From Clostridiales bacterium (GTDB lineage: Bacteria; Bacillota; Clostridia; Oscillospirales; CAG-272): a DNA stretch of 64,000 bases. Under the pieces are notes generated by a model. That model did not search any database and had not been told where the DNA came from. It saw only the letters and a program-made list of their open reading frames with translations. The stretch lies in contig JAAYLD010000032.1 of the NCBI GenBank assembly GCA_012522015.1, forward strand, positions 8,520 to 72,519, in the 5' to 3' direction. Both the position numbers and the translations under genes were made by a program. Shown here in pieces: positions 1 to 64,000 of the stretch. Each line of letters opens with the position of its first letter. The first letter of the stretch is position 1.

Positions 1-2
1 AC

Positions 3-455
3 CTTTACAAAGAAATTCGTGTGAAGGGCGGCGCATACGGTCAATCGTGCAGCTTCTTACCTACAAACGGCAATGTGACATTCACTTCATACCGCGATCC
101 GCAGCTTCGTGCAACGGACAAAGTCTATAGAAAGACAGGCGACTTTATCCGCTCACTTAACATTGACGAAAAGGAATTAACAAAGCTCATAATCGGTACC
201 TTCAGCAGAATCGATTCGCCAAAATCAAGCCGCCAGAAAGCTGAGATTTCGCTTAATGCTTACCTTTCCGGAAGAAAATATGAGAGTGTTCAACGCGAAA
301 GAGAGGAAGCGCTTGACGTCACACTCGACGATCTTTGCGCACAGGCTGATTTAGTCGACGCCGTAATGGCCCAGGGATACTTCTGCACAATCGGAAATGA
401 AGCAAAACTGCGTGAAAACGCCGATATGTTCGGTGAGCTGAAAACACTGTCGTAA
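3..455 (+). CDS. C-terminal fragment of an M16-family (insulinase/PreP-like) metallopeptidase; the 5' end lies outside the window
   Basis: The frame is open from the window edge (LYKEIRVKGGAYG...). The GGAYG segment and tail look like M16C peptidases. A hairpin terminator follows. Confidence 0.55.
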   Translation, partial: LYKEIRVKGGAYGQSCSFLPTNGNVTFTSYRDPQLRATDKVYRKTGDFIRSLNIDEKELTKLIIGTFSRIDSPKSSRQKAEISLNAYLSGRKYESVQREREEALDVTLDDLCAQADLVDAVMAQGYFCTIGNEAKLRENADMFGELKTLS

Positions 456-489
456 TATTCAATTATTACAAATGTAATAAAATAATTAA

Positions 490-520
490 GGGCACCCTGT
501 CCAGGGTGCCCTCAATTTTC
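490..520. terminator. Bidirectional intrinsic terminator between convergent genes
   Basis: GGGCACCCTG / CAGGGTGCCC 10-bp inverted repeat, flanked by A/T runs on both sides. Confidence 0.7.
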
Positions 521-532
521 ATTTAAAAAGTA

Positions 533-1480
533 TTACTGCTTTTTCATTGAAAGAGCCTTTTTAGCTTTTTCAGCTATGTTCTCAGCTGTAAGACCATAAA
601 CAGAAAGAAGTTCTTTAGCAGGTCCGCTCTGACCGAAGAGATCTTCAATGCCAACGCGAACGACAGGCGTTGGACGCTTTTCAGAAAGGAGCTCCGAAAC
701 AGCACTGCCAAGTCCGCCGATAATAGTAGCTTCTTCAGCCGTTACAATAGCGCCTGTTTCAGTAGCTGCCGCAAGCACTATTTCTTCGTCAAGAGGTTTT
801 ATCGTATGAATGTTGATAACACGTGCAGAAACTCCATCTGTTGCGAGTAATTCGCGCGCACGAAGAGCTATTTCAACCATAAGGCCTGTTGCTATTATTG
901 TAACATCCGAACCCGGTGCCATTAAAATGCCGCGTCCAAGCTCAAACTTATATGTTGCCGCATCGTTCATAACGGGAACCGCAGCTCTGCCGAAGCGAAG
1001 GTAAACGGGGCCGTAGTAATTAATAGCAGCCTCAACGGCAGCACGCGCTTCAACGGCGTCGGACGGATTTATTATCGTCATTCCGGGAATTGTGCGCATA
1101 AGGGCAATATCCTCGTTGCACTGGTGTGTAGCACCATCCTCACCTACCGATATTCCGGCATGCGTCGCGCCGATTTTTACGTTAAGATGAGGATAGCCTA
1201 TTGAGTTTCTGACCTGCTCAAAGGCGCGGCCTGCAGCAAACATAGCAAATGTGGAGGCGAACGGAATGAAACCGGCCGTTGCAAGGCCTGCCGCCACACA
1301 CATCATATTCCCCTCAGCTATGCCGCAGTCAAAATGGCGATCTGGGAATGCTTTTTTAAATATTTCTGTCTTTGTTGCATTAGCAAGGTCGGCGTCAAGG
1401 ACGACGAGCTTATCATATTTAGCGCCAAATTCGGCAAGTGCCTTTCCGTATGCTTCTCTTGTAGCAATTGCTTCTGCCAT
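533..1480 (-). CDS. Transketolase, C-terminal (pyrimidine-binding plus C-terminal domain) subunit
   Basis: 315 aa. The sequence (REAYGKAL...DADL..., GIAEGNM, HAGISVGEDGATHQ) is typical of the split-transketolase B subunit. It lies 15 nt downstream of the N-terminal subunit gene. Confidence 0.9.
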   Translation of the reverse strand: MAEAIATREAYGKALAEFGAKYDKLVVLDADLANATKTEIFKKAFPDRHFDCGIAEGNMMCVAAGLATAGFIPFASTFAMFAAGRAFEQVRNSIGYPHLNVKIGATHAGISVGEDGATHQCNEDIALMRTIPGMTIINPSDAVEARAAVEAAINYYGPVYLRFGRAAVPVMNDAATYKFELGRGILMAPGSDVTIIATGLMVEIALRARELLATDGVSARVINIHTIKPLDEEIVLAAATETGAIVTAEEATIIGGLGSAVSELLSEKRPTPVVRVGIEDLFGQSGPAKELLSVYGLTAENIAEKAKKALSMKKQ

Positions 1481-1495
1481 TTTATTATACCTCCG

Positions 1496-2332
1496 TCATA
1501 TGGAAGCTCTGTAAGCTTTAAGCTCTGTAAGTGCCTGCTCGTACTGCTCCTTGTTCGGAGCTTTTCCGTGCCAGCTTGCTTGATCAAGCATATATGAAAC
1601 ACCATAGCCCTTGTGCGACTTCGCGATGATAGCTGTCGGACGCCCCTTGCACTCGCGAGCAGCGGCAAAAGCTGACTCTATCTGACAAAAATCATGTGCA
1701 TCTATATTGATAACATTCCAGCCAAAGGCGAGGAACTTTTCATCATGAGGCGTTGGGTTCATGACGTCGACTGTGCGCCCATCTATCTGAAGCCCATTAT
1801 AGTCAAGGACAAGTGTTAAATTGTCAAGCTTATAATGAGGCGCAAACATTGCCGCTTCCCAAATCTGCCCCTCTTGACTTTCACCATCACCAATGACGGT
1901 ATAGACACGGAAAGTGTCGCCCTTCAGCTTTGAGGCAAGCGCCATACCGCAAGCGACAGAGAAACCCTGTCCGAGCGAGCCTGTCGTCATATCGACACCG
2001 GGAGTGCCTTTCATATCTGGATGACCCTGCAGATGACTGCCCGTCTTGCGGAACGTTTTAAGATATTCAACGGGGAAATAACCGCGGTGGGCGAGCACCG
2101 AGTAAAGGGCGGGCGATGTATGTCCCTTTGACATGACGAAACGATCTCTATCTTCTTTGTTGGGATTGGACGGATCTATATTCATCTCGACAAAGTAAAG
2201 GTGCGTCAATATGTCCGCAATCGAGAGAGAGCCGCCCGGGTGTCCGGAGCCTGCGTTGTAAACAGCTTCAATAATGCCTATGCGGATATCGGTCGCTATC
2301 CGCCGCAGCTCTTGGATTTTTGCCTGTTCCAT
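1496..2332 (-). CDS. Transketolase, N-terminal (thiamine-diphosphate-binding) subunit
   Basis: TPP-binding GDGESQEGQIWEA motif and GHPGGSLS. I chose the start at the internal ATG (MEQAKIQELRR) because an AGGAGG Shine-Dalgarno (SD) sequence lies 9-10 nt upstream; the track ORF begins 8 codons earlier. Confidence 0.9.
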   Translation of the reverse strand: MEQAKIQELRRIATDIRIGIIEAVYNAGSGHPGGSLSIADILTHLYFVEMNIDPSNPNKEDRDRFVMSKGHTSPALYSVLAHRGYFPVEYLKTFRKTGSHLQGHPDMKGTPGVDMTTGSLGQGFSVACGMALASKLKGDTFRVYTVIGDGESQEGQIWEAAMFAPHYKLDNLTLVLDYNGLQIDGRTVDVMNPTPHDEKFLAFGWNVINIDAHDFCQIESAFAAARECKGRPTAIIAKSHKGYGVSYMLDQASWHGKAPNKEQYEQALTELKAYRASI

Positions 2333-2445
2333 TAAAACTGTGCCTCCTGTGGCCATATAATGAGCGTATAATAATCATTTTGAGCTTATTCTCAAATATT
2401 TTACTATACCCGGGGCGCATTGTCAAATGTTTTTGGCATCAGTCA

Positions 2446-2474
2446 TTGACATAATATAAATGCGCTCTTATAAT
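2446..2474 (+). promoter_or_regulatory. Sigma-A type promoter upstream of the Fur-family gene
   Basis: TTGACA (2446-2451), a 17-nt spacer, then TATAAT (2469-2474). Confidence 0.6.
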
Positions 2475-2482
2475 TAATTATA
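2469..2482. promoter_or_regulatory. Perfect 14-bp AT-rich palindrome TATAATTAATTATA overlapping the -10 box; candidate Fur-family (Zur) operator
   Basis: The sequence equals its own reverse complement. It resembles the AT-rich inverted repeats of Fur/Zur/PerR boxes, and its position implies autoregulation. Confidence 0.4.
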
Positions 2483-2520
2483 CCAAAGTGAGAATTACTC
2501 TCAACCTCGGATGTGTAAAG

Positions 2521-2949
2521 ATGGCCAGCTACGATTCTATACAGAAAAGGGCGCTGATTGATTATATGCGCCGTCATAACGATCGCCCACTGACAATCGA
2601 TGAAATCATCTCAGGCTTAACTGCGGAAGCCCACACCGGCAACTATATAGTGCCCGGTAAAAGCACTGTTTACCGCCTTATGACAAAGCTTGTTGAGAGT
2701 GGCTCTGTTAAGCGTTTTGTACGCGGCAACAGCAGGCAGTTTTTATATCAAATAACAGACGGAGACAAATGCCGCCTTCACTTTCACTTAAAATGCGATA
2801 TTTGTGGCCGCCTTTACCATATGGATGAAGAAATCTCACACAGCATAGCTGAAATTGTAGGACAGAAAAACGGTTTTACAATTGACCGCGATGAAACTAC
2901 CTTTTTTGGCCACTGTCGCAAATGCAAAAAGCCGGATATTAATGTATGA
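2521..2949 (+). CDS. zur: Fur-family metalloregulator, probably Zur (zinc uptake regulator)
   Basis: N-terminal winged-helix-like segment (QKRALIDYMRRH..LTIDEI). C-terminal HFHLKCDICG ... GHCRKCKK (HxH plus two CxxC pairs). It sits directly upstream of a ZnuABC-type operon. Confidence 0.7.
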   Translation: MASYDSIQKRALIDYMRRHNDRPLTIDEIISGLTAEAHTGNYIVPGKSTVYRLMTKLVESGSVKRFVRGNSRQFLYQITDGDKCRLHFHLKCDICGRLYHMDEEISHSIAEIVGQKNGFTIDRDETTFFGHCRKCKKPDINV

Positions 2950-3134
2950 ATGTTTTCATGCTGGCATAAAATTCTAAAAACAAAATAAAAGAAAAATGCT
3001 TACAATACAAACACATAGCCCTAAATGCAGCCGCTGATAGCATATTAGTCGGCGGCGGAGTAGATAGAATAAAACACAAATTTAATATTCCGTGAGCCGG
3101 CGACAATTAATCTGAACAAAGGTAATTAATAAAA

Positions 3135-4208
3135 ATGTATATGTTCAAATATGCCAAAGGTAAAAAGCAAGCAAAGGCACGCACAATAACTCTACTCTTG
3201 TCTATCACGGCTGTTATTTTTATTTCTGTGGCCTCTTTTGTTCTCTCCTCTTGTTCACCTTATGTCGGCAGTGATAAGTTAAAGATCGTCACAACAATAT
3301 TCCCGCCGTACGACTGGGTGCGTGTCATTGCAGGTGATGATGCTGATATAGAACTGACTCTTCTTCTTGACAGCAGAGTTGATCTTCACAGCTACCAGCC
3401 AACTGCCGCCGACATAATTGCTACATGGGAGTGCGATCTTTTCATATACGTCGGTGGTACATCTGATGCTTGGGTTGAGGATGTTCTCGCTGATGCAGGC
3501 GATAATTTAACTGCAATCAATCTGATAAAAGCGTTGGGTGATAATGTCGTGAAAGAGGAAATCGTCGAGGGGATGGAAGACGGTCACGGTCACGATGATA
3601 AAGACGACGGCGCAGGACATGGCTCAGACGCAGATAGTGGCACTCCGAGCGACCATGATGACAGCGAATACGACGAACACCTATGGCTTTCGCTTAAAAA
3701 TGCTACTGTCCTTTGTAGTGTAATAGCCGATGCGCTTGCCGATATTGACCCCGACAATGCGTCTCTTTATAAGGCAAACGCCGCCGCTTATATATCGGAG
3801 CTTGAGGCTCTCGACGCCGCTTACAAAGCGGCTGTTGATGAAGCAGCGCACAAGACTATTCTCGTATGCGATCGCTTCCCGCTGCGTTATCTTGCCGAGG
3901 ACTACGACCTCGACTACCATGCCGCTTTTCCCGGATGCTCAGCTGAAACTGAAGCAAGCTTTGAAACCATCGTTTTCCTTGCAAATAAGATTGACGAGCT
4001 GTCGCTCCCCGCTGTACTTATCATGGACGGCTCGGGCAAAAGCCTTGCGGAAACCATTATAAAAAGCGCAAAGACTAGCGCTGGCAATATATCGATACTT
4101 ACATTCAACTCAATGCAGAATATAGACTCAAAGGATATAAAAAATGGCATCACTTACCTTGATGTGATGAAATCAAACCTTGAAGTGCTTAAAAAAGCGC
4201 TCACTTGA
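3135..4208 (+). CDS. znuA: Metal (zinc) ABC transporter substrate-binding lipoprotein, cluster-9/ZnuA-AdcA type
   Basis: Lipobox LSSC. His/Asp-rich loop EDGHGHDDKDDGAGHGSDADSGTPSDHDDSEYDEH, typical of Zn-specific ZnuA. HLW motif. Confidence 0.8.
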   Translation: MYMFKYAKGKKQAKARTITLLLSITAVIFISVASFVLSSCSPYVGSDKLKIVTTIFPPYDWVRVIAGDDADIELTLLLDSRVDLHSYQPTAADIIATWECDLFIYVGGTSDAWVEDVLADAGDNLTAINLIKALGDNVVKEEIVEGMEDGHGHDDKDDGAGHGSDADSGTPSDHDDSEYDEHLWLSLKNATVLCSVIADALADIDPDNASLYKANAAAYISELEALDAAYKAAVDEAAHKTILVCDRFPLRYLAEDYDLDYHAAFPGCSAETEASFETIVFLANKIDELSLPAVLIMDGSGKSLAETIIKSAKTSAGNISILTFNSMQNIDSKDIKNGITYLDVMKSNLEVLKKALT

Positions 4209-4224
4209 CGGGAGGATACAACAA

Positions 4225-4947
4225 ATGGCGCAGTTTATATGCCGTGACGTATCGCTTGGGTACGACGGGGAAGTGATAGCCGAACACATTTCCTTTGAGA
4301 TAAACGCCGGCGACTATCTCTGTATCGTCGGTGAAAACGGTTCCGGGAAAAGCACTCTCGTACGCGCTATGCTCAAGCTTCACGAGCCAATGAGTGGTGA
4401 AATAACGACAGGAGACGGTGTTTCACGGACAGATGTCGGTTATTTGCCGCAGCAAACGGAAGTTCAACGCGATTTTCCAGCGTCGGTGCGCGAAATTGTA
4501 CTCTCCGGATTCACAGGACACCTTGGCGCAAGACCTTTTTACAGCCGCGAGCAGAAGGCTGCTGCCGTGCGCGCAATGGAGCAGCTTGGAATAGCGCATC
4601 TTGCCCGCCGCTGTTACCGCGAGCTGTCGTGCGGACAGCAGCAGCGCGTGCTTCTTGCACGCGCCCTTTGTGCGGCAAAAAAAATACTTTTGCTTGACGA
4701 ACCAGCCGCCGGTCTTGACCCGAAAGTTACAGGTGAGATGTACTCACTTATTGAAAATTTCAACCGGGAGGACGGCACAACAATTATCATGGTTTCACAC
4801 GACATTGCCGCCGCTGTTCGATATGCCACGCACATACTTCACATCGGTCACAAAAGAAACTTCTTTGGGACAAAGGAAGAATATATTAAAAGCGAAGACG
4901 GGCGAGCTTTCATTCAGCTCTCCGGAGAGGACGAAATACGGACATGA
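4225..4947 (+). CDS. znuC: Zinc ABC transporter ATP-binding protein
   Basis: Walker A GENGSGKST, signature LSCGQQQR, Walker B LLLDEP. The start is taken at the ATG preceded by GGAGGA (4211-4216). Confidence 0.85.
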   Translation: MAQFICRDVSLGYDGEVIAEHISFEINAGDYLCIVGENGSGKSTLVRAMLKLHEPMSGEITTGDGVSRTDVGYLPQQTEVQRDFPASVREIVLSGFTGHLGARPFYSREQKAAAVRAMEQLGIAHLARRCYRELSCGQQQRVLLARALCAAKKILLLDEPAAGLDPKVTGEMYSLIENFNREDGTTIIMVSHDIAAAVRYATHILHIGHKRNFFGTKEEYIKSEDGRAFIQLSGEDEIRT

Positions 4948-5807
4948 GTGTATCTTTAATCTTTGAGAAGCTTGCCCTTTATTTTGAATATCCGTTTATA
5001 CGAAATGCTCTCATTGTCGGCGTTCTCATATCGCTGTGCTCATCTCTGCTTGGCGTAACGCTTGTTCTAAAGCGCTTTTCTTTCATCGGCGACGGGCTGT
5101 CACACGTTGCTTTCGGCGCGCTGGCAGTCGCCACGGTGCTGGGTATTTCAAACGACATGATTGTAATTATACCGGTTACAATTTTATGCGCTGTACTCCT
5201 CTTAAAAAGCAGCAGCAAAGCTAAAATCAAAGGCGACGCCTCGCTTGCCATGCTTTCGGTAAGTGCGATGGCTGTAGGCTATTTAATTCTCAATGTATTT
5301 TCAACGTCATCGAACATATCCGGCGACATATGCACAACGCTTTTCGGCTCAACGTCAATTTTAACGCTTTCGCGCTCGGATGTTTGGATCAGCATTGTCA
5401 TGTCGGCAGCTGTCATCATCATTTTTCTTCTTTTTTATAATAAGATTTTCGCCGTCACGTTTGATGAGGCTTTCTCCGCCGCTGTTGGCATCAGGGCAGG
5501 TGTATACAATATGCTAATCGCCATTGTAACCGCCGTCATAATAGTTTTAGCGATGAACCTTGTCGGTTCGCTTTTGATTTCTGCCCTCGTCATTTTCCCG
5601 TCGCTTTCCGCCATGCGCGTTTATAAAAGCTTCCGCGCCGTCGTCATTTGCTCAGCTGTTCTCTCTGTTTTATGCTCAGCCATTGGCATTATAATATCAA
5701 TACTGGCATCAACCCCTGTCGGTTCTACAATAGTAATCGCCAACATTGTCACCTTCAGTATCTTTAGTGCTGTTGGTGCTCTCGTCGGTCATCGCCGCGG
5801 CGCATAA
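4944..5807 (+). CDS. znuB: Zinc/metal ABC transporter permease (ABC-3 family)
   Basis: Polytopic membrane protein with an ATGA overlap to znuC. Composition is typical of the ABC-3 family. Confidence 0.8.
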   Translation: MSVSLIFEKLALYFEYPFIRNALIVGVLISLCSSLLGVTLVLKRFSFIGDGLSHVAFGALAVATVLGISNDMIVIIPVTILCAVLLLKSSSKAKIKGDASLAMLSVSAMAVGYLILNVFSTSSNISGDICTTLFGSTSILTLSRSDVWISIVMSAAVIIIFLLFYNKIFAVTFDEAFSAAVGIRAGVYNMLIAIVTAVIIVLAMNLVGSLLISALVIFPSLSAMRVYKSFRAVVICSAVLSVLCSAIGIIISILASTPVGSTIVIANIVTFSIFSAVGALVGHRRGA

Positions 5808-5953
5808 TTACAAGGACATTTATAAATTCGTACTGCCCAGCAATCACACATACCATAAAAATTATCCAAACGAGTACGATGAAATTTAGCTTACCGGCGG
5901 TTTTGGATCATATGAAGAGGCGGACTATACGTTTAAATAGTTTTTGATAATAA

Positions 5954-5990
5954 AAAATCGGAGCTTCCGACGTGGAAAGCTCCGATTTTT
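5954..5990. terminator. Bidirectional terminator between znuB and mnmA
   Basis: ATCGGAGCTTCC...GGAAAGCTCCGAT hairpin, flanked by an A-run and a T-run. Confidence 0.7.
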
Positions 5991-6043
5991 ATTTTATAAC
6001 TACTATATCAAGCAAGCTCCAGCATTATCTTCCCCGGAGCGCG

Positions 6044-7198
6044 TCAATAAATCGCTTTGTCTATTATTCCGCCGCCGACGACGATGTCACCATCGTATAG
6101 TACTGCCGACTGACCGGGCGCGACAGCTCTCACAGGTTCATCAAATTCAACACGAACAGCTGCTTTGTTATCTTTATTGCCGGAATTGTTGTCTCCCATG
6201 CTACCTTTGTATTCATCAGAAGAGCCTGCAACATACACATATGCACCAGTTTCACGCTGACGGTATCTTGTGCGAACGCTTACGCGTATTTTTTCTCCTT
6301 TTTCTGGCTCCTCGCGCGAAATCCAGTTGAAATCACGTGCAAGAAGCGCTCCCGCATAAAGTTCGCTCTCATCCCCCAGCACGACTTCGTTTGTCGCCGC
6401 TCTTTTTTCCAGCACATAAATACGGCCTGAGGCTGAGGTGCCAAGCCCCCTGCGCTGTCCGATGGTATAATGTATGATTCCCTTATTTTCTCCAAGATAT
6501 TTGCCGTCTTTGCTTATAAATCGCCCCGGCGGGAATGTCTTGCCTGTATAGCGCTCAATAGCGGCGGCATAATTACCGTCAGGCGCGAAGCAAATATCCT
6601 GACTTTCCTGCTTTTTTGCGTTGCTAAATCCAATTTTAGCGGCAATTTCACGCACCTGCTTTTTTGTCAGTTCCCCAAGCGGGAAAAGCGTGTGCGCAAG
6701 CTCGTCCTGCGTCATTGAATAAAGAACATAGCTTTGATCTTTTGTCTCGTCGACCGCTTTTTTTAAAAGATACCTCCCATTTTCGTCGCGGCAGATGCGA
6801 GCATAATGCCCCGTCGCGATAAAATCACAGCCTAACTGTTTGGCACGCTCATAAAGCCGCCCAAATTTAAGATGTCGATTGCAGTCAATGCACGGATTCG
6901 GCGTTTCGCCCCTCATGTAAGCGTCAGCAAAACGGCCGATTACGTCGCGTTTGAAATCATCTGTGAAATTGAAGACATAGTGTTTTATGCCAAGACGCCT
7001 TGAGGCTTCTTTTGCATCCTCAACATCATCAAGAGAACAGCATGTACTACCAACGGGAATTCCCGCATCAGAATTGTCAAAAAGGCGCATTGTCACGCCT
7101 ATACATTCATAGCCTGCTTGTGTCAAAAGATAAGCGGCGACGCTTGAATCAACGCCGCCGCTCATGGCGACAAGCACCCGGCCTTTAGTTTTGCTCAT
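6044..7198 (-). CDS. mnmA: tRNA 2-thiouridine(34) synthase MnmA
   Basis: PP-loop VAMSGGVDSS and conserved CID/CNR segments. The start is set at the ATG that forms an ATGA overlap with the nifU stop. Confidence 0.9.
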   Translation of the reverse strand: MSKTKGRVLVAMSGGVDSSVAAYLLTQAGYECIGVTMRLFDNSDAGIPVGSTCCSLDDVEDAKEASRRLGIKHYVFNFTDDFKRDVIGRFADAYMRGETPNPCIDCNRHLKFGRLYERAKQLGCDFIATGHYARICRDENGRYLLKKAVDETKDQSYVLYSMTQDELAHTLFPLGELTKKQVREIAAKIGFSNAKKQESQDICFAPDGNYAAAIERYTGKTFPPGRFISKDGKYLGENKGIIHYTIGQRRGLGTSASGRIYVLEKRAATNEVVLGDESELYAGALLARDFNWISREEPEKGEKIRVSVRTRYRQRETGAYVYVAGSSDEYKGSMGDNNSGNKDNKAAVRVEFDEPVRAVAPGQSAVLYDGDIVVGGGIIDKAIY

Positions 7199-7626
7199 TC
7201 GTTTTGACAGTAGGAACAAGAATCACAGTCCGGGAAGTCACGCTTATCGTACTCAATACCGTTTCTCTTGTAGTAATCTTCTATCGCCTTTTTTATGGCT
7301 TCCTCGGCAAGCACGGAGCAGTGAATCTTATGCGCCGGAAGTCCGTTAAGTGCCTCGACAACAGCTTTGTTTGTCAGCGAAAGAGCCTCTATGAGCGGCT
7401 TGCCCTTTATCATTTCAGTCGCCATTGAGCTTGCGGCGATTGCAGAGCCACATCCAAAGGTTTCAAACTTTACGTCGGTTATTACTCCATCGTTAATCTT
7501 GAGGTACATTCTCATGATGTCGCCGCACTTTGCGTTTCCTACTTCGCCTACGGCGTCAGCATCCTCAATGACGCCGACATTGCGAGGATGCCTGAAATGA
7601 TCCATTACAGTTTCACTGTATAACAT
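7195..7626 (-). CDS. nifU: Fe-S cluster assembly scaffold NifU/IscU-like
   Basis: MLYSETVMDHFRHPRNVG, NAKCGD and FGCGSAIASSS scaffold cysteines. The start is set at the internal Met; the track ORF is extended 27 codons upstream. Confidence 0.9.
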   Translation of the reverse strand: MLYSETVMDHFRHPRNVGVIEDADAVGEVGNAKCGDIMRMYLKINDGVITDVKFETFGCGSAIAASSMATEMIKGKPLIEALSLTNKAVVEALNGLPAHKIHCSVLAEEAIKKAIEDYYKRNGIEYDKRDFPDCDSCSYCQNE

Positions 7627-8803
7627 ATTCCCTTTTCCCCTCCACAAGGTCTCTCCAAACGGGAGACATATTGCGCAGGTGCTCGACGACCTGCAGCACT
7701 TTTTCAAGTATATAATCTACTTCTTCTTGAGTGTTCTCTTCCGAAAGCGTCAGGCGAAGCGATCCATGTGCTATCTCATGCGGACGACCGATGGCAATCA
7801 GCACATGGCTCGGATCAAGCGATCCGGACGCGCAAGCCGACCCAGACGAAGCCTGAATTCCATATTCATCTAAGAGTAGGACAATAGATTCTCCCTCAAC
7901 GCCCTCAAAGCAGAAGTTGACGTTGCCCGGCAAACGGCGTTTTGCGTCACCATTTAAAATAGAATGCGGTATTTTTGACAGCCCTTCAATCAGCCTGTCC
8001 CTCATCGCCATGATTTTTGGCGCTACGACATTCATATTTTCGCATGCTTCGTAGAGTGCCGCCGCCATTCCCATTATACCGGGTACGTTTTCTGTGCCTG
8101 GACGACGGTTACGCTCCTGCTCACCACCTTCTATAAGCCTGGTGAGCGGCACGCTGCGGCGAACGTAAAGAGCCCCTACTCCCTTAGGTCCGTGGAACTT
8201 ATGCGATGATATTGAAAGCATATCGACATTGTCGCGGACTACATTTATTTCAATATGCCCTGCTGCCTGCACAGCATCCGAATGGAATATGACACCACGC
8301 TCACGGCATATAGCACCTATCTCAGCTATTGGCTGTATCGTGCCGATTTCGTTGTTTGCGTACATAACCGTGACAAGAGCTGTGTCTGGACGTATAGCTT
8401 CCGCGACAGCTTCTGGTGTAATAATACCATTCTCCGGCACATCAAGCAGTGTAACCTCAAATCCCTGACGCTCAAGCTTTTTCAGCGTATTCATAACGGC
8501 ATGATGCTCAATCGCCGTAGAAATGATATGCCTTTTATTTTTACGTCGACCTGCCTCGACGGCAGACATAATAGCCTGATTGTCGGATTCTGTGCCACCA
8601 GAGGTAAAATATATCTCACGCGGCTCAGCACCGATACACGCTGCAATCTTTTCTCTTGCTTCATAAAGCGCTTCCGCTGCCCTCTGACCTACTGAATGGA
8701 GACTCGACGGGTTACCGTACATCTCATCGAAATATGGAAGCATTGCGCGCAGCGCTGTGCGGCTAACCCTTGTCGTTGCCGCGTTATCGGCATATACGTT
8801 CAT
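7613..8803 (-). CDS. nifS: Cysteine desulfurase NifS
   Basis: PLP lysine motif SSHKFHGPKGVG and catalytic loop SSGSACASG. It lies upstream of nifU. Confidence 0.9.
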   Translation of the reverse strand: MNVYADNAATTRVSRTALRAMLPYFDEMYGNPSSLHSVGQRAAEALYEAREKIAACIGAEPREIYFTSGGTESDNQAIMSAVEAGRRKNKRHIISTAIEHHAVMNTLKKLERQGFEVTLLDVPENGIITPEAVAEAIRPDTALVTVMYANNEIGTIQPIAEIGAICRERGVIFHSDAVQAAGHIEINVVRDNVDMLSISSHKFHGPKGVGALYVRRSVPLTRLIEGGEQERNRRPGTENVPGIMGMAAALYEACENMNVVAPKIMAMRDRLIEGLSKIPHSILNGDAKRRLPGNVNFCFEGVEGESIVLLLDEYGIQASSGSACASGSLDPSHVLIAIGRPHEIAHGSLRLTLSEENTQEEVDYILEKVLQVVEHLRNMSPVWRDLVEGKREYVIQ

Positions 8804-8953
8804 TTTGATATAACTCCTTTTAATATGCTGCTCAACTGTGCTTGTTATATGTAGGTATATACATCATGCAAAGGATAAAATAATTGCGGCGTGATGTATC
8901 ATACTTATATGCTGTCAAGCATGAATAAAACAGTTTTGTTTTTTCACTTCTTA

Positions 8954-8982
8954 ATTATAAACAGTATATCCTACCTTGTCAA
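8954..8982 (-). promoter_or_regulatory. Sigma-A type promoter for nifS-nifU-mnmA
   Basis: On the minus strand: TTGACA (8982-8977), a 17-nt spacer, then TATAAT (8959-8954). Confidence 0.6.
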
Positions 8983-9100
8983 TAGGATTTATAAATTTTT
9001 ACAAAATAAAAAATTTGCCTTCGATTTTATCTTCCCGATGACGGTGACAGATTATTAGTTGACGCTGCTTCTCTTTACAATATTACTATCCACATTATTG

Positions 9101-9511
9101 TTATACGTTCCCGTCAAGCACATCGCGCAGCGTTATACTGTCAAGATAAGAGCTTACAATGCTCTCAAGCTTAATCCACACAGGAAGCGTCAGACACCTA
9201 TCGGCACGCTCACATCCGTACGGGTTATTTTCAAGGCATGAGACAGGCGCAACGGATCCTTCAGCAAGCTTGACTATTGAGCCGACCGTATATTCCTCCG
9301 GACGCCTTGTCAGCTTGTAACCGCCGTCCTTTCCGCGCATACTCTCAACGAAGCCTGCCTTGTTAAGATTCATAATAATCGCTTCAAGATACTTTACCGA
9401 TATTTCCTGACGCTCCGATATTTTTTTAAGTGAAATATAACCCTCTCCCTCATGCTGCGACAAATCGAGCATTATCTGCAGAGCATATCTCCCTTTTGTC
9501 GAAATCATCAT
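9101..9511 (-). CDS. Rrf2-family transcriptional regulator (IscR/CymR-like)
   Basis: The N-terminus STKGRYALQIMLDL... is typical of Rrf2 family members. Cysteines are present in the C-terminal half. It is adjacent to the nifS operon. Confidence 0.85.
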   Translation of the reverse strand: MMISTKGRYALQIMLDLSQHEGEGYISLKKISERQEISVKYLEAIIMNLNKAGFVESMRGKDGGYKLTRRPEEYTVGSIVKLAEGSVAPVSCLENNPYGCERADRCLTLPVWIKLESIVSSYLDSITLRDVLDGNV

Positions 9512-9529
9512 GGCATTACATTTCCTCTT

Positions 9530-10309
9530 CTATTGTGTCGTCGTTTTTTCATGAGCTTTTTTTGCAATAAGATCCCGCACTACCTCGCTTGCTATCATCA
9601 ACCCCGCCGCCGGCGGTACAAATGCTGTTGAACCCGGAATATCGCGGCGTGACGAGCAAGTGTGCTCTGTCCCGGGCGGAAAATCGCAGCCAACATTGAA
9701 GCTGAGCTCAGCATCATCCGAGCGAACGGGTTCCTCTTCAGAATATACCACTTTTAGCTTATCAACTCCGCGACGGCGCAGTTCATGACGCATTACGCGA
9801 GCAAGCGGGCACACCGTTGTTTTATATATATCTGTTACACGCAGCTTGCTGGGGTCTGTTTTATTTCCCGCCCCCATTGCGGAAATGACGGGGACACCCG
9901 CATCGCGCGCGCACATTATTATTTCAATCTTGCCGGTTACAGTATCGATTGCATCGATGACGTAATCATATTGTGAAAAATCAAACTCTTTTGATGTTTC
10001 CGGTGTGAAAAAGCATTTATGCTTATATACCTTAAGACTTGGGTTAATGTCTAAAAGACGCTTTTCTGCCGTGTCAACCTTATACATTCCAACTGTGCTT
10101 GTTGTCGCAAATATCTGCCTATTTATATTCGTTGTGCAGACCTTATCGTTGTCGATAATATCAATAGCTCCGATACCGCTTCTCACAAGCGCTTCTGCTG
10201 CATAACCGCCGACACCACCAATACCAAAAATGGCAACTCGGCATTTACTTAAGTTTTCAATAGCTTCACGCCCGAATATCAGCTCTGTTCTTGAAAAACG
10301 TCCCGGCAC
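9530..10309 (-). CDS. tcdA: tRNA threonylcarbamoyladenosine dehydratase (TcdA/CsdL, ThiF-family)
   Basis: Rossmann motif VAIFGIGGVGGYAAEAL and overall ThiF/MoeB-like sequence. Confidence 0.8.
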   Translation of the reverse strand: MPGRFSRTELIFGREAIENLSKCRVAIFGIGGVGGYAAEALVRSGIGAIDIIDNDKVCTTNINRQIFATTSTVGMYKVDTAEKRLLDINPSLKVYKHKCFFTPETSKEFDFSQYDYVIDAIDTVTGKIEIIMCARDAGVPVISAMGAGNKTDPSKLRVTDIYKTTVCPLARVMRHELRRRGVDKLKVVYSEEEPVRSDDAELSFNVGCDFPPGTEHTCSSRRDIPGSTAFVPPAAGLMIASEVVRDLIAKKAHEKTTTQ

Positions 10310-10313
10310 TGTT

Positions 10314-10691
10314 TTACTTCTCCCTTGATGCTATAAGCTCAATTTCAAAAAGCGCACCCTTTGGAAGCGCAGACACTTCGACGCACGAGCGGGCGGGGTT
10401 ATGTTTAAAATATTCCGCGTAAATTGAGTTAAAAGCCGCGAAATTTTTCATATCTGTAAGAAAACATGTCGTCTTTACGACGTTTTCATAGCTTAAATTA
10501 GCGGCTTTGAGAATGGCACCCGCATTTTCTATTGCTCGCTTCACCTGAGAGTTAATGCTGTCCTCAAGCTCGCCCGTCGAAGGGTCAATACCAAGCTGTC
10601 CGGAGGTAAAAAGCAAATCTTCCGTCACTGTTGCCTGCGAATACGGTCCGATTGCAGCCGGTGCATCATTTGTGTTTATAATTTTCTTCAT
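10314..10691 (-). CDS. ridA: RidA/YjgF-family reactive intermediate deaminase
   Basis: 125 aa. APAAIGPYSQA...GQL...CVEVSALPKGALFEIE is typical of RidA. Confidence 0.9.
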   Translation of the reverse strand: MKKIINTNDAPAAIGPYSQATVTEDLLFTSGQLGIDPSTGELEDSINSQVKRAIENAGAILKAANLSYENVVKTTCFLTDMKNFAAFNSIYAEYFKHNPARSCVEVSALPKGALFEIELIASREK

Positions 10692-10791
10692 AAAAACTCT
10701 GTTTATTCTCCTTTATATATCCCTCCGAGGGGCGGTAAAGGTTTTATCTATATTCTACGTTTATCACTTATGTTTTGTTTATCATTTTCCG

Positions 10792-11361
10792 TCAATCAAC
10801 ATGTTTGCTCTCACGCATCGCAAGTATAGTTTCGCCTATCAGCTTATCAAGCTCCCAACCGAGCAGCTCGGTACCTTTCAATATAACATCGCGTGAGCAT
10901 CCGGCCGCAAATCTTTTGTCTTTAAACTTTTTCTTAACCGATGAAACTTCAAGATCTGACACGCTGCGTGATGGCCGCATGATAGCAACCGCCCCAATCA
11001 GCCCCGTCAGTTCGTCAACAGCGTATAAAATACGCTCCATTTCATGCTCAGGTTTAATATCGACAAAAATTCCCCAGCCGTGGCTTGCTGCTGCGCGGAT
11101 AATATGCTCGTCAATGTTCGCCTCGCGCATAATTTCCTGCCCTTTTGTACAATGCTCATCAGGATACATCTCAAAATCAAGGTCGTGAAGCAATCCTACA
11201 ATTCCCCAAAAATCAACCTCGTCACCGTATCCAAGTTTTACAGCAAACCACCGCATTACATCTTCAACAATAAGGGCATGGCGCAGATGAAACTCACCTT
11301 TATTATATTGAGTTAAAAGTTCCCATGCCTCGTCTCGTGTTGTTTTTGTCACAGCATTCAT
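10792..11361 (-). CDS. HD/HDIG-domain metal-dependent phosphohydrolase
   Basis: H...HD signature (GLLHDLDFE). The start is set at the ATG 8 nt after AGGTGA. Confidence 0.7.
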   Translation of the reverse strand: MNAVTKTTRDEAWELLTQYNKGEFHLRHALIVEDVMRWFAVKLGYGDEVDFWGIVGLLHDLDFEMYPDEHCTKGQEIMREANIDEHIIRAAASHGWGIFVDIKPEHEMERILYAVDELTGLIGAVAIMRPSRSVSDLEVSSVKKKFKDKRFAAGCSRDVILKGTELLGWELDKLIGETILAMRESKHVD

Positions 11362-11722
11362 ACTACCGCTCACCTATTTAACAGTATTTTTGACACAACG
11401 ATATGTCATTTATATTATACCACATTACCAAAAAGCAGGTTATAGGCACACTACGCCACAACCGCCAGCCACCTACCCTGTTGTGTTTTAAAAAGTAAAG
11501 CTAAGGTCAAAAGCATTAAAAAAATACATATTATTAACACAAAAACCGATGTCTACATCTTGCAAAGCATAATTCCTACCTATTTGTTAGGATTATACCC
11601 CCAGCACAATTTTTTGTCAAGTAGAGCGGATTTGTTGCATAAGTATTATTAATCGTATTCTGACCACACCTGCGGCTTTACAGTTCTCATTTTAGCTATT
11701 CCATTACTGCTGATTAATGATA

Positions 11723-11751
11723 TTGACGTTGTAATTCTCTTGTGGTAATAT
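11723..11751 (+). promoter_or_regulatory. Sigma-A promoter (extended -10) upstream of greA
   Basis: TTGACG, a 17-nt spacer, then TAATAT preceded by TGG. Confidence 0.5.
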
Positions 11752-11866
11752 ATTGCTATTATCTTAACATCACGTTATTCACCTGTGTATAATAATACTG
11801 TCCTCAACGTAAAATACAGCATAACATTATTATCAATTAATTATATAATTACATACGGAGCCAACA

Positions 11867-12379
11867 ATGCACAACGAACTAACGGAAATCGATATACAGA
11901 AAATGAAAGAGGAGCTTTCTGCCCGCAAAGCAGCGGCACAGAAGCTCCGCGAAGCCGTAAAGGAAGCTCGAGCCCTTGGCGATCTCAGCGAAAACGACGA
12001 ATACCGTTCGGCTAAACGCGAACTTGGACGCAACAACAGCAGGATACGTTATCTTGAAAATATGCTTAAAACAGCCATTATCGTTAAAACTGATTCAACC
12101 GAGGGCGTCGTCGGTCTTTTCGACGAAATTGAACTTCAATATGAGAACACAACAGATGGCGAGCCTGAAACGCGTAAAATTCGGCTTGTGACAACGCTGC
12201 GCAACGACGTTTTTAATAACTGCATATCAAAGGAATCGCCACTTGGACGTGCTATTTTTGGCCGCCGCGTCGGAGAACGTGTTATTGTGCACGTAAATGA
12301 TAAAGTAAGCTATCCTGTCATCATAAAATCAGTTATAAAAGGCCACGATGATCCCAATTTGCCTATAACGGCATATTGA
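11867..12379 (+). CDS. greA: Transcription elongation factor GreA
   Basis: N-terminal coiled coil with DLSENDEYRSAKRE. C-terminal FKBP-like domain. Confidence 0.85.
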   Translation: MHNELTEIDIQKMKEELSARKAAAQKLREAVKEARALGDLSENDEYRSAKRELGRNNSRIRYLENMLKTAIIVKTDSTEGVVGLFDEIELQYENTTDGEPETRKIRLVTTLRNDVFNNCISKESPLGRAIFGRRVGERVIVHVNDKVSYPVIIKSVIKGHDDPNLPITAY

Positions 12380-12496
12380 TAAGCATCAATTTCCATTTAT
12401 GCCTTTTTCTCATATGCTAATTGCACAAATTTATGTTACAATAATCAGTGTATTTTTATACATTCACACAATATTATTGAATTTTTGTACAAAGTA

Positions 12497-12526
12497 TTGA
12501 CGTGTTGTAATACCATATTATATAAT
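12497..12526 (+). promoter_or_regulatory. Promoter of the L-box leader
   Basis: TTGACG, an 18-nt spacer, then TATAAT, about 50 nt upstream of the riboswitch P1 stem. Confidence 0.5.
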
Positions 12527-12574
12527 GTGTACTAAACATTAATACATATATATAAATAGTACAAAAATTACCGT

Positions 12575-12745
12575 ACCTTCGATAGAGGAGCGGCGTTCAA
12601 GAGTAGTTCGGGTAACGGGTTTGCGCCCGCGAAACGAAAGGGTTCGCCGCCGAAGCGACGATTAGCACGCAAAGGCTGTCGTTTGCTGGGCATACGGGAA
12701 ATACCCGTATGACTGTCACAATTTCCTGTGGAGCGCTATCATGGT
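12575..12745 (+). promoter_or_regulatory. Lysine riboswitch (L-box)
   Basis: Conserved blocks appear in the correct order: ATAGAGGAGCG, TCAAGAGTA, GAAAGGG, GCCGCCGAAGC, GCTGGG, CTGTCA, TGGAGCGCTATC. P1 is GATAG/CTATC. Confidence 0.9.
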
Positions 12746-12819
12746 ATGCGAACGACAGCCTTTATGTTTTAGATTCTGTTTGTTTTATAGCAGAACAAAA
12801 CACAAGAACATACTGGTAA

Positions 12820-12866
12820 GTCAGCCGCTACTGTGACGAAAGCTTTCACAGTAGCGGCTTTTTATA
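12820..12866 (+). terminator. Intrinsic terminator forming the L-box expression platform
   Basis: AGCCGCTACTGTGA ... TCACAGTAGCGGCT hairpin followed by TTTTT. Confidence 0.85.
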
Positions 12867-12960
12867 TTTCATTTTAAGTCAGCCGCTGCTGAAAATCGGT
12901 ATAACCCGGGATAAAACTTACCCGGTATTATATAAAAAATACATAATAAGGAGTAGAGAT

Positions 12961-13806
12961 ATGAAAAAGCTAATTTATCTTTTACTTGCTGCAATCCTTT
13001 TAACAACACCTCTCTTTCTCTTCGCGTGTCAAAGCTCAACAGACGATTTAGCAAAAATTAAAGAATCCGGCGTTATACGCGTTGGAATGGAATGTGACTA
13101 TGCTCCATTCAACTGGACGCAGGCAGAGCCAAGCGATTACACGGTTCCGATAACAAGCGGCGGATATGCCGATGGTTACGATCTTCAAATCGCTCGTAAA
13201 ATCGCCGACGAGCTCGGAGTCAAACTTGAAGTCGTGAAAATAGAATGGGGCGGGCTTCCTTCAGCTTTGCAGACCGGTGAAATCGATGCTATTATTGCCG
13301 GTATGAGTCCGATCCCTTCCCGCCGTGAAACTATCGACTTTTCAGATGGTTACTATATAAGCGATCTTGTTATTGTCGTGCGTAAAGACAGCCCCTACGC
13401 AAATGCAACTAAGCTTTCCGACTTTGCTGGCGCCAAACTGACTGCTCAGCTTGATACATTCCATTATACGGCACTTGAGGAACAAGCAACGGAAGCTCTC
13501 GTCCAGACTGCTATGGACACGTTCCCTGCAATGATAGTAGCGTTACAGAGCGACACAATCGACGGATATGTATCAGAATTACCCGGTGCTAAATCCGCTG
13601 TTTTTGCCAACAGTGACCTTACATATGTAACATTTGAAGAAGGACAGGGCTTTGCTGCATCAGAAGATGAACTTTCAATAGCTGTCGGACTTCGCAAGGG
13701 AAGCAACCTTGTTGAAGAAATTAACAAAATTCTTGCAAATATCTCTGATGATATGCGTCAAGAGCTGATGGATGGTGCCATTGAGCGACAGCCGCTCAGC
13801 GAATAA
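12961..13806 (+). CDS. Amino-acid ABC transporter substrate-binding lipoprotein (probably lysine, given the L-box)
   Basis: Signal peptide plus lipobox LFACQ. SBP family-3 features (IRVGME.DYAPF, IDAIIAGMS). Confidence 0.85.
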   Translation: MKKLIYLLLAAILLTTPLFLFACQSSTDDLAKIKESGVIRVGMECDYAPFNWTQAEPSDYTVPITSGGYADGYDLQIARKIADELGVKLEVVKIEWGGLPSALQTGEIDAIIAGMSPIPSRRETIDFSDGYYISDLVIVVRKDSPYANATKLSDFAGAKLTAQLDTFHYTALEEQATEALVQTAMDTFPAMIVALQSDTIDGYVSELPGAKSAVFANSDLTYVTFEEGQGFAASEDELSIAVGLRKGSNLVEEINKILANISDDMRQELMDGAIERQPLSE

Positions 13807-13841
13807 CTTTCTTAAAATAACGTAGAATAGGAAACAATATC

Positions 13842-14654
13842 ATGCCACAATCCTTTTTTGGCGGAGTTTCGTTCATACTGTCGAAATATTGGTCGTTATT
13901 TCTCCGCGGCACGGTGATAACCGTTGTCGTTTCACTTTCAGGGACGATTTTTGGCTTTCTCATCGGTCTTATCGTCGCTCTTTTGCGGACAATTCCAGTT
14001 CATAAAAGCGATAAGCCGCTGAAAAAACTGTCGGTACGCTTCTTAAGCGTTATTTTATCTGCTTACATTGAAGTTTTCCGCGGCACCCCGATGATTGTTC
14101 AAGCAATGGTCATATACTATGGCGGTTTGTCTAAAGCACTTTCCGGTTTACATGATATATACAAAGGCATAGTTTCCGCCATTATCATTATATCAATTAA
14201 CACCGGGGCTTATATGGCGGAAATCATCCGCGGCGGCATCATATCAGTTGACTCCGGTCAGATGGAAGGCGCTCTTTCCATTGGTATGACATACCGCCAA
14301 GTTATGTTCAATGTAATTTTCCCTCAAGCGATACGAAACGTAATGCCCTCCATTGGAAATGAGTTTGTCGTTAATATAAAGGACAGCTCCGTATTAAACG
14401 TAATATCGGTTGCTGAGCTTTACTTCATGTCAAAGTCAGCGGCAGGAGCTTATTATCGATACTTTGAAGCTTTCTTCATTACAGCTGTCATATACTTCAT
14501 ATTGACGTTTACAGTTACGAGGATTTTACGTTTTATCGAACGTAAAATGGAGGGAAAAGATTCGTACACTATACACGGATCACAATCATACTCAAAAGCA
14601 TCAATACATATTACCTCCGAGTCGAAAACAATTACCGGAGGTGGGTTAAAATGA
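13842..14654 (+). CDS. Amino-acid ABC transporter permease (HisM/GlnP family)
   Basis: The EAA-loop region [34 protein letters not shown] is typical of polar amino-acid permeases. Confidence 0.85.
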
Positions 14655-15421
14655 GCAATATCAACAATATAAATACCAATAATAGCAACAGCAATGCAAT
14701 CTTAGAAATCGTCAACCTTGAAAAAAGATTTGGCGAAAATAATGTGCTTCGTGATATATCAATGTCTGTTTTTGAGGGAGAGGTCGTATCGATCATCGGT
14801 TCATCCGGTGCCGGAAAATCAACGCTCCTTCGTTGTATAAACTTGCTTGAAGAACCGTCGGGTGGCGACATTCTCTTTCATGGCAAAAGCATTATCACCG
14901 ATCGTCAATCGATTTCGCGCTACCGCGCAAAAGTTGGCATGGTATTTCAACAGTTCAATCTTTTCAATAACATGACTGTGCTTCAAAACTGCGTTGTGGG
15001 GCAAGTGAAGGTGCTCGGACGCAGCCGTGCAGAAGCGGAAGAGACTGCAATAATGTACCTTGACCGCGTTGGAATGTACGCATTCTCCGATGCCCTTCCT
15101 CGTCAAATTTCGGGTGGTCAAAAACAGCGTGCTGCTATTGCCCGTGCATTATGTATGAATCCTGAGGTAATACTTTTTGATGAACCAACATCTTCCCTTG
15201 ACCCGGAGATGGTTGGTGAAGTGCTCGGAGTCATGCGCTATCTTGCAAAGGGCGGTATGACGATGCTCGTTGTCACACATGAGATGAGCTTTGCACGTGA
15301 AATATCTTCCCGAGTTGTTTTCATGGACTCTGGCATTATAGAAGAAGCTGATACGCCTGATGTCATCTTTACGTCCCCGAAAAAAGAACGCACACGAGCA
15401 TTTATATCAAGCATCCTTTAA
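14651..15421 (+). CDS. Amino-acid ABC transporter ATP-binding protein (GlnQ-like)
   Basis: Walker [10 protein letters not shown], signature ISGGQKQR, Walker B ILFDEPTS. It has a 4-nt overlap with the permease gene. Confidence 0.9.
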
Positions 15422-15469
15422 TTAATTTTAAAGCAGGCATCGAAATTAAATGTTTTAAAAAAAGCAATA

Positions 15470-15505
15470 AAACACCCTCGTACCACACGATACGAGGGTG
15501 TTTTC
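15470..15505. terminator. Bidirectional terminator between convergent operons
   Basis: CACCCTCGTA...TACGAGGGTG hairpin, preceded by an A-run and followed by TTTT. Confidence 0.75.
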
Positions 15506-15586
15506 ATTTGCCCGTTGTTCACTAAGCTATTGCATAGCCTACTGTTCTTCGCTTCTCTACAATTCTTTTCTTGTTTTTCTTAATGC

Positions 15587-16648
15587 TTATCCAACTATAC
15601 CCGCACGCTCTATACTCTCGACAAGATAACGCTGTAAAAATGCGTAGATAAGGATAAGCGGCAGCATTATGAGTATTCCACACGTGTTACGTATAGCTGC
15701 AACATACATGTTCTGACCAGGATACTCGGTATCAAGAGACCTCGGTATCTTAATGAAGGCACGAAGCGTGTATGGTCCTTGGCTCGTGAAGAAGACACGT
15801 GTGTAATAGTTATCTGTCCACTGCCATGAGAAAGCGAACATGAAGACAGTTATAAGCATCGGGATCGACAGCGGGAGGATAATCTGTACAAATGTACGGA
15901 AGGGTCCTGAGCCGTCGATATATGCTGATTCCTCAAGCTCATCGGGAACGCCACGGAAGAACTGACGCAACATAAATATGTAAAGACCGTTCTTAAAGGC
16001 AAGACCCGTTGCTGAAAGAATGTAAAATGGCCAATAAGTATTAATAAGCGATATGTCAGTGAATTTCAAGATATCTATGCTCTCAAATACACCGCCGCCG
16101 AGGAAGTTGAATATTCCAAAAATATCGAAATAACGGAACTTCATGAACATCGAAAGGCGAACAGTCGGGTGAGGCACTATCATCGTTAGGACAACAAACA
16201 TAAAGAGGATTTTGTTGCCCTTGAACTTGAACTTCGCGAAACCATAACCTATCAGACACGTTATAAATGTCTGAACGATAGCCGTTGATGCCGATAGAAT
16301 GAAGGTATTGAGCATCGCTCTGAAATACTCGTTATCGACTATAATGGCCTTATAGGTATCAAGCGTTGGATGTTTCGCGATAAGTAGAACTGTCGCGTCG
16401 ACAAAGTCCTCACGGCTCATGAACGACGATGCTACTTTTGAAATGAATGGGTAGATGATAACGTAAGATATACCGATCAGCAGTATCAATCTGAAAAGGT
16501 ACCACACTACGTCCTTGAGAAAGCTTACAGAAAATACTTTTATCTTAAATCTTTCCCACGCTGACGTACGGCCTTCAAAATCAACTCTGATCTTGTTCTT
16601 CGTTGCTTTTTTGACTACTGGTGAGCTCTGAATTCTATTTACATCCAT
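15587..16648 (-). CDS. Carbohydrate (CUT1-type) ABC transporter permease, second pair, MalG-like
   Basis: EAA loop LEESAYIDGSGPFRTFVQIILPLSIPM. Polytopic. It is the last gene of the 7-gene operon. Confidence 0.8.
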   Translation of the reverse strand: MDVNRIQSSPVVKKATKNKIRVDFEGRTSAWERFKIKVFSVSFLKDVVWYLFRLILLIGISYVIIYPFISKVASSFMSREDFVDATVLLIAKHPTLDTYKAIIVDNEYFRAMLNTFILSASTAIVQTFITCLIGYGFAKFKFKGNKILFMFVVLTMIVPHPTVRLSMFMKFRYFDIFGIFNFLGGGVFESIDILKFTDISLINTYWPFYILSATGLAFKNGLYIFMLRQFFRGVPDELEESAYIDGSGPFRTFVQIILPLSIPMLITVFMFAFSWQWTDNYYTRVFFTSQGPYTLRAFIKIPRSLDTEYPGQNMYVAAIRNTCGILIMLPLILIYAFLQRYLVESIERAGIVG

Positions 16649-16662
16649 CAGTCCGTTCCTCC

Positions 16663-17658
16663 TTATTCGTCACGTCTCTGATAGAAGACGTATGCGGAGA
16701 TGATACCGGAAACAACAACGATGAGGAGCGTAACTATCAGGAAGTACATCCACGCCATCGCCGATGATATAACGTTTCCGTCAGCACCAGTATCGTACAC
16801 CTGGTCGATATAAGTCATGACATTGTTGTCTGAACGAGTAAGAGCATCGATGATAGTGTAGATCGCGTTAACCAGTATCATCGGGCTGATCATCGGAAAC
16901 GTTATCTTCCAGAACGTTTCCCAGCCTGTAGCGCCGTCTATTTTGCATGATTCGTAAATCGCCGGAGATATTGACTGGAGACCAGCAAGGAATATTAGCA
17001 TCTGAACGCCAGAGCGGTTTACTATGTTAAATATGTTGTTAACCGCATTTACAACATACGCAACAAGATCAGATCCCACTCGCATATTAGCGAAGAGCAT
17101 CTCTACATCCATTACTCTAACAATCTCTGCAACGGTATTACGTCCAGTACCAGTATCAATTGATGCGCCGGTATCTCCCATGTAAGAGGCAAGTATGTTC
17201 TGAGCATCGATATCGCTTATCAAACCTGTCGCAATAATAACAGGTATGAAGAATATCGCACGGAACCCTGTTCGCCCCACAATGTTTTGGTTGAGTAGTA
17301 TGGCTATGAATAGAGCGAATATGATTATTGCTGGAATATCGAAAATTAACTCTCTTATACCGGACGTCAGCTCTGTTACATAGCTCGGGTCTACAAACAA
17401 TGCTTCCGAGTAGTTTTTAAAGCCAACCGGTACAAGTTCATAGCCACCACCCTGCAGCGTATTGATTTCATTGAAGCTGAACATGATTGAATTGTATATT
17501 ATCGGCAGATAGATAATTACAAGTCCAATCACAAACGGCAGTACAAACAACCAGCCAACACGTGCTTTACGTCTATCAAGTGAAGCGATACGGCGTCTCT
17601 TCTTGGGAGCTGAATCAATCTTAATTTTCTTTTTCTTAGCTTCAATATTCATATTCAA
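16663..17658 (-). CDS. Carbohydrate (CUT1-type) ABC transporter permease, second pair, MalF-like
   Basis: EAA loop IYESCKIDGATGWETFWKITFPMISPM. It carries a large loop insertion between the TM segments. Confidence 0.8.
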   Translation of the reverse strand: MNMNIEAKKKKIKIDSAPKKRRRIASLDRRKARVGWLFVLPFVIGLVIIYLPIIYNSIMFSFNEINTLQGGGYELVPVGFKNYSEALFVDPSYVTELTSGIRELIFDIPAIIIFALFIAILLNQNIVGRTGFRAIFFIPVIIATGLISDIDAQNILASYMGDTGASIDTGTGRNTVAEIVRVMDVEMLFANMRVGSDLVAYVVNAVNNIFNIVNRSGVQMLIFLAGLQSISPAIYESCKIDGATGWETFWKITFPMISPMILVNAIYTIIDALTRSDNNVMTYIDQVYDTGADGNVISSAMAWMYFLIVTLLIVVVSGIISAYVFYQRRDE

Positions 17659-17668
17659 ACTCCCTTCC

Positions 17669-20600
17669 TTATTTGATTGTTACAAAATTGTGTGCGGTTA
17701 CTGTATATGTTGTGCCATCAAGGACAACAGTTACATCAAACGTATTGTAGTTGAGGATAAACTTCTTACCCGTTTCATATGTGACAAGAACGATGGAACC
17801 GTCGTCGACTGTATACTTAGTCCTCTTATACCCTTCTTCCTCGTCCTCATCATCACGTCTGGGCCAGCCAGGCACAGACGGCACATTCGGTGAATTGCCG
17901 TCTTCACCTTCACTGGGCTCTTCGGATGGTTCCTCTTCAATGTGCTGAACTTCTTCGTAACCTGCGTTAAGAAGTACCTCATTGACAGTTGCCAGCGCAG
18001 ATTTTGTTTTTTCTATAGCACTGTCGGCATAAGTATTAACCCTAGCTGCGCTTGCAGCGACTGATGCATCATCAGTTATTTCTGTTTTACGCTTTGCCGT
18101 TTCTTTGTTGGCTTCAGCATCGTCTGCAGATTTTATAGCTGCTGTTATCGCTATCTTCATATTGGATACTGCTGACTCAAGCTCTGCCTGAGCATCAGTA
18201 ACTGCTAATTCTGCTTCTTCGAGAGCTGCTTTTGCCGCTTCGTCAGCAGCTTTTGCATCCTCATCGTTTGGTGCTTCAGCAAGCGCCGCAGCAGCCGCGT
18301 CAGCAGCAGCTTGTGCCGCATCTCTTGCAGCTATCGCATCGTCAAGCGCGCGCTTGAGCGATGTTACCTCCGATACAAGCCCAAGAGCAATTTCTATCTG
18401 CTCTTCAACAGCTGCAAGGAGTCCTTCTGTCTCATCAGCAAGAAGAGCCGTATCCTGTGGAGCTGATGCTATCTCTCTTGCAAGGGCTTCAGCAGCTTTA
18501 CGCTCAGCAAGAGCCTGAGCACGCCTTGCTTTTTCTTCAGCTATACGCTTTGCTTCTTCTTCAGCAGCAGCTCTTTCGGCAGCTTCTATCTGGTCTGCTA
18601 TGATTTCATCTTCATCAGGTATACGTTCACCGATAAGGAACTCATGTCCTGTGATAAGCGCCGTCTGAAGATCACCGACAGCATCGTTGACTATACTATA
18701 GTATTTTACAATATCGTCAAACCAGATGTCATAGCGCACTGAGTAATATCCGCTCAGTATCTCATCTTTCTTCAGCTCTGAAATATTTCTATAAGCGAGT
18801 ATGAAGTAAAGGGATGCGCCATTTTCGATTGCCTTGAGAACAGCATTGCTTATATCGCCTTCTTCGTTGATCGGGTTTCCGGCAATGTTAATGTAACCGT
18901 GAAGAACAAGTCCTACAAACGGAATTGAATATGTTTCGTTAAAGAACCGGCTGCTGTTAAGACGAGCATTAAGTATATGGTTTACATATTTGTAGGTGTA
19001 TGCATTACCTACATCGACCATGACATTACCGTAATCCTCGGAAATATCCTTGAGAAGTGCAATTGTAAACTTCTTGGAATCTTCGCGATTGAACGGATCA
19101 TCTTCATCAAAGTCTGCGTTCAAGTCAGAGCCGAGTGTCGCAACAGATATTCCAATTGGCTCATAATCAAGGTAATACGTTCTAAACTTTGTATAGAACT
19201 TGTCAAATACAGATGGGGAAATTGCAATTTCAAAGTATCTTACAAACGACTGAGATGTCGCGTTATAATAACGCTTACTCGCATAGCGGTCGTCTATCGT
19301 CTTAACTGCATGCTTTTTATAGCTAAATCCATCAAATGATTTATTGTTTGCAGCGTATGCAAAGTCAAAGTCAGGGAATATGCCAATTCCTTTTTCCTTA
19401 GCATATGCTAACAAATCCTTAAATCCGTCGGATCCGCCAACAGATTTCTCCCACTTCAGCCTATACGGGACATATTTATCAGATAGTCCTCCGTTTGCAA
19501 AGCCCCTTAGTCTGAAGTTAATGTTCGACACTCCCGCTTCACTTAGCTCTTTGTGCATAGTTATGATGTCCTCAAATGTTGTAAGCGGTGTATCGACTGT
19601 AACAGGAATTGAGAGAATTCTGTCTTTTGTCTCCATCGAACCAAGAACTTCGATGTAAAGCGGCATATCTTCTTTTACATCATTCTCGGTAAGCCTTGTG
19701 ATATATCCGTTCTTCTCAAGATAATCTCTGTAGGCCTTAGCCATGCCGAAATATGTCGCTTCATAATAATCGGTTACTCCGGCACTAGCTGCTACATCTT
19801 TATCGTCAAGCATTATATATCTAATTCTGTAGCTGTCGACATATTTACGTGGGGACTCAACACGCCACGTTACGTCTGAAGCAACGGATATCGACTGTGC
19901 AAGGTTATATTCATCTGAGGGACGCGGTATGAAGCTTGCGTAAATAGCAGCATATTTGTTAAGTGTACCGCCGTTTTCATACCTGATGCTTGCAAGAGAG
20001 TCGCCCTCTGTTATAATGGCAAGATAACCTTTACTGCGTGTATACGCTTCATAAATAACCGGCGGCTTCGGTTCTTCGGGCTCTACGGGTTCTCCGTTTT
20101 CATCAGTTTCATCAGTTTCATCAATTTCATCAATTTCATCAGTTTCAGTAATTTCATCAGTTTCAGCAATTTCAGCAGTTTCAGCAATTTCAGCAGTTTC
20201 AGCAGTTTCATCAGTTTCAGCAGTTTCATCAGTTTCGGTTTCAGATTCCGTATTATCAGTATTTTCAATAATACGATAATCTCTTACCTGTGTAACTGCG
20301 CCAAATACAGGCATTGTCAATATTTCCTGATGTGCGCCACTTATACTCTGATACGCAAAGTCTGGACCGTGGAGACTTCCCACTCTGTTCCATGATACTC
20401 TTCTCAAATCCATTGCGGAGAAGAGAGCTCCAGACCCGTCAGGCATAAACGTGTAACCCGGATTTTCTGAGCTAATGCAGCCCATGTATGGCAGTATAGA
20501 CACTGACAAGAGCTTGTAAGTAGTTTCGTCGTATTCTATACCGTTTGCTGCAAGACGAACAGTCACACCATCATCGTCAAGCGTGTACTCAAGCGCCATA

Positions 20601-21412
20601 CGGAAGAGAGCCGGCGCTTCATCTGTACCTTCGTACTCGGTGATAGCATGGTCTTCGTCGAGCATCTCATACGTATATTCTGGAGCATATGTCTTAATAG
20701 TGTTCTCACAATAATTAAGCTCGTTTTGAGTAACGGCCGAGTCTAATATATAAACCGACATTTTTGTCGTGATAGGATATTTCGCGTTCATCGCAGCAAT
20801 GGCGCGTTCAGATAGCTCAGGGTCTTTTGGATCCATTAACACATAGTGGTATTTAAGCTTTTTTTTGTTAAACTCGCTTGTTATTTTGCTGAGAATAATG
20901 TTCTCAAAGCGCTCCTTCTGAATCATTCTCGGAACGAGGCGTCTTACGTCCTCGCGCCCCATACTATACTCTACGCGGACACCATTTTTAATATCCTTAA
21001 CAACAATTTGGTTGCGGAGCGAAGCTTCTTCATAGCTATACATCCATTTTGTTGTTCCGTCTTTGTCCTGATATTCAACAAAAATCTGCGAAAGGATCCT
21101 ATAACGGATATTGTCTGAGTTCGCCGCGGTAATTGAACCGATATCGTAAGGGTTCGTGAAAAGAACCTGTCCTGTCGAATTCTTGACTATTGCAACTTCT
21201 CCTGTGTATTCTTCGACGTAAATCGAATAGCCGTTCTGAGTCTTATGCAGCACCATATCGTTTAGTTTATCCTGCTCAGACTCGTATTCGTACGTCATGT
21301 AGTCGACAGCGGCAACCGCTGCAGACACCCTATCAGTCGTATATATTCCAAAGGTGCCTACTACCATGAGGAAAGCCAGGAGACCTGATATGAATCTTAC
21401 ATGTTTCTTCAT
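17669..21412 (-). CDS. 1247-aa secreted or anchored multidomain protein of unknown function (from memory resembles the DUF5696 family)
   Basis: N-terminal signal/anchor (LLAFLMVVGTFGIY...VSA). Conserved-looking core (FMPDGSGALFS, MPVFGA, YLAIITEGDSLASI, YIEVLGS...NFRLRGFANGG, FPDFDFAYA). An acidic tandem-repeat insertion of about 85 aa. An Ala/Glu/Lys-rich helical region of about 230 aa. A small C-terminal beta domain. Confidence 0.6.
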   Translation of the reverse strand: MKKHVRFISGLLAFLMVVGTFGIYTTDRVSAAVAAVDYMTYEYESEQDKLNDMVLHKTQNGYSIYVEEYTGEVAIVKNSTGQVLFTNPYDIGSITAANSDNIRYRILSQIFVEYQDKDGTTKWMYSYEEASLRNQIVVKDIKNGVRVEYSMGREDVRRLVPRMIQKERFENIILSKITSEFNKKKLKYHYVLMDPKDPELSERAIAAMNAKYPITTKMSVYILDSAVTQNELNYCENTIKTYAPEYTYEMLDEDHAITEYEGTDEAPALFRMALEYTLDDDGVTVRLAANGIEYDETTYKLLSVSILPYMGCISSENPGYTFMPDGSGALFSAMDLRRVSWNRVGSLHGPDFAYQSISGAHQEILTMPVFGAVTQVRDYRIIENTDNTESETETDETAETDETAETAEIAETAEIAETDEITETDEIDEIDETDETDENGEPVEPEEPKPPVIYEAYTRSKGYLAIITEGDSLASIRYENGGTLNKYAAIYASFIPRPSDEYNLAQSISVASDVTWRVESPRKYVDSYRIRYIMLDDKDVAASAGVTDYYEATYFGMAKAYRDYLEKNGYITRLTENDVKEDMPLYIEVLGSMETKDRILSIPVTVDTPLTTFEDIITMHKELSEAGVSNINFRLRGFANGGLSDKYVPYRLKWEKSVGGSDGFKDLLAYAKEKGIGIFPDFDFAYAANNKSFDGFSYKKHAVKTIDDRYASKRYYNATSQSFVRYFEIAISPSVFDKFYTKFRTYYLDYEPIGISVATLGSDLNADFDEDDPFNREDSKKFTIALLKDISEDYGNVMVDVGNAYTYKYVNHILNARLNSSRFFNETYSIPFVGLVLHGYINIAGNPINEEGDISNAVLKAIENGASLYFILAYRNISELKKDEILSGYYSVRYDIWFDDIVKYYSIVNDAVGDLQTALITGHEFLIGERIPDEDEIIADQIEAAERAAAEEEAKRIAEEKARRAQALAERKAAEALAREIASAPQDTALLADETEGLLAAVEEQIEIALGLVSEVTSLKRALDDAIAARDAAQAAADAAAAALAEAPNDEDAKAADEAAKAALEEAELAVTDAQAELESAVSNMKIAITAAIKSADDAEANKETAKRKTEITDDASVAASAARVNTYADSAIEKTKSALATVNEVLLNAGYEEVQHIEEEPSEEPSEGEDGNSPNVPSVPGWPRRDDEDEEEGYKRTKYTVDDGSIVLVTYETGKKFILNYNTFDVTVVLDGTTYTVTAHNFVTIK
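20098..20243 (-). repeat. About 15-16 tandem 9-nt coding repeats (units TTCATCAGT / TTCAGCAGT / TTCAGCAAT / TTCATCAAT on the plus strand)
   Basis: The periodicity is directly visible. It encodes (T/I)(D/A/T)E triplets: ...TDETAETDETAETAEIAETAEIAETDEITETDEIDEIDETDETDE... Confidence 0.95.
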
Positions 21413-21443
21413 GCTTTTAAACCGTCCTTCCTTTCTTCCCTCA

Positions 21444-23576
21444 TTATGCTCTATATGTCAGCTCAACGATGATGCTTGAGATGAAGCTCACCATCTGAGC
21501 GACAAGTGTTGAAAACAGTACAGATACGAATATTACGAACGCCATACCAACGATGGTTCCCAGAGATGTCGTTACATTCTTTAACAGTGAATAATCGTGT
21601 GTAACCATCATTCCGAAGAAGATTAGTAAACCCATCCAGAAGAACGCCATGCTCACAAGAAGCGTAATTAACTGTCCCTCATTTTGAGCAAGCATGTTGC
21701 TTAATATAACGGAGGGGATTACAAGCATCGGAATCGGTAACAAGCTATAAGATGTTGCAATGAATATATCTTTAAAGCTTCCTTCGCCATCGAAAAGCGT
21801 CGTCAGACACCAGTTTGCCACGACCCAAAGAAGCAGCGGCACGACAACTGATGCTATCTGAGCGAAAATGTTCATATAGGATTCCGTCGGGTTAAAGATA
21901 TACCCTGTACCTACTGATTGATAGTAGAAGGTAAAGACCGTAACGACTATATATATGATACTCGCTCTGACGCTTCCGCGATATTCGTGCTTGAGATCCC
22001 AGAATCCGTCAAATGGATGGAAGATCAAATGGAAACCGTATAACAGCTCCTCCTTCAGACTCTTGCGACCGACTCTAAGCTGTGCAGCCTTATTAACGCG
22101 CGCCGCATATTTGAAGAACTTCGTAATAAGAACACATATTACGACGACAATTATTGGAATTGTCCATATCCACTTTGACACCCATTCCTTACGAACCTCA
22201 CGGAACGCATCAGAATACGAGGCTGCGTTATATGCGAACTTGTAATACTCCATCGCTTCCTTATACTTAGCATCGCGCTTAAGTGCATCACCAATGCCGA
22301 TGTAAGCAGCATCGAAGTTGCTGTTGCGCTGGAGTATGTCCATCCAGCCTGATACCGCCATATCATAACGGCGTTGATTCTGGTGAGCTAATGCTTCTAT
22401 CAGAAGGTTGCCGTATTCAGTCCTCTTATAAACGGTGAAGCAGTCCTTAGATTTGTCAAGTAATAGTATATCGTCGCCTTTGTATGTGATTGCTTCAATA
22501 TTATATATATTACCAAGTTGCTCGCCAGTGTCGCCAAAAGCGAAGAGAAGGTTGCCGTATTTGTCATACGTAAAGACTTTGCTACGTTTTTCGTCGATTA
22601 TCGACCATGTACCTTCCGGACCGACGGCAACATCAATAATTTTTGACGGACCGCTTATTGCACCAGCTCTTGAACTGAAGCTGAAATTTATCTCACCGGA
22701 CGGCGGCCAAAAACCGTTTCTGCTCATGATATCGGCGCCGGAAGCATTCAGCTTTTTAACCGGTGCATAGTCACCCGATTTTGAGCGCGAGTTTATAGCC
22801 GATGCAACTGAGTTTTCATCAATCGATGATGTCGTAACGTAAATAAATCCGTCTTTATCAATCGTTATATTATTAAACTCAGTTGACACGTATTCCTGCT
22901 GAGATTCTCTCTGCTCTTTTGTTTGCAGTCTTCTCCAGATGATTTCCATCGGGCTGATGACAACCTTCTGAGCACCAATAAATCCGGAGAATTTTGCATT
23001 ATCATCCATGACGATGATACCTTGATATGTCGTGGATGACACAACAAACAATCTGTTATACTGGTCAACAGCAACGGCTACCGGTTTATACACAGCAGCT
23101 TCTGTGAAAAGCGGGGATACAGGTTTCGGAATTATCTTATAATAATTCCCGTCGCGATCGAACATTACTATGCGGTTGTTATTGGTATCACAAACATAAA
23201 TGTATTTATCACTAATGAACACGCCCGATGGGCTATTAAAACTGTCCCAAACGCCATGTTCATTAAGGAATCTACTTATCTCAAACTTATACTTGTAATA
23301 CCGATCCATAACGATGACACGGTTATTTGCCCCGTCAACAAGATATACATTCCCTTGGTCGTCGACGGTCAAATCGCGCGGGTCATCAAAAGGATAGATA
23401 AGTCCGATATAATCTGAATCGATTATCTTATCGGGAACATAAGCATCGGGCGAAAGAAGTGCAAATCCGTCAGCAGAATACGTATATGTCGCATATGAGC
23501 TGAAAGCGGAAGCGCTTGTTGCAAGTATAGACACCAGAATAAATAGTGTAAGGAAGGAAAGAATTCGCTTTTTCAT
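21444..23576 (-). CDS. Secreted NHL-repeat beta-propeller fused to a TPR-like segment and a C-terminal multi-pass Yip1-like membrane domain
   Basis: Signal peptide ...ATSASA. Repeated NHL-type blades (DDQGNVYLVDGANNRVIVMD, KYIYVCDTNNNRIVMFDRDGN, DQYNRLFVVSS, DKDGFIYVT, DKYGNLLFAFG). A TPR-like stretch YKEAMEYYKFAYN. Then about 6 hydrophobic helices in the last ~230 aa. Confidence 0.6.
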   Translation of the reverse strand: MKKRILSFLTLFILVSILATSASAFSSYATYTYSADGFALLSPDAYVPDKIIDSDYIGLIYPFDDPRDLTVDDQGNVYLVDGANNRVIVMDRYYKYKFEISRFLNEHGVWDSFNSPSGVFISDKYIYVCDTNNNRIVMFDRDGNYYKIIPKPVSPLFTEAAVYKPVAVAVDQYNRLFVVSSTTYQGIIVMDDNAKFSGFIGAQKVVISPMEIIWRRLQTKEQRESQQEYVSTEFNNITIDKDGFIYVTTSSIDENSVASAINSRSKSGDYAPVKKLNASGADIMSRNGFWPPSGEINFSFSSRAGAISGPSKIIDVAVGPEGTWSIIDEKRSKVFTYDKYGNLLFAFGDTGEQLGNIYNIEAITYKGDDILLLDKSKDCFTVYKRTEYGNLLIEALAHQNQRRYDMAVSGWMDILQRNSNFDAAYIGIGDALKRDAKYKEAMEYYKFAYNAASYSDAFREVRKEWVSKWIWTIPIIVVVICVLITKFFKYAARVNKAAQLRVGRKSLKEELLYGFHLIFHPFDGFWDLKHEYRGSVRASIIYIVVTVFTFYYQSVGTGYIFNPTESYMNIFAQIASVVVPLLLWVVANWCLTTLFDGEGSFKDIFIATSYSLLPIPMLVIPSVILSNMLAQNEGQLITLLVSMAFFWMGLLIFFGMMVTHDYSLLKNVTTSLGTIVGMAFVIFVSVLFSTLVAQMVSFISSIIVELTYRA

Positions 23577-23589
23577 TTTTTCTTCCCCC

Positions 23590-24465
23590 TTAGTCTTTCA
23601 TACCGCTTGTTCCCATTGTTTCGATGATATTGCTCTGCGAAACAACGAAAACAATGATCGGAACTGCCATCATGATAACTGTAGCGGCTGCTGAAGCACC
23701 TGCACGAGCGATACCGCCTGCTGTTATCTGTGAAATAGCGTAGTTAAGTGTCTTTAGCTGCTCTGACTGAATGTAAATTGATGCGCCAGCGTTCCAAAGT
23801 CCGTTAAAGCTGTAGATAATAAGCGTCAGCCAAGCAGGCTTAACCATTGGCATTGCTATTGCCCAGAACGAGTAGAACTCCGACGCGCCATCAAGTCGAG
23901 CGCTTTCAAGAATTTCGTCTGTTACGTTTGATTCCATAAATTGCTTCATCAAATATAAGCCAAGGTTATATGCAAAGGCCGGAACGATGATGGCATAGTA
24001 TGTGTCAACCCAGCCGAGAAGGCTCATTATAATAAAGGAAGCAATCGCACCGACAGTCGCTGTAAACATAAGCGACTTAACAATTATGTTAAACATAAAT
24101 TCACGGCCGGGGAATTTAATCTTCGCAAGTGCGTAAGCTGCCATTGAGCAGAAGATAAGACTTCCGAATGTACCCGAAATAGAGATGAAAACAGTATTAA
24201 ATATATAACGGGAAAACGGAACCCACGAGTCAGACATTAAGGAGAAAAGATCCCTGAAATTTTTAAGCGTAGGATTTACGACGTAAAAACGCGGAGGGAA
24301 CATCCATAACTCGTCAAGCGGCTTAAGCGCTTGCATTAAGACATATAACATCGGCAGGAACATGAACACGCCCATGATCGAAAGGAACACAGTTATTCCA
24401 ATGTCGCCCCCGACCGAGCGGTTCAGTACGACGGCGTGTTTTCTTGTTCTAAGTTTCTTCGCCAT
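23590..24465 (-). CDS. Carbohydrate (CUT1-type) ABC transporter permease, first pair, MalG-like
   Basis: EAA loop ILESARLDGASEFYSFWAIAMPMVKPA. Confidence 0.85.
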   Translation of the reverse strand: MAKKLRTRKHAVVLNRSVGGDIGITVFLSIMGVFMFLPMLYVLMQALKPLDELWMFPPRFYVVNPTLKNFRDLFSLMSDSWVPFSRYIFNTVFISISGTFGSLIFCSMAAYALAKIKFPGREFMFNIIVKSLMFTATVGAIASFIIMSLLGWVDTYYAIIVPAFAYNLGLYLMKQFMESNVTDEILESARLDGASEFYSFWAIAMPMVKPAWLTLIIYSFNGLWNAGASIYIQSEQLKTLNYAISQITAGGIARAGASAAATVIMMAVPIIVFVVSQSNIIETMGTSGMKD

Positions 24466-24466
24466 A

Positions 24467-25429
24467 TCACTGACCTACCTTTGCTAACATTTTTTGTATC
24501 AATAAGTTTGCTCCCATCATCATTGCGAATAGCACAACAGAAATTGCCGAGGAGTATCCCACCTCCCAACGTTGCCCGCCGTAGTCTTCAAGATGGTGCG
24601 TTATAGTCCAAGCAGCGTATTCAACTGATGGGAAACCAGCAAGAGCCGTAACGACACCTCCGAATCCAAAGGAACCTGTTATAGCCAAAACAGCACCGAA
24701 CAGTAGCTGCGGCTTCATTGTCGGAAGCGTTACATACCAAAGCTCCTGCCAGCGGTTCCTGATACCGTCAACAGCCGCTGCCTCATAATATGCCTTTGGT
24801 ATGCCCTGAAGTCCAGCGATGAATGAAAGGAACGCTGTACCGAGAGACGTCCAAAGAGCAACTATGATACATAGAATCATAACGTATCTTTTATCATAGA
24901 ACCAAAGAACTGGATTGTCTATGACGCCAAGATTGAGCAGGAAACCGTTTACCCAACCATAGGCATCGTTTGAGAAAAGCGTACCCCAAATTAAGTACAC
25001 GCTACCCGAAATAGACGGGGCGTAGAAAATAAGTGTAACAAACGCTCTTACTTTCGGCGTCAGCTCGTTTATGAACCATGCGATAAAAAGAGACATAAGG
25101 TAAGATGTAGGTCCGGTAACCGCCGCGAATATCAAAGTATTCTTAACGGCCAAGATAAATATATCGTCGTCAAGAAACAGACGTATATAGTTATCAAGGA
25201 AGATAAACTTCGGCCACTGTAACATGTTAAATGACGTAAAGCTCAAGAAAATCGACATAACAACCGGAACAACTGTGAACATGAGAAAGAGGATCATAAA
25301 CGGAGCAACCATAAAATAGGCTACTTTATTCCTCTTCATTTCATGCCATGTCCATTGAGCCTTCGTCATGTCCTTCCGTGAAACTGCGTGCTGCTCGGCA
25401 GGCACAACGTTTTTCTTTGACATGAGCAA
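24467..25429 (-). CDS. Carbohydrate (CUT1-type) ABC transporter permease, first pair, MalF-like
   Basis: EAA loop YYEAAAVDGIRNRWQELWYVTLPTMKPQ. It lies 1 nt from the next gene. Confidence 0.85.
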   Translation of the reverse strand: MLMSKKNVVPAEQHAVSRKDMTKAQWTWHEMKRNKVAYFMVAPFMILFLMFTVVPVVMSIFLSFTSFNMLQWPKFIFLDNYIRLFLDDDIFILAVKNTLIFAAVTGPTSYLMSLFIAWFINELTPKVRAFVTLIFYAPSISGSVYLIWGTLFSNDAYGWVNGFLLNLGVIDNPVLWFYDKRYVMILCIIVALWTSLGTAFLSFIAGLQGIPKAYYEAAAVDGIRNRWQELWYVTLPTMKPQLLFGAVLAITGSFGFGGVVTALAGFPSVEYAAWTITHHLEDYGGQRWEVGYSSAISVVLFAMMMGANLLIQKMLAKVGQ

Positions 25430-25480
25430 CTTCTCCTTAATTAGATTATCTTATCGCAAATGCCGTTTTACTACGACAAT

Positions 25481-28400
25481 TTATTCGATATAACTGTAAA
25501 GTGCTGTAGCAGACTCCTTCATATATCCTGCGGCCTCGCCAAACAGTTCAGAATTAGCTTTGACAAGCTCATCCGCTGCAGCAATCAAAGCATCGAACTG
25601 CTCAGTTGTTGCGTCACCCGAAAGCGCTGCGTCAATTGCCGCTTTTGCAGCTGATACCTTATCAGCATACTTGCTCGCTTCATCACCTTTAAGCTTATTT
25701 AATATTGCAAGTGCCTGATCTGCGCGCTTTTCTGCTAATGTCTGTCCTATCTCAAGCGTCTCAAGGTTGAACTCCTCGCGCTTACGGCTGATTTCCTTAT
25801 TAATTGCATTAATATAGCCTAACAGCGCCTCAGAAGGAGAAGCTTTTTCGTTATATGCACTAAGGAATGCGAAGTTCGTGTAACGGCCTATGATATAGCT
25901 GCCCGGATAGTTTGGAACTGCTGTCAGGGCGTCGAACTGCGCTCTTAAACTCTTATACTCGAATGATGACCACGGAAGCTCTTCAAGCGCCGCGATGTTC
26001 GCAGTCGGGTTCATTCCGGCTTCTCCTAAAAGCGCAACTAACTCATTACAGTAGTCGGCCTGGAATTCACTGTCTGTATACCAGTCAATAAATCTCCATG
26101 CTCCCTCCGGGTTGTCTGTACCGGTAAGCATTACGACACCCGCTACTGAAGATACAGCCGTGTTGTTTATTGTTCCATCGTCCTGCAACATACCGGGTAT
26201 CGTGGTGAAATCCCACAAACCTGCAATTTCAGTCGCAAAGATGACGAGCTGGTTATACGATGTGTATGGTGAAATTGCTATCGGTATTTCACCCGTTCTG
26301 AAGCGGTTTGCAAAGTCATATGTATACGGCAGCGAATACATCGTAAACATATTACACATCATCTCAAACGCCTCGAGCGCAGTGTTCGAGTCGAGATTGA
26401 CGCGCATACCATTGTCTGCGTAAAGCTCGCCGCCCATCTGATACAGGTACGTCAGATAGTCCGTAGTAAGACCAATGTCCATTTTGTTATACTGAAGCAC
26501 CGGTATCATAGCAAGAAGATCTTCCCACGTCTTCGGAACCTCAAGCCCTAAGTCCGCAAGTATATCCTTACGGTAGAAGAGCATCGGGAACGTCTGTGTT
26601 TCCGGTATTGCGTATGTTTCGCCATAAAGTGTAAGCGGTATCGTTGCAGCAGGAGAGAATCTTGACAGAACTTCATCAAATGTATCAAAGTCGTTCAGCT
26701 TTATAAGTGCTCCACGTATCGCATAGTTGATGACGTCACCGTCGCCCATGAAAAGCGATACATCGGGGCCAACTCCCGCAAGAACCGAGGGCAGGAGAGT
26801 ACCGCCGGCAACAAGCTTAAGGTTGACGGCTATGCCCGACTTCGGAGAGAATTTATTATCTATTAAGTTACGTATAATCTGAGCCTGGTCACGACCGGTG
26901 GTAACCCACACGTCTACGGAGTCCGTTCTGTCGATTTCAACAGTCGAACCAAGCGAGTTGTAATCGGTGAAGAAGCTTCCGATGAACTGACGGATCTCAT
27001 ACCAAATGGACTGTAAGAAACCTGCCTCTGCCTTCGGAAGCGGAGCAGACACGGGCTGAATATATATCGTGTCGATTTCAAGCGGCTGCTTTGTAACTGT
27101 ATTTATCCACGTACCAAGAGTACCAATATTAGACTTAAGGAGAGAAAGGTTTTTAGCTATCTCATCTTCATCAGATCCCATTTTTTCAACGAGACGTTGA
27201 ATCTGAAGAAGCGACGCCGTATTTGAACCTGTAACTCCGTTCATGCTCTTGAGCTGTTCAATTACACGCTCAAGATTATTGCCTTCCCTGACAAGCGACC
27301 TGATTGTATCAGGCATAACACGGCTGAAACCATAGTCACGGTATTTATCAGGGTTTGTACCAGTAAGCTTCAATATATGAAGGTAGGCGTTGTTGATTAC
27401 ATCAAGCGTTTCTGAAACCTGTCCTACTATCGTACCGAGCTCACCAAGAGATACTTCAAGCTCAATCGTGTGAGTTCCGGGAGTAAAGTAGAACTGATAC
27501 CCTATACCGCCTCCGTCGTCGTCACCAAGAGCTTTTGACTGCCAATCTGTGCTGTAATCAAAGCGCAGGGCGTTTGCTTCTTCAAACGGAACTTTACCGT
27601 CAACTCTCAGACGGCGAGATACATAAATTCCGTTTAGCTCGGACTGTTTAAAGCGGACAGCTATCTGATAAAGCCCTTCTTTTTCAACATCAAACTCGTA
27701 CCTAATCCAATAACCAGCGTTCTGCCACTTATTGGAGCCAATGGTATTGAGCTTTATATGCGTCGGATGCTGAGGAACGGTAATAGCGGAAGTTCTATCG
27801 TATATTGGATATATTGTCTCATGAGATGTGTTTGTCGTAATTTCGGCTCTTATCTTTATCGGTTCAGCATCAGCCTCTTTGTATCCAGCTTTAACGTATT
27901 CAGCTTCAACTTCGGCATATGTCGGAAGATCCTGATACGGATAAAGGCGTATGTACTTAATAACAACTGGCTCACGAACACATTCAAGAGCTATTGTGTT
28001 CTCACCCTCTTCGAAGTAAAACTCGAATGGGTTCGAGTAATAACCGTTAGCATCTATAAATGAATAGGTTCTCCATTCGGGATCGATTTCTGCTACTGGG
28101 CGAATGTCGTTACCATTTATATCAACGTTAAACGTATAATTACCTTCATCGTCGACAGGGTAAAGATTTTTCCATACTTTTGTCATGGCAAGGTAGCGCG
28201 CTTCAGCAAAAGGAACCTTGCCGTTTATGTAGAACATACGCTCAATTGAGTTTGTCGTACTACCAACGGGATAATACTGTATCTCAATAGCATAAAGCCC
28301 GGTTTCCGGAACATTGATCGGCCAGACGACTGTTCCAGAATCCGATATATAAAGGGCGTCCCCCTCCATGCCTTCATAATCTTTGTAAACGTCAACTTTA

Positions 28401-28681
28401 GCCGTCGTCTTCTCAGCGTCGTAATTAACCGCCTCAATTATAACCTCTTTTGTAGCGCGGACGGCGTCTTTGTGTTGCGCGCGATACTTTACATATGAAA
28501 TCGCATTAAGCGCCTCGCTTATTTCAGCAAGTGTTTTCTTTTCCGTTGTTTCTTCGTTTTTACTCGTGTTAGAATCAGCGGCATCTGCTGCTACAACAGG
28601 CACAACAGCAGCAGCCGTTCCCGTTATTATCAGTACGGCTAAAATAAACGCTATAAGCTTATTAAGCTTCGTTCCCACCAT
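25481..28681 (-). CDS. 1066-aa extracellular solute-binding protein with an N-terminal extension holding two related beta-sandwich-like modules
   Basis: Signal/anchor LIAFILAVLIITGTAAAVV. Two similar modules (..GLYAIEIQYYPVG...RMFYINGKVPFAEA.. and ..GLYQIAVRFKQSE...RRLRVDGKVPFEEA..). SBP family-1-like core (VDVWVTTGRDQAQIIRNLIDNKF...). A helical C-terminal tail. SD is GGAGGG. Confidence 0.7.
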   Translation of the reverse strand: MVGTKLNKLIAFILAVLIITGTAAAVVPVVAADAADSNTSKNEETTEKKTLAEISEALNAISYVKYRAQHKDAVRATKEVIIEAVNYDAEKTTAKVDVYKDYEGMEGDALYISDSGTVVWPINVPETGLYAIEIQYYPVGSTTNSIERMFYINGKVPFAEARYLAMTKVWKNLYPVDDEGNYTFNVDINGNDIRPVAEIDPEWRTYSFIDANGYYSNPFEFYFEEGENTIALECVREPVVIKYIRLYPYQDLPTYAEVEAEYVKAGYKEADAEPIKIRAEITTNTSHETIYPIYDRTSAITVPQHPTHIKLNTIGSNKWQNAGYWIRYEFDVEKEGLYQIAVRFKQSELNGIYVSRRLRVDGKVPFEEANALRFDYSTDWQSKALGDDDGGGIGYQFYFTPGTHTIELEVSLGELGTIVGQVSETLDVINNAYLHILKLTGTNPDKYRDYGFSRVMPDTIRSLVREGNNLERVIEQLKSMNGVTGSNTASLLQIQRLVEKMGSDEDEIAKNLSLLKSNIGTLGTWINTVTKQPLEIDTIYIQPVSAPLPKAEAGFLQSIWYEIRQFIGSFFTDYNSLGSTVEIDRTDSVDVWVTTGRDQAQIIRNLIDNKFSPKSGIAVNLKLVAGGTLLPSVLAGVGPDVSLFMGDGDVINYAIRGALIKLNDFDTFDEVLSRFSPAATIPLTLYGETYAIPETQTFPMLFYRKDILADLGLEVPKTWEDLLAMIPVLQYNKMDIGLTTDYLTYLYQMGGELYADNGMRVNLDSNTALEAFEMMCNMFTMYSLPYTYDFANRFRTGEIPIAISPYTSYNQLVIFATEIAGLWDFTTIPGMLQDDGTINNTAVSSVAGVVMLTGTDNPEGAWRFIDWYTDSEFQADYCNELVALLGEAGMNPTANIAALEELPWSSFEYKSLRAQFDALTAVPNYPGSYIIGRYTNFAFLSAYNEKASPSEALLGYINAINKEISRKREEFNLETLEIGQTLAEKRADQALAILNKLKGDEASKYADKVSAAKAAIDAALSGDATTEQFDALIAAADELVKANSELFGEAAGYMKESATALYSYIE

Positions 28682-28956
28682 AGAACCTTTTCCCTCCTGA
28701 GATATTACGGCGCGTCATCTTCCAGTCGTGGTTCACTGGCAATAGATTAAATCTATACGCCGTTTAAAAAAGATCTTCCGCTCACCGCGCACCGATTCGT
28801 CGCCAAAAAAATATAAGTTATTCGGCAAAAAGTATCCGGAGCGCAGTTACGGCGCAAACGGCTTCTCTCCGCGCGATAAACACGCGGGGCAACCACTCTG
28901 CGCCTTTTACGAGTCATAATACGTTTTATGTATAATGTCTCATTTTCGATAAAACA

Positions 28957-28985
28957 ATATTATCATAAGGATATTATTATGTCAA
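28957..28985 (-). promoter_or_regulatory. Sigma-A promoter of the 7-gene operon
   Basis: On the minus strand: TTGACA (28985-28980), a 17-nt spacer, then TAATAT (28962-28957). This implies a leader of about 265 nt. Confidence 0.55.
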
Positions 28986-29302
28986 GCATATACAAAATGA
29001 GCCCCTTCACAATATGGGCAGTTAATCCCTAATAAAAAATCGTTAACTTTGAGTTAACAATAATCTGCTTTCGCATAACCGACGGCGATAATAAGCTGCA
29101 CCCGTGTTTTTCACTGACAAGGTAATTAACATTTACCTTGTTTTCAAAATTAGCAAGGTTTCTGCATAAACATTGCGCTAATAATCGGCTATTTTGCCGC
29201 ATTAAGCCCTATACATATGCTCTGGTAACATATATTTACCTGTTTTCTTTGTTCAAAACACTATTACAGCGTTTTTCCAGTACTGCCCACCTTTATTTGG
29301 AA

Positions 29303-29365
29303 TGTGTATTTTGCACAAAATTTGACCGTTTTTTTCTACACATGTGCTTTTTGCACAAATTTCAC
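29303..29365. promoter_or_regulatory. Two related ~22-bp sites 40 bp apart, each containing a TGTGN-N5-GCACA inverted repeat
   Basis: Site 1 is GTGTATTTTGCACAAAATTTGAC (29304-29326). Site 2 is GTGCTTTTTGCACAAATTTCAC (29344-29365). In site 2, TGTGC-TTTTT-GCACA is a perfect palindrome. Confidence 0.4.
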
Positions 29366-29510
29366 GGACAAGCCCGCTTAAAAAGAAGCAGTAACTCTTT
29401 GCAGGTGAATTCAAGACAAATATGTATAAAAATGGTATGTATAGTTGCAATTATCAACTAATTCTCCTGCAATAGCTTATAAAATAAAGCACATTACTAA
29501 TTTTCAACAC

Positions 29511-30719
29511 TTATTGCTCGTCATAATTACCTGTGCGAAGTTTCCTAAGGCGCATCACTATCGGCGGAAGCTGTTCAAGAATATAATCAACATCAGCATC
29601 CGTGTTCGTATAAGACAGAGATATACGTATTGAGCTGTCAGCTTCCTCCCGTGAAAGCCCAAGCGATAAAAGTACGCGTGACGGGTCACGTATGCCTGTA
29701 GCACAAGCTGAGCCTGTTGAAACATAAATGCCCTTCATATCGAGTAAAATTGCTACGCTCTCACCCGAAACACCGTCAATTGACACATTTACATTACCGG
29801 GCAGACGCATATCTGGGTCACCATTCAGGCGAACGCCGGGGATGGCAGCGGTGAGTCCTTTTATAAGCCTGTCGCGCATTGCACGCACACGCTCTACATC
29901 ACGCATCAGGTCAACCGAAACCTCAAGCGCACGCGCCATCGCCACAATACCCGCAACATTTTCCGTGCCGGGGCGGATACCATTCTCTTGCCCTCCGCCG
30001 CCGATAATGCGCGCAAAAGGCACTCCCCGCCTGATGTAAAGAGCGCCGACTCCCTTCGGTGCACCAAACTTGTGCCCTGAAAAGCACATCGTATCAACGC
30101 CAAGTTTTTTCACGTCGATGGGTATCACGCCGACTGCCTGCGTAGCATCTGTAAATGAAAGTGCGCCAGCTTCCTTTGCAGCGTCCCCCACCTCGCCAAC
30201 TGGCTGTATTGTTCCTATTTCATTGTTCGCAAGCACAATGGCAACAAGAGCAGCGCCTCCATGCGCGGCGCTGAGCGCAGCTTCTATATCGCGCGCACTG
30301 ACGATGCCCGATGTATTACAGCCTACATAATCTACACAGTATCCTTCACCTTCAAGCCGCCGGCAGGTTTCGTAAACGGCCGGATGTTCAATTGTCGTTG
30401 TGATAATACACCGACGCCCATATGCCTCGCGCATAGCATGAGCTGCACCGCGGATAGCGATGTTTGCTGATTCCGTAGCGCCGGATGTAAAGTAAAGCTC
30501 GTCCGGCTCACAACCGATAATAGCGGAAATTCGTTCCCTTGCGTCCCGGATGGCTGCTTTCGCTATGCGGCCTTTTGCATGCAGGCTTGACGGATTCCCC
30601 CACGCATCATATAAATAAGGAAGCATAGCTTCGACAGCCTGTGGCATAACAGGAGCTGTTGCTGCATTATCAGCGTAAACAAATACGCTTTTTTCTTCAT
30701 TTTTATCTTTACTTTCCAT
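29511..30719 (-). CDS. Cysteine desulfurase, second NifS-like paralog
   Basis: PLP lysine FSGHKFGAPKGVG and catalytic loop STGSACATG. No scaffold gene is adjacent. Confidence 0.85.
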   Translation of the reverse strand: MESKDKNEEKSVFVYADNAATAPVMPQAVEAMLPYLYDAWGNPSSLHAKGRIAKAAIRDARERISAIIGCEPDELYFTSGATESANIAIRGAAHAMREAYGRRCIITTTIEHPAVYETCRRLEGEGYCVDYVGCNTSGIVSARDIEAALSAAHGGAALVAIVLANNEIGTIQPVGEVGDAAKEAGALSFTDATQAVGVIPIDVKKLGVDTMCFSGHKFGAPKGVGALYIRRGVPFARIIGGGGQENGIRPGTENVAGIVAMARALEVSVDLMRDVERVRAMRDRLIKGLTAAIPGVRLNGDPDMRLPGNVNVSIDGVSGESVAILLDMKGIYVSTGSACATGIRDPSRVLLSLGLSREEADSSIRISLSYTNTDADVDYILEQLPPIVMRLRKLRTGNYDEQ

Positions 30720-30947
30720 GTTGTTTTAAAGCAAGCGCCTCACCGACGCCTTACTGTTTTGACTTTATGCATTATTTTATACTATATTTGATTTGTACGC
30801 AACAAAAAGCATTTTCCATTCTCATTTACAGATATTATTTTTTAATGTAGATATATCAGCGCTTTACTTCACGCTGCAACCGCATTATAATGAAAAAAAC
30901 ACTTTATCGCAACGCTTTTTGTAGCCCATGCTTCGGAGGTGCTAATT

Positions 30948-32003
30948 TTGTATCATATCGGAATTGATCTTGGCGGCACAAACATTGTTGCAGGAATATT
31001 AAGGGAAAGTGATATTGCCCCCCTCCTTTCTTTTCGCTCCTGCTCGTCTGATGACAGTCAGCCATTTGCTTTTTGTGGCAGTTGCTTATTATACAAAGAG
31101 TCAATCCCAACGCTTCCTTCTCGCAGCGCAGAAGAGATCATGGCCGACGCAGCTTCGCTTGCCCGCACGGTAGCACACAGCGCAGGTGTTGATTTTCGTG
31201 ATGTCACATCGATTGGATTTGTCTCGCCCGGCACTGTCAATCCCGTCTCGGGTGTCGTCGAGTTTGCCGGAAATGTACCATTTAATAATTTTGATGCAAA
31301 ATTACATCTCCGCCACAACACAGGTATTGATAAAATAACTGTTGACAACGACGCAAACGCCGCTGCATACGCCGAAGCTGTCGTTGGCGCAGGATGTGGC
31401 GTCCGCGACTTTCTCATGATAACAATAGGCACCGGAATTGGCGGCGCTTTTGTCAGCGCAGGTGATGTACAGCGCGGCTTCAACTTCGCTGGCGGTGAGT
31501 TCGGTCACACTGTCATTGTCGCCGGTGGCGAAAAATGCACCTGCGGACGCCTTGGCTGTGTGGAAGCTTACTGCTCTATAAACGCTCTCATTCGCATGAC
31601 GCTTGACGAGATGGCGCGAGCTGATGCTACCGGCGAACATACTCTGCTCAGCGATATTGCTGCAAAAACATCGGGTGTCAACGGCAAAACAGCTTTTGAC
31701 GCCATGCGCCGGGGCGATAAAGTAGCAGAAAGCATAGTTTCTCGTTACATTTACTACCTTTCCACAGCGCTGACAAACTATATCAACATTTTTCAGCCTG
31801 AGATTCTTGCTGTTGGCGGAGGAATATCAAAAGAAGGCGAGTATCTTCTCTCCCCCCTTCGCCGCATCATATACTCTGAAATGTTCAACCGCCGCCAACG
31901 CCCCAATAAATACACAAAAATCGTGACTGCTTCCCTCGGCGGTGACGCAGGCGTCATTGGCGCCGCCCTTTTAGCGGCAAAAGAATGGTCGAATAAAAAA
32001 TAG
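30948..32003 (+). CDS. ROK-family sugar kinase (glucokinase-like)
   Basis: IGIDLGGTN, DNDANAAAYAE, TIGTGIGGA, and the zinc motif GHTVIVAGGEKCTCGRLGCVE. I chose the TTG start at 30948, 8 nt after GGAGG. Confidence 0.8.
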   Translation: MYHIGIDLGGTNIVAGILRESDIAPLLSFRSCSSDDSQPFAFCGSCLLYKESIPTLPSRSAEEIMADAASLARTVAHSAGVDFRDVTSIGFVSPGTVNPVSGVVEFAGNVPFNNFDAKLHLRHNTGIDKITVDNDANAAAYAEAVVGAGCGVRDFLMITIGTGIGGAFVSAGDVQRGFNFAGGEFGHTVIVAGGEKCTCGRLGCVEAYCSINALIRMTLDEMARADATGEHTLLSDIAAKTSGVNGKTAFDAMRRGDKVAESIVSRYIYYLSTALTNYINIFQPEILAVGGGISKEGEYLLSPLRRIIYSEMFNRRQRPNKYTKIVTASLGGDAGVIGAALLAAKEWSNKK

Positions 32004-32053
32004 CACAGAAACGCTTATCACTACTGGCGCACATTAATACAAAATAAAAGATA

Positions 32054-32083
32054 AAACCGGGCATAATGAAAGCTCGGTTTTTT
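32054..32083. terminator. Terminator after the ROK kinase gene
   Basis: ACCGGGC...GCTCGGT hairpin followed by TTTTT. Confidence 0.55.
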
Positions 32084-32214
32084 GAGTCGTATTTTATTAT
32101 AATCGTATATTTTGCAATTCCTCTTCATGTATCAGCCCTTAGCGTCACGCGCATTATACATAAACGGCATATTCCAGCAATTTTTACTGCTGCTCATCAG
32201 TTGTTTTATCAGCG

Positions 32215-32610
32215 TCAGCCGCGACACTCGCCGCCATAAAGAGAAATAAGGGATGACGTCAGCGTGCTGTCTTCACACTCACAAAAGCCGGTGTCACGGG
32301 CAATTTTCTCCGGCATGACCCCTTTTTTTGCTTTCATTGTAACACAGAAGCAGTCGTAAGCAAAGCGCATAGCAGCGCGGCACATGATAAACAAAGCCTC
32401 GTAATCATAGCCCTCATCCGGTGTGTTAGTTGGCGGCATAAGACCGGATATGAAAGCCGTATCTCCTTGTATGCGGAACTGGCACACGCCAGCAAGAACA
32501 TCGTCTATACGGGCAGCATATGCAAGCGCGTCCGGGTCATATTCAATGCCGCACGCACCGCATAATGCTTCTTGTTCATCCTTGTTTTCAATCGGTAATA
32601 TTGTCAGCAT
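32215..32610 (-). CDS. Hypothetical 131-aa Cys-rich protein, probably co-transcribed with the ThyX-like gene
   Basis: The ORF lies 9 nt downstream of the preceding gene. I recognise no motif, beyond a faint resemblance to half of an acetyltransferase fold. Confidence 0.4.
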   Translation of the reverse strand: MLTILPIENKDEQEALCGACGIEYDPDALAYAARIDDVLAGVCQFRIQGDTAFISGLMPPTNTPDEGYDYEALFIMCRAAMRFAYDCFCVTMKAKKGVMPEKIARDTGFCECEDSTLTSSLISLYGGECRG

Positions 32611-32619
32611 AAGTATATA

Positions 32620-33258
32620 TCACTTTTCGTTTGTCTGTTCGCTTGTCCACGTAATAAGCTCTTTTGCATACGGAAGCGATTCTATCCACCGGCAAAACAC
32701 ATGCCACTCGGCAAGCTTGTGATTTCTGCGCGCGTGATACATGTTTGTCAGGTTCTCGTAATTCATCGTAACAGTGCGAAGCTGATTGTAGCTTGATGGC
32801 AACAGCTGTATCATATCGTGCCAGTGCTTGACATCCTTTGTTTCAACAAAAGCAAGTCGTGCTGTCTCAAGATATTCAATGACGCCATCAAGGACAGCAA
32901 GCGCTTCCTCACTTAGCCTATCTGTTGAAAAATCGTCGCGCGAAAAAGGCTTTGCATGGATTTTGTGCATAGTGGAAGTTGAGTTGGCTACGGTGCCTAC
33001 TTTATATGTGTCGAACTCCTTCCACCAGTAAAGCGGGCCTGTGATGTCCGCCGACACGAACATTTGACGTATAAATTTTCTGTGGTCACTGCCCGCACGG
33101 CAGAGCCTCATGGCAAGCGACAGGTCATTCGGCCCCAGTATAAAATTACCGTTTTCGTCATATCTGCTGTCGGAACGATCCCATGAAGCGAGTGGATTTC
33201 GTGCGCCGCGTATCGCTCCCTCAAAGTTCATGACTACGGTTTTTTCGATCTTAAGCAT
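32620..33258 (-). CDS. ThyX-fold (Thy1-like) protein lacking the canonical ThyX motif
   Basis: It aligns by eye with Thermotoga ThyX. [43 protein letters not shown] matches [74 protein letters not shown] matches [34 protein letters not shown]. The RHR..S....S.RY residues are replaced. Confidence 0.55.
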   Translation of the reverse strand: [212 protein letters not shown]

Positions 33259-33466
33259 AATTCTATTTCTTTTCCTGCTGCCGCTCAAGTGGCAGCGCTT
33301 TTAATTTTTCTTATGTGAATAATACCATGACGCGGCGTTTTTTTCAATCCGCGCGGCAAAAATTACATAAAAATCTATTGTCTTTCTCCTGTTGCTGCAT
33401 AAAATCCGAACAATTGGCAAAAATAATGAAGGTCATACTATATTTTCACAAGGAGACACATACATC

Positions 33467-34198
33467 ATGAAGCCAGTCAGAAGCGAAAATAAGATCGTAT
33501 ATATCGTACTCGCGTTCGTTTTGACTGCTCTCACAGTAGTCGTTATTGCGACTGCGGTAGCCAGCCGCCGCGCCAGCAGAAAAAACGACGACACCTCGGT
33601 AAGCGATACAGTGTTAACAACAGCTGCGGAAAGCACGAAAAAACAAAAGGATACTGAAGACGCAGTATTTACAAATGATAGTGAAGAGGAGAGCGATATA
33701 GCTGACAATAACAACGCCGAAGATGAGCATGAGGAAGTCGATGCAGAACCACAGCTTCCGAATTTTCAGGTTCCGGCAGTTGGCGTCATCTCAAAAGAGC
33801 ACAGCGTCAGTGCACTTGTTTTCTCAGTGACGATGAACGATTATAGGACACACAACGGTGTTGATATCGCAACGGCGGACGGAGCTGACGTTCACGCAGC
33901 CGCTGATGGAGTAGTCGAAGAGCTTTGGCATGATCCGCTTATGGGCTACTGCATCTCAATCAGCCATGAAGGCGACGCTCTGAGCATTTATAAGAACCTA
34001 AGGCCTGAATCAATCTCCGGTTTATCGGCTGGCGACAAGGTTGTGGCAGGACAAGTCATCGGGAGCGTCGGGGAGAGTGCTCTCATTGAAATTGCAGAAG
34101 AGCCTCATCTTCATTTTGAGCTTAAAATAGGCGGCGCAAGCGTAGACCCTCGCGACTATATTGACTTCCCAGATACAAAGGATACACCAGAAGGCTGA
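33467..34198 (+). CDS. M23-family (LytM-type) metallopeptidase with an N-terminal membrane anchor
   Basis: HNGVDIA, AAADGVV and HLHFEL motifs. TM segment IVYIVLAFVLTALTVVVIATAV. The start is the ATG after AGGAGA. Confidence 0.85.
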   Translation: MKPVRSENKIVYIVLAFVLTALTVVVIATAVASRRASRKNDDTSVSDTVLTTAAESTKKQKDTEDAVFTNDSEEESDIADNNNAEDEHEEVDAEPQLPNFQVPAVGVISKEHSVSALVFSVTMNDYRTHNGVDIATADGADVHAAADGVVEELWHDPLMGYCISISHEGDALSIYKNLRPESISGLSAGDKVVAGQVIGSVGESALIEIAEEPHLHFELKIGGASVDPRDYIDFPDTKDTPEG

Positions 34199-34271
34199 TT
34201 TTTCTAATCAACAAAAGGTTAAAAAAGACAGCGTAACATCTATTTATCTAAACCAGAGAGCAGACAGCAAA

Positions 34272-34309
34272 AAGCGGGCACTATCGTGCGGTGTGTCCGC
34301 TTTTTTTTG
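34272..34309 (+). terminator. Intrinsic terminator
   Basis: AGCGGGCAC...GTGTCCGCT hairpin followed by T8. Confidence 0.7.
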
Positions 34310-34402
34310 CTTTGCGGTGGCTTTTTATGCTTTTCCTTGACATAAAATAGCTGGCAAAGCTATAATAATAAATCAAATCAGTTGCTTAAAGGAGAGCAGT
34401 CA

Positions 34403-34867
34403 GTGGACCTGTACATTCGTCAGAAAGTTTTCTCGCTAAGAAATAAGTTTTCAGTTATGGACTTTGCCGGCAACGACAGGTATTACGTAGAAGGTGACTT
34501 TTTATCACTTCGGAATAAACTGCACGTTTACGACACCGCCGGACGTGAGGTTGCATACATTCAACGAAAGCTGATATCGTTTTTACCCCGTTTTTATGTT
34601 TATACAAACGGCGCATACCTTGCCGAAATCGTACGCAAGTTCACGTTTTTCGCCCCGCGCTACAGAATAGACGGGCTTGGATGGCACATAGAGGGTGATT
34701 TTTTCGAACACAATTATGTCATATATGACGGCGAAAGACTTGTCGCCAGCATATATAAAAAGTGGCTTTCGTGGGGAGACTTCTACGTGCTTGACATCAA
34801 AAACAGCGAGGACGAAATTCCTGCGCTTGCCGTCGTGCTTGCTATTGACTGCGCATTGCAAAGCTAG
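34403..34867 (+). CDS. LURP-one-related / DUF567 (tubby C-terminal-like fold) protein
   Basis: VDLYIRQKVFSLRNKFSVMDFAGNDRYYVEGDF.SL..K..VYD..G.E.. is the typical N-terminus of bacterial DUF567 proteins. GTG start after AAAGGAGAG. Confidence 0.65.
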   Translation: MDLYIRQKVFSLRNKFSVMDFAGNDRYYVEGDFLSLRNKLHVYDTAGREVAYIQRKLISFLPRFYVYTNGAYLAEIVRKFTFFAPRYRIDGLGWHIEGDFFEHNYVIYDGERLVASIYKKWLSWGDFYVLDIKNSEDEIPALAVVLAIDCALQS

Positions 34868-34995
34868 TAATCATGATGCGGTAAATGTTAGCTTATTTTA
34901 CATGTGCAAATAATTCTTTTATGATTTTCATTTTCATAAGCTCAAACAACCGCATATCTGCATAAAAATGTCTTTACAACCATGAGGTGTTGATT

Positions 34996-35483
34996 ATGCA
35001 GCTTATTATGCGGCGCAAAATATTTTCTCTGAAAAGAAAATACACTATAACTGAAAAAGCAGGAAGTGTCAGTTACTATGTCGAAGGGAATTTATTATCG
35101 ATAAAAAACAAGCGGCATGTATACGATGTTGCATTTTTAGAAATTGTATTTATGTACCGCAAGTTAATATCGCTTCTGCCCCGTTGTTATTTATACATAA
35201 AAGACTTTTCAAAAGCGAGCTCGTAAGAGATATTTCACTGCTCTATCCGGGTTACAGAATTGAAGGCACGAGCTGGAATATCGTAGGTGATTTTACAAGG
35301 CATACATACACTGTATATGACAACTCCGCTCCGACAGCTTATATTCATAAGAAGTGGTTTACACTGGGGATTGTTCACACCCTTGAGATTGATGATGAGT
35401 ATGACGAAACACCTATTATCGCTATCATTCTTGCCATTGATTACGTACTTTCTATAAATAAAGTGTTAGTTTTGTTTTTTTAA
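34996..35483 (+). pseudogene. Second LURP-one-related paralog, interrupted by a -1 nt frameshift
   Basis: ORFs 34987-35226 and 35184-35483 together align along the whole upstream paralog. The frames switch at TTTTCAAAAGCGAG (A4 run, 35211-35214). One extra A would give ...YLYIKDFSKSELVRDI... Confidence 0.7.
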
Positions 35484-35599
35484 TATTTGTTCTCATTATA
35501 TTCTAACTATTATTCTTTCAATTAAGGCATAAAATGCCGAAAACAAAGCAAAATGTCTTCTACCGCCGTTAAATTTTACGCCGAATAAAAAATAAAAAC

Positions 35600-35628
35600 T
35601 TGCGCACAAACCCCGCACGTGGTATAAT
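35600..35628 (+). promoter_or_regulatory. Promoter of tRNA-Leu
   Basis: TTGCGC, a 17-nt spacer, then TGG-TATAAT (extended -10), ending 10 nt before the tRNA 5' end. Confidence 0.6.
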
Positions 35629-35638
35629 TACGGCGTGC

Positions 35639-35725
35639 GCCGGTGTGATGGAATTGGCAGACGTGCGGGACTCAAAATCCTGTTCCCGCGAGGGAGTGCG
35701 GGTTCGACTCCCGCCACCGGCACCA
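35639..35725 (+). tRNA. tRNA-Leu (anticodon CAA)
   Basis: Acceptor GCCGGTG/CACCGGC. Anticodon loop CTCAAAA. Long variable arm. T-arm GCGGG-TTCGACT-CCCGC. Encoded CCA. Confidence 0.9.
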
Positions 35726-35731
35726 AACTAA

Positions 35732-35775
35732 AACCTGCTGCATAAGCTAAAATGCTTTTACGACAGGTTTTTTAT
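35732..35775 (+). terminator. Terminator after tRNA-Leu
   Basis: ACCTG...CAGGT-based hairpin followed by TTTTTT. Confidence 0.5.
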
Positions 35776-35891
35776 TATGTTTTAAGCTATTACAGGTGCT
35801 GCAAGCGCATATGTGAAGCAGAATCGCAGATGTTGTTGATGCAAAAATTATTTTTGCGTATGCATATTCACTTATAAACAGTGTACCATAA

Positions 35892-35920
35892 TTGACATTT
35901 ACAGTCTTAAACGATATTAT
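35892..35920 (+). promoter_or_regulatory. Promoter of the cobalamin-riboswitch leader
   Basis: TTGACA, a 17-nt spacer, then TATTAT. Confidence 0.55.
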
Positions 35921-35962
35921 AGTTTTATTAACAGCAATTATTATTCAAAAATTAATAAAAAA

Positions 35963-36110
35963 AGCGGCACGGTTCCATGGGGGCTTATGTCCTCATAGGA
36001 TCAGATAATTCAGGGAAGTTCGGTGAAAATCCGTCGCAACTGCCATTACCGTGATTAATGGCGCTGATATGTCAGCGTTCATTATAAGTCGGAATACTCA
36101 CCGTGCCGCC
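35963..36110 (+). promoter_or_regulatory. Cobalamin (B12) riboswitch
   Basis: P1 is AGCGGCACGGT / CACCGTGCCGC. Core: GGTTCC...CAGGGAAGTTCGGTGAAAATCCGTCGCAACTGCC. B12-box-like AAGTCGGAATACTCACCGTGCC. Confidence 0.8.
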
Positions 36111-36111
36111 G

Positions 36112-36151
36112 ACGGTTGTCTTTTGGCAAGAAAGCCAAAAGACCGTTTTTG
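36112..36151 (+). terminator. Intrinsic terminator (riboswitch expression platform)
   Basis: GTCTTTTGGC-AAGAAA-GCCAAAAGAC hairpin followed by CGTTTTT. Confidence 0.75.
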
Positions 36152-36431
36152 GGCAAGAAAAACGCAGCCGTCATAAAAGAGTTGAGGAGGACTCTTTTGC
36201 TTTTTCGCAAAAAGCCGCTCTGTGTTTTTTCGTGCTAAAGTAAAAAAACAAACTTTGCGCTTTTGGTGCTCTTAAACTATGCTTAAAAGTGCAAAAATGC
36301 TGTTTAATTGTCCTCTTGTCAATGCTTTGATGACGCTGCGCTACCGCTGCCGGTTTTTGACCGTCAAGCGATGCGCATTTTTTTATTTTTTATTTTCACG
36401 CTGTGTTTTAATACATTTGAGGTATATTCAC

Positions 36432-36767
36432 ATGAAAGAGTACAGTAATAACTCCAATATAGATAATGCCGGACGCGGGAATATTAAATATGATAAAACT
36501 CGCTGCATACAGCTTCTTGTTGATATGAGAGCAAAACTGCTGTCGGCGGGAGATACTCGCTATCCACGCCGCAGTGATTTCACGGAAGCTGAGGTCGTGG
36601 CAATAAAAGCTCATCTTGGCCCGTGGCCTCGCGCGCTTGAAGCTGCCGGCATAAAGCCCCCGCGAGACGAAAGCATCGCACAGCGGGTAAAGGAAAAGAG
36701 AATACGCGCTAAACGCAAGAAAACGGAATACAAAAAGGCAGCAAAAGCGAAAAAAGAAAAGTTGTGA
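36432..36767 (+). CDS. Small basic protein (111 aa) with one helical repeat resembling the homing-endonuclease-associated repeat and a Lys/Arg-rich tail
   Basis: GAGG lies 9 nt upstream of the ATG. ...YPRRSDFTEAEVVAIKAHLGPWPRALEAAGIKPP resembles the ..P....F......FGSW..AL..AGL repeat, as I recall it. The tail is RVKEKRIRAKRKKTEYKKAAKAKKEKL. Confidence 0.4.
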   Translation: MKEYSNNSNIDNAGRGNIKYDKTRCIQLLVDMRAKLLSAGDTRYPRRSDFTEAEVVAIKAHLGPWPRALEAAGIKPPRDESIAQRVKEKRIRAKRKKTEYKKAAKAKKEKL

Positions 36768-36875
36768 TGTGCTCACTTTAAAAATCATGTGCCGCACAGC
36801 TAACAGCTTTTTTTGCTGCCGAAATCAATCAGGCGTTACTGGAATCATACGATGCCCGGAGGAAATAATAAAGCA

Positions 36876-37742
36876 ATGAATAAAACATATATTAAATTTA
36901 TAGGATCTCTCCTTATTGCCGTAATATTTATCTGTACTCTATCAAAAGCTATACCAACGATAGTCCTCGCGCTTGATACAAGTGCTGATAATACAGTAGT
37001 TTCTCATAAAACAATGTCGCTTGACGTTGAGCGTCTTGTTGCGAGTGGTACAGATATAAACAACACCTTTGATAATATCAACAGCGAAGACGCAACAGAC
37101 GACGCTGATAACGATACAGAGGACGGCAGCAGTACCGGTAATAAAGCAAAGGTCAGCTATAAGGTCTACGCCATCATCATAACGCTTGCCCTTGCGGGTA
37201 TTGTATGCGCCACACTCGCTATGCTCGGTAAAAATAATCCGAAAAACTTTATTTTTGTGTTTATTGCCACCGCTGCCGCAACAGTTTTAATATTAACAGT
37301 TGACATCAAACGCCCGGATGATTATTACAGCGGCACGGAATCAATGGTAAGCGGCGATTATATAACAGTTACTGTGTCTGTTCGATGTGACGCTATACTT
37401 GACGGCGTCGACGGCGATGAGACGCTTGACGATTACATTCCAGAAGACGGCATTATACTGCCCGAAACGGAGATTTCCGTGCCTGCCGGTGCCAGCGCAT
37501 ACGATGTGCTCGTGTCAGCTTCTCGTAAATATAGACTTCATATTGATACAAACTCAATCGGAAGCGTCACATATATATCGGGGATCAATTATATATACGA
37601 AGGCGATTATGGCGATCTTTCCGGCTGGATGTTCAGAGTTGACGGGAAAATACCTTCCGTTGGCTGCGGCGATTATACAGTCTCGGATGGCGAGCATATT
37701 GAATGGTTTTATACTCTCGACTTTGGCGCAATTTTTAAATAA
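36876..37742 (+). CDS. Membrane-anchored DUF4430-like (transcobalamin-like beta-domain) protein; candidate surface cobalamin binder
   Basis: N-terminal TM, a second TM, and a C-terminal ...YISGINYIYEGDYGDLSGWMFRVDGKIPSVGCGDYTVSDGEHIEWFYT, typical of DUF4430. It sits in a B12-riboswitch operon. Confidence 0.65.
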   Translation: MNKTYIKFIGSLLIAVIFICTLSKAIPTIVLALDTSADNTVVSHKTMSLDVERLVASGTDINNTFDNINSEDATDDADNDTEDGSSTGNKAKVSYKVYAIIITLALAGIVCATLAMLGKNNPKNFIFVFIATAAATVLILTVDIKRPDDYYSGTESMVSGDYITVTVSVRCDAILDGVDGDETLDDYIPEDGIILPETEISVPAGASAYDVLVSASRKYRLHIDTNSIGSVTYISGINYIYEGDYGDLSGWMFRVDGKIPSVGCGDYTVSDGEHIEWFYTLDFGAIFK

Positions 37743-37762
37743 TTCCGCGGAGGTGAATATTG

Positions 37763-38650
37763 ATGAAGGGCAACGAAACATTTGAGCGAAACAATCCCGC
37801 CTCTGTTTTTGTTTATTATATCTGTGTTGTCGCCCCCGTCATGTTCACCATGAATCCCGTTATAATAACGCTGTCTCTTGTCGGCTCGGTGTTTTCATCA
37901 TTTATAGGCCAGGAGCGGATCGGCGTTCGCTTTCATATATACATGCTTATACTTTTCGCCATCATGACAGCAGCGAACCCAATTTTTTACCACAACGGTG
38001 AAACGGTTTTATTTGTCATGAACGACAATCCGATAACTCTTGAAGCCACCATCTATGGCACAGTATCTGCCGCCGCCGTAATTTCAGTTTTATACAGATC
38101 CCGCAGCTTTACCCTATATATGACAAGCGACAGGCTGCTTTATCTTTTCAGCATTCTATCGTCAAAAGCGGCTCTTATCTTAACAATGGCGCTTCGCTAT
38201 GCCCCCTTATACGCCCGCCACGCACGCCGTGTAGCAGACGCACAGCGAGCGGCAGGACTTTACAAGGAAAGAAATATGATTGATGACATTGTAGGCGGCG
38301 GGCGCGTTTTCTCCGCGACAGCGACATGGGCGCTTGAATATGGCATCGTCACGGCGGCATCAATGGAAGCACGCGGATATGGCGTCGGTCGGCGCACACG
38401 ATATTCTCCCTATGCTTTTAAGCACGCAGACATTGTGCTTACAGCCACATCTCTTTTACTTTTAGCTGTGATTATAACAGCAGGCGCCGGAGGTTCATTT
38501 GATTTTACTTTTTACCCGCGTATTGTTGCGCCGCCCGCAACGGTGCTTACCTCGGCCGCTTACACAGCTTACGGTATTCTTTCTTTTCTGCCGGCGATTT
38601 TAACCGTCATTGAGGTTGTCAGATGGAAATACTTAATGCAAAAAATTTAA
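37763..38650 (+). CDS. ECF transporter transmembrane (T) component, CbiQ/EcfT family (CbrU-like)
   Basis: Polytopic protein with the Ala-Arg-Gly coupling-helix motif (MEARGYG). GGAGGTGA SD. Confidence 0.7.
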   Translation: MKGNETFERNNPASVFVYYICVVAPVMFTMNPVIITLSLVGSVFSSFIGQERIGVRFHIYMLILFAIMTAANPIFYHNGETVLFVMNDNPITLEATIYGTVSAAAVISVLYRSRSFTLYMTSDRLLYLFSILSSKAALILTMALRYAPLYARHARRVADAQRAAGLYKERNMIDDIVGGGRVFSATATWALEYGIVTAASMEARGYGVGRRTRYSPYAFKHADIVLTATSLLLLAVIITAGAGGSFDFTFYPRIVAPPATVLTSAAYTAYGILSFLPAILTVIEVVRWKYLMQKI

Positions 38651-40302
38651 GTTTCACATATCCGGACGAAGATACTCCCGCTCTGTCAAACGTTACCTTC
38701 TCCGTATCAGAGGGTGAATTTGTCGCCGTTTGCGGAGCGACAGGTTCGGGCAAATCTACCCTTCTTTCCCTCTTAAAGCGCGAGGTCGCGCCGATGGGCA
38801 AAATGACAGGTGAAATATTTTATCGCTCCACACCCACATCATCAATGAGTCCTCGGGACTTGGCATTTAGAATAGGCTACGTTACGCAGCGGCCGGAGCA
38901 GCAGATAGTGACAGACAAGGTATGGCATGAGCTTTCGTTCGCGCTTGAAAATATGGGGCTTCCATCTGATGAAATCAGGCGCCGTGTGGCTGAAGTCGCC
39001 TGCTTTTTTGGCATTGAGGATTTGTTTGACCGCCGCACGGACGAGCTTTCCGGCGGGCAGAAACAGCTACTAAATCTTGCCGCTGTCGTTGCCACGTACC
39101 CTGATATTTTGTTACTTGACGAACCGACAGCACAGCTTGACCCTATCGCTGCGTCCGACTTCATCACCATGCTGAAGAAGCTCAACAGTGAACTCTCCAT
39201 GACGATAATAATAGCTGATCACCGCCTTGAGGAGATAATACCGGCATCCGATTCGCTTCTTGTGTTGGGGAGCGGACACATTATAGCCTTCGGCAAAACA
39301 CGTGCTATTGCTTCTTCCCTTCGCTCAAATCCCCATATGCTCACCTGTATGCCTGCCGCTGTACGGATATATAGCGAGCTGGCAAATGACGATGATGAGG
39401 ACAAGATAGAGTGCCCTCTGACCGTGCGTGAGGGGCGAGATTATATCCTCCGCTGCTTTCGTCAGGATATAAAAATGCGTAAAATGCCCGAATATACCCA
39501 CAAAAAAAGCGAAGCTTTATCTTTTCGTAACGTATACCTGCGATATTCGCGGGATTCGGAGGACGTTTTGCGCGCCCTTTCGCTTACCGTATATGAAAGC
39601 GAGCTTTTTTGCATTGTCGGCGGTAACGGCTCCGGCAAAACGACGGCTTTATTAGCCGCCTCGGGGCTTCGTAAGTTTTATGCCGGGAATATTAAAATAT
39701 TCGGGCGTGACATCCGTTCATATAAGAATGGCTCGCTTTACAGCGGCTGCCTTGTTATGCTTCCGCAGGACGTCGACACGCTGTTTTTGTGTTCAACTGT
39801 GGAAAAGGAGCTTCGCGATGCTGGCACAGACGCTGATTCTCTCCCCTTTAAATTTCCAAAAGCTATACTTGACCGTCATCCCTACAATATATCGGGCGGT
39901 GAAAAACAGCTTCTTGGTCTTGCAAAGCTTCTTGCCACACATCCACGGCTTCTTTTGCTCGATGAGCCGACAAAGGGGCTTGACGCATGGTATAAGACTA
40001 AAATTGGCAATGTTTTACGCAGTCTCACTGCGTCCGGCATCACTGTTGTCATCGTAACACATGACATTGAGTTTGCTGCCGCATATGCCGACCGGTGCGC
40101 GCTGTTTTTCCGGGGGAGTGTTGTATCGTCAGACACCCCACAAAGGTTTTTTGCCGAAAATTCCTTTTATACAACATCCGCCGCCCGGATGGTAAGAGGT
40201 ATTTATGACGGCGCTATAACAGCGGACGATGTTATTGCTCTTTGTCGTGCCAACGGGCAGCGAAACGAAAATAAACAATCAGCTCTCACGGGGGTGACTT
40301 AA
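38623..40302 (+). CDS. Fused double ATPase of an ECF transporter (EcfA-EcfA', CbrV-like)
   Basis: Two ABC cassettes: GATGSGKST/LSGGQKQ/LLLDEPT and GGNGSGKTT/ISGGEKQ/LLLDEPT. Confidence 0.85.
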   Translation: MEILNAKNLSFTYPDEDTPALSNVTFSVSEGEFVAVCGATGSGKSTLLSLLKREVAPMGKMTGEIFYRSTPTSSMSPRDLAFRIGYVTQRPEQQIVTDKVWHELSFALENMGLPSDEIRRRVAEVACFFGIEDLFDRRTDELSGGQKQLLNLAAVVATYPDILLLDEPTAQLDPIAASDFITMLKKLNSELSMTIIIADHRLEEIIPASDSLLVLGSGHIIAFGKTRAIASSLRSNPHMLTCMPAAVRIYSELANDDDEDKIECPLTVREGRDYILRCFRQDIKMRKMPEYTHKKSEALSFRNVYLRYSRDSEDVLRALSLTVYESELFCIVGGNGSGKTTALLAASGLRKFYAGNIKIFGRDIRSYKNGSLYSGCLVMLPQDVDTLFLCSTVEKELRDAGTDADSLPFKFPKAILDRHPYNISGGEKQLLGLAKLLATHPRLLLLDEPTKGLDAWYKTKIGNVLRSLTASGITVVIVTHDIEFAAAYADRCALFFRGSVVSSDTPQRFFAENSFYTTSAARMVRGIYDGAITADDVIALCRANGQRNENKQSALTGVT

Positions 40303-40988
40303 TGATAGTTATAAAAAACTCCCGCCTGCGCCGCGTTTTAAGAATTGTTATCCCGTTTGTCATAGCGCCTCTTTTTGTCATCGCCGGCACTTACTTATTT
40401 GAGCCGAAGCGCCAAGCTTTTGTAGCGCTTGCCATCGCTATTTTGGCCTGCGTGCTTTTTATCGCCGGTTTTGAACATAAAAAAACGGGGAGCCGGCGCT
40501 TAATAATCACCTCCATTTTTGTCGCGCTGTCTGTCATAGGACGTTTTATACCCTTCTTCAAGCCCACAACTGCACTTACAATAATAGCTGGTGTATATCT
40601 TGGCGGTGAAGCCGGGTTTCTTACCGGGGCTTTTTCCGCTCTTATATCGAATTTTTACTTTGGGCAGGGGCCGTGGACTCCTTTTCAGATGCTTGCATGG
40701 GGTATGATAGGCTTTTTCGCCGGTGTTTTTTCGAAATTCTTTATAAAAAGCCGCTTTGCTCTCATTATTTACGGGGTGATAGCCGGTTGTGTTTTCTCCG
40801 TTATCATGGATGTATGGACTGTCCTTTGGTACAGCGGCACCTTCAGTAAAGAGCTTTTCCTCGCAGCAGTTGTCGCCGCTCTTCCTCATACGGCTCTGTA
40901 TTCAGTATCAAATGTCATATTCCTTTTTTTGATTGCGCGACCGATGGGAGAGAAGTTAACCCGTATTAAGACGAAATATGGCGTTTAA
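40302..40988 (+). CDS. ECF transporter substrate-specific (S) component; candidate cobalamin-specific (CbrT-like)
   Basis: 228 aa with about 6 TM helices. It directly follows the ATPase with an overlap. The riboswitch context suggests the substrate. Confidence 0.6.
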   Translation: MIVIKNSRLRRVLRIVIPFVIAPLFVIAGTYLFEPKRQAFVALAIAILACVLFIAGFEHKKTGSRRLIITSIFVALSVIGRFIPFFKPTTALTIIAGVYLGGEAGFLTGAFSALISNFYFGQGPWTPFQMLAWGMIGFFAGVFSKFFIKSRFALIIYGVIAGCVFSVIMDVWTVLWYSGTFSKELFLAAVVAALPHTALYSVSNVIFLFLIARPMGEKLTRIKTKYGV

Positions 40989-41076
40989 ATGGATTTCGTG
41001 TCATAATTTTAGTGACTGTTCTGTGCTATGTTGCCATAATATTTTAAAATTGCCTCTTCTAAAATACGAAATAATA

Positions 41077-41085
41077 TGTTATAAT
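41077..41085 (+). promoter_or_regulatory. Extended -10 promoter element TGTTATAAT
   Basis: TG-N-TATAAT. The predicted transcription start near 41092 coincides with the 5' end of the predicted RNA closing stem. Confidence 0.45.
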
Positions 41086-41091
41086 GATATC

Positions 41092-41298
41092 AAGCTCTGC
41101 GGTGTGCGTGATAATTCGGTAATTAAAACCCACGATAGAATAAAGGGGATCCGGCTTCCTTGATGTGAGATGCAGGCCTCCCGCACCGGCAGGCTGCCGG
41201 TGCGGACGTTGGAAGCGCAAAGCTCAGGAGAGGATATACCCGCCTTGCGAGAGCAGGGTTTTCTAATCTCCGAGTTACACGGCACGGTGGGGCGTCTT
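41092..41298 (+). ncRNA. Candidate structured ncRNA of about 205 nt, rod-shaped with a central bubble (6S RNA-like)
   Basis: No credible ORF. Nested complementary segments: 41104-41110/41278-41285; 41112-41119 (TAATTCGG)/41270-41277 (CCGAGTTA); 41125-41131 (AAAACCC)/41256-41262 (GGGTTTT); 41154-41159 (GCTTCC)/41211-41216 (GGAAGC). The apical hairpin is 11 bp (41181-41205). Unpaired 13-nt and 14-nt strands face each other at 41132-41144 and 41242-41255. Confidence 0.35.
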
Positions 41299-41449
41299 AA
41301 CATATTTTTTGCTCTAATGCTACTTTCTTCATATTACCGTTCATCCTCACATCGCGTCTGTATATGATGGCGCTAATTGCGGGATTGAGGTTATCACCTG
41401 CTGAAGAAACCGGCGAAAAGCCTTTTATATGCGGTGTGAAATACCAAAA

Positions 41450-41496
41450 ATAACGCCGAGGGAGATATGCTTAAATCCCCTCGGCGTTATTTTTTA
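41450..41496. terminator. Bidirectional terminator hairpin
   Basis: TAACGCCGAGGG...CCCCTCGGCGTTA, flanked by A5 and T6. Confidence 0.7.
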
Positions 41497-41517
41497 TTTT
41501 GTATGACTAAAAGAACA

Positions 41518-41557
41518 AATCCGAGCTAATCTCGTGTGAGTTAGCTCGGATTTTTTA
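41518..41557. terminator. Terminator hairpin immediately 3' of tRNA-Glu (usable on both strands)
   Basis: AATCCGAGCTAA...TTAGCTCGGATT followed by TTTTTT on the plus strand. On the minus strand a T-rich tract follows. Confidence 0.65.
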
Positions 41558-41560
41558 TGC

Positions 41561-41635
41561 TGGTGACCCGTAGGAGAATCGAACTCCTGTTTACGCCGTG
41601 AGAGGGCGTCGTCTTAGCCGCTTGACCAACGGGCC
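41561..41635 (-). tRNA. tRNA-Glu (anticodon CUC)
   Basis: The reverse complement is GGCCCGTTGGTCAAGCGGCTAAGACGACGCCCTCTCACGGCGTAAACAGGAGTTCGATTCTCCTACGGGTCACCA. Anticodon loop CTCTCAC. Encoded CCA. Confidence 0.9.
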
Positions 41636-41836
41636 GCGTTGCAGCTTTTGTATTATAACATAACACACGCGCATTTGCAACATTATTTTAAAACGAAATT
41701 TAATGTCGTTTTCTTATGCTGTTGCCTCAATTATTGCGTGCGCTTATAGCGCTTATAATGCCGGTGACCTGCCCAAAAGCAGGTCACTGGTTTTCCATAA
41801 AATAATATGACAATTCATTCGCTCGTAATGTGCGCT

Positions 41837-43312
41837 TTACTCATAGTCTTCAGCTCCGCCGCCACTGGTTCCCTGACGGAGAGTCGAGATGGCTGTCCCG
41901 TCTGTGACGGCTTTGATTGCAGCTAAATGCTCCGCATACGTTCTTGAAAAGACGGAGTACCCGTCATTGTTCGCAACAAAGTAGTAATAATCAGTATTCC
42001 TCGGGTAAAGAGCATATGTTATTGCGTTATAACCGGGGTTTGAAATCGGTCCCGGCGGTAGCCCTATGTTTGTATATGTGTTGTACGGGCTGTCATAATC
42101 GGTCGACGTCAGCTTCTCCGGCCGCTCTCCTGTATCATGCATGATGGCATACATTATTGTCGCATCACTATCAAGGAACGGGTAAAACTGACTCTTCCTA
42201 AGCCTGTTGTGGAACACTGATGACACAAGCGGAAACTCGGCAAGGTATTTTGCCTCGGATTCAATCATCGATGCTATGATGACAATCTCGTCAGTTGTGA
42301 ATCCGATAGATTTAGCATATTCCCTGTATGTGTCCATAAACTTAACGGAAAAGTTATCAAGGAGCTTTGCTATAGCAGCCACTTCGCTTGAGTTTGAGTA
42401 GAAATAATACGTGTCCGGGTAGAGATAACCGTCAAGGCGGTAATATCTGTCATCCGAATAACCGTTTTCCTCAAGCTCATTGACGAACCAGTAGTTATAA
42501 TTCTCGCTCCAGTCATAATTATTTATTACATCGACAAAGCCTTCCTTTGTTCCAATACCGTTTTCAACAAACAAATCGATAATTTCGTCGGTTGTATAAC
42601 CTTCCGGTATCGTTATAGATATTATCTCAGCTGCTTTCGATGGTTTAAAGGAAGTAAGAAGCTGGCGGTAGCTTAGAGTTGTGGATAAAGTATAGTCCCC
42701 TGCTACATACTCTCCGTTATCACCTATAAATCCGGCATACATCTTAAATATTTTTGAATAACTAATGAGCCCATTCTCGTAAAGTATTTCTGCAACGTCA
42801 TCAAGCGTAGCAAGCTCCGGTATCGAAATTTCCTTAATTGCTTCTTTTTTGTCAAAGGCAAAAATATCGTTAAATATCGGTATTATAACAAAAAGCGCAA
42901 GACATACCCCGGCAACAACGACGACAGAAATGTAAACAACGCCCTTTAATAAACCGAGCATTACGCTGGCAGCATTGTCGCGACCGTGGCCGGCAATAGT
43001 ACCTTCCTTATTATCGTCGGTATCCGTGTCTGAATTATCCTCTGCTTCAATGAAAGCATCATCTGCGCTTTTTATTACGCTGAAAGACACATCACCCTGA
43101 CCACCTGTGCTGTTGAGCCTTGTACTCCCCGCAGTTTTATTCGATTTCTCCGCACCAACACTCTTGCCGCCCCCTAAAGAAGCTGCACCAGGCATAACCG
43201 TCGGTTTTTCTTCTTTTGAGTACGGTGCCTGTTTCCTCTTCCTGCCGAGCATGAAGTCCAGCTCTTCATCGTTCGCTGCGCCATCATTTATATTTATATT
43301 CTTCTCGCTCAC
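41837..43312 (-). CDS. mltG: Endolytic murein transglycosylase MltG (YceG-like) with a long disordered N-terminal region
   Basis: A TM segment is followed by the YceG domain. Motifs: IIASMIESEAK and VSSVFHNRL...LDSDATIMY. Confidence 0.85.
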   Translation of the reverse strand: MSEKNININDGAANDEELDFMLGRKRKQAPYSKEEKPTVMPGAASLGGGKSVGAEKSNKTAGSTRLNSTGGQGDVSFSVIKSADDAFIEAEDNSDTDTDDNKEGTIAGHGRDNAASVMLGLLKGVVYISVVVVAGVCLALFVIIPIFNDIFAFDKKEAIKEISIPELATLDDVAEILYENGLISYSKIFKMYAGFIGDNGEYVAGDYTLSTTLSYRQLLTSFKPSKAAEIISITIPEGYTTDEIIDLFVENGIGTKEGFVDVINNYDWSENYNYWFVNELEENGYSDDRYYRLDGYLYPDTYYFYSNSSEVAAIAKLLDNFSVKFMDTYREYAKSIGFTTDEIVIIASMIESEAKYLAEFPLVSSVFHNRLRKSQFYPFLDSDATIMYAIMHDTGERPEKLTSTDYDSPYNTYTNIGLPPGPISNPGYNAITYALYPRNTDYYYFVANNDGYSVFSRTYAEHLAAIKAVTDGTAISTLRQGTSGGGAEDYE

Positions 43313-43362
43313 AGGTTACCTCCTATGCGGCAACGCGCTGTTTAAAACAAACTAACAATTAA

Positions 43363-44271
43363 TTAAACGACAATAATTATATAAAGCACGAAGCACATCA
43401 TAAAAAGAGGTGATACAAACGCCTCAAGCGCTCCCGTGCGCTCAGCGGGTGGCAGTGCGTACGAGCTATCAACGCCTGCCTTCCCGTATATTTTATATAA
43501 GCGCCCTGCTTCTCCGAATAAAAACGACATAAATATAAGAAGAAGCAGAACTGTTATAAACGTAAAAATAACTATATTTCGCGGCTGAAGAATCGAGCGC
43601 CATATATATTCCTCAAGGAAAAGAGCAAACAAGTTATTTGCTGTGTGTATGACAATTGGCGCTAATATTGAGCGTGTTACATATGCTGAAAGCGCCAGTA
43701 TCAGCCCTCCTGCAAAATATACAGGGAATAAAGCTATGTCAAAATGGAGCATAGCAAAGTAAAAAGCGCTGAAAAACACAGCGGCACCGACCCCGCAGCT
43801 TTCATATTCAGCAAGAATCACACCGCGAAATGTAAATTCTTCCGTTATCGCCGGAAACACAGCAAATGCGAGCGCCAAATAAAGCATGGGCACGGGAGAA
43901 CCATCGCTCACAGTGTAATTTCTATATATGCTAACGCCCTCATCTACACCAAGCGTTTTACCGAACAGCGAAAAGACGGCAAGCTTTATAGCACACGAAA
44001 CAAGTATAAGTAAAACTGATGCAACTATGACGAAAGGTATCGCTCGCGGTGCAAACAGGCGCAAGCGAAGCTTGCTCGCATATCCTCCACCGCGCAAAGT
44101 GCAAAAAAATAAAGTCGGTAAAATGAAAATAAGAAGCTGAACCACAACTGCCGCAAGATACGGATTCGTACCGTTTAACATGGTATCCAGATTAACGGCG
44201 CGAGACAAAAGAAGTGCTGCGTAAATTATAAAAACAAGCGCTGGTGCGGCAATCGTTGGTTTAATCTTCAA
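43363..44271 (-). CDS. CPBP-family intramembrane glutamic endopeptidase (CAAX protease/Abi-like)
   Basis: EEFTFRGV, FYFAMLHF and HTANN motifs in a polytopic protein. Confidence 0.8.
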   Translation of the reverse strand: MKIKPTIAAPALVFIIYAALLLSRAVNLDTMLNGTNPYLAAVVVQLLIFILPTLFFCTLRGGGYASKLRLRLFAPRAIPFVIVASVLLILVSCAIKLAVFSLFGKTLGVDEGVSIYRNYTVSDGSPVPMLYLALAFAVFPAITEEFTFRGVILAEYESCGVGAAVFFSAFYFAMLHFDIALFPVYFAGGLILALSAYVTRSILAPIVIHTANNLFALFLEEYIWRSILQPRNIVIFTFITVLLLLIFMSFLFGEAGRLYKIYGKAGVDSSYALPPAERTGALEAFVSPLFMMCFVLYIIIVV

Positions 44272-44860
44272 CTGTCATCGTCACTCCCTTTTCAGTGATG
44301 AGTATGCCGGCCCTTATGTCGTATTTGTTGTGTGGTAGTGAATCTAAAACAAAATCAGAGAAAATAACACCTACAATTGAGCCTGTGTAACCGTTGAAAT
44401 AACGATCATAATAACCACCGCCATAACCAAGGCGGTATCCGTGCCGGTCAAAGACTATTGCGGGTGCAAAGCATATTGAACCGCGCCTATCCGTTGCTGG
44501 GTCATAAAGAGGTGCGTCTTCATCCGGCTCCATAATACCAAAGGTGCCCTTTTTAAGCTGCGAACGATCCTCAACGATGTGATATGTCATATATGAAAGT
44601 CCATTCTCCGACTTGTGGCAGCGCGGGAAAGCAACAGCCTTCCCCTGCGCCCATGCAGCTTCGGCAATTGGATATACGTTGACTTCAATTTCCTTTGGTG
44701 CGTAAAGAAGTATTGTGCCGGCAAGCCTAAAGCCAGCAAGTGATATTGCCCGTTGGCAAATCTTCTCGCTCATGCGCTCGCGATCTTCCGGTGGTACAAG
44801 CGCCCTTTGTGCAAGTAATTGTTTTCGTAACTCCGCTTTTTGGTTTTTTATATAATTCAT
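44261..44860 (-). CDS. 5-formyltetrahydrofolate cyclo-ligase
   Basis: HGYRLGYGGGYYDRY motif and a family-typical N-terminus (K.ELRKQLLAQR). Confidence 0.85.
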   Translation of the reverse strand: MNYIKNQKAELRKQLLAQRALVPPEDRERMSEKICQRAISLAGFRLAGTILLYAPKEIEVNVYPIAEAAWAQGKAVAFPRCHKSENGLSYMTYHIVEDRSQLKKGTFGIMEPDEDAPLYDPATDRRGSICFAPAIVFDRHGYRLGYGGGYYDRYFNGYTGSIVGVIFSDFVLDSLPHNKYDIRAGILITEKGVTMTVED

Positions 44861-45411
44861 TTTGCAAGTATCGCGGACTTAACTTTATCCGCCGTTTCCT
44901 CCCCACATAGTGCCGATACAAGCGTAAGACCGAACGGTATCGCCGATCCCATCGCTTCGCCAGTTATAATGTTGCCATCCCTAACGACGCCTTCGCGTAC
45001 GATGGTAGCTCCGATAAGATCATCCTCAAAGCCGGGATAGCACGTCGCCCGACGGCCGCGGAGGATTCCCTTCTTGCCCAAAATGTATGGTGCTGCGCAT
45101 ATTGCGGCTATATATGCTCCAGTTTTTGCCGCATGCCTGACAAAACCGTCAACAGTTGGTGAAGCGTAAAGGTTGTCTGCCCCGGGAATTCCACCCGGCA
45201 GTATCACCATGTCAATATCGCTCTTCTCAGGGTTGCTAAGCTCGCCCTCAGTGCAGTCTGCCTTTACTGTAATGCCATTTCTGCCCGTGACATATAAACC
45301 GGACGTTCCGACGGCGACCGTTTTAACATTGACTCCCGCGCGCAAGAGTATATCAAGCGGACATATAGCTTCTGTTTCCTCAAAGCCGTTGGCTAAAAAC
45401 ATATATACCAT
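44857..45411 (-). CDS. DJ-1/PfpI/ThiJ-family protein
   Basis: Nucleophile-elbow AAICAAP. About 180 aa. Confidence 0.85.
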   Translation of the reverse strand: MVYMFLANGFEETEAICPLDILLRAGVNVKTVAVGTSGLYVTGRNGITVKADCTEGELSNPEKSDIDMVILPGGIPGADNLYASPTVDGFVRHAAKTGAYIAAICAAPYILGKKGILRGRRATCYPGFEDDLIGATIVREGVVRDGNIITGEAMGSAIPFGLTLVSALCGEETADKVKSAILAK

Positions 45412-45551
45412 AACTATCGCATCTCCGTCCTTTCATTTATTACTTTTTATTGCACACCGACAGCAGACCATGGTGCCTTTTCTTAAATTAATGACGAGGT
45501 GTGCTTTCTTTATTCGCACCCATTTAATTTATATAAAACGTTTTATTTACC

Positions 45552-46253
45552 TTATGGGCCGAACCCACTTAAATAAAGTTCTTTCACTACCGCCCGCTCG
45601 ACATCATCTGCGATCTCATCGCGGCTTTTCATCTCAGGGCGGCCGCCTGCGCCTGTCCGATGGCATTTGATTGTATGCCAGCCAAGACGATTTGCCGCGT
45701 AAACGGCAGCTTCATAGCAGGCTTTTATATAAGCGGTGTCGGATTCGTGAATATCGCGCACAAGACCTGTTTCATCGGTGCGCGTTTTTATAAGCGAAAG
45801 CGTCACTTCCGGCGGGACCTCAAGAAAAATCACAATATCCGGCTTCGGCAAACCCAGCTTTTTATATTCAAAATCAAAAAGCCAGAGGAGAAATCCATCC
45901 CACCCCTCGCGCGGGAGTTTTGTAAGCTGATGTATGGCGTTCGCCGTTGTATATCTATTTGCTATAATAACGGTTTCGGGGTCTTCGGCATCAGCATGCC
46001 AGTCAAGACGGTACGTGACATACCTATTTGCAGCGAAAAACATTGATGCCGCGTATGCGTTCGTATCGTCGGGTTTTTTGCCAAGACCTCCGCTTAAATA
46101 TAAGCGCGCAAGTGCGGAGCTTTCGCTTTCATACACCGGAAAGCTAAGCTCGCGTACGCGAATACCCCTATCGCCGATACGGTGACATAAAATATCACTC
46201 TGCGTCTTTTTGCCAGAACCATCAAGCCCGTCGATGGCAATAAGCTTTCCCAT
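45552..46253 (-). CDS. Thymidylate-kinase-family (dTMP kinase-like) nucleotide kinase
   Basis: P-loop IDGLDGSGKKTQ. It is longer and more divergent than canonical Tmk. Confidence 0.65.
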   Translation of the reverse strand: MGKLIAIDGLDGSGKKTQSDILCHRIGDRGIRVRELSFPVYESESSALARLYLSGGLGKKPDDTNAYAASMFFAANRYVTYRLDWHADAEDPETVIIANRYTTANAIHQLTKLPREGWDGFLLWLFDFEYKKLGLPKPDIVIFLEVPPEVTLSLIKTRTDETGLVRDIHESDTAYIKACYEAAVYAANRLGWHTIKCHRTGAGGRPEMKSRDEIADDVERAVVKELYLSGFGP

Positions 46254-46324
46254 CCGAACCGGCGCCTCGCTTTCTTTAACAAACTTTTACTTTTATATTC
46301 TGTGCTTTACTTCAGAAATCACCG

Positions 46325-49066
46325 TCAATATGCGTCTCCCCCGCGCATCTTCATCTCAAGATACTGCTGGCGCGTTATCAAAACATCTCGCGGACGCTGC
46401 CCGTCAGGCGGACTGACATATCCAAGCGCTTCCATGCGGTCGATAAGCTTTGCCGCACGCCCATAACCGAGCGACAAGCGACGCTGTATAAGCGACGTCG
46501 ATATTTTTCCGGATTCGACGGCAAGCTCAATTGCCGCGTCAAGCATCGGGTCATCGAAAATACTGTCATCATCGTCCGCTCCCTTCGCTCCACGGCCTTT
46601 TTTACCCTGTACACAGCGTTCTGCCGCCTCTTCTATGCCATCTATGGCACCGTCGTCATATAGAGGTGTCGGATATACGCCTTTTAGAAATTCAATCACT
46701 TCTTCAACTTCAACCTCGCTGACGAAAGCGCCCTGAACGCGGATTGGCTTTAACGCTCCAACAGGCGTATAGAGCATATCGCCACGTCCGATGAGCTTTT
46801 CCGCTCCTGCTATGTCAATTATTGTGCGTGAGTCGACCTGCGACGCCATCGTAAACGCTATGCGCGATGGTATATTCGCCTTAATAAGACCCGTAACGAC
46901 GTCAACAGACGGTCGCTGTGTGCCAATTATAAGATGAATACCGGCTGCGCGCCCCATCTGTGCTATGCGGCAGATGCTTCCCTCAACGTCATCCGGCGCT
47001 GTCATCATCAAATCGGCCAGCTCGTCAATTATAATTACCATCTGCGGTATAAACTCTTTTTCAGGGTCGCCATACGTTATTTCGTTATAGTTCTGAATAT
47101 TGCGTACGCCGACGCTTTCGATAAGCTCATAGCGGCGCTCCATTTCCTTTACAGCCCATGCAAGCGTACCTGCTGCTTTGTTTGGATCGCTTATTACAGG
47201 CACATGGAGATGCGGCATTCCGTTATATATATTAAGCTCAACCTTTTTCGGGTCAACAAGGATAAGGCGTACCTCCTGCGGGGTAGACTTGTATATTAAG
47301 CTGACAATCATGCTGTTAATGCAAACTGATTTACCCATCCCAGTTGCACCAGCGATGAGCAAATGCGGCATTTTTGCAATGTCGCAATATACAGGATCCC
47401 CTGCAACGTCGTATCCAAGCGCCACTGTCAGACGGCTTTTCGCTTCTCTGAATTCCCTGTCTTCAAGAAGCTCTCGCAGATAAGCAAATTCGCGAACCTT
47501 ATTCGGGACTTCAATTCCGACAGCAGCTTTTCCCGGTATTGGCGACTCAATACGAACGCCTTGTGTAGCAAGGTTAAGCGATATGTCATCAACAAGGTTT
47601 GATATTGAACGGACACGTGTGCCGGATTCAGGCGTCAGCTCATAACGAGTTATTGTCGGCCCGCGTGAAACGTCCGCTATACGAGTGTGTACATTGAAGC
47701 TGGCAAGCGTTTCAACAAGCTTGCGAGCATTTTCCTCAAGCTCTTCAATATCGGCTGCTGTCCTGCGCGGAGGTTCCGCTAAAAGAGAAAGCGGAGGAAA
47801 TTTATAAACCGGAACAGGCTCCGGAATCTCAGCATCCTGCTGCAGCTGCTGCTCAGAAAGCGGTGTTTTTTCAACCCTCAGCGTCTCAGAGGAATTATTA
47901 TCCTCCCCCGAACGTGCTTTTTTCAACAGCTCTATGCTTTCAGGATTGACAAATATCTTTGATAGATCAAGCTCGCCCTTGGCGATTTTATCGACGCGGG
48001 CTTCCGCCGCGCCGATGCGCAGGTTTTCGATGTCCCCGCTTGCGTCGCTGCCGTATTTGTAAGCGCCATCAGCTTTGTCATTGCCGCCCTCAATTTCGCC
48101 AGGGAACACCTGCCGGCCATAGCGCTCAATTGTACGGCGCATAACTTCGTCAAATATCTTTTTATCAATTATATCACGCTCGACCTCATCATCCTTATCT
48201 TCGCCAACATCCACATCGGGATTAAACTTAGCGCGCCGCACAGGACGGCTCTCTGTATTTGTGATAACGCCGGCACTTGTGCTTGCCACCGCTCCGAGCT
48301 CCGCCCGCCCATCATCAAGCTGCGTTATGCGCGAAAGATGCGGCTTTGAGGCCGGTTTTTTGCGTTTGTTTCGCATTTCACCGACGCGCTTCTTCGCACG
48401 ATAAAAAAAGAAGCTGTAAACTACATGTGGCGTCAGTCCAAACATTAAAAGGACGGCAACAAAAAGCGTAGAAAACAGAAGAACAAGCGACAATCCTTTT
48501 CCGAAAAGCTGCAAAAACAGCGAGCCGATAAGGCCGCCTATGACGCCGCCCCCTTTGTATACCCTGCCACTATCATATAAAGCTTTCAAATTATAGACAA
48601 CGCCGTCTCCTCCGATGATTTGAAAAAGTGCAGCTATAATGAGTACGGCGATTAAAGTACACCAAAGGCGCCATTTAAGGCGATGCCGCTGCGCATCGAC
48701 GAGCCAAAGAGCGCCAAGATTAAGGAGAGTCAGCGGTATGGCATATGCAGAGCCGGACAGAAGCCCTAAAAGAATATTTTTGAGCGAGGCAGCGGCAACA
48801 CCTATGCCGGAGGCACCGTGATTCATTATTATTATAAGGAAAAAGAAAATAGAAAAAACAAAAAAAACAAATGGTAGTATTTGATTTATTAGGCTGTATG
48901 GATCGTCAATCGCGCGGTAGCGTACAGTATCAGCATCTTCTGTCTTTTCTCTTCGCGCAGTTTTTGAGCTTGTAGCTGCTTTCTTCTTTTTTTCGGATAC
49001 TGTTTTGCTCGCGCTGCCGTTTTTTATATCCTTTTTCGCAGCCATGCGCAGATCGCTCCTCTCCAT
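46325..49066 (-). CDS. ftsK: DNA translocase FtsK/SpoIIIE
   Basis: N-terminal TM domain and a long linker. Walker A IAGATGMGKS. C-terminal gamma winged helix STSLIQRRLSLGYGRAAKLIDRME. Confidence 0.95.
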   Translation of the reverse strand: MERSDLRMAAKKDIKNGSASKTVSEKKKKAATSSKTARREKTEDADTVRYRAIDDPYSLINQILPFVFFVFSIFFFLIIIMNHGASGIGVAAASLKNILLGLLSGSAYAIPLTLLNLGALWLVDAQRHRLKWRLWCTLIAVLIIAALFQIIGGDGVVYNLKALYDSGRVYKGGGVIGGLIGSLFLQLFGKGLSLVLLFSTLFVAVLLMFGLTPHVVYSFFFYRAKKRVGEMRNKRKKPASKPHLSRITQLDDGRAELGAVASTSAGVITNTESRPVRRAKFNPDVDVGEDKDDEVERDIIDKKIFDEVMRRTIERYGRQVFPGEIEGGNDKADGAYKYGSDASGDIENLRIGAAEARVDKIAKGELDLSKIFVNPESIELLKKARSGEDNNSSETLRVEKTPLSEQQLQQDAEIPEPVPVYKFPPLSLLAEPPRRTAADIEELEENARKLVETLASFNVHTRIADVSRGPTITRYELTPESGTRVRSISNLVDDISLNLATQGVRIESPIPGKAAVGIEVPNKVREFAYLRELLEDREFREAKSRLTVALGYDVAGDPVYCDIAKMPHLLIAGATGMGKSVCINSMIVSLIYKSTPQEVRLILVDPKKVELNIYNGMPHLHVPVISDPNKAAGTLAWAVKEMERRYELIESVGVRNIQNYNEITYGDPEKEFIPQMVIIIDELADLMMTAPDDVEGSICRIAQMGRAAGIHLIIGTQRPSVDVVTGLIKANIPSRIAFTMASQVDSRTIIDIAGAEKLIGRGDMLYTPVGALKPIRVQGAFVSEVEVEEVIEFLKGVYPTPLYDDGAIDGIEEAAERCVQGKKGRGAKGADDDDSIFDDPMLDAAIELAVESGKISTSLIQRRLSLGYGRAAKLIDRMEALGYVSPPDGQRPRDVLITRQQYLEMKMRGGDAY

Positions 49067-49225
49067 ACAATAATTACCAATGCTCTGTCCGCTTGTGCTT
49101 ATTGCGTTACCTTTTTACAACCATATAAAACATGAGCATTACATATTTGCCCTTAAGTGAGTATATAATAACAGATTTCATGAGAAAATACAAGTACAGG
49201 AGCCCGGTGGAGGACTTTTGTAATA

Positions 49226-49708
49226 ATGCTTATGAAGGAGGTGCGGACACATGGCGTTCGCTCTTTGGGCGTGACTTCTGACAGCAAGAAGCAGCTTTTC
49301 TTTTTATGTGCGGCAGGTCTTGTTGCCGGTCTCATCAATGGGCTTATCGGTACGGGCGGCGGCATAATAATTGTGTATGCACTCACATATTTTATGCGAA
49401 TACGCCGTGGTGCTGGTTTAGCTACGGAGCCGGGCGGCGATATAAGAGATATACTTGCAACAGCTATTACATCAATATTGCCGATAACGGCTGTATCGGC
49501 GCTGTTTTACAGTATCAACACCGCTGCCGCCTCCACCGTTTCATCTCCTATTAAATATGCCGTATATATTGTGCCTGCCGCTTGCGGCGGCATATGTGGC
49601 GCCGCCCTGCTCGATACAATTAATACGTCGGTTACAAAAAAGATTTTTTCCGCTCTTGTCGTTTGGGCAGGTGTTAGCATGATATTAAAGGAAGCCGGGG
49701 TGATGTGA
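49226..49708 (+). CDS. TauE/SafE (TSUP) family membrane protein, half-size, first of a pair
   Basis: GLINGLIGTGGGIIIV motif. About 4 TM helices. Confidence 0.65.
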   Translation: MLMKEVRTHGVRSLGVTSDSKKQLFFLCAAGLVAGLINGLIGTGGGIIIVYALTYFMRIRRGAGLATEPGGDIRDILATAITSILPITAVSALFYSINTAAASTVSSPIKYAVYIVPAACGGICGAALLDTINTSVTKKIFSALVVWAGVSMILKEAGVM

Positions 49709-50088
49709 AAATTATTGTCTGGGACATTGTTGCCGCTTTTTTTGCCGCCGCTTTATCCGGTATGGGCGTTGGCGGCGGCGGGCTGTTCGTTGTCTACCTC
49801 ACTCTGGCGCGTGATGTCGGACAGTACGACGCCCAGCGCATTAATCTAATTTTTTTCATTGCAGCGTCAGGGGCATCTCTAATCATCCATTTTCTGCGGC
49901 GGAAAATTAATTTTCTTGCATTTTTAATATTTGCTGTAATGGGATCCGTTGGCGCTATAGCAGGCAGCCTTATTGCCGCCCGTGTGAGTGGCGGCGCGCT
50001 GCGCTATATATTTGGTGCTTTCCTCATCACGTGCAGCATAATATCTTTATTTAAGGGAAGTAAAAAGGCAGGGGCACACGAGAAATAA
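49705..50088 (+). CDS. TauE/SafE (TSUP) family membrane protein, half-size, second of a pair
   Basis: The GTG start overlaps the preceding stop (GTGA). LSGMGVGGGGLFVVYL motif. About 4 TM helices. Confidence 0.6.
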   Translation: MKIIVWDIVAAFFAAALSGMGVGGGGLFVVYLTLARDVGQYDAQRINLIFFIAASGASLIIHFLRRKINFLAFLIFAVMGSVGAIAGSLIAARVSGGALRYIFGAFLITCSIISLFKGSKKAGAHEK

Positions 50089-50328
50089 GCCCCTTATACA
50101 TAACTTATACACAACCAATAATACTACTATAATATTTCTCAAATTAACTGCCGCTATAATATAGTAGTATTTATAGCGCTAAAGTGTGGAAGTTATTATT
50201 TACAAACAAACTACTCCGTGATATAATTATCATGCTTACGATCTCGGTTCACGGATATAAGGCCCGTCACCGGGCATTTCACCCGCCGTTTGCTGAGACG
50301 TAAAGTAAATATTAATGAGGTGAAATAC

Positions 50329-50598
50329 ATGGCACTTACAAAAGAACAAAAGCAGGAGATCATTGCAAAGTACGCCACACATGAAGGCGACACCGGCAGC
50401 CCGGAAGTCCAGATTGCTATTCTCACAAAACGCATCAACAATCTCACAGAGCACCTAAAGAATAACAAAAAGGACCACCACAGCCGCCGCGGCCTGCTTA
50501 AGATGGTCGGACACCGTCGTAACCTGCTTAACTATCTTGCAAAGGTTGACATTGAGCGTTACCGTGCGATAATTGATAAGCTGAATCTCAGAAGGTAA
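50329..50598 (+). CDS. rpsO: 30S ribosomal protein S15
   Basis: [33 protein letters not shown]...; 89 aa. The start is the ATG after GAGGTGA. Confidence 0.95.
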
Positions 50599-50646
50599 TA
50601 CTTTTTACCTTTCATTTTTTCATCAAATTATCAAAACACGTGATGT

Positions 50647-50679
50647 GGCGCGGGCCGACGTAAAAGCGCCGGCCCGCCA
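50647..50679 (+). other. GC-rich stem-loop in the long rpsO-pnp intergenic region
   Basis: GGCGCGGGCCG...CGGCCCGCC hairpin with no following T-run. It could be an rpsO 3' stabiliser or processing site, or part of the pnp leader. Confidence 0.4.
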
Positions 50680-50926
50680 AACCTTTGAGAAAACAAAGCA
50701 TATTTTTTAATAATGCAATCACACGGAGTTGGCGAAGCCGCGAATCAGCATTTAAACAAGCGCGTAACACGCATATAAACGAAAAAAGAATTCTTCATAA
50801 AATGGTCACGATCGCAATAAAGCGGTGAGAGGGCAGCGCTGAAGCGCTGTTGCGCGTCTGTTTAAGTGTTAATTCCGGCCCGCCTCTCCGTTTGAAATGT
50901 ATATAAATGGAAAGGAACAGTTTTCG

Positions 50927-53017
50927 ATGTTTGAAAACGCAAAAGTTTTTGAAACAGAATACGCTGGTCGCCCACTGAAAGTTGAAGTAGGCAAGGTTGC
51001 CGGACTTGCAAATGGCTCCTGCCTAATAAGATATGGTGATACAGTACTTCTTGCCTGCGCAACAGCCTCTGCAAAACCAAGAGAGGGCATTGATTTTTTG
51101 CCTCTTTCTGTTGATTTTGAAGAACGTCTATATGCTGTCGGCAGAATCCCCGGCAGTTATACACGCCGTGAGGGACGCCCCTCCGAAAAGGCTATTCTCA
51201 TCTCGCGTGTCGTCGACCGTCCTATTCGCCCGCTTTTCCCAAAGGATTTGCGCAATGATATCGTTGTGTCTCTCACTATTTTGTCTGTTGACCCGGACTG
51301 CCAACCCGAGCTTGTCGCTATGCTTGGTGCGTCAATCGCTCTCTCCATATCCGACATACCGTGGAACGGGCCAATCTCTGGCGCTCTCATCGGAATGGTT
51401 GACGGCAAACTTATTGTAAACCCGACGGAGGCGCAGCGCGAAGCAAGCACTCTTGAGCTGACTGTTGCGTCCACAAGGTCAAAGGTTGTTATGATTGAGG
51501 CTGGCGCGAAGGAAGTTTCAGATTCGAATATGTTCGCAGCCATCATGCTCGCACTTGAGGAAAACTGCCGTATTATTGAGTTTATTGATAGTATTGTTGC
51601 AGCTGTCGGCAAGCAGAAGTTTAGCTACACCTCCGGCGAGCTTGATCAGGAAATGCTTGAGCGTGTATTTGATTTTTGTGAAAAAGACGTCATGTACGCC
51701 CTCGATACACCAGACAAAAATGTCCGTGACGAGCGTATGACGCCTATCATAGATGCTATTATCGAAAATTTCTCCGAAGAATACCCTGATATAGCTACTC
51801 AAGTAGATGAGCTAATCTATCAAGTTCAGAAAAAGATTGTCCGCCGCTGGCTTCTTGAAGAAGGCAAGCGTGTTGACGGCCGCCGTCTCGATGAAATTCG
51901 CCCGCTCGCGGCGGAAGTAGGTGTCCTGCCACGCGCACACGGAAGCGGTCTTTTCACCCGCGGTCAGACTCAGATTCTCACCATATGTACTCTTGGCTCC
52001 CTTGACGAAGCGCAGGAGCTTGACGGCATTGACAGTCAGAGAACGAAGCGCTATATGCACCACTATAACATGCCCGGCTATTCGACTGGTGAAGCAAGAG
52101 CATCCCGCAGTCCCGGGCGCCGTGAAATTGGTCACGGTGCGCTTGCCGAGCGCTCGCTTCTTCCCGTGCTCCCGTCAATCGAGGAATTTCCATATGCTAT
52201 ACGCTGCGTATCTGAGGTTGTCAGCAGCAACGGCTCAACGTCTCAAGGCTCTGTCTGCGGCTCAACGCTCGCTCTCATGGATGCCGGCGTTCCGATTAAA
52301 GCACCGGTTGCCGGTATATCCTGCGGTCTTATCACGGAAGGCGACCGCTGGATGACGATGATAGACATTCAAGGCGTCGAAGACTTCTATGGCGATATGG
52401 ACTTCAAGGTTGCCGGCACTCACAAGGGTATCACATCAATTCAGATGGACCTTAAAATTGATGGCCTAACACCTGAAATAATCAAAAAAGCTTTAGAAGT
52501 CACTCATCGCGGACGCGATTATATCATAGATCAAGTACTTCTCCGTGCAATTCCCGCACCGAGACCTGAAGTATCACCTTACGCACCGAAGGTCATCGTC
52601 ATGAAGATTGACGTTGAAAAAATTCGTGACGTTATCGGTACTGGCGGCAAGGTCGTTCAGAAGATAGTTGCAGACACCGGCGCGAAAATTGATATTCATG
52701 AAGACGGTACGGTTTACATCTCTGCTGTAAACCGCGGCGCCGCATTACAAGCCAAGAAAACCATAGAAGGCATTGTTTTCGAGCCTGAAGTCGGCGGTAT
52801 TTATACCGGCCGCGTAACTCGTATCATCCCGATTGGCGCTTTCGTTGAGATTGCCCCCGGCAAAGAGGGCATGGTTCACATCAAGGACCTCGAAAAAAAG
52901 CATACTGAAAGAGTAGAGGATGTATGCGAAGTCGGCGATTTGATGACAGTTAAGTGCCTCGGCACCGACGAGCGCGGACGCCTTAACCTTTCACGCAAGG
53001 ATGCCTTGAAACCTTAA
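50927..53017 (+). CDS. pnp: Polyribonucleotide nucleotidyltransferase (PNPase)
   Basis: Two RNase PH domains, then KH (IRDVIGTGGKVVQKI) and S1 (GRVTRIIPIGAFVEI) domains. Confidence 0.95.
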   Translation: MFENAKVFETEYAGRPLKVEVGKVAGLANGSCLIRYGDTVLLACATASAKPREGIDFLPLSVDFEERLYAVGRIPGSYTRREGRPSEKAILISRVVDRPIRPLFPKDLRNDIVVSLTILSVDPDCQPELVAMLGASIALSISDIPWNGPISGALIGMVDGKLIVNPTEAQREASTLELTVASTRSKVVMIEAGAKEVSDSNMFAAIMLALEENCRIIEFIDSIVAAVGKQKFSYTSGELDQEMLERVFDFCEKDVMYALDTPDKNVRDERMTPIIDAIIENFSEEYPDIATQVDELIYQVQKKIVRRWLLEEGKRVDGRRLDEIRPLAAEVGVLPRAHGSGLFTRGQTQILTICTLGSLDEAQELDGIDSQRTKRYMHHYNMPGYSTGEARASRSPGRREIGHGALAERSLLPVLPSIEEFPYAIRCVSEVVSSNGSTSQGSVCGSTLALMDAGVPIKAPVAGISCGLITEGDRWMTMIDIQGVEDFYGDMDFKVAGTHKGITSIQMDLKIDGLTPEIIKKALEVTHRGRDYIIDQVLLRAIPAPRPEVSPYAPKVIVMKIDVEKIRDVIGTGGKVVQKIVADTGAKIDIHEDGTVYISAVNRGAALQAKKTIEGIVFEPEVGGIYTGRVTRIIPIGAFVEIAPGKEGMVHIKDLEKKHTERVEDVCEVGDLMTVKCLGTDERGRLNLSRKDALKP

Positions 53018-53056
53018 TTTTCAAGCTTCGATAATAATTGAATAAGTTAATATACA

Positions 53057-53093
53057 AAATTCCCGCCTTACAAAATGTGAAGCGGGAATTTTA
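53057..53093. terminator. Bidirectional terminator after pnp
   Basis: AAATTCCCGC...GCGGGAATTT hairpin. Confidence 0.7.
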
Positions 53094-53164
53094 CTTAACA
53101 TTATTATTGTATTTTTCTTGTTTCACTTAAAGCTCTTTAATTCTCTTCTTTTACCTAACGTCGT

Positions 53165-53434
53165 TTAATCGTCTATTATTACGGTGTCACCAATGTCGTC
53201 GCTGTTATCATCCTCGGCGTCGTCATCTGCCTCGGCCTCATCTTCGTCGTCTCTGTTGCAGCATCCGTCAAATTCATCATCAAGCTCGTCAATATCACCA
53301 AGCTCGATGACAATTTTGAGATATTTCTTGAATATCTTTTCGAGGATCACCTCAGCCGCTACAAAAGCACCCACAACGGCTGCGATTATCACAAGTACGC
53401 GCCAAATAATGCCGTACTTCTTCTTTTCCTTCAT
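53165..53434 (-). CDS. Small single-pass membrane protein with a strongly acidic C-terminal tail (hypothetical)
   Basis: TM segment IIWRVLVIIAAVVGAFVAAEVIL, followed by an Asp/Glu-rich tail containing a CC pair. Confidence 0.45.
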   Translation of the reverse strand: MKEKKKYGIIWRVLVIIAAVVGAFVAAEVILEKIFKKYLKIVIELGDIDELDDEFDGCCNRDDEDEAEADDDAEDDNSDDIGDTVIIDD

Positions 53435-53508
53435 TATTATTGACTCCTTTCATTGTCATCAAATATATTATATCACAAAAAGCAATATATGCAACATAAT
53501 TGTTAAAA

Positions 53509-55923
53509 TTACTTTCCGCGCAGGGATGCTCCAAGCCGGCGTCCGATTTCATCGAGTATTCTCGCTGCAATCTCATCAGCTTCAGCGTCTGTCAGTGTCC
53601 TGTCAGAGGCGCGCAGATGAACACGCACCGATACGCTCTTTTTCCCCTCGCCTGTCTGCTCGCCACGGTAAACATCGACAATATAAGCCGATTCAACAAG
53701 CTCCCCACCAGCTTCGTAGCAGACATCAACAACCGATCCGGCTTCAATCTCCTCATCGCAGACAAAGGAGAAGTCGCGCCACACCGCCGGATACTTCGGC
53801 AACTGACGGAACTCCCGCACGCTGATCCGCCGGTCAAATATCGCCTCGACATCAATCTCCGCTGCATATATCTCGCCCGAAAGTTCAAATCCCTCCGCGA
53901 CCTCCGAATGCATCTGCCCCAGCACACACAGCACAGTACCGTCAGCAAGACGGATTTCACCACATCTTCCGGGATGATATGACGGATTGTCGCGCACGGC
54001 ATAAGTCTTATAACCGGATATGCCTGCCGAGAGTATAACGCGCTCGCATATGCCTTTGAGACGGTAAAAATCTACCCCGCCGCCGTACATGCCAACGACA
54101 AGCACTTTTTTCTCGTCCGGCAAGGTATCCTCGCCCCTTGGAAGATAAATTGTCGCAAGCTCATACATCGCAGCAGATAAATTCTTATGATTCTGGTTAT
54201 GCAATAAAACATCAAGCATCGACGGCAAAGCCGTTGTGCGCATAATGCTTGTGTCTTTGCCGAGCGGGTTTGATATAACAACGCAGTTTCTGCGTTTATC
54301 ATCCTCCGGCACGCGTATCATATCAAGATAACGCGGGCCAATGAATGAAAACGTTGCTGTTTCCCAAAGCCCCATTCCGCACATAAGCTCATGAAGCGAA
54401 AGCTCAAACTGTTGTCTTTGTGTCCTGCCGCCTTGCTTTATGCGAACAAGCGGGAGAGTCGTCGTAACCTCATTATAACCATATATACGTATTATCTCCT
54501 CGGCAAGATCGCTCATACACCAGATGTCGCCTCGCCAGCTCGGTACCGTGACAACATCACCGCCGGATTCAACACCAAAGCCAAGCGACGAAAGTATCTC
54601 CTCCATTTTCGAGCGCGGAATGTCCGTGCCAAGGAAATCGTTTATACGATCAGGCTCAAACTTAACTGTGCGTTTTGTCTGTTTGCCCGGATAAACATCA
54701 ATGGTGCCGTCAACGACCTCCCCCGCGCCAAGCATAGTCACAAGCTCACATGCGCGCAGAAGAGCCAGCATCGCGTTTTCGGGATCCATCCCTTTTTCAA
54801 AGCGAGCGGAGCTTTCGGTGCGTATGTTCATTGCTTTCGATGTAAACCTTACGGATGTGCCGTTAAAATTAGCTGATTCGAAAACAACTGTCGTTGTTGT
54901 GGGCTTTATCTCGCTGTTAGCTCCACCTATGATTCCGGCAAGCGCAACAGGTTTTCTTTCATCGGCAATGACAAGCATAGACGGTGAAAGCGGCTTGTCA
55001 GTGTCGTTTTCAGCAAGCGAACGGAAAAGCTCGCCCTCACGCGCGCGTCTCACTATAATATACGCACCATCAAGGCACGAATAGTCAAAAGCGTGCATTG
55101 GCTGACCATACTCAAGCATTACATAGTTTGTTATATCAACGATATTGTTGATAGGACGCACGCCGGCCGCTCTCAGGCGCATCCTCATCCAAAGAGGAGA
55201 GGGCGCAATTTTTACGTTTTTTATGACCTTAGCACAGTAGCGCGGGCAAAGATCAGGCGCATCAATGTCGACTTTGATATATTTTGATACATCATCGCCA
55301 TCACCTGACACCTCATCCTTTGGCGTTGGCACTGAGAAAGTGCGACCGAATACTACGGCAGCTTCGCGAGCAAGCCCGATAACAGATAAGCAGTCAGGTC
55401 TGTTCGGTGTTATTTCAAAATCAACTGTCACGCTGCGAAGCAAAAGCGCATCGCGAATATCGACGCCAATACTGCCAGCGAACTCGTCTCCTAAAATGCA
55501 GATTCCGCTGCTGTCGTTTCCCGGCATTTCGTGTGTCGTCAATCCAAGCTCATCAATCGAGCATAGCATGCCGTCGGATATGACACCGCGCAGCTTGCCG
55601 GATTTAATTTCAACGCCGCCGGGCAGCTTCGCCGAAGCCTTCGCCACCGGCACAATAGCTCCCTCAAACACATTTTGCGCACCTGTGACTATTGTGCGAT
55701 GCGATGCCTCGCCCACATCAACCTCGCAAATCCAAAGGTGATCGGAGTCAGGATGGCGCTCTATCTTAACAACGCGCCCAACGACAACATTTTCAACGTC
55801 AGGTGCGCACTCCTCCCAGCCTTCAACCTTGCTTCCTGTATCCGTCATTCTGTCACAGAAAGTTTTTATATCAATATCTCCGACATTCGTAAATTCAGAG
55901 CACCACTGTAACGGCAACTTCAT
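53509..55923 (-). CDS. pheT: Phenylalanine--tRNA ligase beta subunit
   Basis: 804 aa with tRNA-binding, B3/4, B5 and FDX-ACB regions recognisable. It follows pheS. Confidence 0.95.
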   Translation of the reverse strand: MKLPLQWCSEFTNVGDIDIKTFCDRMTDTGSKVEGWEECAPDVENVVVGRVVKIERHPDSDHLWICEVDVGEASHRTIVTGAQNVFEGAIVPVAKASAKLPGGVEIKSGKLRGVISDGMLCSIDELGLTTHEMPGNDSSGICILGDEFAGSIGVDIRDALLLRSVTVDFEITPNRPDCLSVIGLAREAAVVFGRTFSVPTPKDEVSGDGDDVSKYIKVDIDAPDLCPRYCAKVIKNVKIAPSPLWMRMRLRAAGVRPINNIVDITNYVMLEYGQPMHAFDYSCLDGAYIIVRRAREGELFRSLAENDTDKPLSPSMLVIADERKPVALAGIIGGANSEIKPTTTTVVFESANFNGTSVRFTSKAMNIRTESSARFEKGMDPENAMLALLRACELVTMLGAGEVVDGTIDVYPGKQTKRTVKFEPDRINDFLGTDIPRSKMEEILSSLGFGVESGGDVVTVPSWRGDIWCMSDLAEEIIRIYGYNEVTTTLPLVRIKQGGRTQRQQFELSLHELMCGMGLWETATFSFIGPRYLDMIRVPEDDKRRNCVVISNPLGKDTSIMRTTALPSMLDVLLHNQNHKNLSAAMYELATIYLPRGEDTLPDEKKVLVVGMYGGGVDFYRLKGICERVILSAGISGYKTYAVRDNPSYHPGRCGEIRLADGTVLCVLGQMHSEVAEGFELSGEIYAAEIDVEAIFDRRISVREFRQLPKYPAVWRDFSFVCDEEIEAGSVVDVCYEAGGELVESAYIVDVYRGEQTGEGKKSVSVRVHLRASDRTLTDAEADEIAARILDEIGRRLGASLRGK

Positions 55924-55952
55924 AATTCTGCGTCCTCCTTACCTTATTTTTA

Positions 55953-56972
55953 TCAGAACTGCGCAAGGAAGCGCAGGTCGTTTTCATAGAAAAGGCGCAT
56001 ATCGTCAATATGGTATTTCAGCATGGCGACACGCTCTATGCCTATTCCAAAGGCGAAACCGCTGTATATATCAGGATCAATGCCGCAGCCGGAAAGCACG
56101 TTCGGGTGAACCATGCCGCAGCCAAGTATCTCTATCCATCCCTCGCCCTTGCAAAGGCGGCATCCTTCCCCGCCGCATGCGAAGCACGATACGTCAACCT
56201 CAGCCGACGGCTCCGTATACGGGAAATGGTGCGGGCGGAAGCGTATGCGCGTCGCCTCACCAAACAAATTCTTTGCGAATATTAAAAGTGTGCCGCGAAG
56301 GTCGCCCATTGTTATGCCACGGTCGACAACAAGCCCTTCAACCTGATGAAAGAGCGGGGAGTGTGTCGCATCAACCTCGTCGGAGCGGTAAACTCGCCCA
56401 GGTGATATTATGCGTATCGGCGGTTTTTCCTTTTCCATTGTGCGCACCTGGACACTTGACGTCTGACTGCGAAGAAGAATTTTATCCGTTATATAGAAAG
56501 TGTCCTGTGTGTCTCGCGCAGGATGTCCTGCCGGCATGTTAAGCGCCTCGAAATTGTAGTAGTCGTACTCCACCTCAGGCCCCTCGGCAATTGTAAAGCC
56601 CATGCCAAGGAATATATTTTCCATCTCAAGCTTAACTTTTGAAAGAGGATGACGGCCACCGACGGGCGGCATTATAGCAGGCATCGTAACGTCAAGTTTT
56701 TCAGCCACGAGACGGCGCGCAAACTCCTCTTTTGCACGTTTTTCCCTCAGTTCTACTATTTTGTTTTCGATAAATTCACGCACTTCATTTACAATAGCAC
56801 CAACAGTCGGCCTTTCCTCTGGCGCAACGGCCCCCATTCCGCGCAATACGGCTGTCAGCTCTCCCTTTTTACCAAGATAGCGAATTCGCAGCGCTTCAAT
56901 ATCGGCATTCTCCTCCGCAAAAAGACGCGCCGCTTCCTCCTTTATAGCTAAAAGTTTTTCCTTCAGTTCCAC
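55953..56972 (-). CDS. pheS: Phenylalanine--tRNA ligase alpha subunit
   Basis: Class II motifs ([29 protein letters not shown]...[10 protein letters not shown]). Confidence 0.95.
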
Positions 56973-57056
56973 ATCAGTCGATTCCTTTCGAAAAATTTAA
57001 TCTTTCATGTATTTTGTTATGCTTTATGAGATTTCTTTTATCTGATTTTAAAAATG

Positions 57057-57325
57057 AAAACAAAAAATCCCGTCCCGAAAAACCGGGACGGGATTATATC
57101 CCGCGGTACCACCCGTATTCCCTGCAAAAATTACACAGGGCGCTTGGTGAGCCTTTAACGGAGCCACCCGTGCAGCGCTACAACGGCACATAAAAGTAGT
57201 TCATAAGAAAGAAGTGCCACTTCACACCGTCCGCTCCGGAGTGAAATGCCGTGCTGTCCTGCCGCACCGGTTCCAGCCATGCCGGCGCTCTCTGTCATGG
57301 CAATTTGCTGCCGGATATTATCACT
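57057..57325 (-). promoter_or_regulatory. T-box leader (tRNA-Phe-sensing) of pheST
   Basis: On the minus strand there is an AGAGAG box. The T-box sequence AATACGGGTGGTACCGCGGGA overlaps the terminator ATCCCGTCCCGG-TTTT-TCGGGACGGGAT plus T6. TTC triplets lie in the predicted specifier region (GGCACTTCTTTC). Confidence 0.85.
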
Positions 57326-57450
57326 AAACTGCACTAATATGCGCTCCATATCATCGCTTTAGTGCTGCTCTATCCGGCACGCTGCATCACAGCCGTCTCC
57401 ATCATCGCGTTTGTTGCGTTTTTACGTGTAAGTATCGTATCATGAGAGCT

Positions 57451-58008
57451 TTATTTTGTCAACAATAACAGCTCATTTTTCACAGCATCCGAATCAGGGG
57501 AAACGCAGTAAACGACATATCCGCCAATCTTCATAATTACAGCATCATTTAGCTTAACGACTTCCCCCGCATTGTATGATTCAAATACGCTTTTTTGCTT
57601 GTCTCTATATTCTTGTAAAACATTGATTGCTTCATCAGCATTGTCAACACAGCGAACAATGACAAGCTCTTCGGCAAGAGCGCCTGTGCCAGCATAAGCA
57701 AACATATCGGCTTCATCCACCATGCCGTCAAGGTTGTAAACAGCAAGTGCGACATCGCCATCAAGAGATTCAAGCTCGTCTGTAAACTGAACTGCGCCGA
57801 AAACAGCCTCAGCGATTAGCTCATGGGAGATATCGACATCGTTGTTTCCCGCCGATAAAGAGCCAGTACCTGCATTTGATGTGCCAGCGTGTGAGTCACT
57901 GCCATTATCTTTGCCGCCGCGATCGCACCCTGAAAGAGCAGGAGTAGGTACTATGATAAGCGCTGCCGCGGCAATAATTGAAACTATACGGTAAAAATTA
58001 TTTTTCAT
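57451..58008 (-). CDS. Lipoprotein, DUF4358-like
   Basis: Lipobox ALSGC and a low-complexity linker. The C-terminal domain (..AEELVIVRCVDNADEAINVLQEYRDKQ..) resembles clostridial DUF4358 proteins as I recall them. Confidence 0.5.
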   Translation of the reverse strand: MKNNFYRIVSIIAAAALIIVPTPALSGCDRGGKDNGSDSHAGTSNAGTGSLSAGNNDVDISHELIAEAVFGAVQFTDELESLDGDVALAVYNLDGMVDEADMFAYAGTGALAEELVIVRCVDNADEAINVLQEYRDKQKSVFESYNAGEVVKLNDAVIMKIGGYVVYCVSPDSDAVKNELLLLTK

Positions 58009-58170
58009 TCGTTTATTATTATCTCTTTACTTTCTGTTTGCAATCTGCTTTTCTGAGGTGATTTCATCCATTATACATCGCTTTTTTGTCAGAATATTAA
58101 ATTTATATTAAAAATTTTCTTTCAGAAGAACTCTTATCGGCAATGCGTTTTATAAAAATACGCTTCTGTC

Positions 58171-59147
58171 CTAATTATTTGGTGCGAGGTTATCAGACGT
58201 GACAGAGGCGTTTTTCGCCATCCCTTCAACCGTATGCGTCAAAAGATACATAGCCCATTCTTTATAAGCTGCGCTCTTGAAATGGACACCATCAATCGCT
58301 GTTTCAAAGCGCTCCTCGTCCAAATTGCCCTCATCATCGCTGAAATATGACGCCAAATCAAGATAATAAGCCCCCTCCTCGGCGCAAACCTTTTTGATGA
58401 GCTGGTTATATACCTTTATCTTTGCGTTTCCGGTTGAAGCATAGCTTGTTTCAGACGCATTCTTTGTCATTGGTATAATATTCTCGACATATATATAATC
58501 GCGTCTGGGTTTATTTCTTTTATCTTGTGTATAAAATCACGGTATGGCTCGGCGAAAACCGCATTTGACTGCCAGCCAAGCTCATTTAGGCCAAAAGAGA
58601 GATATGCTTTGCCAAATTTTATCAATCGGAGTGCTTCAAGCACTGTCGTAGTCTCCGTATGCCCGCTCATCGTGACATCAGCGAATTTATATGTTGATAC
58701 CGTAGAAATCATAAGCCCGCGCAGAGCAAGAAATGTGGCGTTTTTTATACCTGAATACATTTGAAGCCCTTGTGTGCGGGAATCTCCGATGAAAACAGCA
58801 TCGTCAAAATATGACATGCTGGCAGCGTCGCTTTGGGGAACGGCTCCTGCCATATCATCGGGCTCCGGGTTGTCAGTTGGCGAATCCGTCTCGCTATCCC
58901 CTATGCCATCAGGGTCTTTTCCCGCGTTATCGCTGTCCTCGTTGTCATCCTCACCGGCAATATCATTGTCTTTGCCAGGATTTACGCCTATGACAACATC
59001 TCCAATAGCTTCGTCACTCTCGTCTACGCCGCTAAGTGCAGGAGTTTTATCCATTTTTTCGCCCGGCAATACACCACTATTGCACTTGGCAGTCGTCGAC
59101 ACTGCAAAAATGAAACCGCCATAATTATAAATTAAAAAAGACATCAC
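58171..59147 (-). pseudogene. SGNH/GDSL-family hydrolase, split by a frameshift in an (AT)n tract
   Basis: The upstream ORF carries block I FIGDSRT and block III GLNELG. The downstream ORF carries block V DGVHF. Removing one AT unit from ATATATATA (58489-58497) gives a continuous ...NPDAIIYVENIIPMTKNASETS... The annotated start has no SD, whereas a strong GGGGGGAGGG-N6-ATG lies at 59331 in another frame. Confidence 0.7.
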
Positions 59148-59681
59148 AGTGAAGCGAAGAGAGCAAGAATCACATATAAGATGCGTCCAGATCTGCTGCT
59201 TTGATAAAGCTTATTACCATCTCTGATTGTATAACCCCGCCTGTTTTTGAAGAGGAAATGCCGCTGCCGATATATTTGTTTGCCTTCGACTTAACAACAC
59301 AATAGCTACTGTGCCAAAATAAGCCGTGCATTAAAAACCCTCCCCCCAAATCTCCGCCATATTATGCTATGATGTCTATTTCTGTGCAAACTATGACGAT
59401 CTTGAAGCCTTTTATTATCTAAAACAATTATATCATATAGTGTAATGTCAATACAATGCTGCCGCTGGCATATTTACAGTTGTTTTATCGACCGCACCGC
59501 GCCTTGACAATATCAAGCCGGTTATAGTATCATGGTACGAAAAGGTTTAATAAATTAAATATACGGCATGCCAAGCAGAGGGCAAGGCATATACAAAATA
59601 GCCTTAAAACAGAAGGTTAAAACTGCATAATGTAAGCCCCTCTTGGCCTCCTGAAAGGTATTAATTTTTAAAATAAAAGAA

Positions 59682-60917
59682 ATGAAAAAGCCAGAGCTGC
59701 TATTGCCCGCCGGTGATCCGGAAAAACTACGCGCTGTGCTCTCCTACGGAGCAGACGCTGTTTATCTTGCGGGTAAATCATATGGTTTGCGCTCGGCCTG
59801 CGCTAATTTTACGGAAGAGGAGCTTGCCTCTGCCGTCTCGTACGCTCACTCGCTTGGCCGTCGCGTTTATGTCACCGTAAACACAATGCCTCGTGACCGT
59901 GAATATGCCCATCTTGCTGATTATATCCGTTATCTTTCCAAAATAGGCGCCGACGCCGTCATTGTCGGTGATATTGGGGTGCTCTCTCTTGTGCGTGATG
60001 TCGCACCGGAGCTTGATATACACCTATCGACTCAGGCAAGCGCCGTTTCATCATACGCGTGCCGCGCGTGGCACGCGCTTGGTGCTCGTCGCATCGTGCT
60101 TGCGCGCGAGCTTACGCTTCGCGAAATCTCCGAAATCCGCAAGAACACGCCGCCTGAGCTTGAGCTTGAGGTGTTCATACACGGAGCTATGTGCATTGCT
60201 TACAGCGGGCGGTGTCTGTTGTCAAATTGCCTCACAGGGCGCGACGCAAACAGAGGCGAATGCGCGCAGCCGTGCCGCTGGAATTATACTGTTAAGTCAA
60301 TAGAGGTCACCGAAGAAAAGCGCCCCGGCGGGCGCATTCCCATTGAGGAAGACGACGAGGGCACTTACGTTATGAGTTCGCGTGACCTTTGCATGATAGA
60401 GCACATACCCGAGCTGATTGACGCTGGCATTGACAGCTTTAAAATTGAAGGGCGCGTTAAAAGCGCCTATTATGGCGCTGTTACTGCAAATGCTTATCGC
60501 ATAGCTATAGACAGATACGTCTCCGACCCCCAAGGGTACACTTTCGATCCGGCGCTTCTTCGTGAACTTGAAAGCGTCAGCCACCGCGAATACTGCACCG
60601 GCTTTTTTTATGGCTCACCGGCAAACACGGCAAATACCGTTTCATACACAGGATACCTGCGCGACAAAGCATATCTTGCCGTCGCCATTTCACATGATGA
60701 GACATCGGGGCGCGCTGTGTTCCGGCAGAAAAACCGTGTGTGCGAGGGAGATGCCGCCGAGATTGTGTCTCCAGGCAAAACAGGGCGCGGTTTGATTATA
60801 TATGATTTGAAAAACAGCGATGGAGAGCCGATTGAATCGGCACCGCACCCCGGAATGCTTTTTTCAGTTAATGCGCCGTTCCCCATCGCACCGGGCGATA
60901 TGTTACGCGGTATATAA
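59682..60917 (+). CDS. Peptidase U32-family protein (TrhP/RlhA-like)
   Basis: ELLLPAGD...GADAVY and EVFIHGAMCIAYSGRCLLSN motifs, typical of the U32 family. Confidence 0.85.
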   Translation: MKKPELLLPAGDPEKLRAVLSYGADAVYLAGKSYGLRSACANFTEEELASAVSYAHSLGRRVYVTVNTMPRDREYAHLADYIRYLSKIGADAVIVGDIGVLSLVRDVAPELDIHLSTQASAVSSYACRAWHALGARRIVLARELTLREISEIRKNTPPELELEVFIHGAMCIAYSGRCLLSNCLTGRDANRGECAQPCRWNYTVKSIEVTEEKRPGGRIPIEEDDEGTYVMSSRDLCMIEHIPELIDAGIDSFKIEGRVKSAYYGAVTANAYRIAIDRYVSDPQGYTFDPALLRELESVSHREYCTGFFYGSPANTANTVSYTGYLRDKAYLAVAISHDETSGRAVFRQKNRVCEGDAAEIVSPGKTGRGLIIYDLKNSDGEPIESAPHPGMLFSVNAPFPIAPGDMLRGI

Positions 60918-61045
60918 TAGCGCCGGCGCTATGCGCAAGTGCGGCAACGAGTGCGGATATGAGCGCAATGCAAGCACATGACAAGCGAGCAAACGAAAAG
61001 CGCATAATTATCTCCGATTTTTAACTGCTATATAAGGAGTTTTTC

Positions 61046-61879
61046 ATGAAGTTGTTCATTGAGCTGATAAAAGCTGCTCTCTTCGGCATCATCGAGGGCG
61101 TGACGGAATGGCTGCCTATCAGCAGCACAGGTCACCTTATAATTCTTGAGCGTCTCGTTAAAATGGACATTTCCGATGCTTTTGTCGAAATGTTCCGTGT
61201 AGTCATACAGCTCGGCGCCATCCTTGCCGTTGTCGTGATGTATTTTACGCGTCTGAATCCGTTTTCAAAGAGCAAATCTCCCGCAGAAAAAACGGCGACA
61301 TGGCAGCTATGGTTCAAGGTTATCGTCGCCGTAATTCCTTCGGCTGTCATTGGAATGCTTTTTGATGACTGGTTCGACGAGCATTTTTATAATTACATTA
61401 CGGTAGCCATCACTTTGATCATTTACGGTGTGGCGTTTATACTTATCGAGCGCCGCTCGCCGAAATCGCAGGTAAAAAACGACGTCTCATCTATATCGTA
61501 TTTGACTGCATTCGCAATCGGGTTGTTCCAGATTCTTGCTATAATTCCCGGGACTTCGCGTTCCGGTTCAACAATCCTTGGCGCTATGCTCCTCGGCCTA
61601 ACCCGCACGGCGGCAGCCGAATTTTCATTTTTTATGGCAATCCCCACAATGGTCGGCGCAAGCGGCCTTAAAGCTGTAAAATTTATTCTTGACTCGGGCA
61701 TCCCGACATCCGCTGAGCTTGCTATTCTTTTTGTCGGATGTCTTGTTGCATTTATCGTTTCGATAATAGCTATCAGATTCTTGCTTGATTTTGTACGCAA
61801 GCATACATTCACATCGTTTGGTGTATACAGGATTGTTCTCGGCGCTATTGTTGCTGCTTATTTCCTTATCGCCGGATAA
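61046..61879 (+). CDS. uppP: Undecaprenyl-diphosphate phosphatase
   Basis: GVTEWLPISSTGHL and PGTSRSGSTI motifs. Confidence 0.95.
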   Translation: MKLFIELIKAALFGIIEGVTEWLPISSTGHLIILERLVKMDISDAFVEMFRVVIQLGAILAVVVMYFTRLNPFSKSKSPAEKTATWQLWFKVIVAVIPSAVIGMLFDDWFDEHFYNYITVAITLIIYGVAFILIERRSPKSQVKNDVSSISYLTAFAIGLFQILAIIPGTSRSGSTILGAMLLGLTRTAAAEFSFFMAIPTMVGASGLKAVKFILDSGIPTSAELAILFVGCLVAFIVSIIAIRFLLDFVRKHTFTSFGVYRIVLGAIVAAYFLIAG

Positions 61880-62013
61880 AACTTGGTATTTTCAATTATG
61901 TAATTATTGTAACTGCACCAGATTTTTACCTCGCCGCTTGTAAAACTGATGTGTTTGTGGTATATTAACATCAATAAATACGCAAGAAAACAAAAACTAT
62001 AGGAAGGCATAAT

Positions 62014-63315
62014 ATGGTGAGTTATAATAAAAAAACAATCGAAGATATCGACGTTTCAGGTAAACGAGTCCTTGCACGCTGCGACTTCAACGTGCCGATG
62101 GACGGCGGCGTCATCACTGATGATAAGCGCATAGTAGGCGCTATGCCGACGATCAAATACCTTGTCGATCACGGCGCAAAGGTGATTCTCTGCTCGCATC
62201 TTGGACGTCCTCACAACGTTTTCAACGACAAAATAAAGCTTAATAAGAAAGAATTAGCTAAAATCGAAGCTCTTCCCGAGGCCGAACGCGAGGCCGCAAC
62301 TGCCGCTGCCATAGAAAAGGCAAAGGGCGACGTCAAAAAGTTTTCTCTTGCCCCTGTCGCAGCAAAAACATCTGAATACCTTGGCAAGCCTGTTATCATG
62401 GCAGCCGACGTTGTTGGCCCTGACGCTAAAGCAAAGGCCGCCGCTCTTAAACCGGGCGATGTGATGCTTCTTGAAAATGTCCGTTTTCATGCGGAAGAAG
62501 AGAAAAATGATCCTAATTTTGCAAAAGAGCTTGCCTCACTTGCTGATATATACGTAAACGACGCCTTTGGCACTGCGCACCGTGCGCATGCATCGACAGC
62601 CGGCGTTGCCAACTACCTGCCCGCTGTTTGTGGTTTCCTTATTCAGAAGGAAATCACTATTATGGGCGACGCGCTTGAGAATCCGAAGCGCCCGTTTGTC
62701 GCCATCCTCGGCGGAGCAAAGGTTTCCGATAAGATAGGCATCATCACCAACCTCATCAATAAGGTTGATATGCTCATCATCGGCGGCGGTATGGCATACA
62801 CCTTCTTCAAAGCTATGGGAGCCCCTATCGGTGCCTCCATCTGCGAGGATGACAAACTTGATCTTGCTCGCGAGATCATGGAGAAAGCCCGCGCAAAGGG
62901 TGTTAAGTTCCTTCTTCCCGTCGACAACATCATCGGCCGCGAATATAAGGAAGACACTATTTTCATGCGCATTTACTCCGATTCCATACCGGACGGCTGG
63001 ATGGGGCTTGACATCGGCGAAAAGACTCAGGAGCTGTTCGCTAAGTCAATAATCGGTGCCGGCACTATTGTTTGGAACGGCCCAATGGGCGTCTCCGAAT
63101 GGGAGCACTTTGCGTCCGGTACTGAGGCTATCGCCGAAGCTGTCGCTGCATCTGGCGCTATCTCTATCATCGGCGGCGGTGATTCCGCAGCCGCAATCGA
63201 AAGGCTTGGTTACGCTGACCGTATGAAGCATATCTCGACAGGCGGCGGCGCGTCACTCGAATTCCTTGAAGGTCTTGAGCTTCCCGGCATCGCCTGCCTT
63301 AACGATAAAGAGTGA
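62014..63315 (+). CDS. pgk: Phosphoglycerate kinase, with an N-domain insertion of about 40 aa
   Basis: [32 protein letters not shown] and GGGD motifs. Extra segment: [43 protein letters not shown]. Confidence 0.95.
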
Positions 63316-63327
63316 GGCGGATGCGGT

Positions 63328-64000
63328 ATGAATAGAGAAAAAAGACGCACCGTTATTGCGGGCAACTGGAAAATGAATAAAACGCCGAGGGAAGCATTTG
63401 CGCTTGTTTCGGAAATTGCTGCCGCTGCGCGCGGCAAGGATAAATGCGATGTAGTTTTATGCGTGCCATTTGTCGATATTCCTGCTGCCGTTGCAGCAGC
63501 CGAAGGCACAAACGTCGCAATTGGCGCTCAAAACGTTCATTTTAAAGAGTCGGGTGCTTATACCGGCGAGGTTTCAGCCCCTATGCTTGTCGAGTGCGGC
63601 GTGAAATATGTTATCGTCGGTCACAGTGAACGTCGTCAGTACTTTGGTGAAACTGATGAAACTGTCCGCCTGCGCGCTAAAGCTGCTATTGACGCAGGGC
63701 TGACAGCTATCATCTGCGTCGGCGAAGTTATAGGACAGCGCCAGAGCGGCATTACGAATGAAATCGTCTCAATGCAGACAAAGCTTGACCTTGAGGGATT
63801 GACAAAGGACGAACTTTCCCGCGTCATTATCGCATACGAGCCCGTATGGGCTATCGGAACCGGCCTTACGGCGACGCCCGAACAGGCCGAGGAAGTCTGC
63901 GCTCTCATCCGCCGCGTCGTCGCTGATCTCTACGATAAAGAAGCAGCCGATGCCCTGACTATTCAGTACGGCGGCTCCATGAATGAGAAAAATGCAGCCG
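63328..64000 (+). CDS. tpiA: Triose-phosphate isomerase (3' end outside the window)
   Basis: My translation from the ATG at 63328 is MNREKRRTVIAGNWKMNKT...VIVGHSERR...AYEPVWAIGTG. The frame is open to the window edge, so it is absent from the ORF track. Confidence 0.9.
   Translation, partial: MNREKRRTVIAGNWKMNKTPREAFALVSEIAAAARGKDKCDVVLCVPFVDIPAAVAAAEGTNVAIGAQNVHFKESGAYTGEVSAPMLVECGVKYVIVGHSERRQYFGETDETVRLRAKAAIDAGLTAIICVGEVIGQRQSGITNEIVSMQTKLDLEGLTKDELSRVIIAYEPVWAIGTGLTATPEQAEEVCALIRRVVADLYDKEAADALTIQYGGSMNEKNAA

Follow-up and report, generated by a model that had tools for sequence, protein, structure and literature searches.

A conserved seven-gene cassette with two CUT1-type permease pairs, an oversized binding protein, and a DUF5696 protein of predicted glycosidase fold

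Closest described systems

Importers of the CUT1 type (MalEFGK2, UgpBAEC, and MsmEFGK, the last with a shared MsmX/MsmK ATPase) are recognized by an extracellular binding protein (SBP) of the cluster-B, MalE-like fold, a heterodimer of MalF-type and MalG-type permeases with EAA loops, a MalK/MsmX-type ATPase with a C-terminal regulatory domain, and a single permease pair per locus together with the binding protein. The cassette described here shares the SBP fold and both permease types with their EAA loops, and its ATPase is either presumably shared in trans, as for the window (the whole 64-kb stretch of DNA that was analyzed), or encoded in cis as an MsmX/UgpC-type protein that carries OB_MalK/TOBE domains, as in the versions from Bacilli. 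It differs in that two anciently diverged permease pairs lie in one unit, that the SBP is 2.5 times as large as normal, carries ~570 additional residues at its N-terminus, and usually lacks a lipobox, and that an NHL/Yip1 protein and a DUF5696 protein are obligatory partners between the permease pairs. We know of no described precedent for an ABC importer that has two translocators within a single conserved unit, and literature searches found none; a description of the cassette as a system is apparently also absent from the literature.

For the DUF5696 protein, the closest characterized structures belong to glycosidase family GH129: NagBb (PDB 5WZN), the alpha-N-acetylgalactosaminidase of Bifidobacterium bifidum, and ZgGH129 (PDB 5OPQ), a 3,6-anhydro-D-galactosidase. 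For the Yip1 domain, the closest case is YknW, a Yip1-family accessory subunit that is co-encoded with the Bacillus YknWXYZ ABC transporter and that this transporter requires (PMC4887032). There too a bacterial Yip1-domain membrane protein is encoded with an ABC transporter; however, YknWXYZ, which includes a membrane-fusion protein, is an exporter of the MacB type, whereas the partners in the cassette are type-I importer permeases, and the cassette Yip1 domain adjoins, or is fused to, TPR-like helices and an NHL propeller outside the cell.

Gram-positive polysaccharide utilization loci, recognized by a transporter together with a classified CAZyme and a regulator, are similar in that putative surface glycan-binding modules, a protein of glycosidase fold, and an importer are encoded together. 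Near distant versions of the cassette there are also regulators of the LacI or AraC type and additional glycosidases. Unlike these loci, the cassette has a fixed seven-gene core, the composition of which is independent of the flanking enzymes, and the window version is without any regulator or classified CAZyme. The Bacteroidota SusCD utilisomes are a functional analogy only; the cassette has no outer membrane or TonB-dependent component.

Layout and conservation of the seven-gene unit

Seven open reading frames on the minus strand span positions 15587–28681 of the window, and an ORF check reproduced all the coordinates, sizes, order, and gaps given in a preliminary description of this DNA. 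Computed from the coordinates, the intergenic gaps are 51, 1, 13, 31, 10, and 14 nt (5' to 3' along the unit), and a purine-rich RBS-like stretch precedes each of the seven genes. The features are as follows, with the source of the assignment in brackets where one applies.

28957–28985, minus strand: promoter candidate, sigma-70-like, TTGACA-17 nt-TG-TAATAT (promoter scan)
28682–28956, minus strand: structured 5' leader, from the promoter candidate to the SBP start codon (folding)
25481–28681, minus strand: 1066-aa SBP (Pfam, PDB sequence matches, AF2, Foldseek)
24467–25429, minus strand: permease 1a, MalF/UgpA-type, EAA loop (YEAAAVDG...LP), 320 aa (Pfam, NCBIfam)
23590–24465, minus strand: permease 1b, MalG/UgpE-type, EAA loop, 291 aa (Pfam, NCBIfam)
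21444–23576, minus strand: 710-aa NHL/Yip1 membrane protein (Pfam NHL, SBBP, and Yip1; PDB matches; TM segments)
17669–21412, minus strand: 1247-aa DUF5696 protein, secreted or anchored (Pfam, AF2, Foldseek, hhalign)
20098–20236, minus strand: DNA tandem repeat of period 9/18, coding for the E/T/D-rich low-complexity insert of the DUF5696 protein
16663–17658, minus strand: permease 2a, MalF/UgpA-type, EAA loop, hydrophilic TM3-TM4 insert, 331 aa
15587–16648, minus strand: permease 2b, MalG-type, EAA loop, extended N-terminus, 353 aa
15469–15504, minus strand: intrinsic terminator, 16-bp stem with 7 GC pairs and a T-rich tail (terminator scan)

The single-unit layout that had been proposed is confirmed. 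All terminator-like sites internal to the seven genes are weak, with stems of 5–8 bp; the terminator at 15469–15504 is the sole strong site of this kind within 15000–30000. The terminator that had been proposed was found again, and the proposed promoter is plausible from its position, the statistics of the scan giving no proof (29 sites against 31 expected from shuffled sequence, and so without enrichment). The candidate is the best-placed site within the 829-bp intergenic region and is also conserved in the relative L004. The leader is predicted to be strongly folded (MFE −90 kcal/mol, z −3.5 vs. shuffles) and had no match in Rfam; its conservation does not reach beyond the close relative L004 and, at a weak level, L001.

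The order SBP, permease pair 1, NHL/Yip1, DUF5696, permease pair 2 was found complete in 64 of 83 related loci from metagenome-assembled genomes (MAGs); the other 19 are interrupted by contig ends and were counted as too short, and none of the 83 showed a rearranged order. The same order recurs in nine distant loci whose DUF5696 proteins are only 22–28% identical: Butyrivibrio fibrisolvens, Paenibacillus cellulosilyticus, P. mucilaginosus, Neobacillus kokaensis, Cohnella luojiensis, and four further metagenome or sequencing-run assemblies. These match the similar neighborhoods in Clostridia and Paenibacillus that the preliminary description mentions. The synteny check, for which a loss of the order had been set beforehand as the outcome counting against the proposal, thus found the order kept in 64/64 sufficiently long related loci and in all nine distant ones. 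At least 578 matching stretches in a set of species-representative genomes place the cassette in very many species of the window clade, and the DUF5696 family, with about 2,900 clusters at 50% identity, ranges over Clostridia of gut, rumen, and digester and over soil Paenibacillaceae.

Recurrence of the identical order in every related locus that is long enough takes the seven-gene unit beyond chance, and the invariant order is kept across loci too divergent for chance juxtaposition; on this comparative evidence we take the seven genes to be one conserved functional module. The cassette might otherwise be two independent ABC importers beside two unrelated surface proteins, pair 2 using an SBP from elsewhere, and the conventional lipoprotein-type SBP of ~460–500 aa that additionally adjoins the cassette in several distant loci would fit one SBP per pair. 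Yet between Oscillospiraceae-type MAGs and Paenibacillus the seven genes never differ in order or orientation, although their flanks are entirely different, and the genes, 1–51 nt apart in the window, overlap in a Paenibacillus record. Synteny therefore strongly disfavors separate importers, which we consider a very improbable reading of these sequences.

Transport, binding, and membrane components

Domain assignments made earlier from the DNA alone (SBP, permeases, NHL/Yip1, DUF5696-like) were all reproduced by Pfam. BPD_transp_1 was found in all four permeases, although permease 1b scores 25.1 bits against the 26.4-bit Pfam cut-off and is clearly UgpE/MalG-like in NCBIfam; the NCBIfam similarities of the permeases are to UgpA, UgpE, and MalG. 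The EAA-type coupling loops are intact in all four, so that the heterodimer of MalF-type and MalG-type permeases, of which a CUT1 locus has one, is present twice. Both pairs are conserved in every locus. Permease 1a is 55% and 42% identical to the permease at the same position in Butyrivibrio and Paenibacillus, respectively, and permease 2a 40% and 35%, compared with ~23% between permeases 2a and 1a. Judged from these identities, each pair has its ortholog in the pair at the same position in other lineages, and the ~23% identity between the pairs implies an ancient duplication. Among the cassette genes, conservation is highest for permease 1b (76% median identity in relatives).

No MalK/MsmX-type ATPase was found in the unit or elsewhere in the 64-kb window, nor was a regulator or annotated glycoside hydrolase, in agreement with the earlier statement that neither ATPase nor regulator is encoded in cis. 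In three Bacilli loci (Paenibacillus and Neobacillus versions with Pfam or record annotation upstream) an MsmX/UgpC-type ATPase (ABC_tran, OB_MalK, TOBE_2) lies directly upstream as the first gene. These ATPases in cis lend support to the suggestion that the window cassette relies on a shared MsmK/MsmX-type ATPase encoded elsewhere, and supply in trans is likely.

The 1066-aa SBP begins with a signal or anchor helix without a lipobox, followed by beta-sandwiches at aa ~80–250 and ~275–412, a four-helix segment (415–530), the MalE-like fold (588–980), and C-terminal helices. SBP_bac_1/8 matches lie above the Pfam thresholds at aa 603–879, the PDB sequence matches are oligosaccharide and sugar SBPs, and the AF2 model (pLDDT 83.4), in which the beta-sandwich modules are seen, has oligosaccharide-binding SBPs as its best Foldseek matches (target TM 0.7–0.8). 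The protein is in all these respects a cluster-B, MalE-like SBP. For the two N-terminal modules, all matches to CBM and related families are sub-threshold (CBM_35, E 0.06; PDB CBM35 2VZP, E 0.03; Golvesin_C, E 0.002–0.05; GH115_C, E 5e-4 in the Paenibacillus protein), weakly suggesting that they are CBM35-like. That two translocator cores share one SBP, as had been claimed, agrees with the gene count in the window clade; sharing itself is unproven, and several distant loci add a second SBP.

The 710-aa protein consists of a signal peptide, an extracellular NHL beta-propeller (~30–370), TPR-like helices (~375–460), a TM helix, and a Yip1 domain (516–685). Yip1 (PF04893) is matched over the full length of the model (E 5e-13, 49.8 bits vs. 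a 28.6-bit cut-off), the hydrophobic segments agree with a multi-pass Yip1 domain, and the PDB sequence matches are NHL propellers and TPRs. In Butyrivibrio, Cohnella, and several MAGs, the NHL protein and a Yip1 protein of 206–210 aa are encoded as two genes; since one gene encodes both in some lineages and two genes do in others, NHL and Yip1 are functionally linked. From genomic linkage, and with YknW as precedent, the Yip1 protein may by analogy be associated with the ABC transporter of the cassette.

The DUF5696 protein and its relation to GH129

The match to DUF5696 (PF18952) is unambiguous (447.9 bits vs. a 25.6-bit cut-off, E 8e-134). The protein starts with a hydrophobic helix and an extra N-terminal domain of ~240 aa; it further has a beta-sandwich, a (beta/alpha)8 barrel (~585–925), an Ala/Glu-rich helical insert of ~250 aa (~935–1185), and a conserved C-terminal beta segment of ~50 aa. 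An acidic repeat insert lies at aa 385–440 (pLDDT <50 at aa 385–434). With the AF2 model of aa 1–960 (pLDDT 81.8, pTM 0.76), Foldseek against the PDB ranked GH129 best (E 4e-24 for 5OPQ and 6e-20 for 5WZP, probability 1.00, target TM 0.62–0.71), then GH101, GH31, and GH36, and hhalign of a deep DUF5696 profile with NagBb gave 97.2% (E 4e-11, 520 columns). The single protein had zero matches among PDB sequences, and with a profile the GH129 match reached only E = 1. Beta-sandwich, barrel, and C-terminal beta segment are arranged as in GH129, a fold common to GH101, and a motif over barrel strands 1–2 is shared (NagBb 293–360, window aa 607–674). The core is accordingly predicted to have the GH129/GH101/GH31/GH36 glycosidase fold and to be a remote GH129 homolog. 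The earlier statement that the unit holds no known glycosidase is correct by annotation and does not hold by fold.

Differences from GH129 are considerable: ~10% sequence identity, no conserved carboxylate at the acid/base position, the extra N-terminal domain and, in the window clade, the long low-complexity and helical inserts. No Pfam GH model, GH129 and GH101 included, matched any of 40 DUF5696 members. The GH129 nucleophile lies where barrel strand 4 ends (NagBb Asp435) and aligns to Asp763, a residue that the deep family does not conserve; a conserved Asp767 follows four residues on, likewise where strand 4 ends, in a low-confidence stretch of the alignment beside a gap. The acid/base residue, NagBb Glu478, aligns to Gly802 beside Asn803, and position 800 is D/E in 49/56 close relatives and in only 16/39 of the deep family. 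DUF5696 has carboxylates of its own, conserved in deep-family sequences spanning 20–28% identity: D351 (39/39), E863 (38/39; Leu in NagBb), D325 (37/39), and D767 (36/39), with N849 likewise kept in at least 36/39.

Membership in GH129 was rejected, there being no aligned conserved acid/base residue and no family-level sequence similarity.

The import platform might instead contain a DUF5696 protein that is not a hydrolase, acting as a non-catalytic glycan-binding or scaffold protein with a retained glycosidase fold, or by other chemistry (transglycosylation, phosphorolysis, or lyase-type elimination); some GH31 relatives use non-hydrolytic chemistry. The Gly/Asn at the GH129 acid/base position with the unconserved position 800 nearby, the lack of Pfam GH matches, and the standing of DUF5696 as the least conserved cassette gene (median 47% identity) speak for this. 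However, five residues retained in at least 36/39 sequences form a pattern typical of an active site and not of a scaffold, and D767 sits at the strand end where this fold class puts its nucleophile. We regard a non-hydrolase as unlikely, and catalysis by the DUF5696 protein as no more than plausible.

Genomic surroundings and proposed function

In the window and most related MAG loci the cassette lies among core genes (NifS/NifU, AlaRS, a ROK sugar kinase, FtsK, MltG, UppP), without a regulator or accessory CAZyme. The adjoining ROK gene has no HTH and is of the sugar-kinase type. Housekeeping surroundings of this kind, with regulator, ATPase, and accessory glycosidase all absent in the window clade, are unusual for a foraging locus.

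Of the features by which a Gram-positive utilization locus is recognized, the window has the transporter only, whereas distant orthologous loci have transporter, classified CAZyme, and regulator. The glycosidases beside distant loci (GH43; GH26/GH113/GH9; GH30/GH35; GH2/GH38; GH95/GH10) and the regulators vary by lineage. The glycosidases indicate no common substrate, and the substrate may not be the same in all lineages.

The preliminary description proposed a machine that captures a polymeric substrate at the cell surface, processes it, and imports it. This is the best-supported reading, its functional part still inferred, and we consider it probable that the module is a self-contained platform, based on an ABC importer of the CUT1 type, for capturing, processing, and importing a complex carbohydrate. 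The N-terminal modules of the SBP would hold the glycan at the cell surface, and the DUF5696 protein would cleave or trim it, with Asp767, where barrel strand 4 ends, as the likely nucleophile and Glu863, Asp351, or Asp325 as candidate second catalytic residue. The SBP fold would pass oligosaccharide products to the two translocators, each of which may take different products, and an MsmX/MsmK-type ATPase encoded elsewhere in the genome would power both. The NHL/Yip1 protein would join the membrane and surface parts, by analogy with YknW organizing YknXYZ. A bolder version, in which permeases, NHL/Yip1, SBP, and DUF5696 form a stable supercomplex of surface and membrane, a new glycosidase family feeding two coupled translocators with Yip1 as the organizing subunit of an ABC importer, would make the whole a Gram-positive counterpart of the Bacteroidota utilisome; we offer it only tentatively.

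In the window clade the cassette could instead have a housekeeping role, turning over or recycling an envelope polymer or extracellular glycopolymer made by the cell itself. Its position amid core genes without regulator or accessory CAZyme and its presence in so many species of the clade agree with this. Against it, the cassettes of Butyrivibrio, Cohnella, Neobacillus, and other MAGs adjoin LacI/AraC-type regulators and plant-glycan hydrolases, and a regulator and glycan hydrolases beside a transporter are the usual signature of a nutrient locus; palindromes that may be operators, which lie upstream of the promoter candidate in the window, also leave room for regulation in trans. Envelope turnover seems to us decidedly unlikely.

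If the import platform is real, sense can be made of a large, widespread group of "hypothetical" surface proteins: DUF5696 would be a candidate for a new family of glycoside hydrolases with kinship to GH129/GH101, an ABC importer architecture would combine two translocators within a single conserved unit, bacterial Yip1 proteins would gain a role beyond YknW, and lineages would bolt different glycosidases and regulators onto a fixed platform. The hypothesis can be tested directly, since several organisms that carry the cassette are in culture (Butyrivibrio fibrisolvens D1, Paenibacillus mucilaginosus, P. cellulosilyticus, Neobacillus kokaensis, and Cohnella luojiensis).

Architecture and conservation of the cassette

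The ORF list places seven genes (1066, 320, 291, 710, 1247, 331 and 353 aa) on the minus strand at 15587-28681, agreeing exactly with the coordinates of the preliminary description; its intergenic gaps of 51, 1, 13, 31, 10 and 14 nt were reproduced from the ORF coordinates and all its domain calls by Pfam and NCBIfam. A purine-rich ribosome-binding stretch is found upstream of all seven. The SBP_bac_1/8 domain of the 1066-aa binding protein (SBP) is confined to its C-terminal half (aa 603-879, Pfam). The four permeases form two pairs, P1a/P1b and P2a/P2b, each consisting of a MalF/UgpA-like and a MalG/UgpE-like protein (Pfam, NCBIfam), with EAA loops in both pairs. According to Pfam, the 710-aa protein combines NHL repeats with a full-length Yip1 domain and the 1247-aa protein matches DUF5696 (E 8e-134).

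A DUF5696 profile scan of species-representative genomes returned at least 578 confirmed relatives; we compared 83 loci, namely the best 80 of these and three from exact-protein look-ups, by tblastn with the seven window proteins. The full order SBP, P1a, P1b, NHL/Yip1, DUF5696, P2a, P2b is present on one strand in 64 of the 83 loci; the remaining 19 are cut by contig ends, and no locus has a different order. The hosts are nearly all uncultured Clostridia of rumen, gut or digesters, the closest among the matches listed being "Clostridiales bacterium DTU064" (86-96% protein identity). Median identities across the related loci are 76% for P1b, 69% for P1a, 65% for P2a and 63% for P2b, followed by NHL/Yip1 (60%), SBP (49%) and DUF5696 (47%); sequence constraint is tightest on the membrane parts.

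The cassette extends well beyond this clade. DUF5696 genes were found by tblastn in plasmid records of two cultured organisms, Butyrivibrio fibrisolvens D1 (27% identity) and Paenibacillus cellulosilyticus (22%), where the annotated order is a 977-986-aa SBP, two permeases, NHL and YIP1, DUF5696, and two permeases. The order is also kept in all seven further distant loci (P. mucilaginosus, Neobacillus kokaensis, Cohnella luojiensis, two MAGs, a metagenome contig and a sequencing-run assembly). The genomic coupling of all seven genes is strict, and this synteny speaks strongly against independent systems that are merely juxtaposed, which we regard as very improbable.

Pair 1 shares 55% identity with pair 1 of Butyrivibrio and 42% with that of Paenibacillus, and pair 2 shares 40% and 35% with the respective pair 2; pairs 1 and 2 are only ~23% identical to each other. 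The permease pair was duplicated before Clostridia and Bacilli diverged, and neither pair is a redundant copy of the other. NHL and Yip1 form a single gene in the window clade and in Paenibacillus and Neobacillus; Butyrivibrio, Cohnella and several MAGs encode them in two genes side by side, which points to a joint function of the two parts. Where Bacilli loci are annotated upstream, the first gene encodes an MsmX/UgpC-type ATPase (ABC_tran, OB_MalK, TOBE_2). This supports an importer function, and it supports the earlier suggestion that the window cassette is supplied in trans by a shared ATPase encoded elsewhere.

A putative enzyme remotely related to GH129

An AlphaFold2 model of aa 1-960 of the DUF5696 protein, built with 55 homologues (pLDDT 81.8, pTM 0.76), predicts a glycosidase fold. 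Foldseek against the PDB ranked GH129 first, with ZgGH129 (5OPQ) at E 4e-24 and NagBb (5WZP/5WZN) at E 6e-20 and a target TM of ~0.7, followed by GH101, GH31 and GH36. A PDB search with the single sequence returned nothing, and the family profile against PDB sequences recovered NagBb weakly (E = 1), aligning a motif over barrel strands 1-2. Comparison with GH129 in hhalign gave only 80% for a shallow profile and 97.2% probability (E 4e-11, 520 columns) for a deep profile of 39 sequences including Paenibacillus, Butyrivibrio and Cohnella types. The relationship is visible only by structure and profile-profile methods; given these matches, DUF5696 is a remote homologue of GH129. It is not a member of that family: none of 40 DUF5696 members matched a GH family model in Pfam, and the residues described next set it apart.

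For the active site, NagBb-encoding DNA was recovered from gut metagenomes and the published numbering (Asp435, Glu478, Trp398) was checked. In the hhalign alignment the GH129 acid/base falls on Gly802/Asn803 of the window protein, and the nucleophile aligns, with low confidence for that stretch, four positions ahead of the conserved Asp767. Near-universal residues of the deep family are Asp351 (39/39), Asn849 (39/39), Glu863 (38/39; Leu in NagBb), Asp325 (37/39) and Asp767 (36/39). That DUF5696 is non-hydrolytic or has some other chemistry seems unlikely to us. For the putative glycosidase, we propose Asp767 as candidate nucleophile and Glu863 or an N-domain aspartate as candidate partner, purely from conservation and strand position.

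The extra length of the window protein is made up of two inserts. A DNA tandem repeat at 20098-20236 (period 9/18, ~15 copies) codes for an acidic insert rich in E, T and D at aa 385-440, and an Ala/Glu-rich helical insert of ~250 aa follows the barrel, ahead of a conserved C-terminal beta segment; in the 750-aa Paenibacillus proteins this segment comes directly after the barrel. The family comprises 2,908 clusters at 50% identity (E <= 1e-30), with lengths from ~760 to >2,500 aa among the top 150 matches.

The binding protein and the proposed mechanism

The model of the large SBP (pLDDT 83.4) consists of an N-terminal helix, beta-sandwich modules at aa ~80-250 and ~275-412, a four-helix region, a MalE-like fold at aa 588-980 and C-terminal helices. 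Its Foldseek matches are oligosaccharide-binding SBPs, with ligands including cycloisomalto-oligosaccharide, mannotriose, sophoro-oligosaccharide and cycloalternan. The N-terminal modules show similarities to CBM35, Golvesin_C and GH115_C; all are sub-threshold, so that "CBM-like" is a lead and not a finding. A lipobox was absent from the large SBPs of the window, Butyrivibrio and Paenibacillus, and among 49 homologues only 7 carry one; both small SBPs beside the Butyrivibrio cassette have lipoboxes.

We infer a system in which the N-terminal modules of the SBP would capture a glycan, DUF5696 would trim it extracellularly, and the SBP core would hand the products to two translocators of different specificity, with energy supplied by a shared ATPase. 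The Yip1/NHL protein might organize the assembly, by analogy with YknW, the Yip1-family accessory subunit of the Bacillus transporter YknWXYZ (PMC4887032). We consider this mechanism of capture, processing and import moderately probable as a whole; much more certainty attaches to carbohydrate import alone, and the weaker points are catalysis by DUF5696 and scaffolding by Yip1/NHL.

Our literature searches found no paper mentioning DUF5696 or PF18952 and none describing the cassette, and nothing on a YIP1 family protein with ABC/SBP components or on NHL, Yip1, sugar ABC and SBP together. The genes are already annotated singly in public genomes, and Gram-positive carbohydrate ABC import loci are a known kind of system; the novelty lies in a fixed layout that combines two translocators with a Yip1/NHL partner and an unclassified, GH129-like putative enzyme family, and in the breadth of the system across Bacillota.

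Genomic neighborhood and candidate regulatory elements

The elements around the cassette are as follows.

7613-8803 and 29511-30719: two NifS-like class-V aminotransferase (cysteine desulfurase) genes, near the MnmA and ThiF genes
15504-15469: terminator, 16-bp stem
28682-28950, minus strand: 5' leader, 269 nt
28957-28985: promoter candidate, TTGACA-17-TG-TAATAT
29121-29143 and 29224-29246: box pair of the type GGTAA-N7-TTACC, upstream of the promoter candidate
29302-29322 and 29342-29362: near-palindromic box pair ATGTG(Y)(W)TTTTGCACAAA(W)TT, 40 nt apart, upstream of the promoter candidate
30939-32003: ROK-family gene, divergent from the cassette

The rest of the 64-kb window consists of housekeeping genes: transketolase, ZnuABC, MnmA, the two NifS-like desulfurases, ThiF, GreA, an amino-acid ABC system, an M23 peptidase, an ECF transporter, MltG/YceG, FtsK, PNPase, PheST, a U32 peptidase, UppP and PGK. 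The window encodes neither an MsmX-type ATPase nor a regulator, and no classified glycosidase was found in it. The flanks of the 83 related loci are not conserved as a set. NifS/NifU, AlaRS and the ROK kinase recur in them, and no ATPase, regulator or glycosidase does (a GH3 gene occurs in only four). In 17 related loci the DNA just upstream carries a NifS-like gene, often with NifU, which puts the cassette in a conserved housekeeping neighborhood. This core-gene context and the missing regulator would also suit a housekeeping role in this clade, the turnover of the cell's own glycopolymer, which we consider distinctly improbable.

Ten related loci have a ROK gene at the equivalent position. 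The window gene begins directly with the kinase motif and was ruled out as the missing regulator because it has no N-terminal HTH; it is predicted to encode a sugar kinase and not a repressor, and may phosphorylate an imported hexose.

The claimed terminator is present and is the sole strong site of its region. The claimed promoter site is present; the scan overall was no richer than shuffled sequence, so that it is plausible from its position only. The leader folds clearly better than shuffles (z -3.5), and a U-run follows one of its hairpins; a search for known RNAs or riboswitches gave no Rfam match, and the only nhmmer matches were the closest relative and, at a weak level, one further locus. 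It is not widely conserved in sequence and may be a lineage-specific attenuator. Both palindromic box types also occur upstream of the cassette in the close relative L004, and may serve as operators of a regulator whose gene lies elsewhere.

Near the distant cassettes, the regulator is a LacI protein, an AraC-type response regulator with kinase, or none. The neighboring glycosidases are GH43; GH26, GH113 and GH9; GH30 and GH35; GH2 and GH38; GH95 and GH10; or GH3. Naming the substrate from these CAZymes was ruled out, since the families vary from locus to locus and no single substrate can be named. An additional conventional SBP of about 460-500 aa is frequent beside distant cassettes, and one or two such proteins of ~450-540 aa lie alongside at L164 (16495-19925), L167 (17-1369), L168 (1555-2931), L170 (1660-3042) and L171 (10096-11511); the window has none. 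In those lineages, each permease pair could thereby have a binding protein to itself. Downstream of the cassette, two Paenibacillus genomes encode several luciferase-like (LLM-class) flavin monooxygenases and additional SBPs (L165, 15580-24803; L166, 17958-22021), the monooxygenases being an unexplained association for a carbohydrate system.
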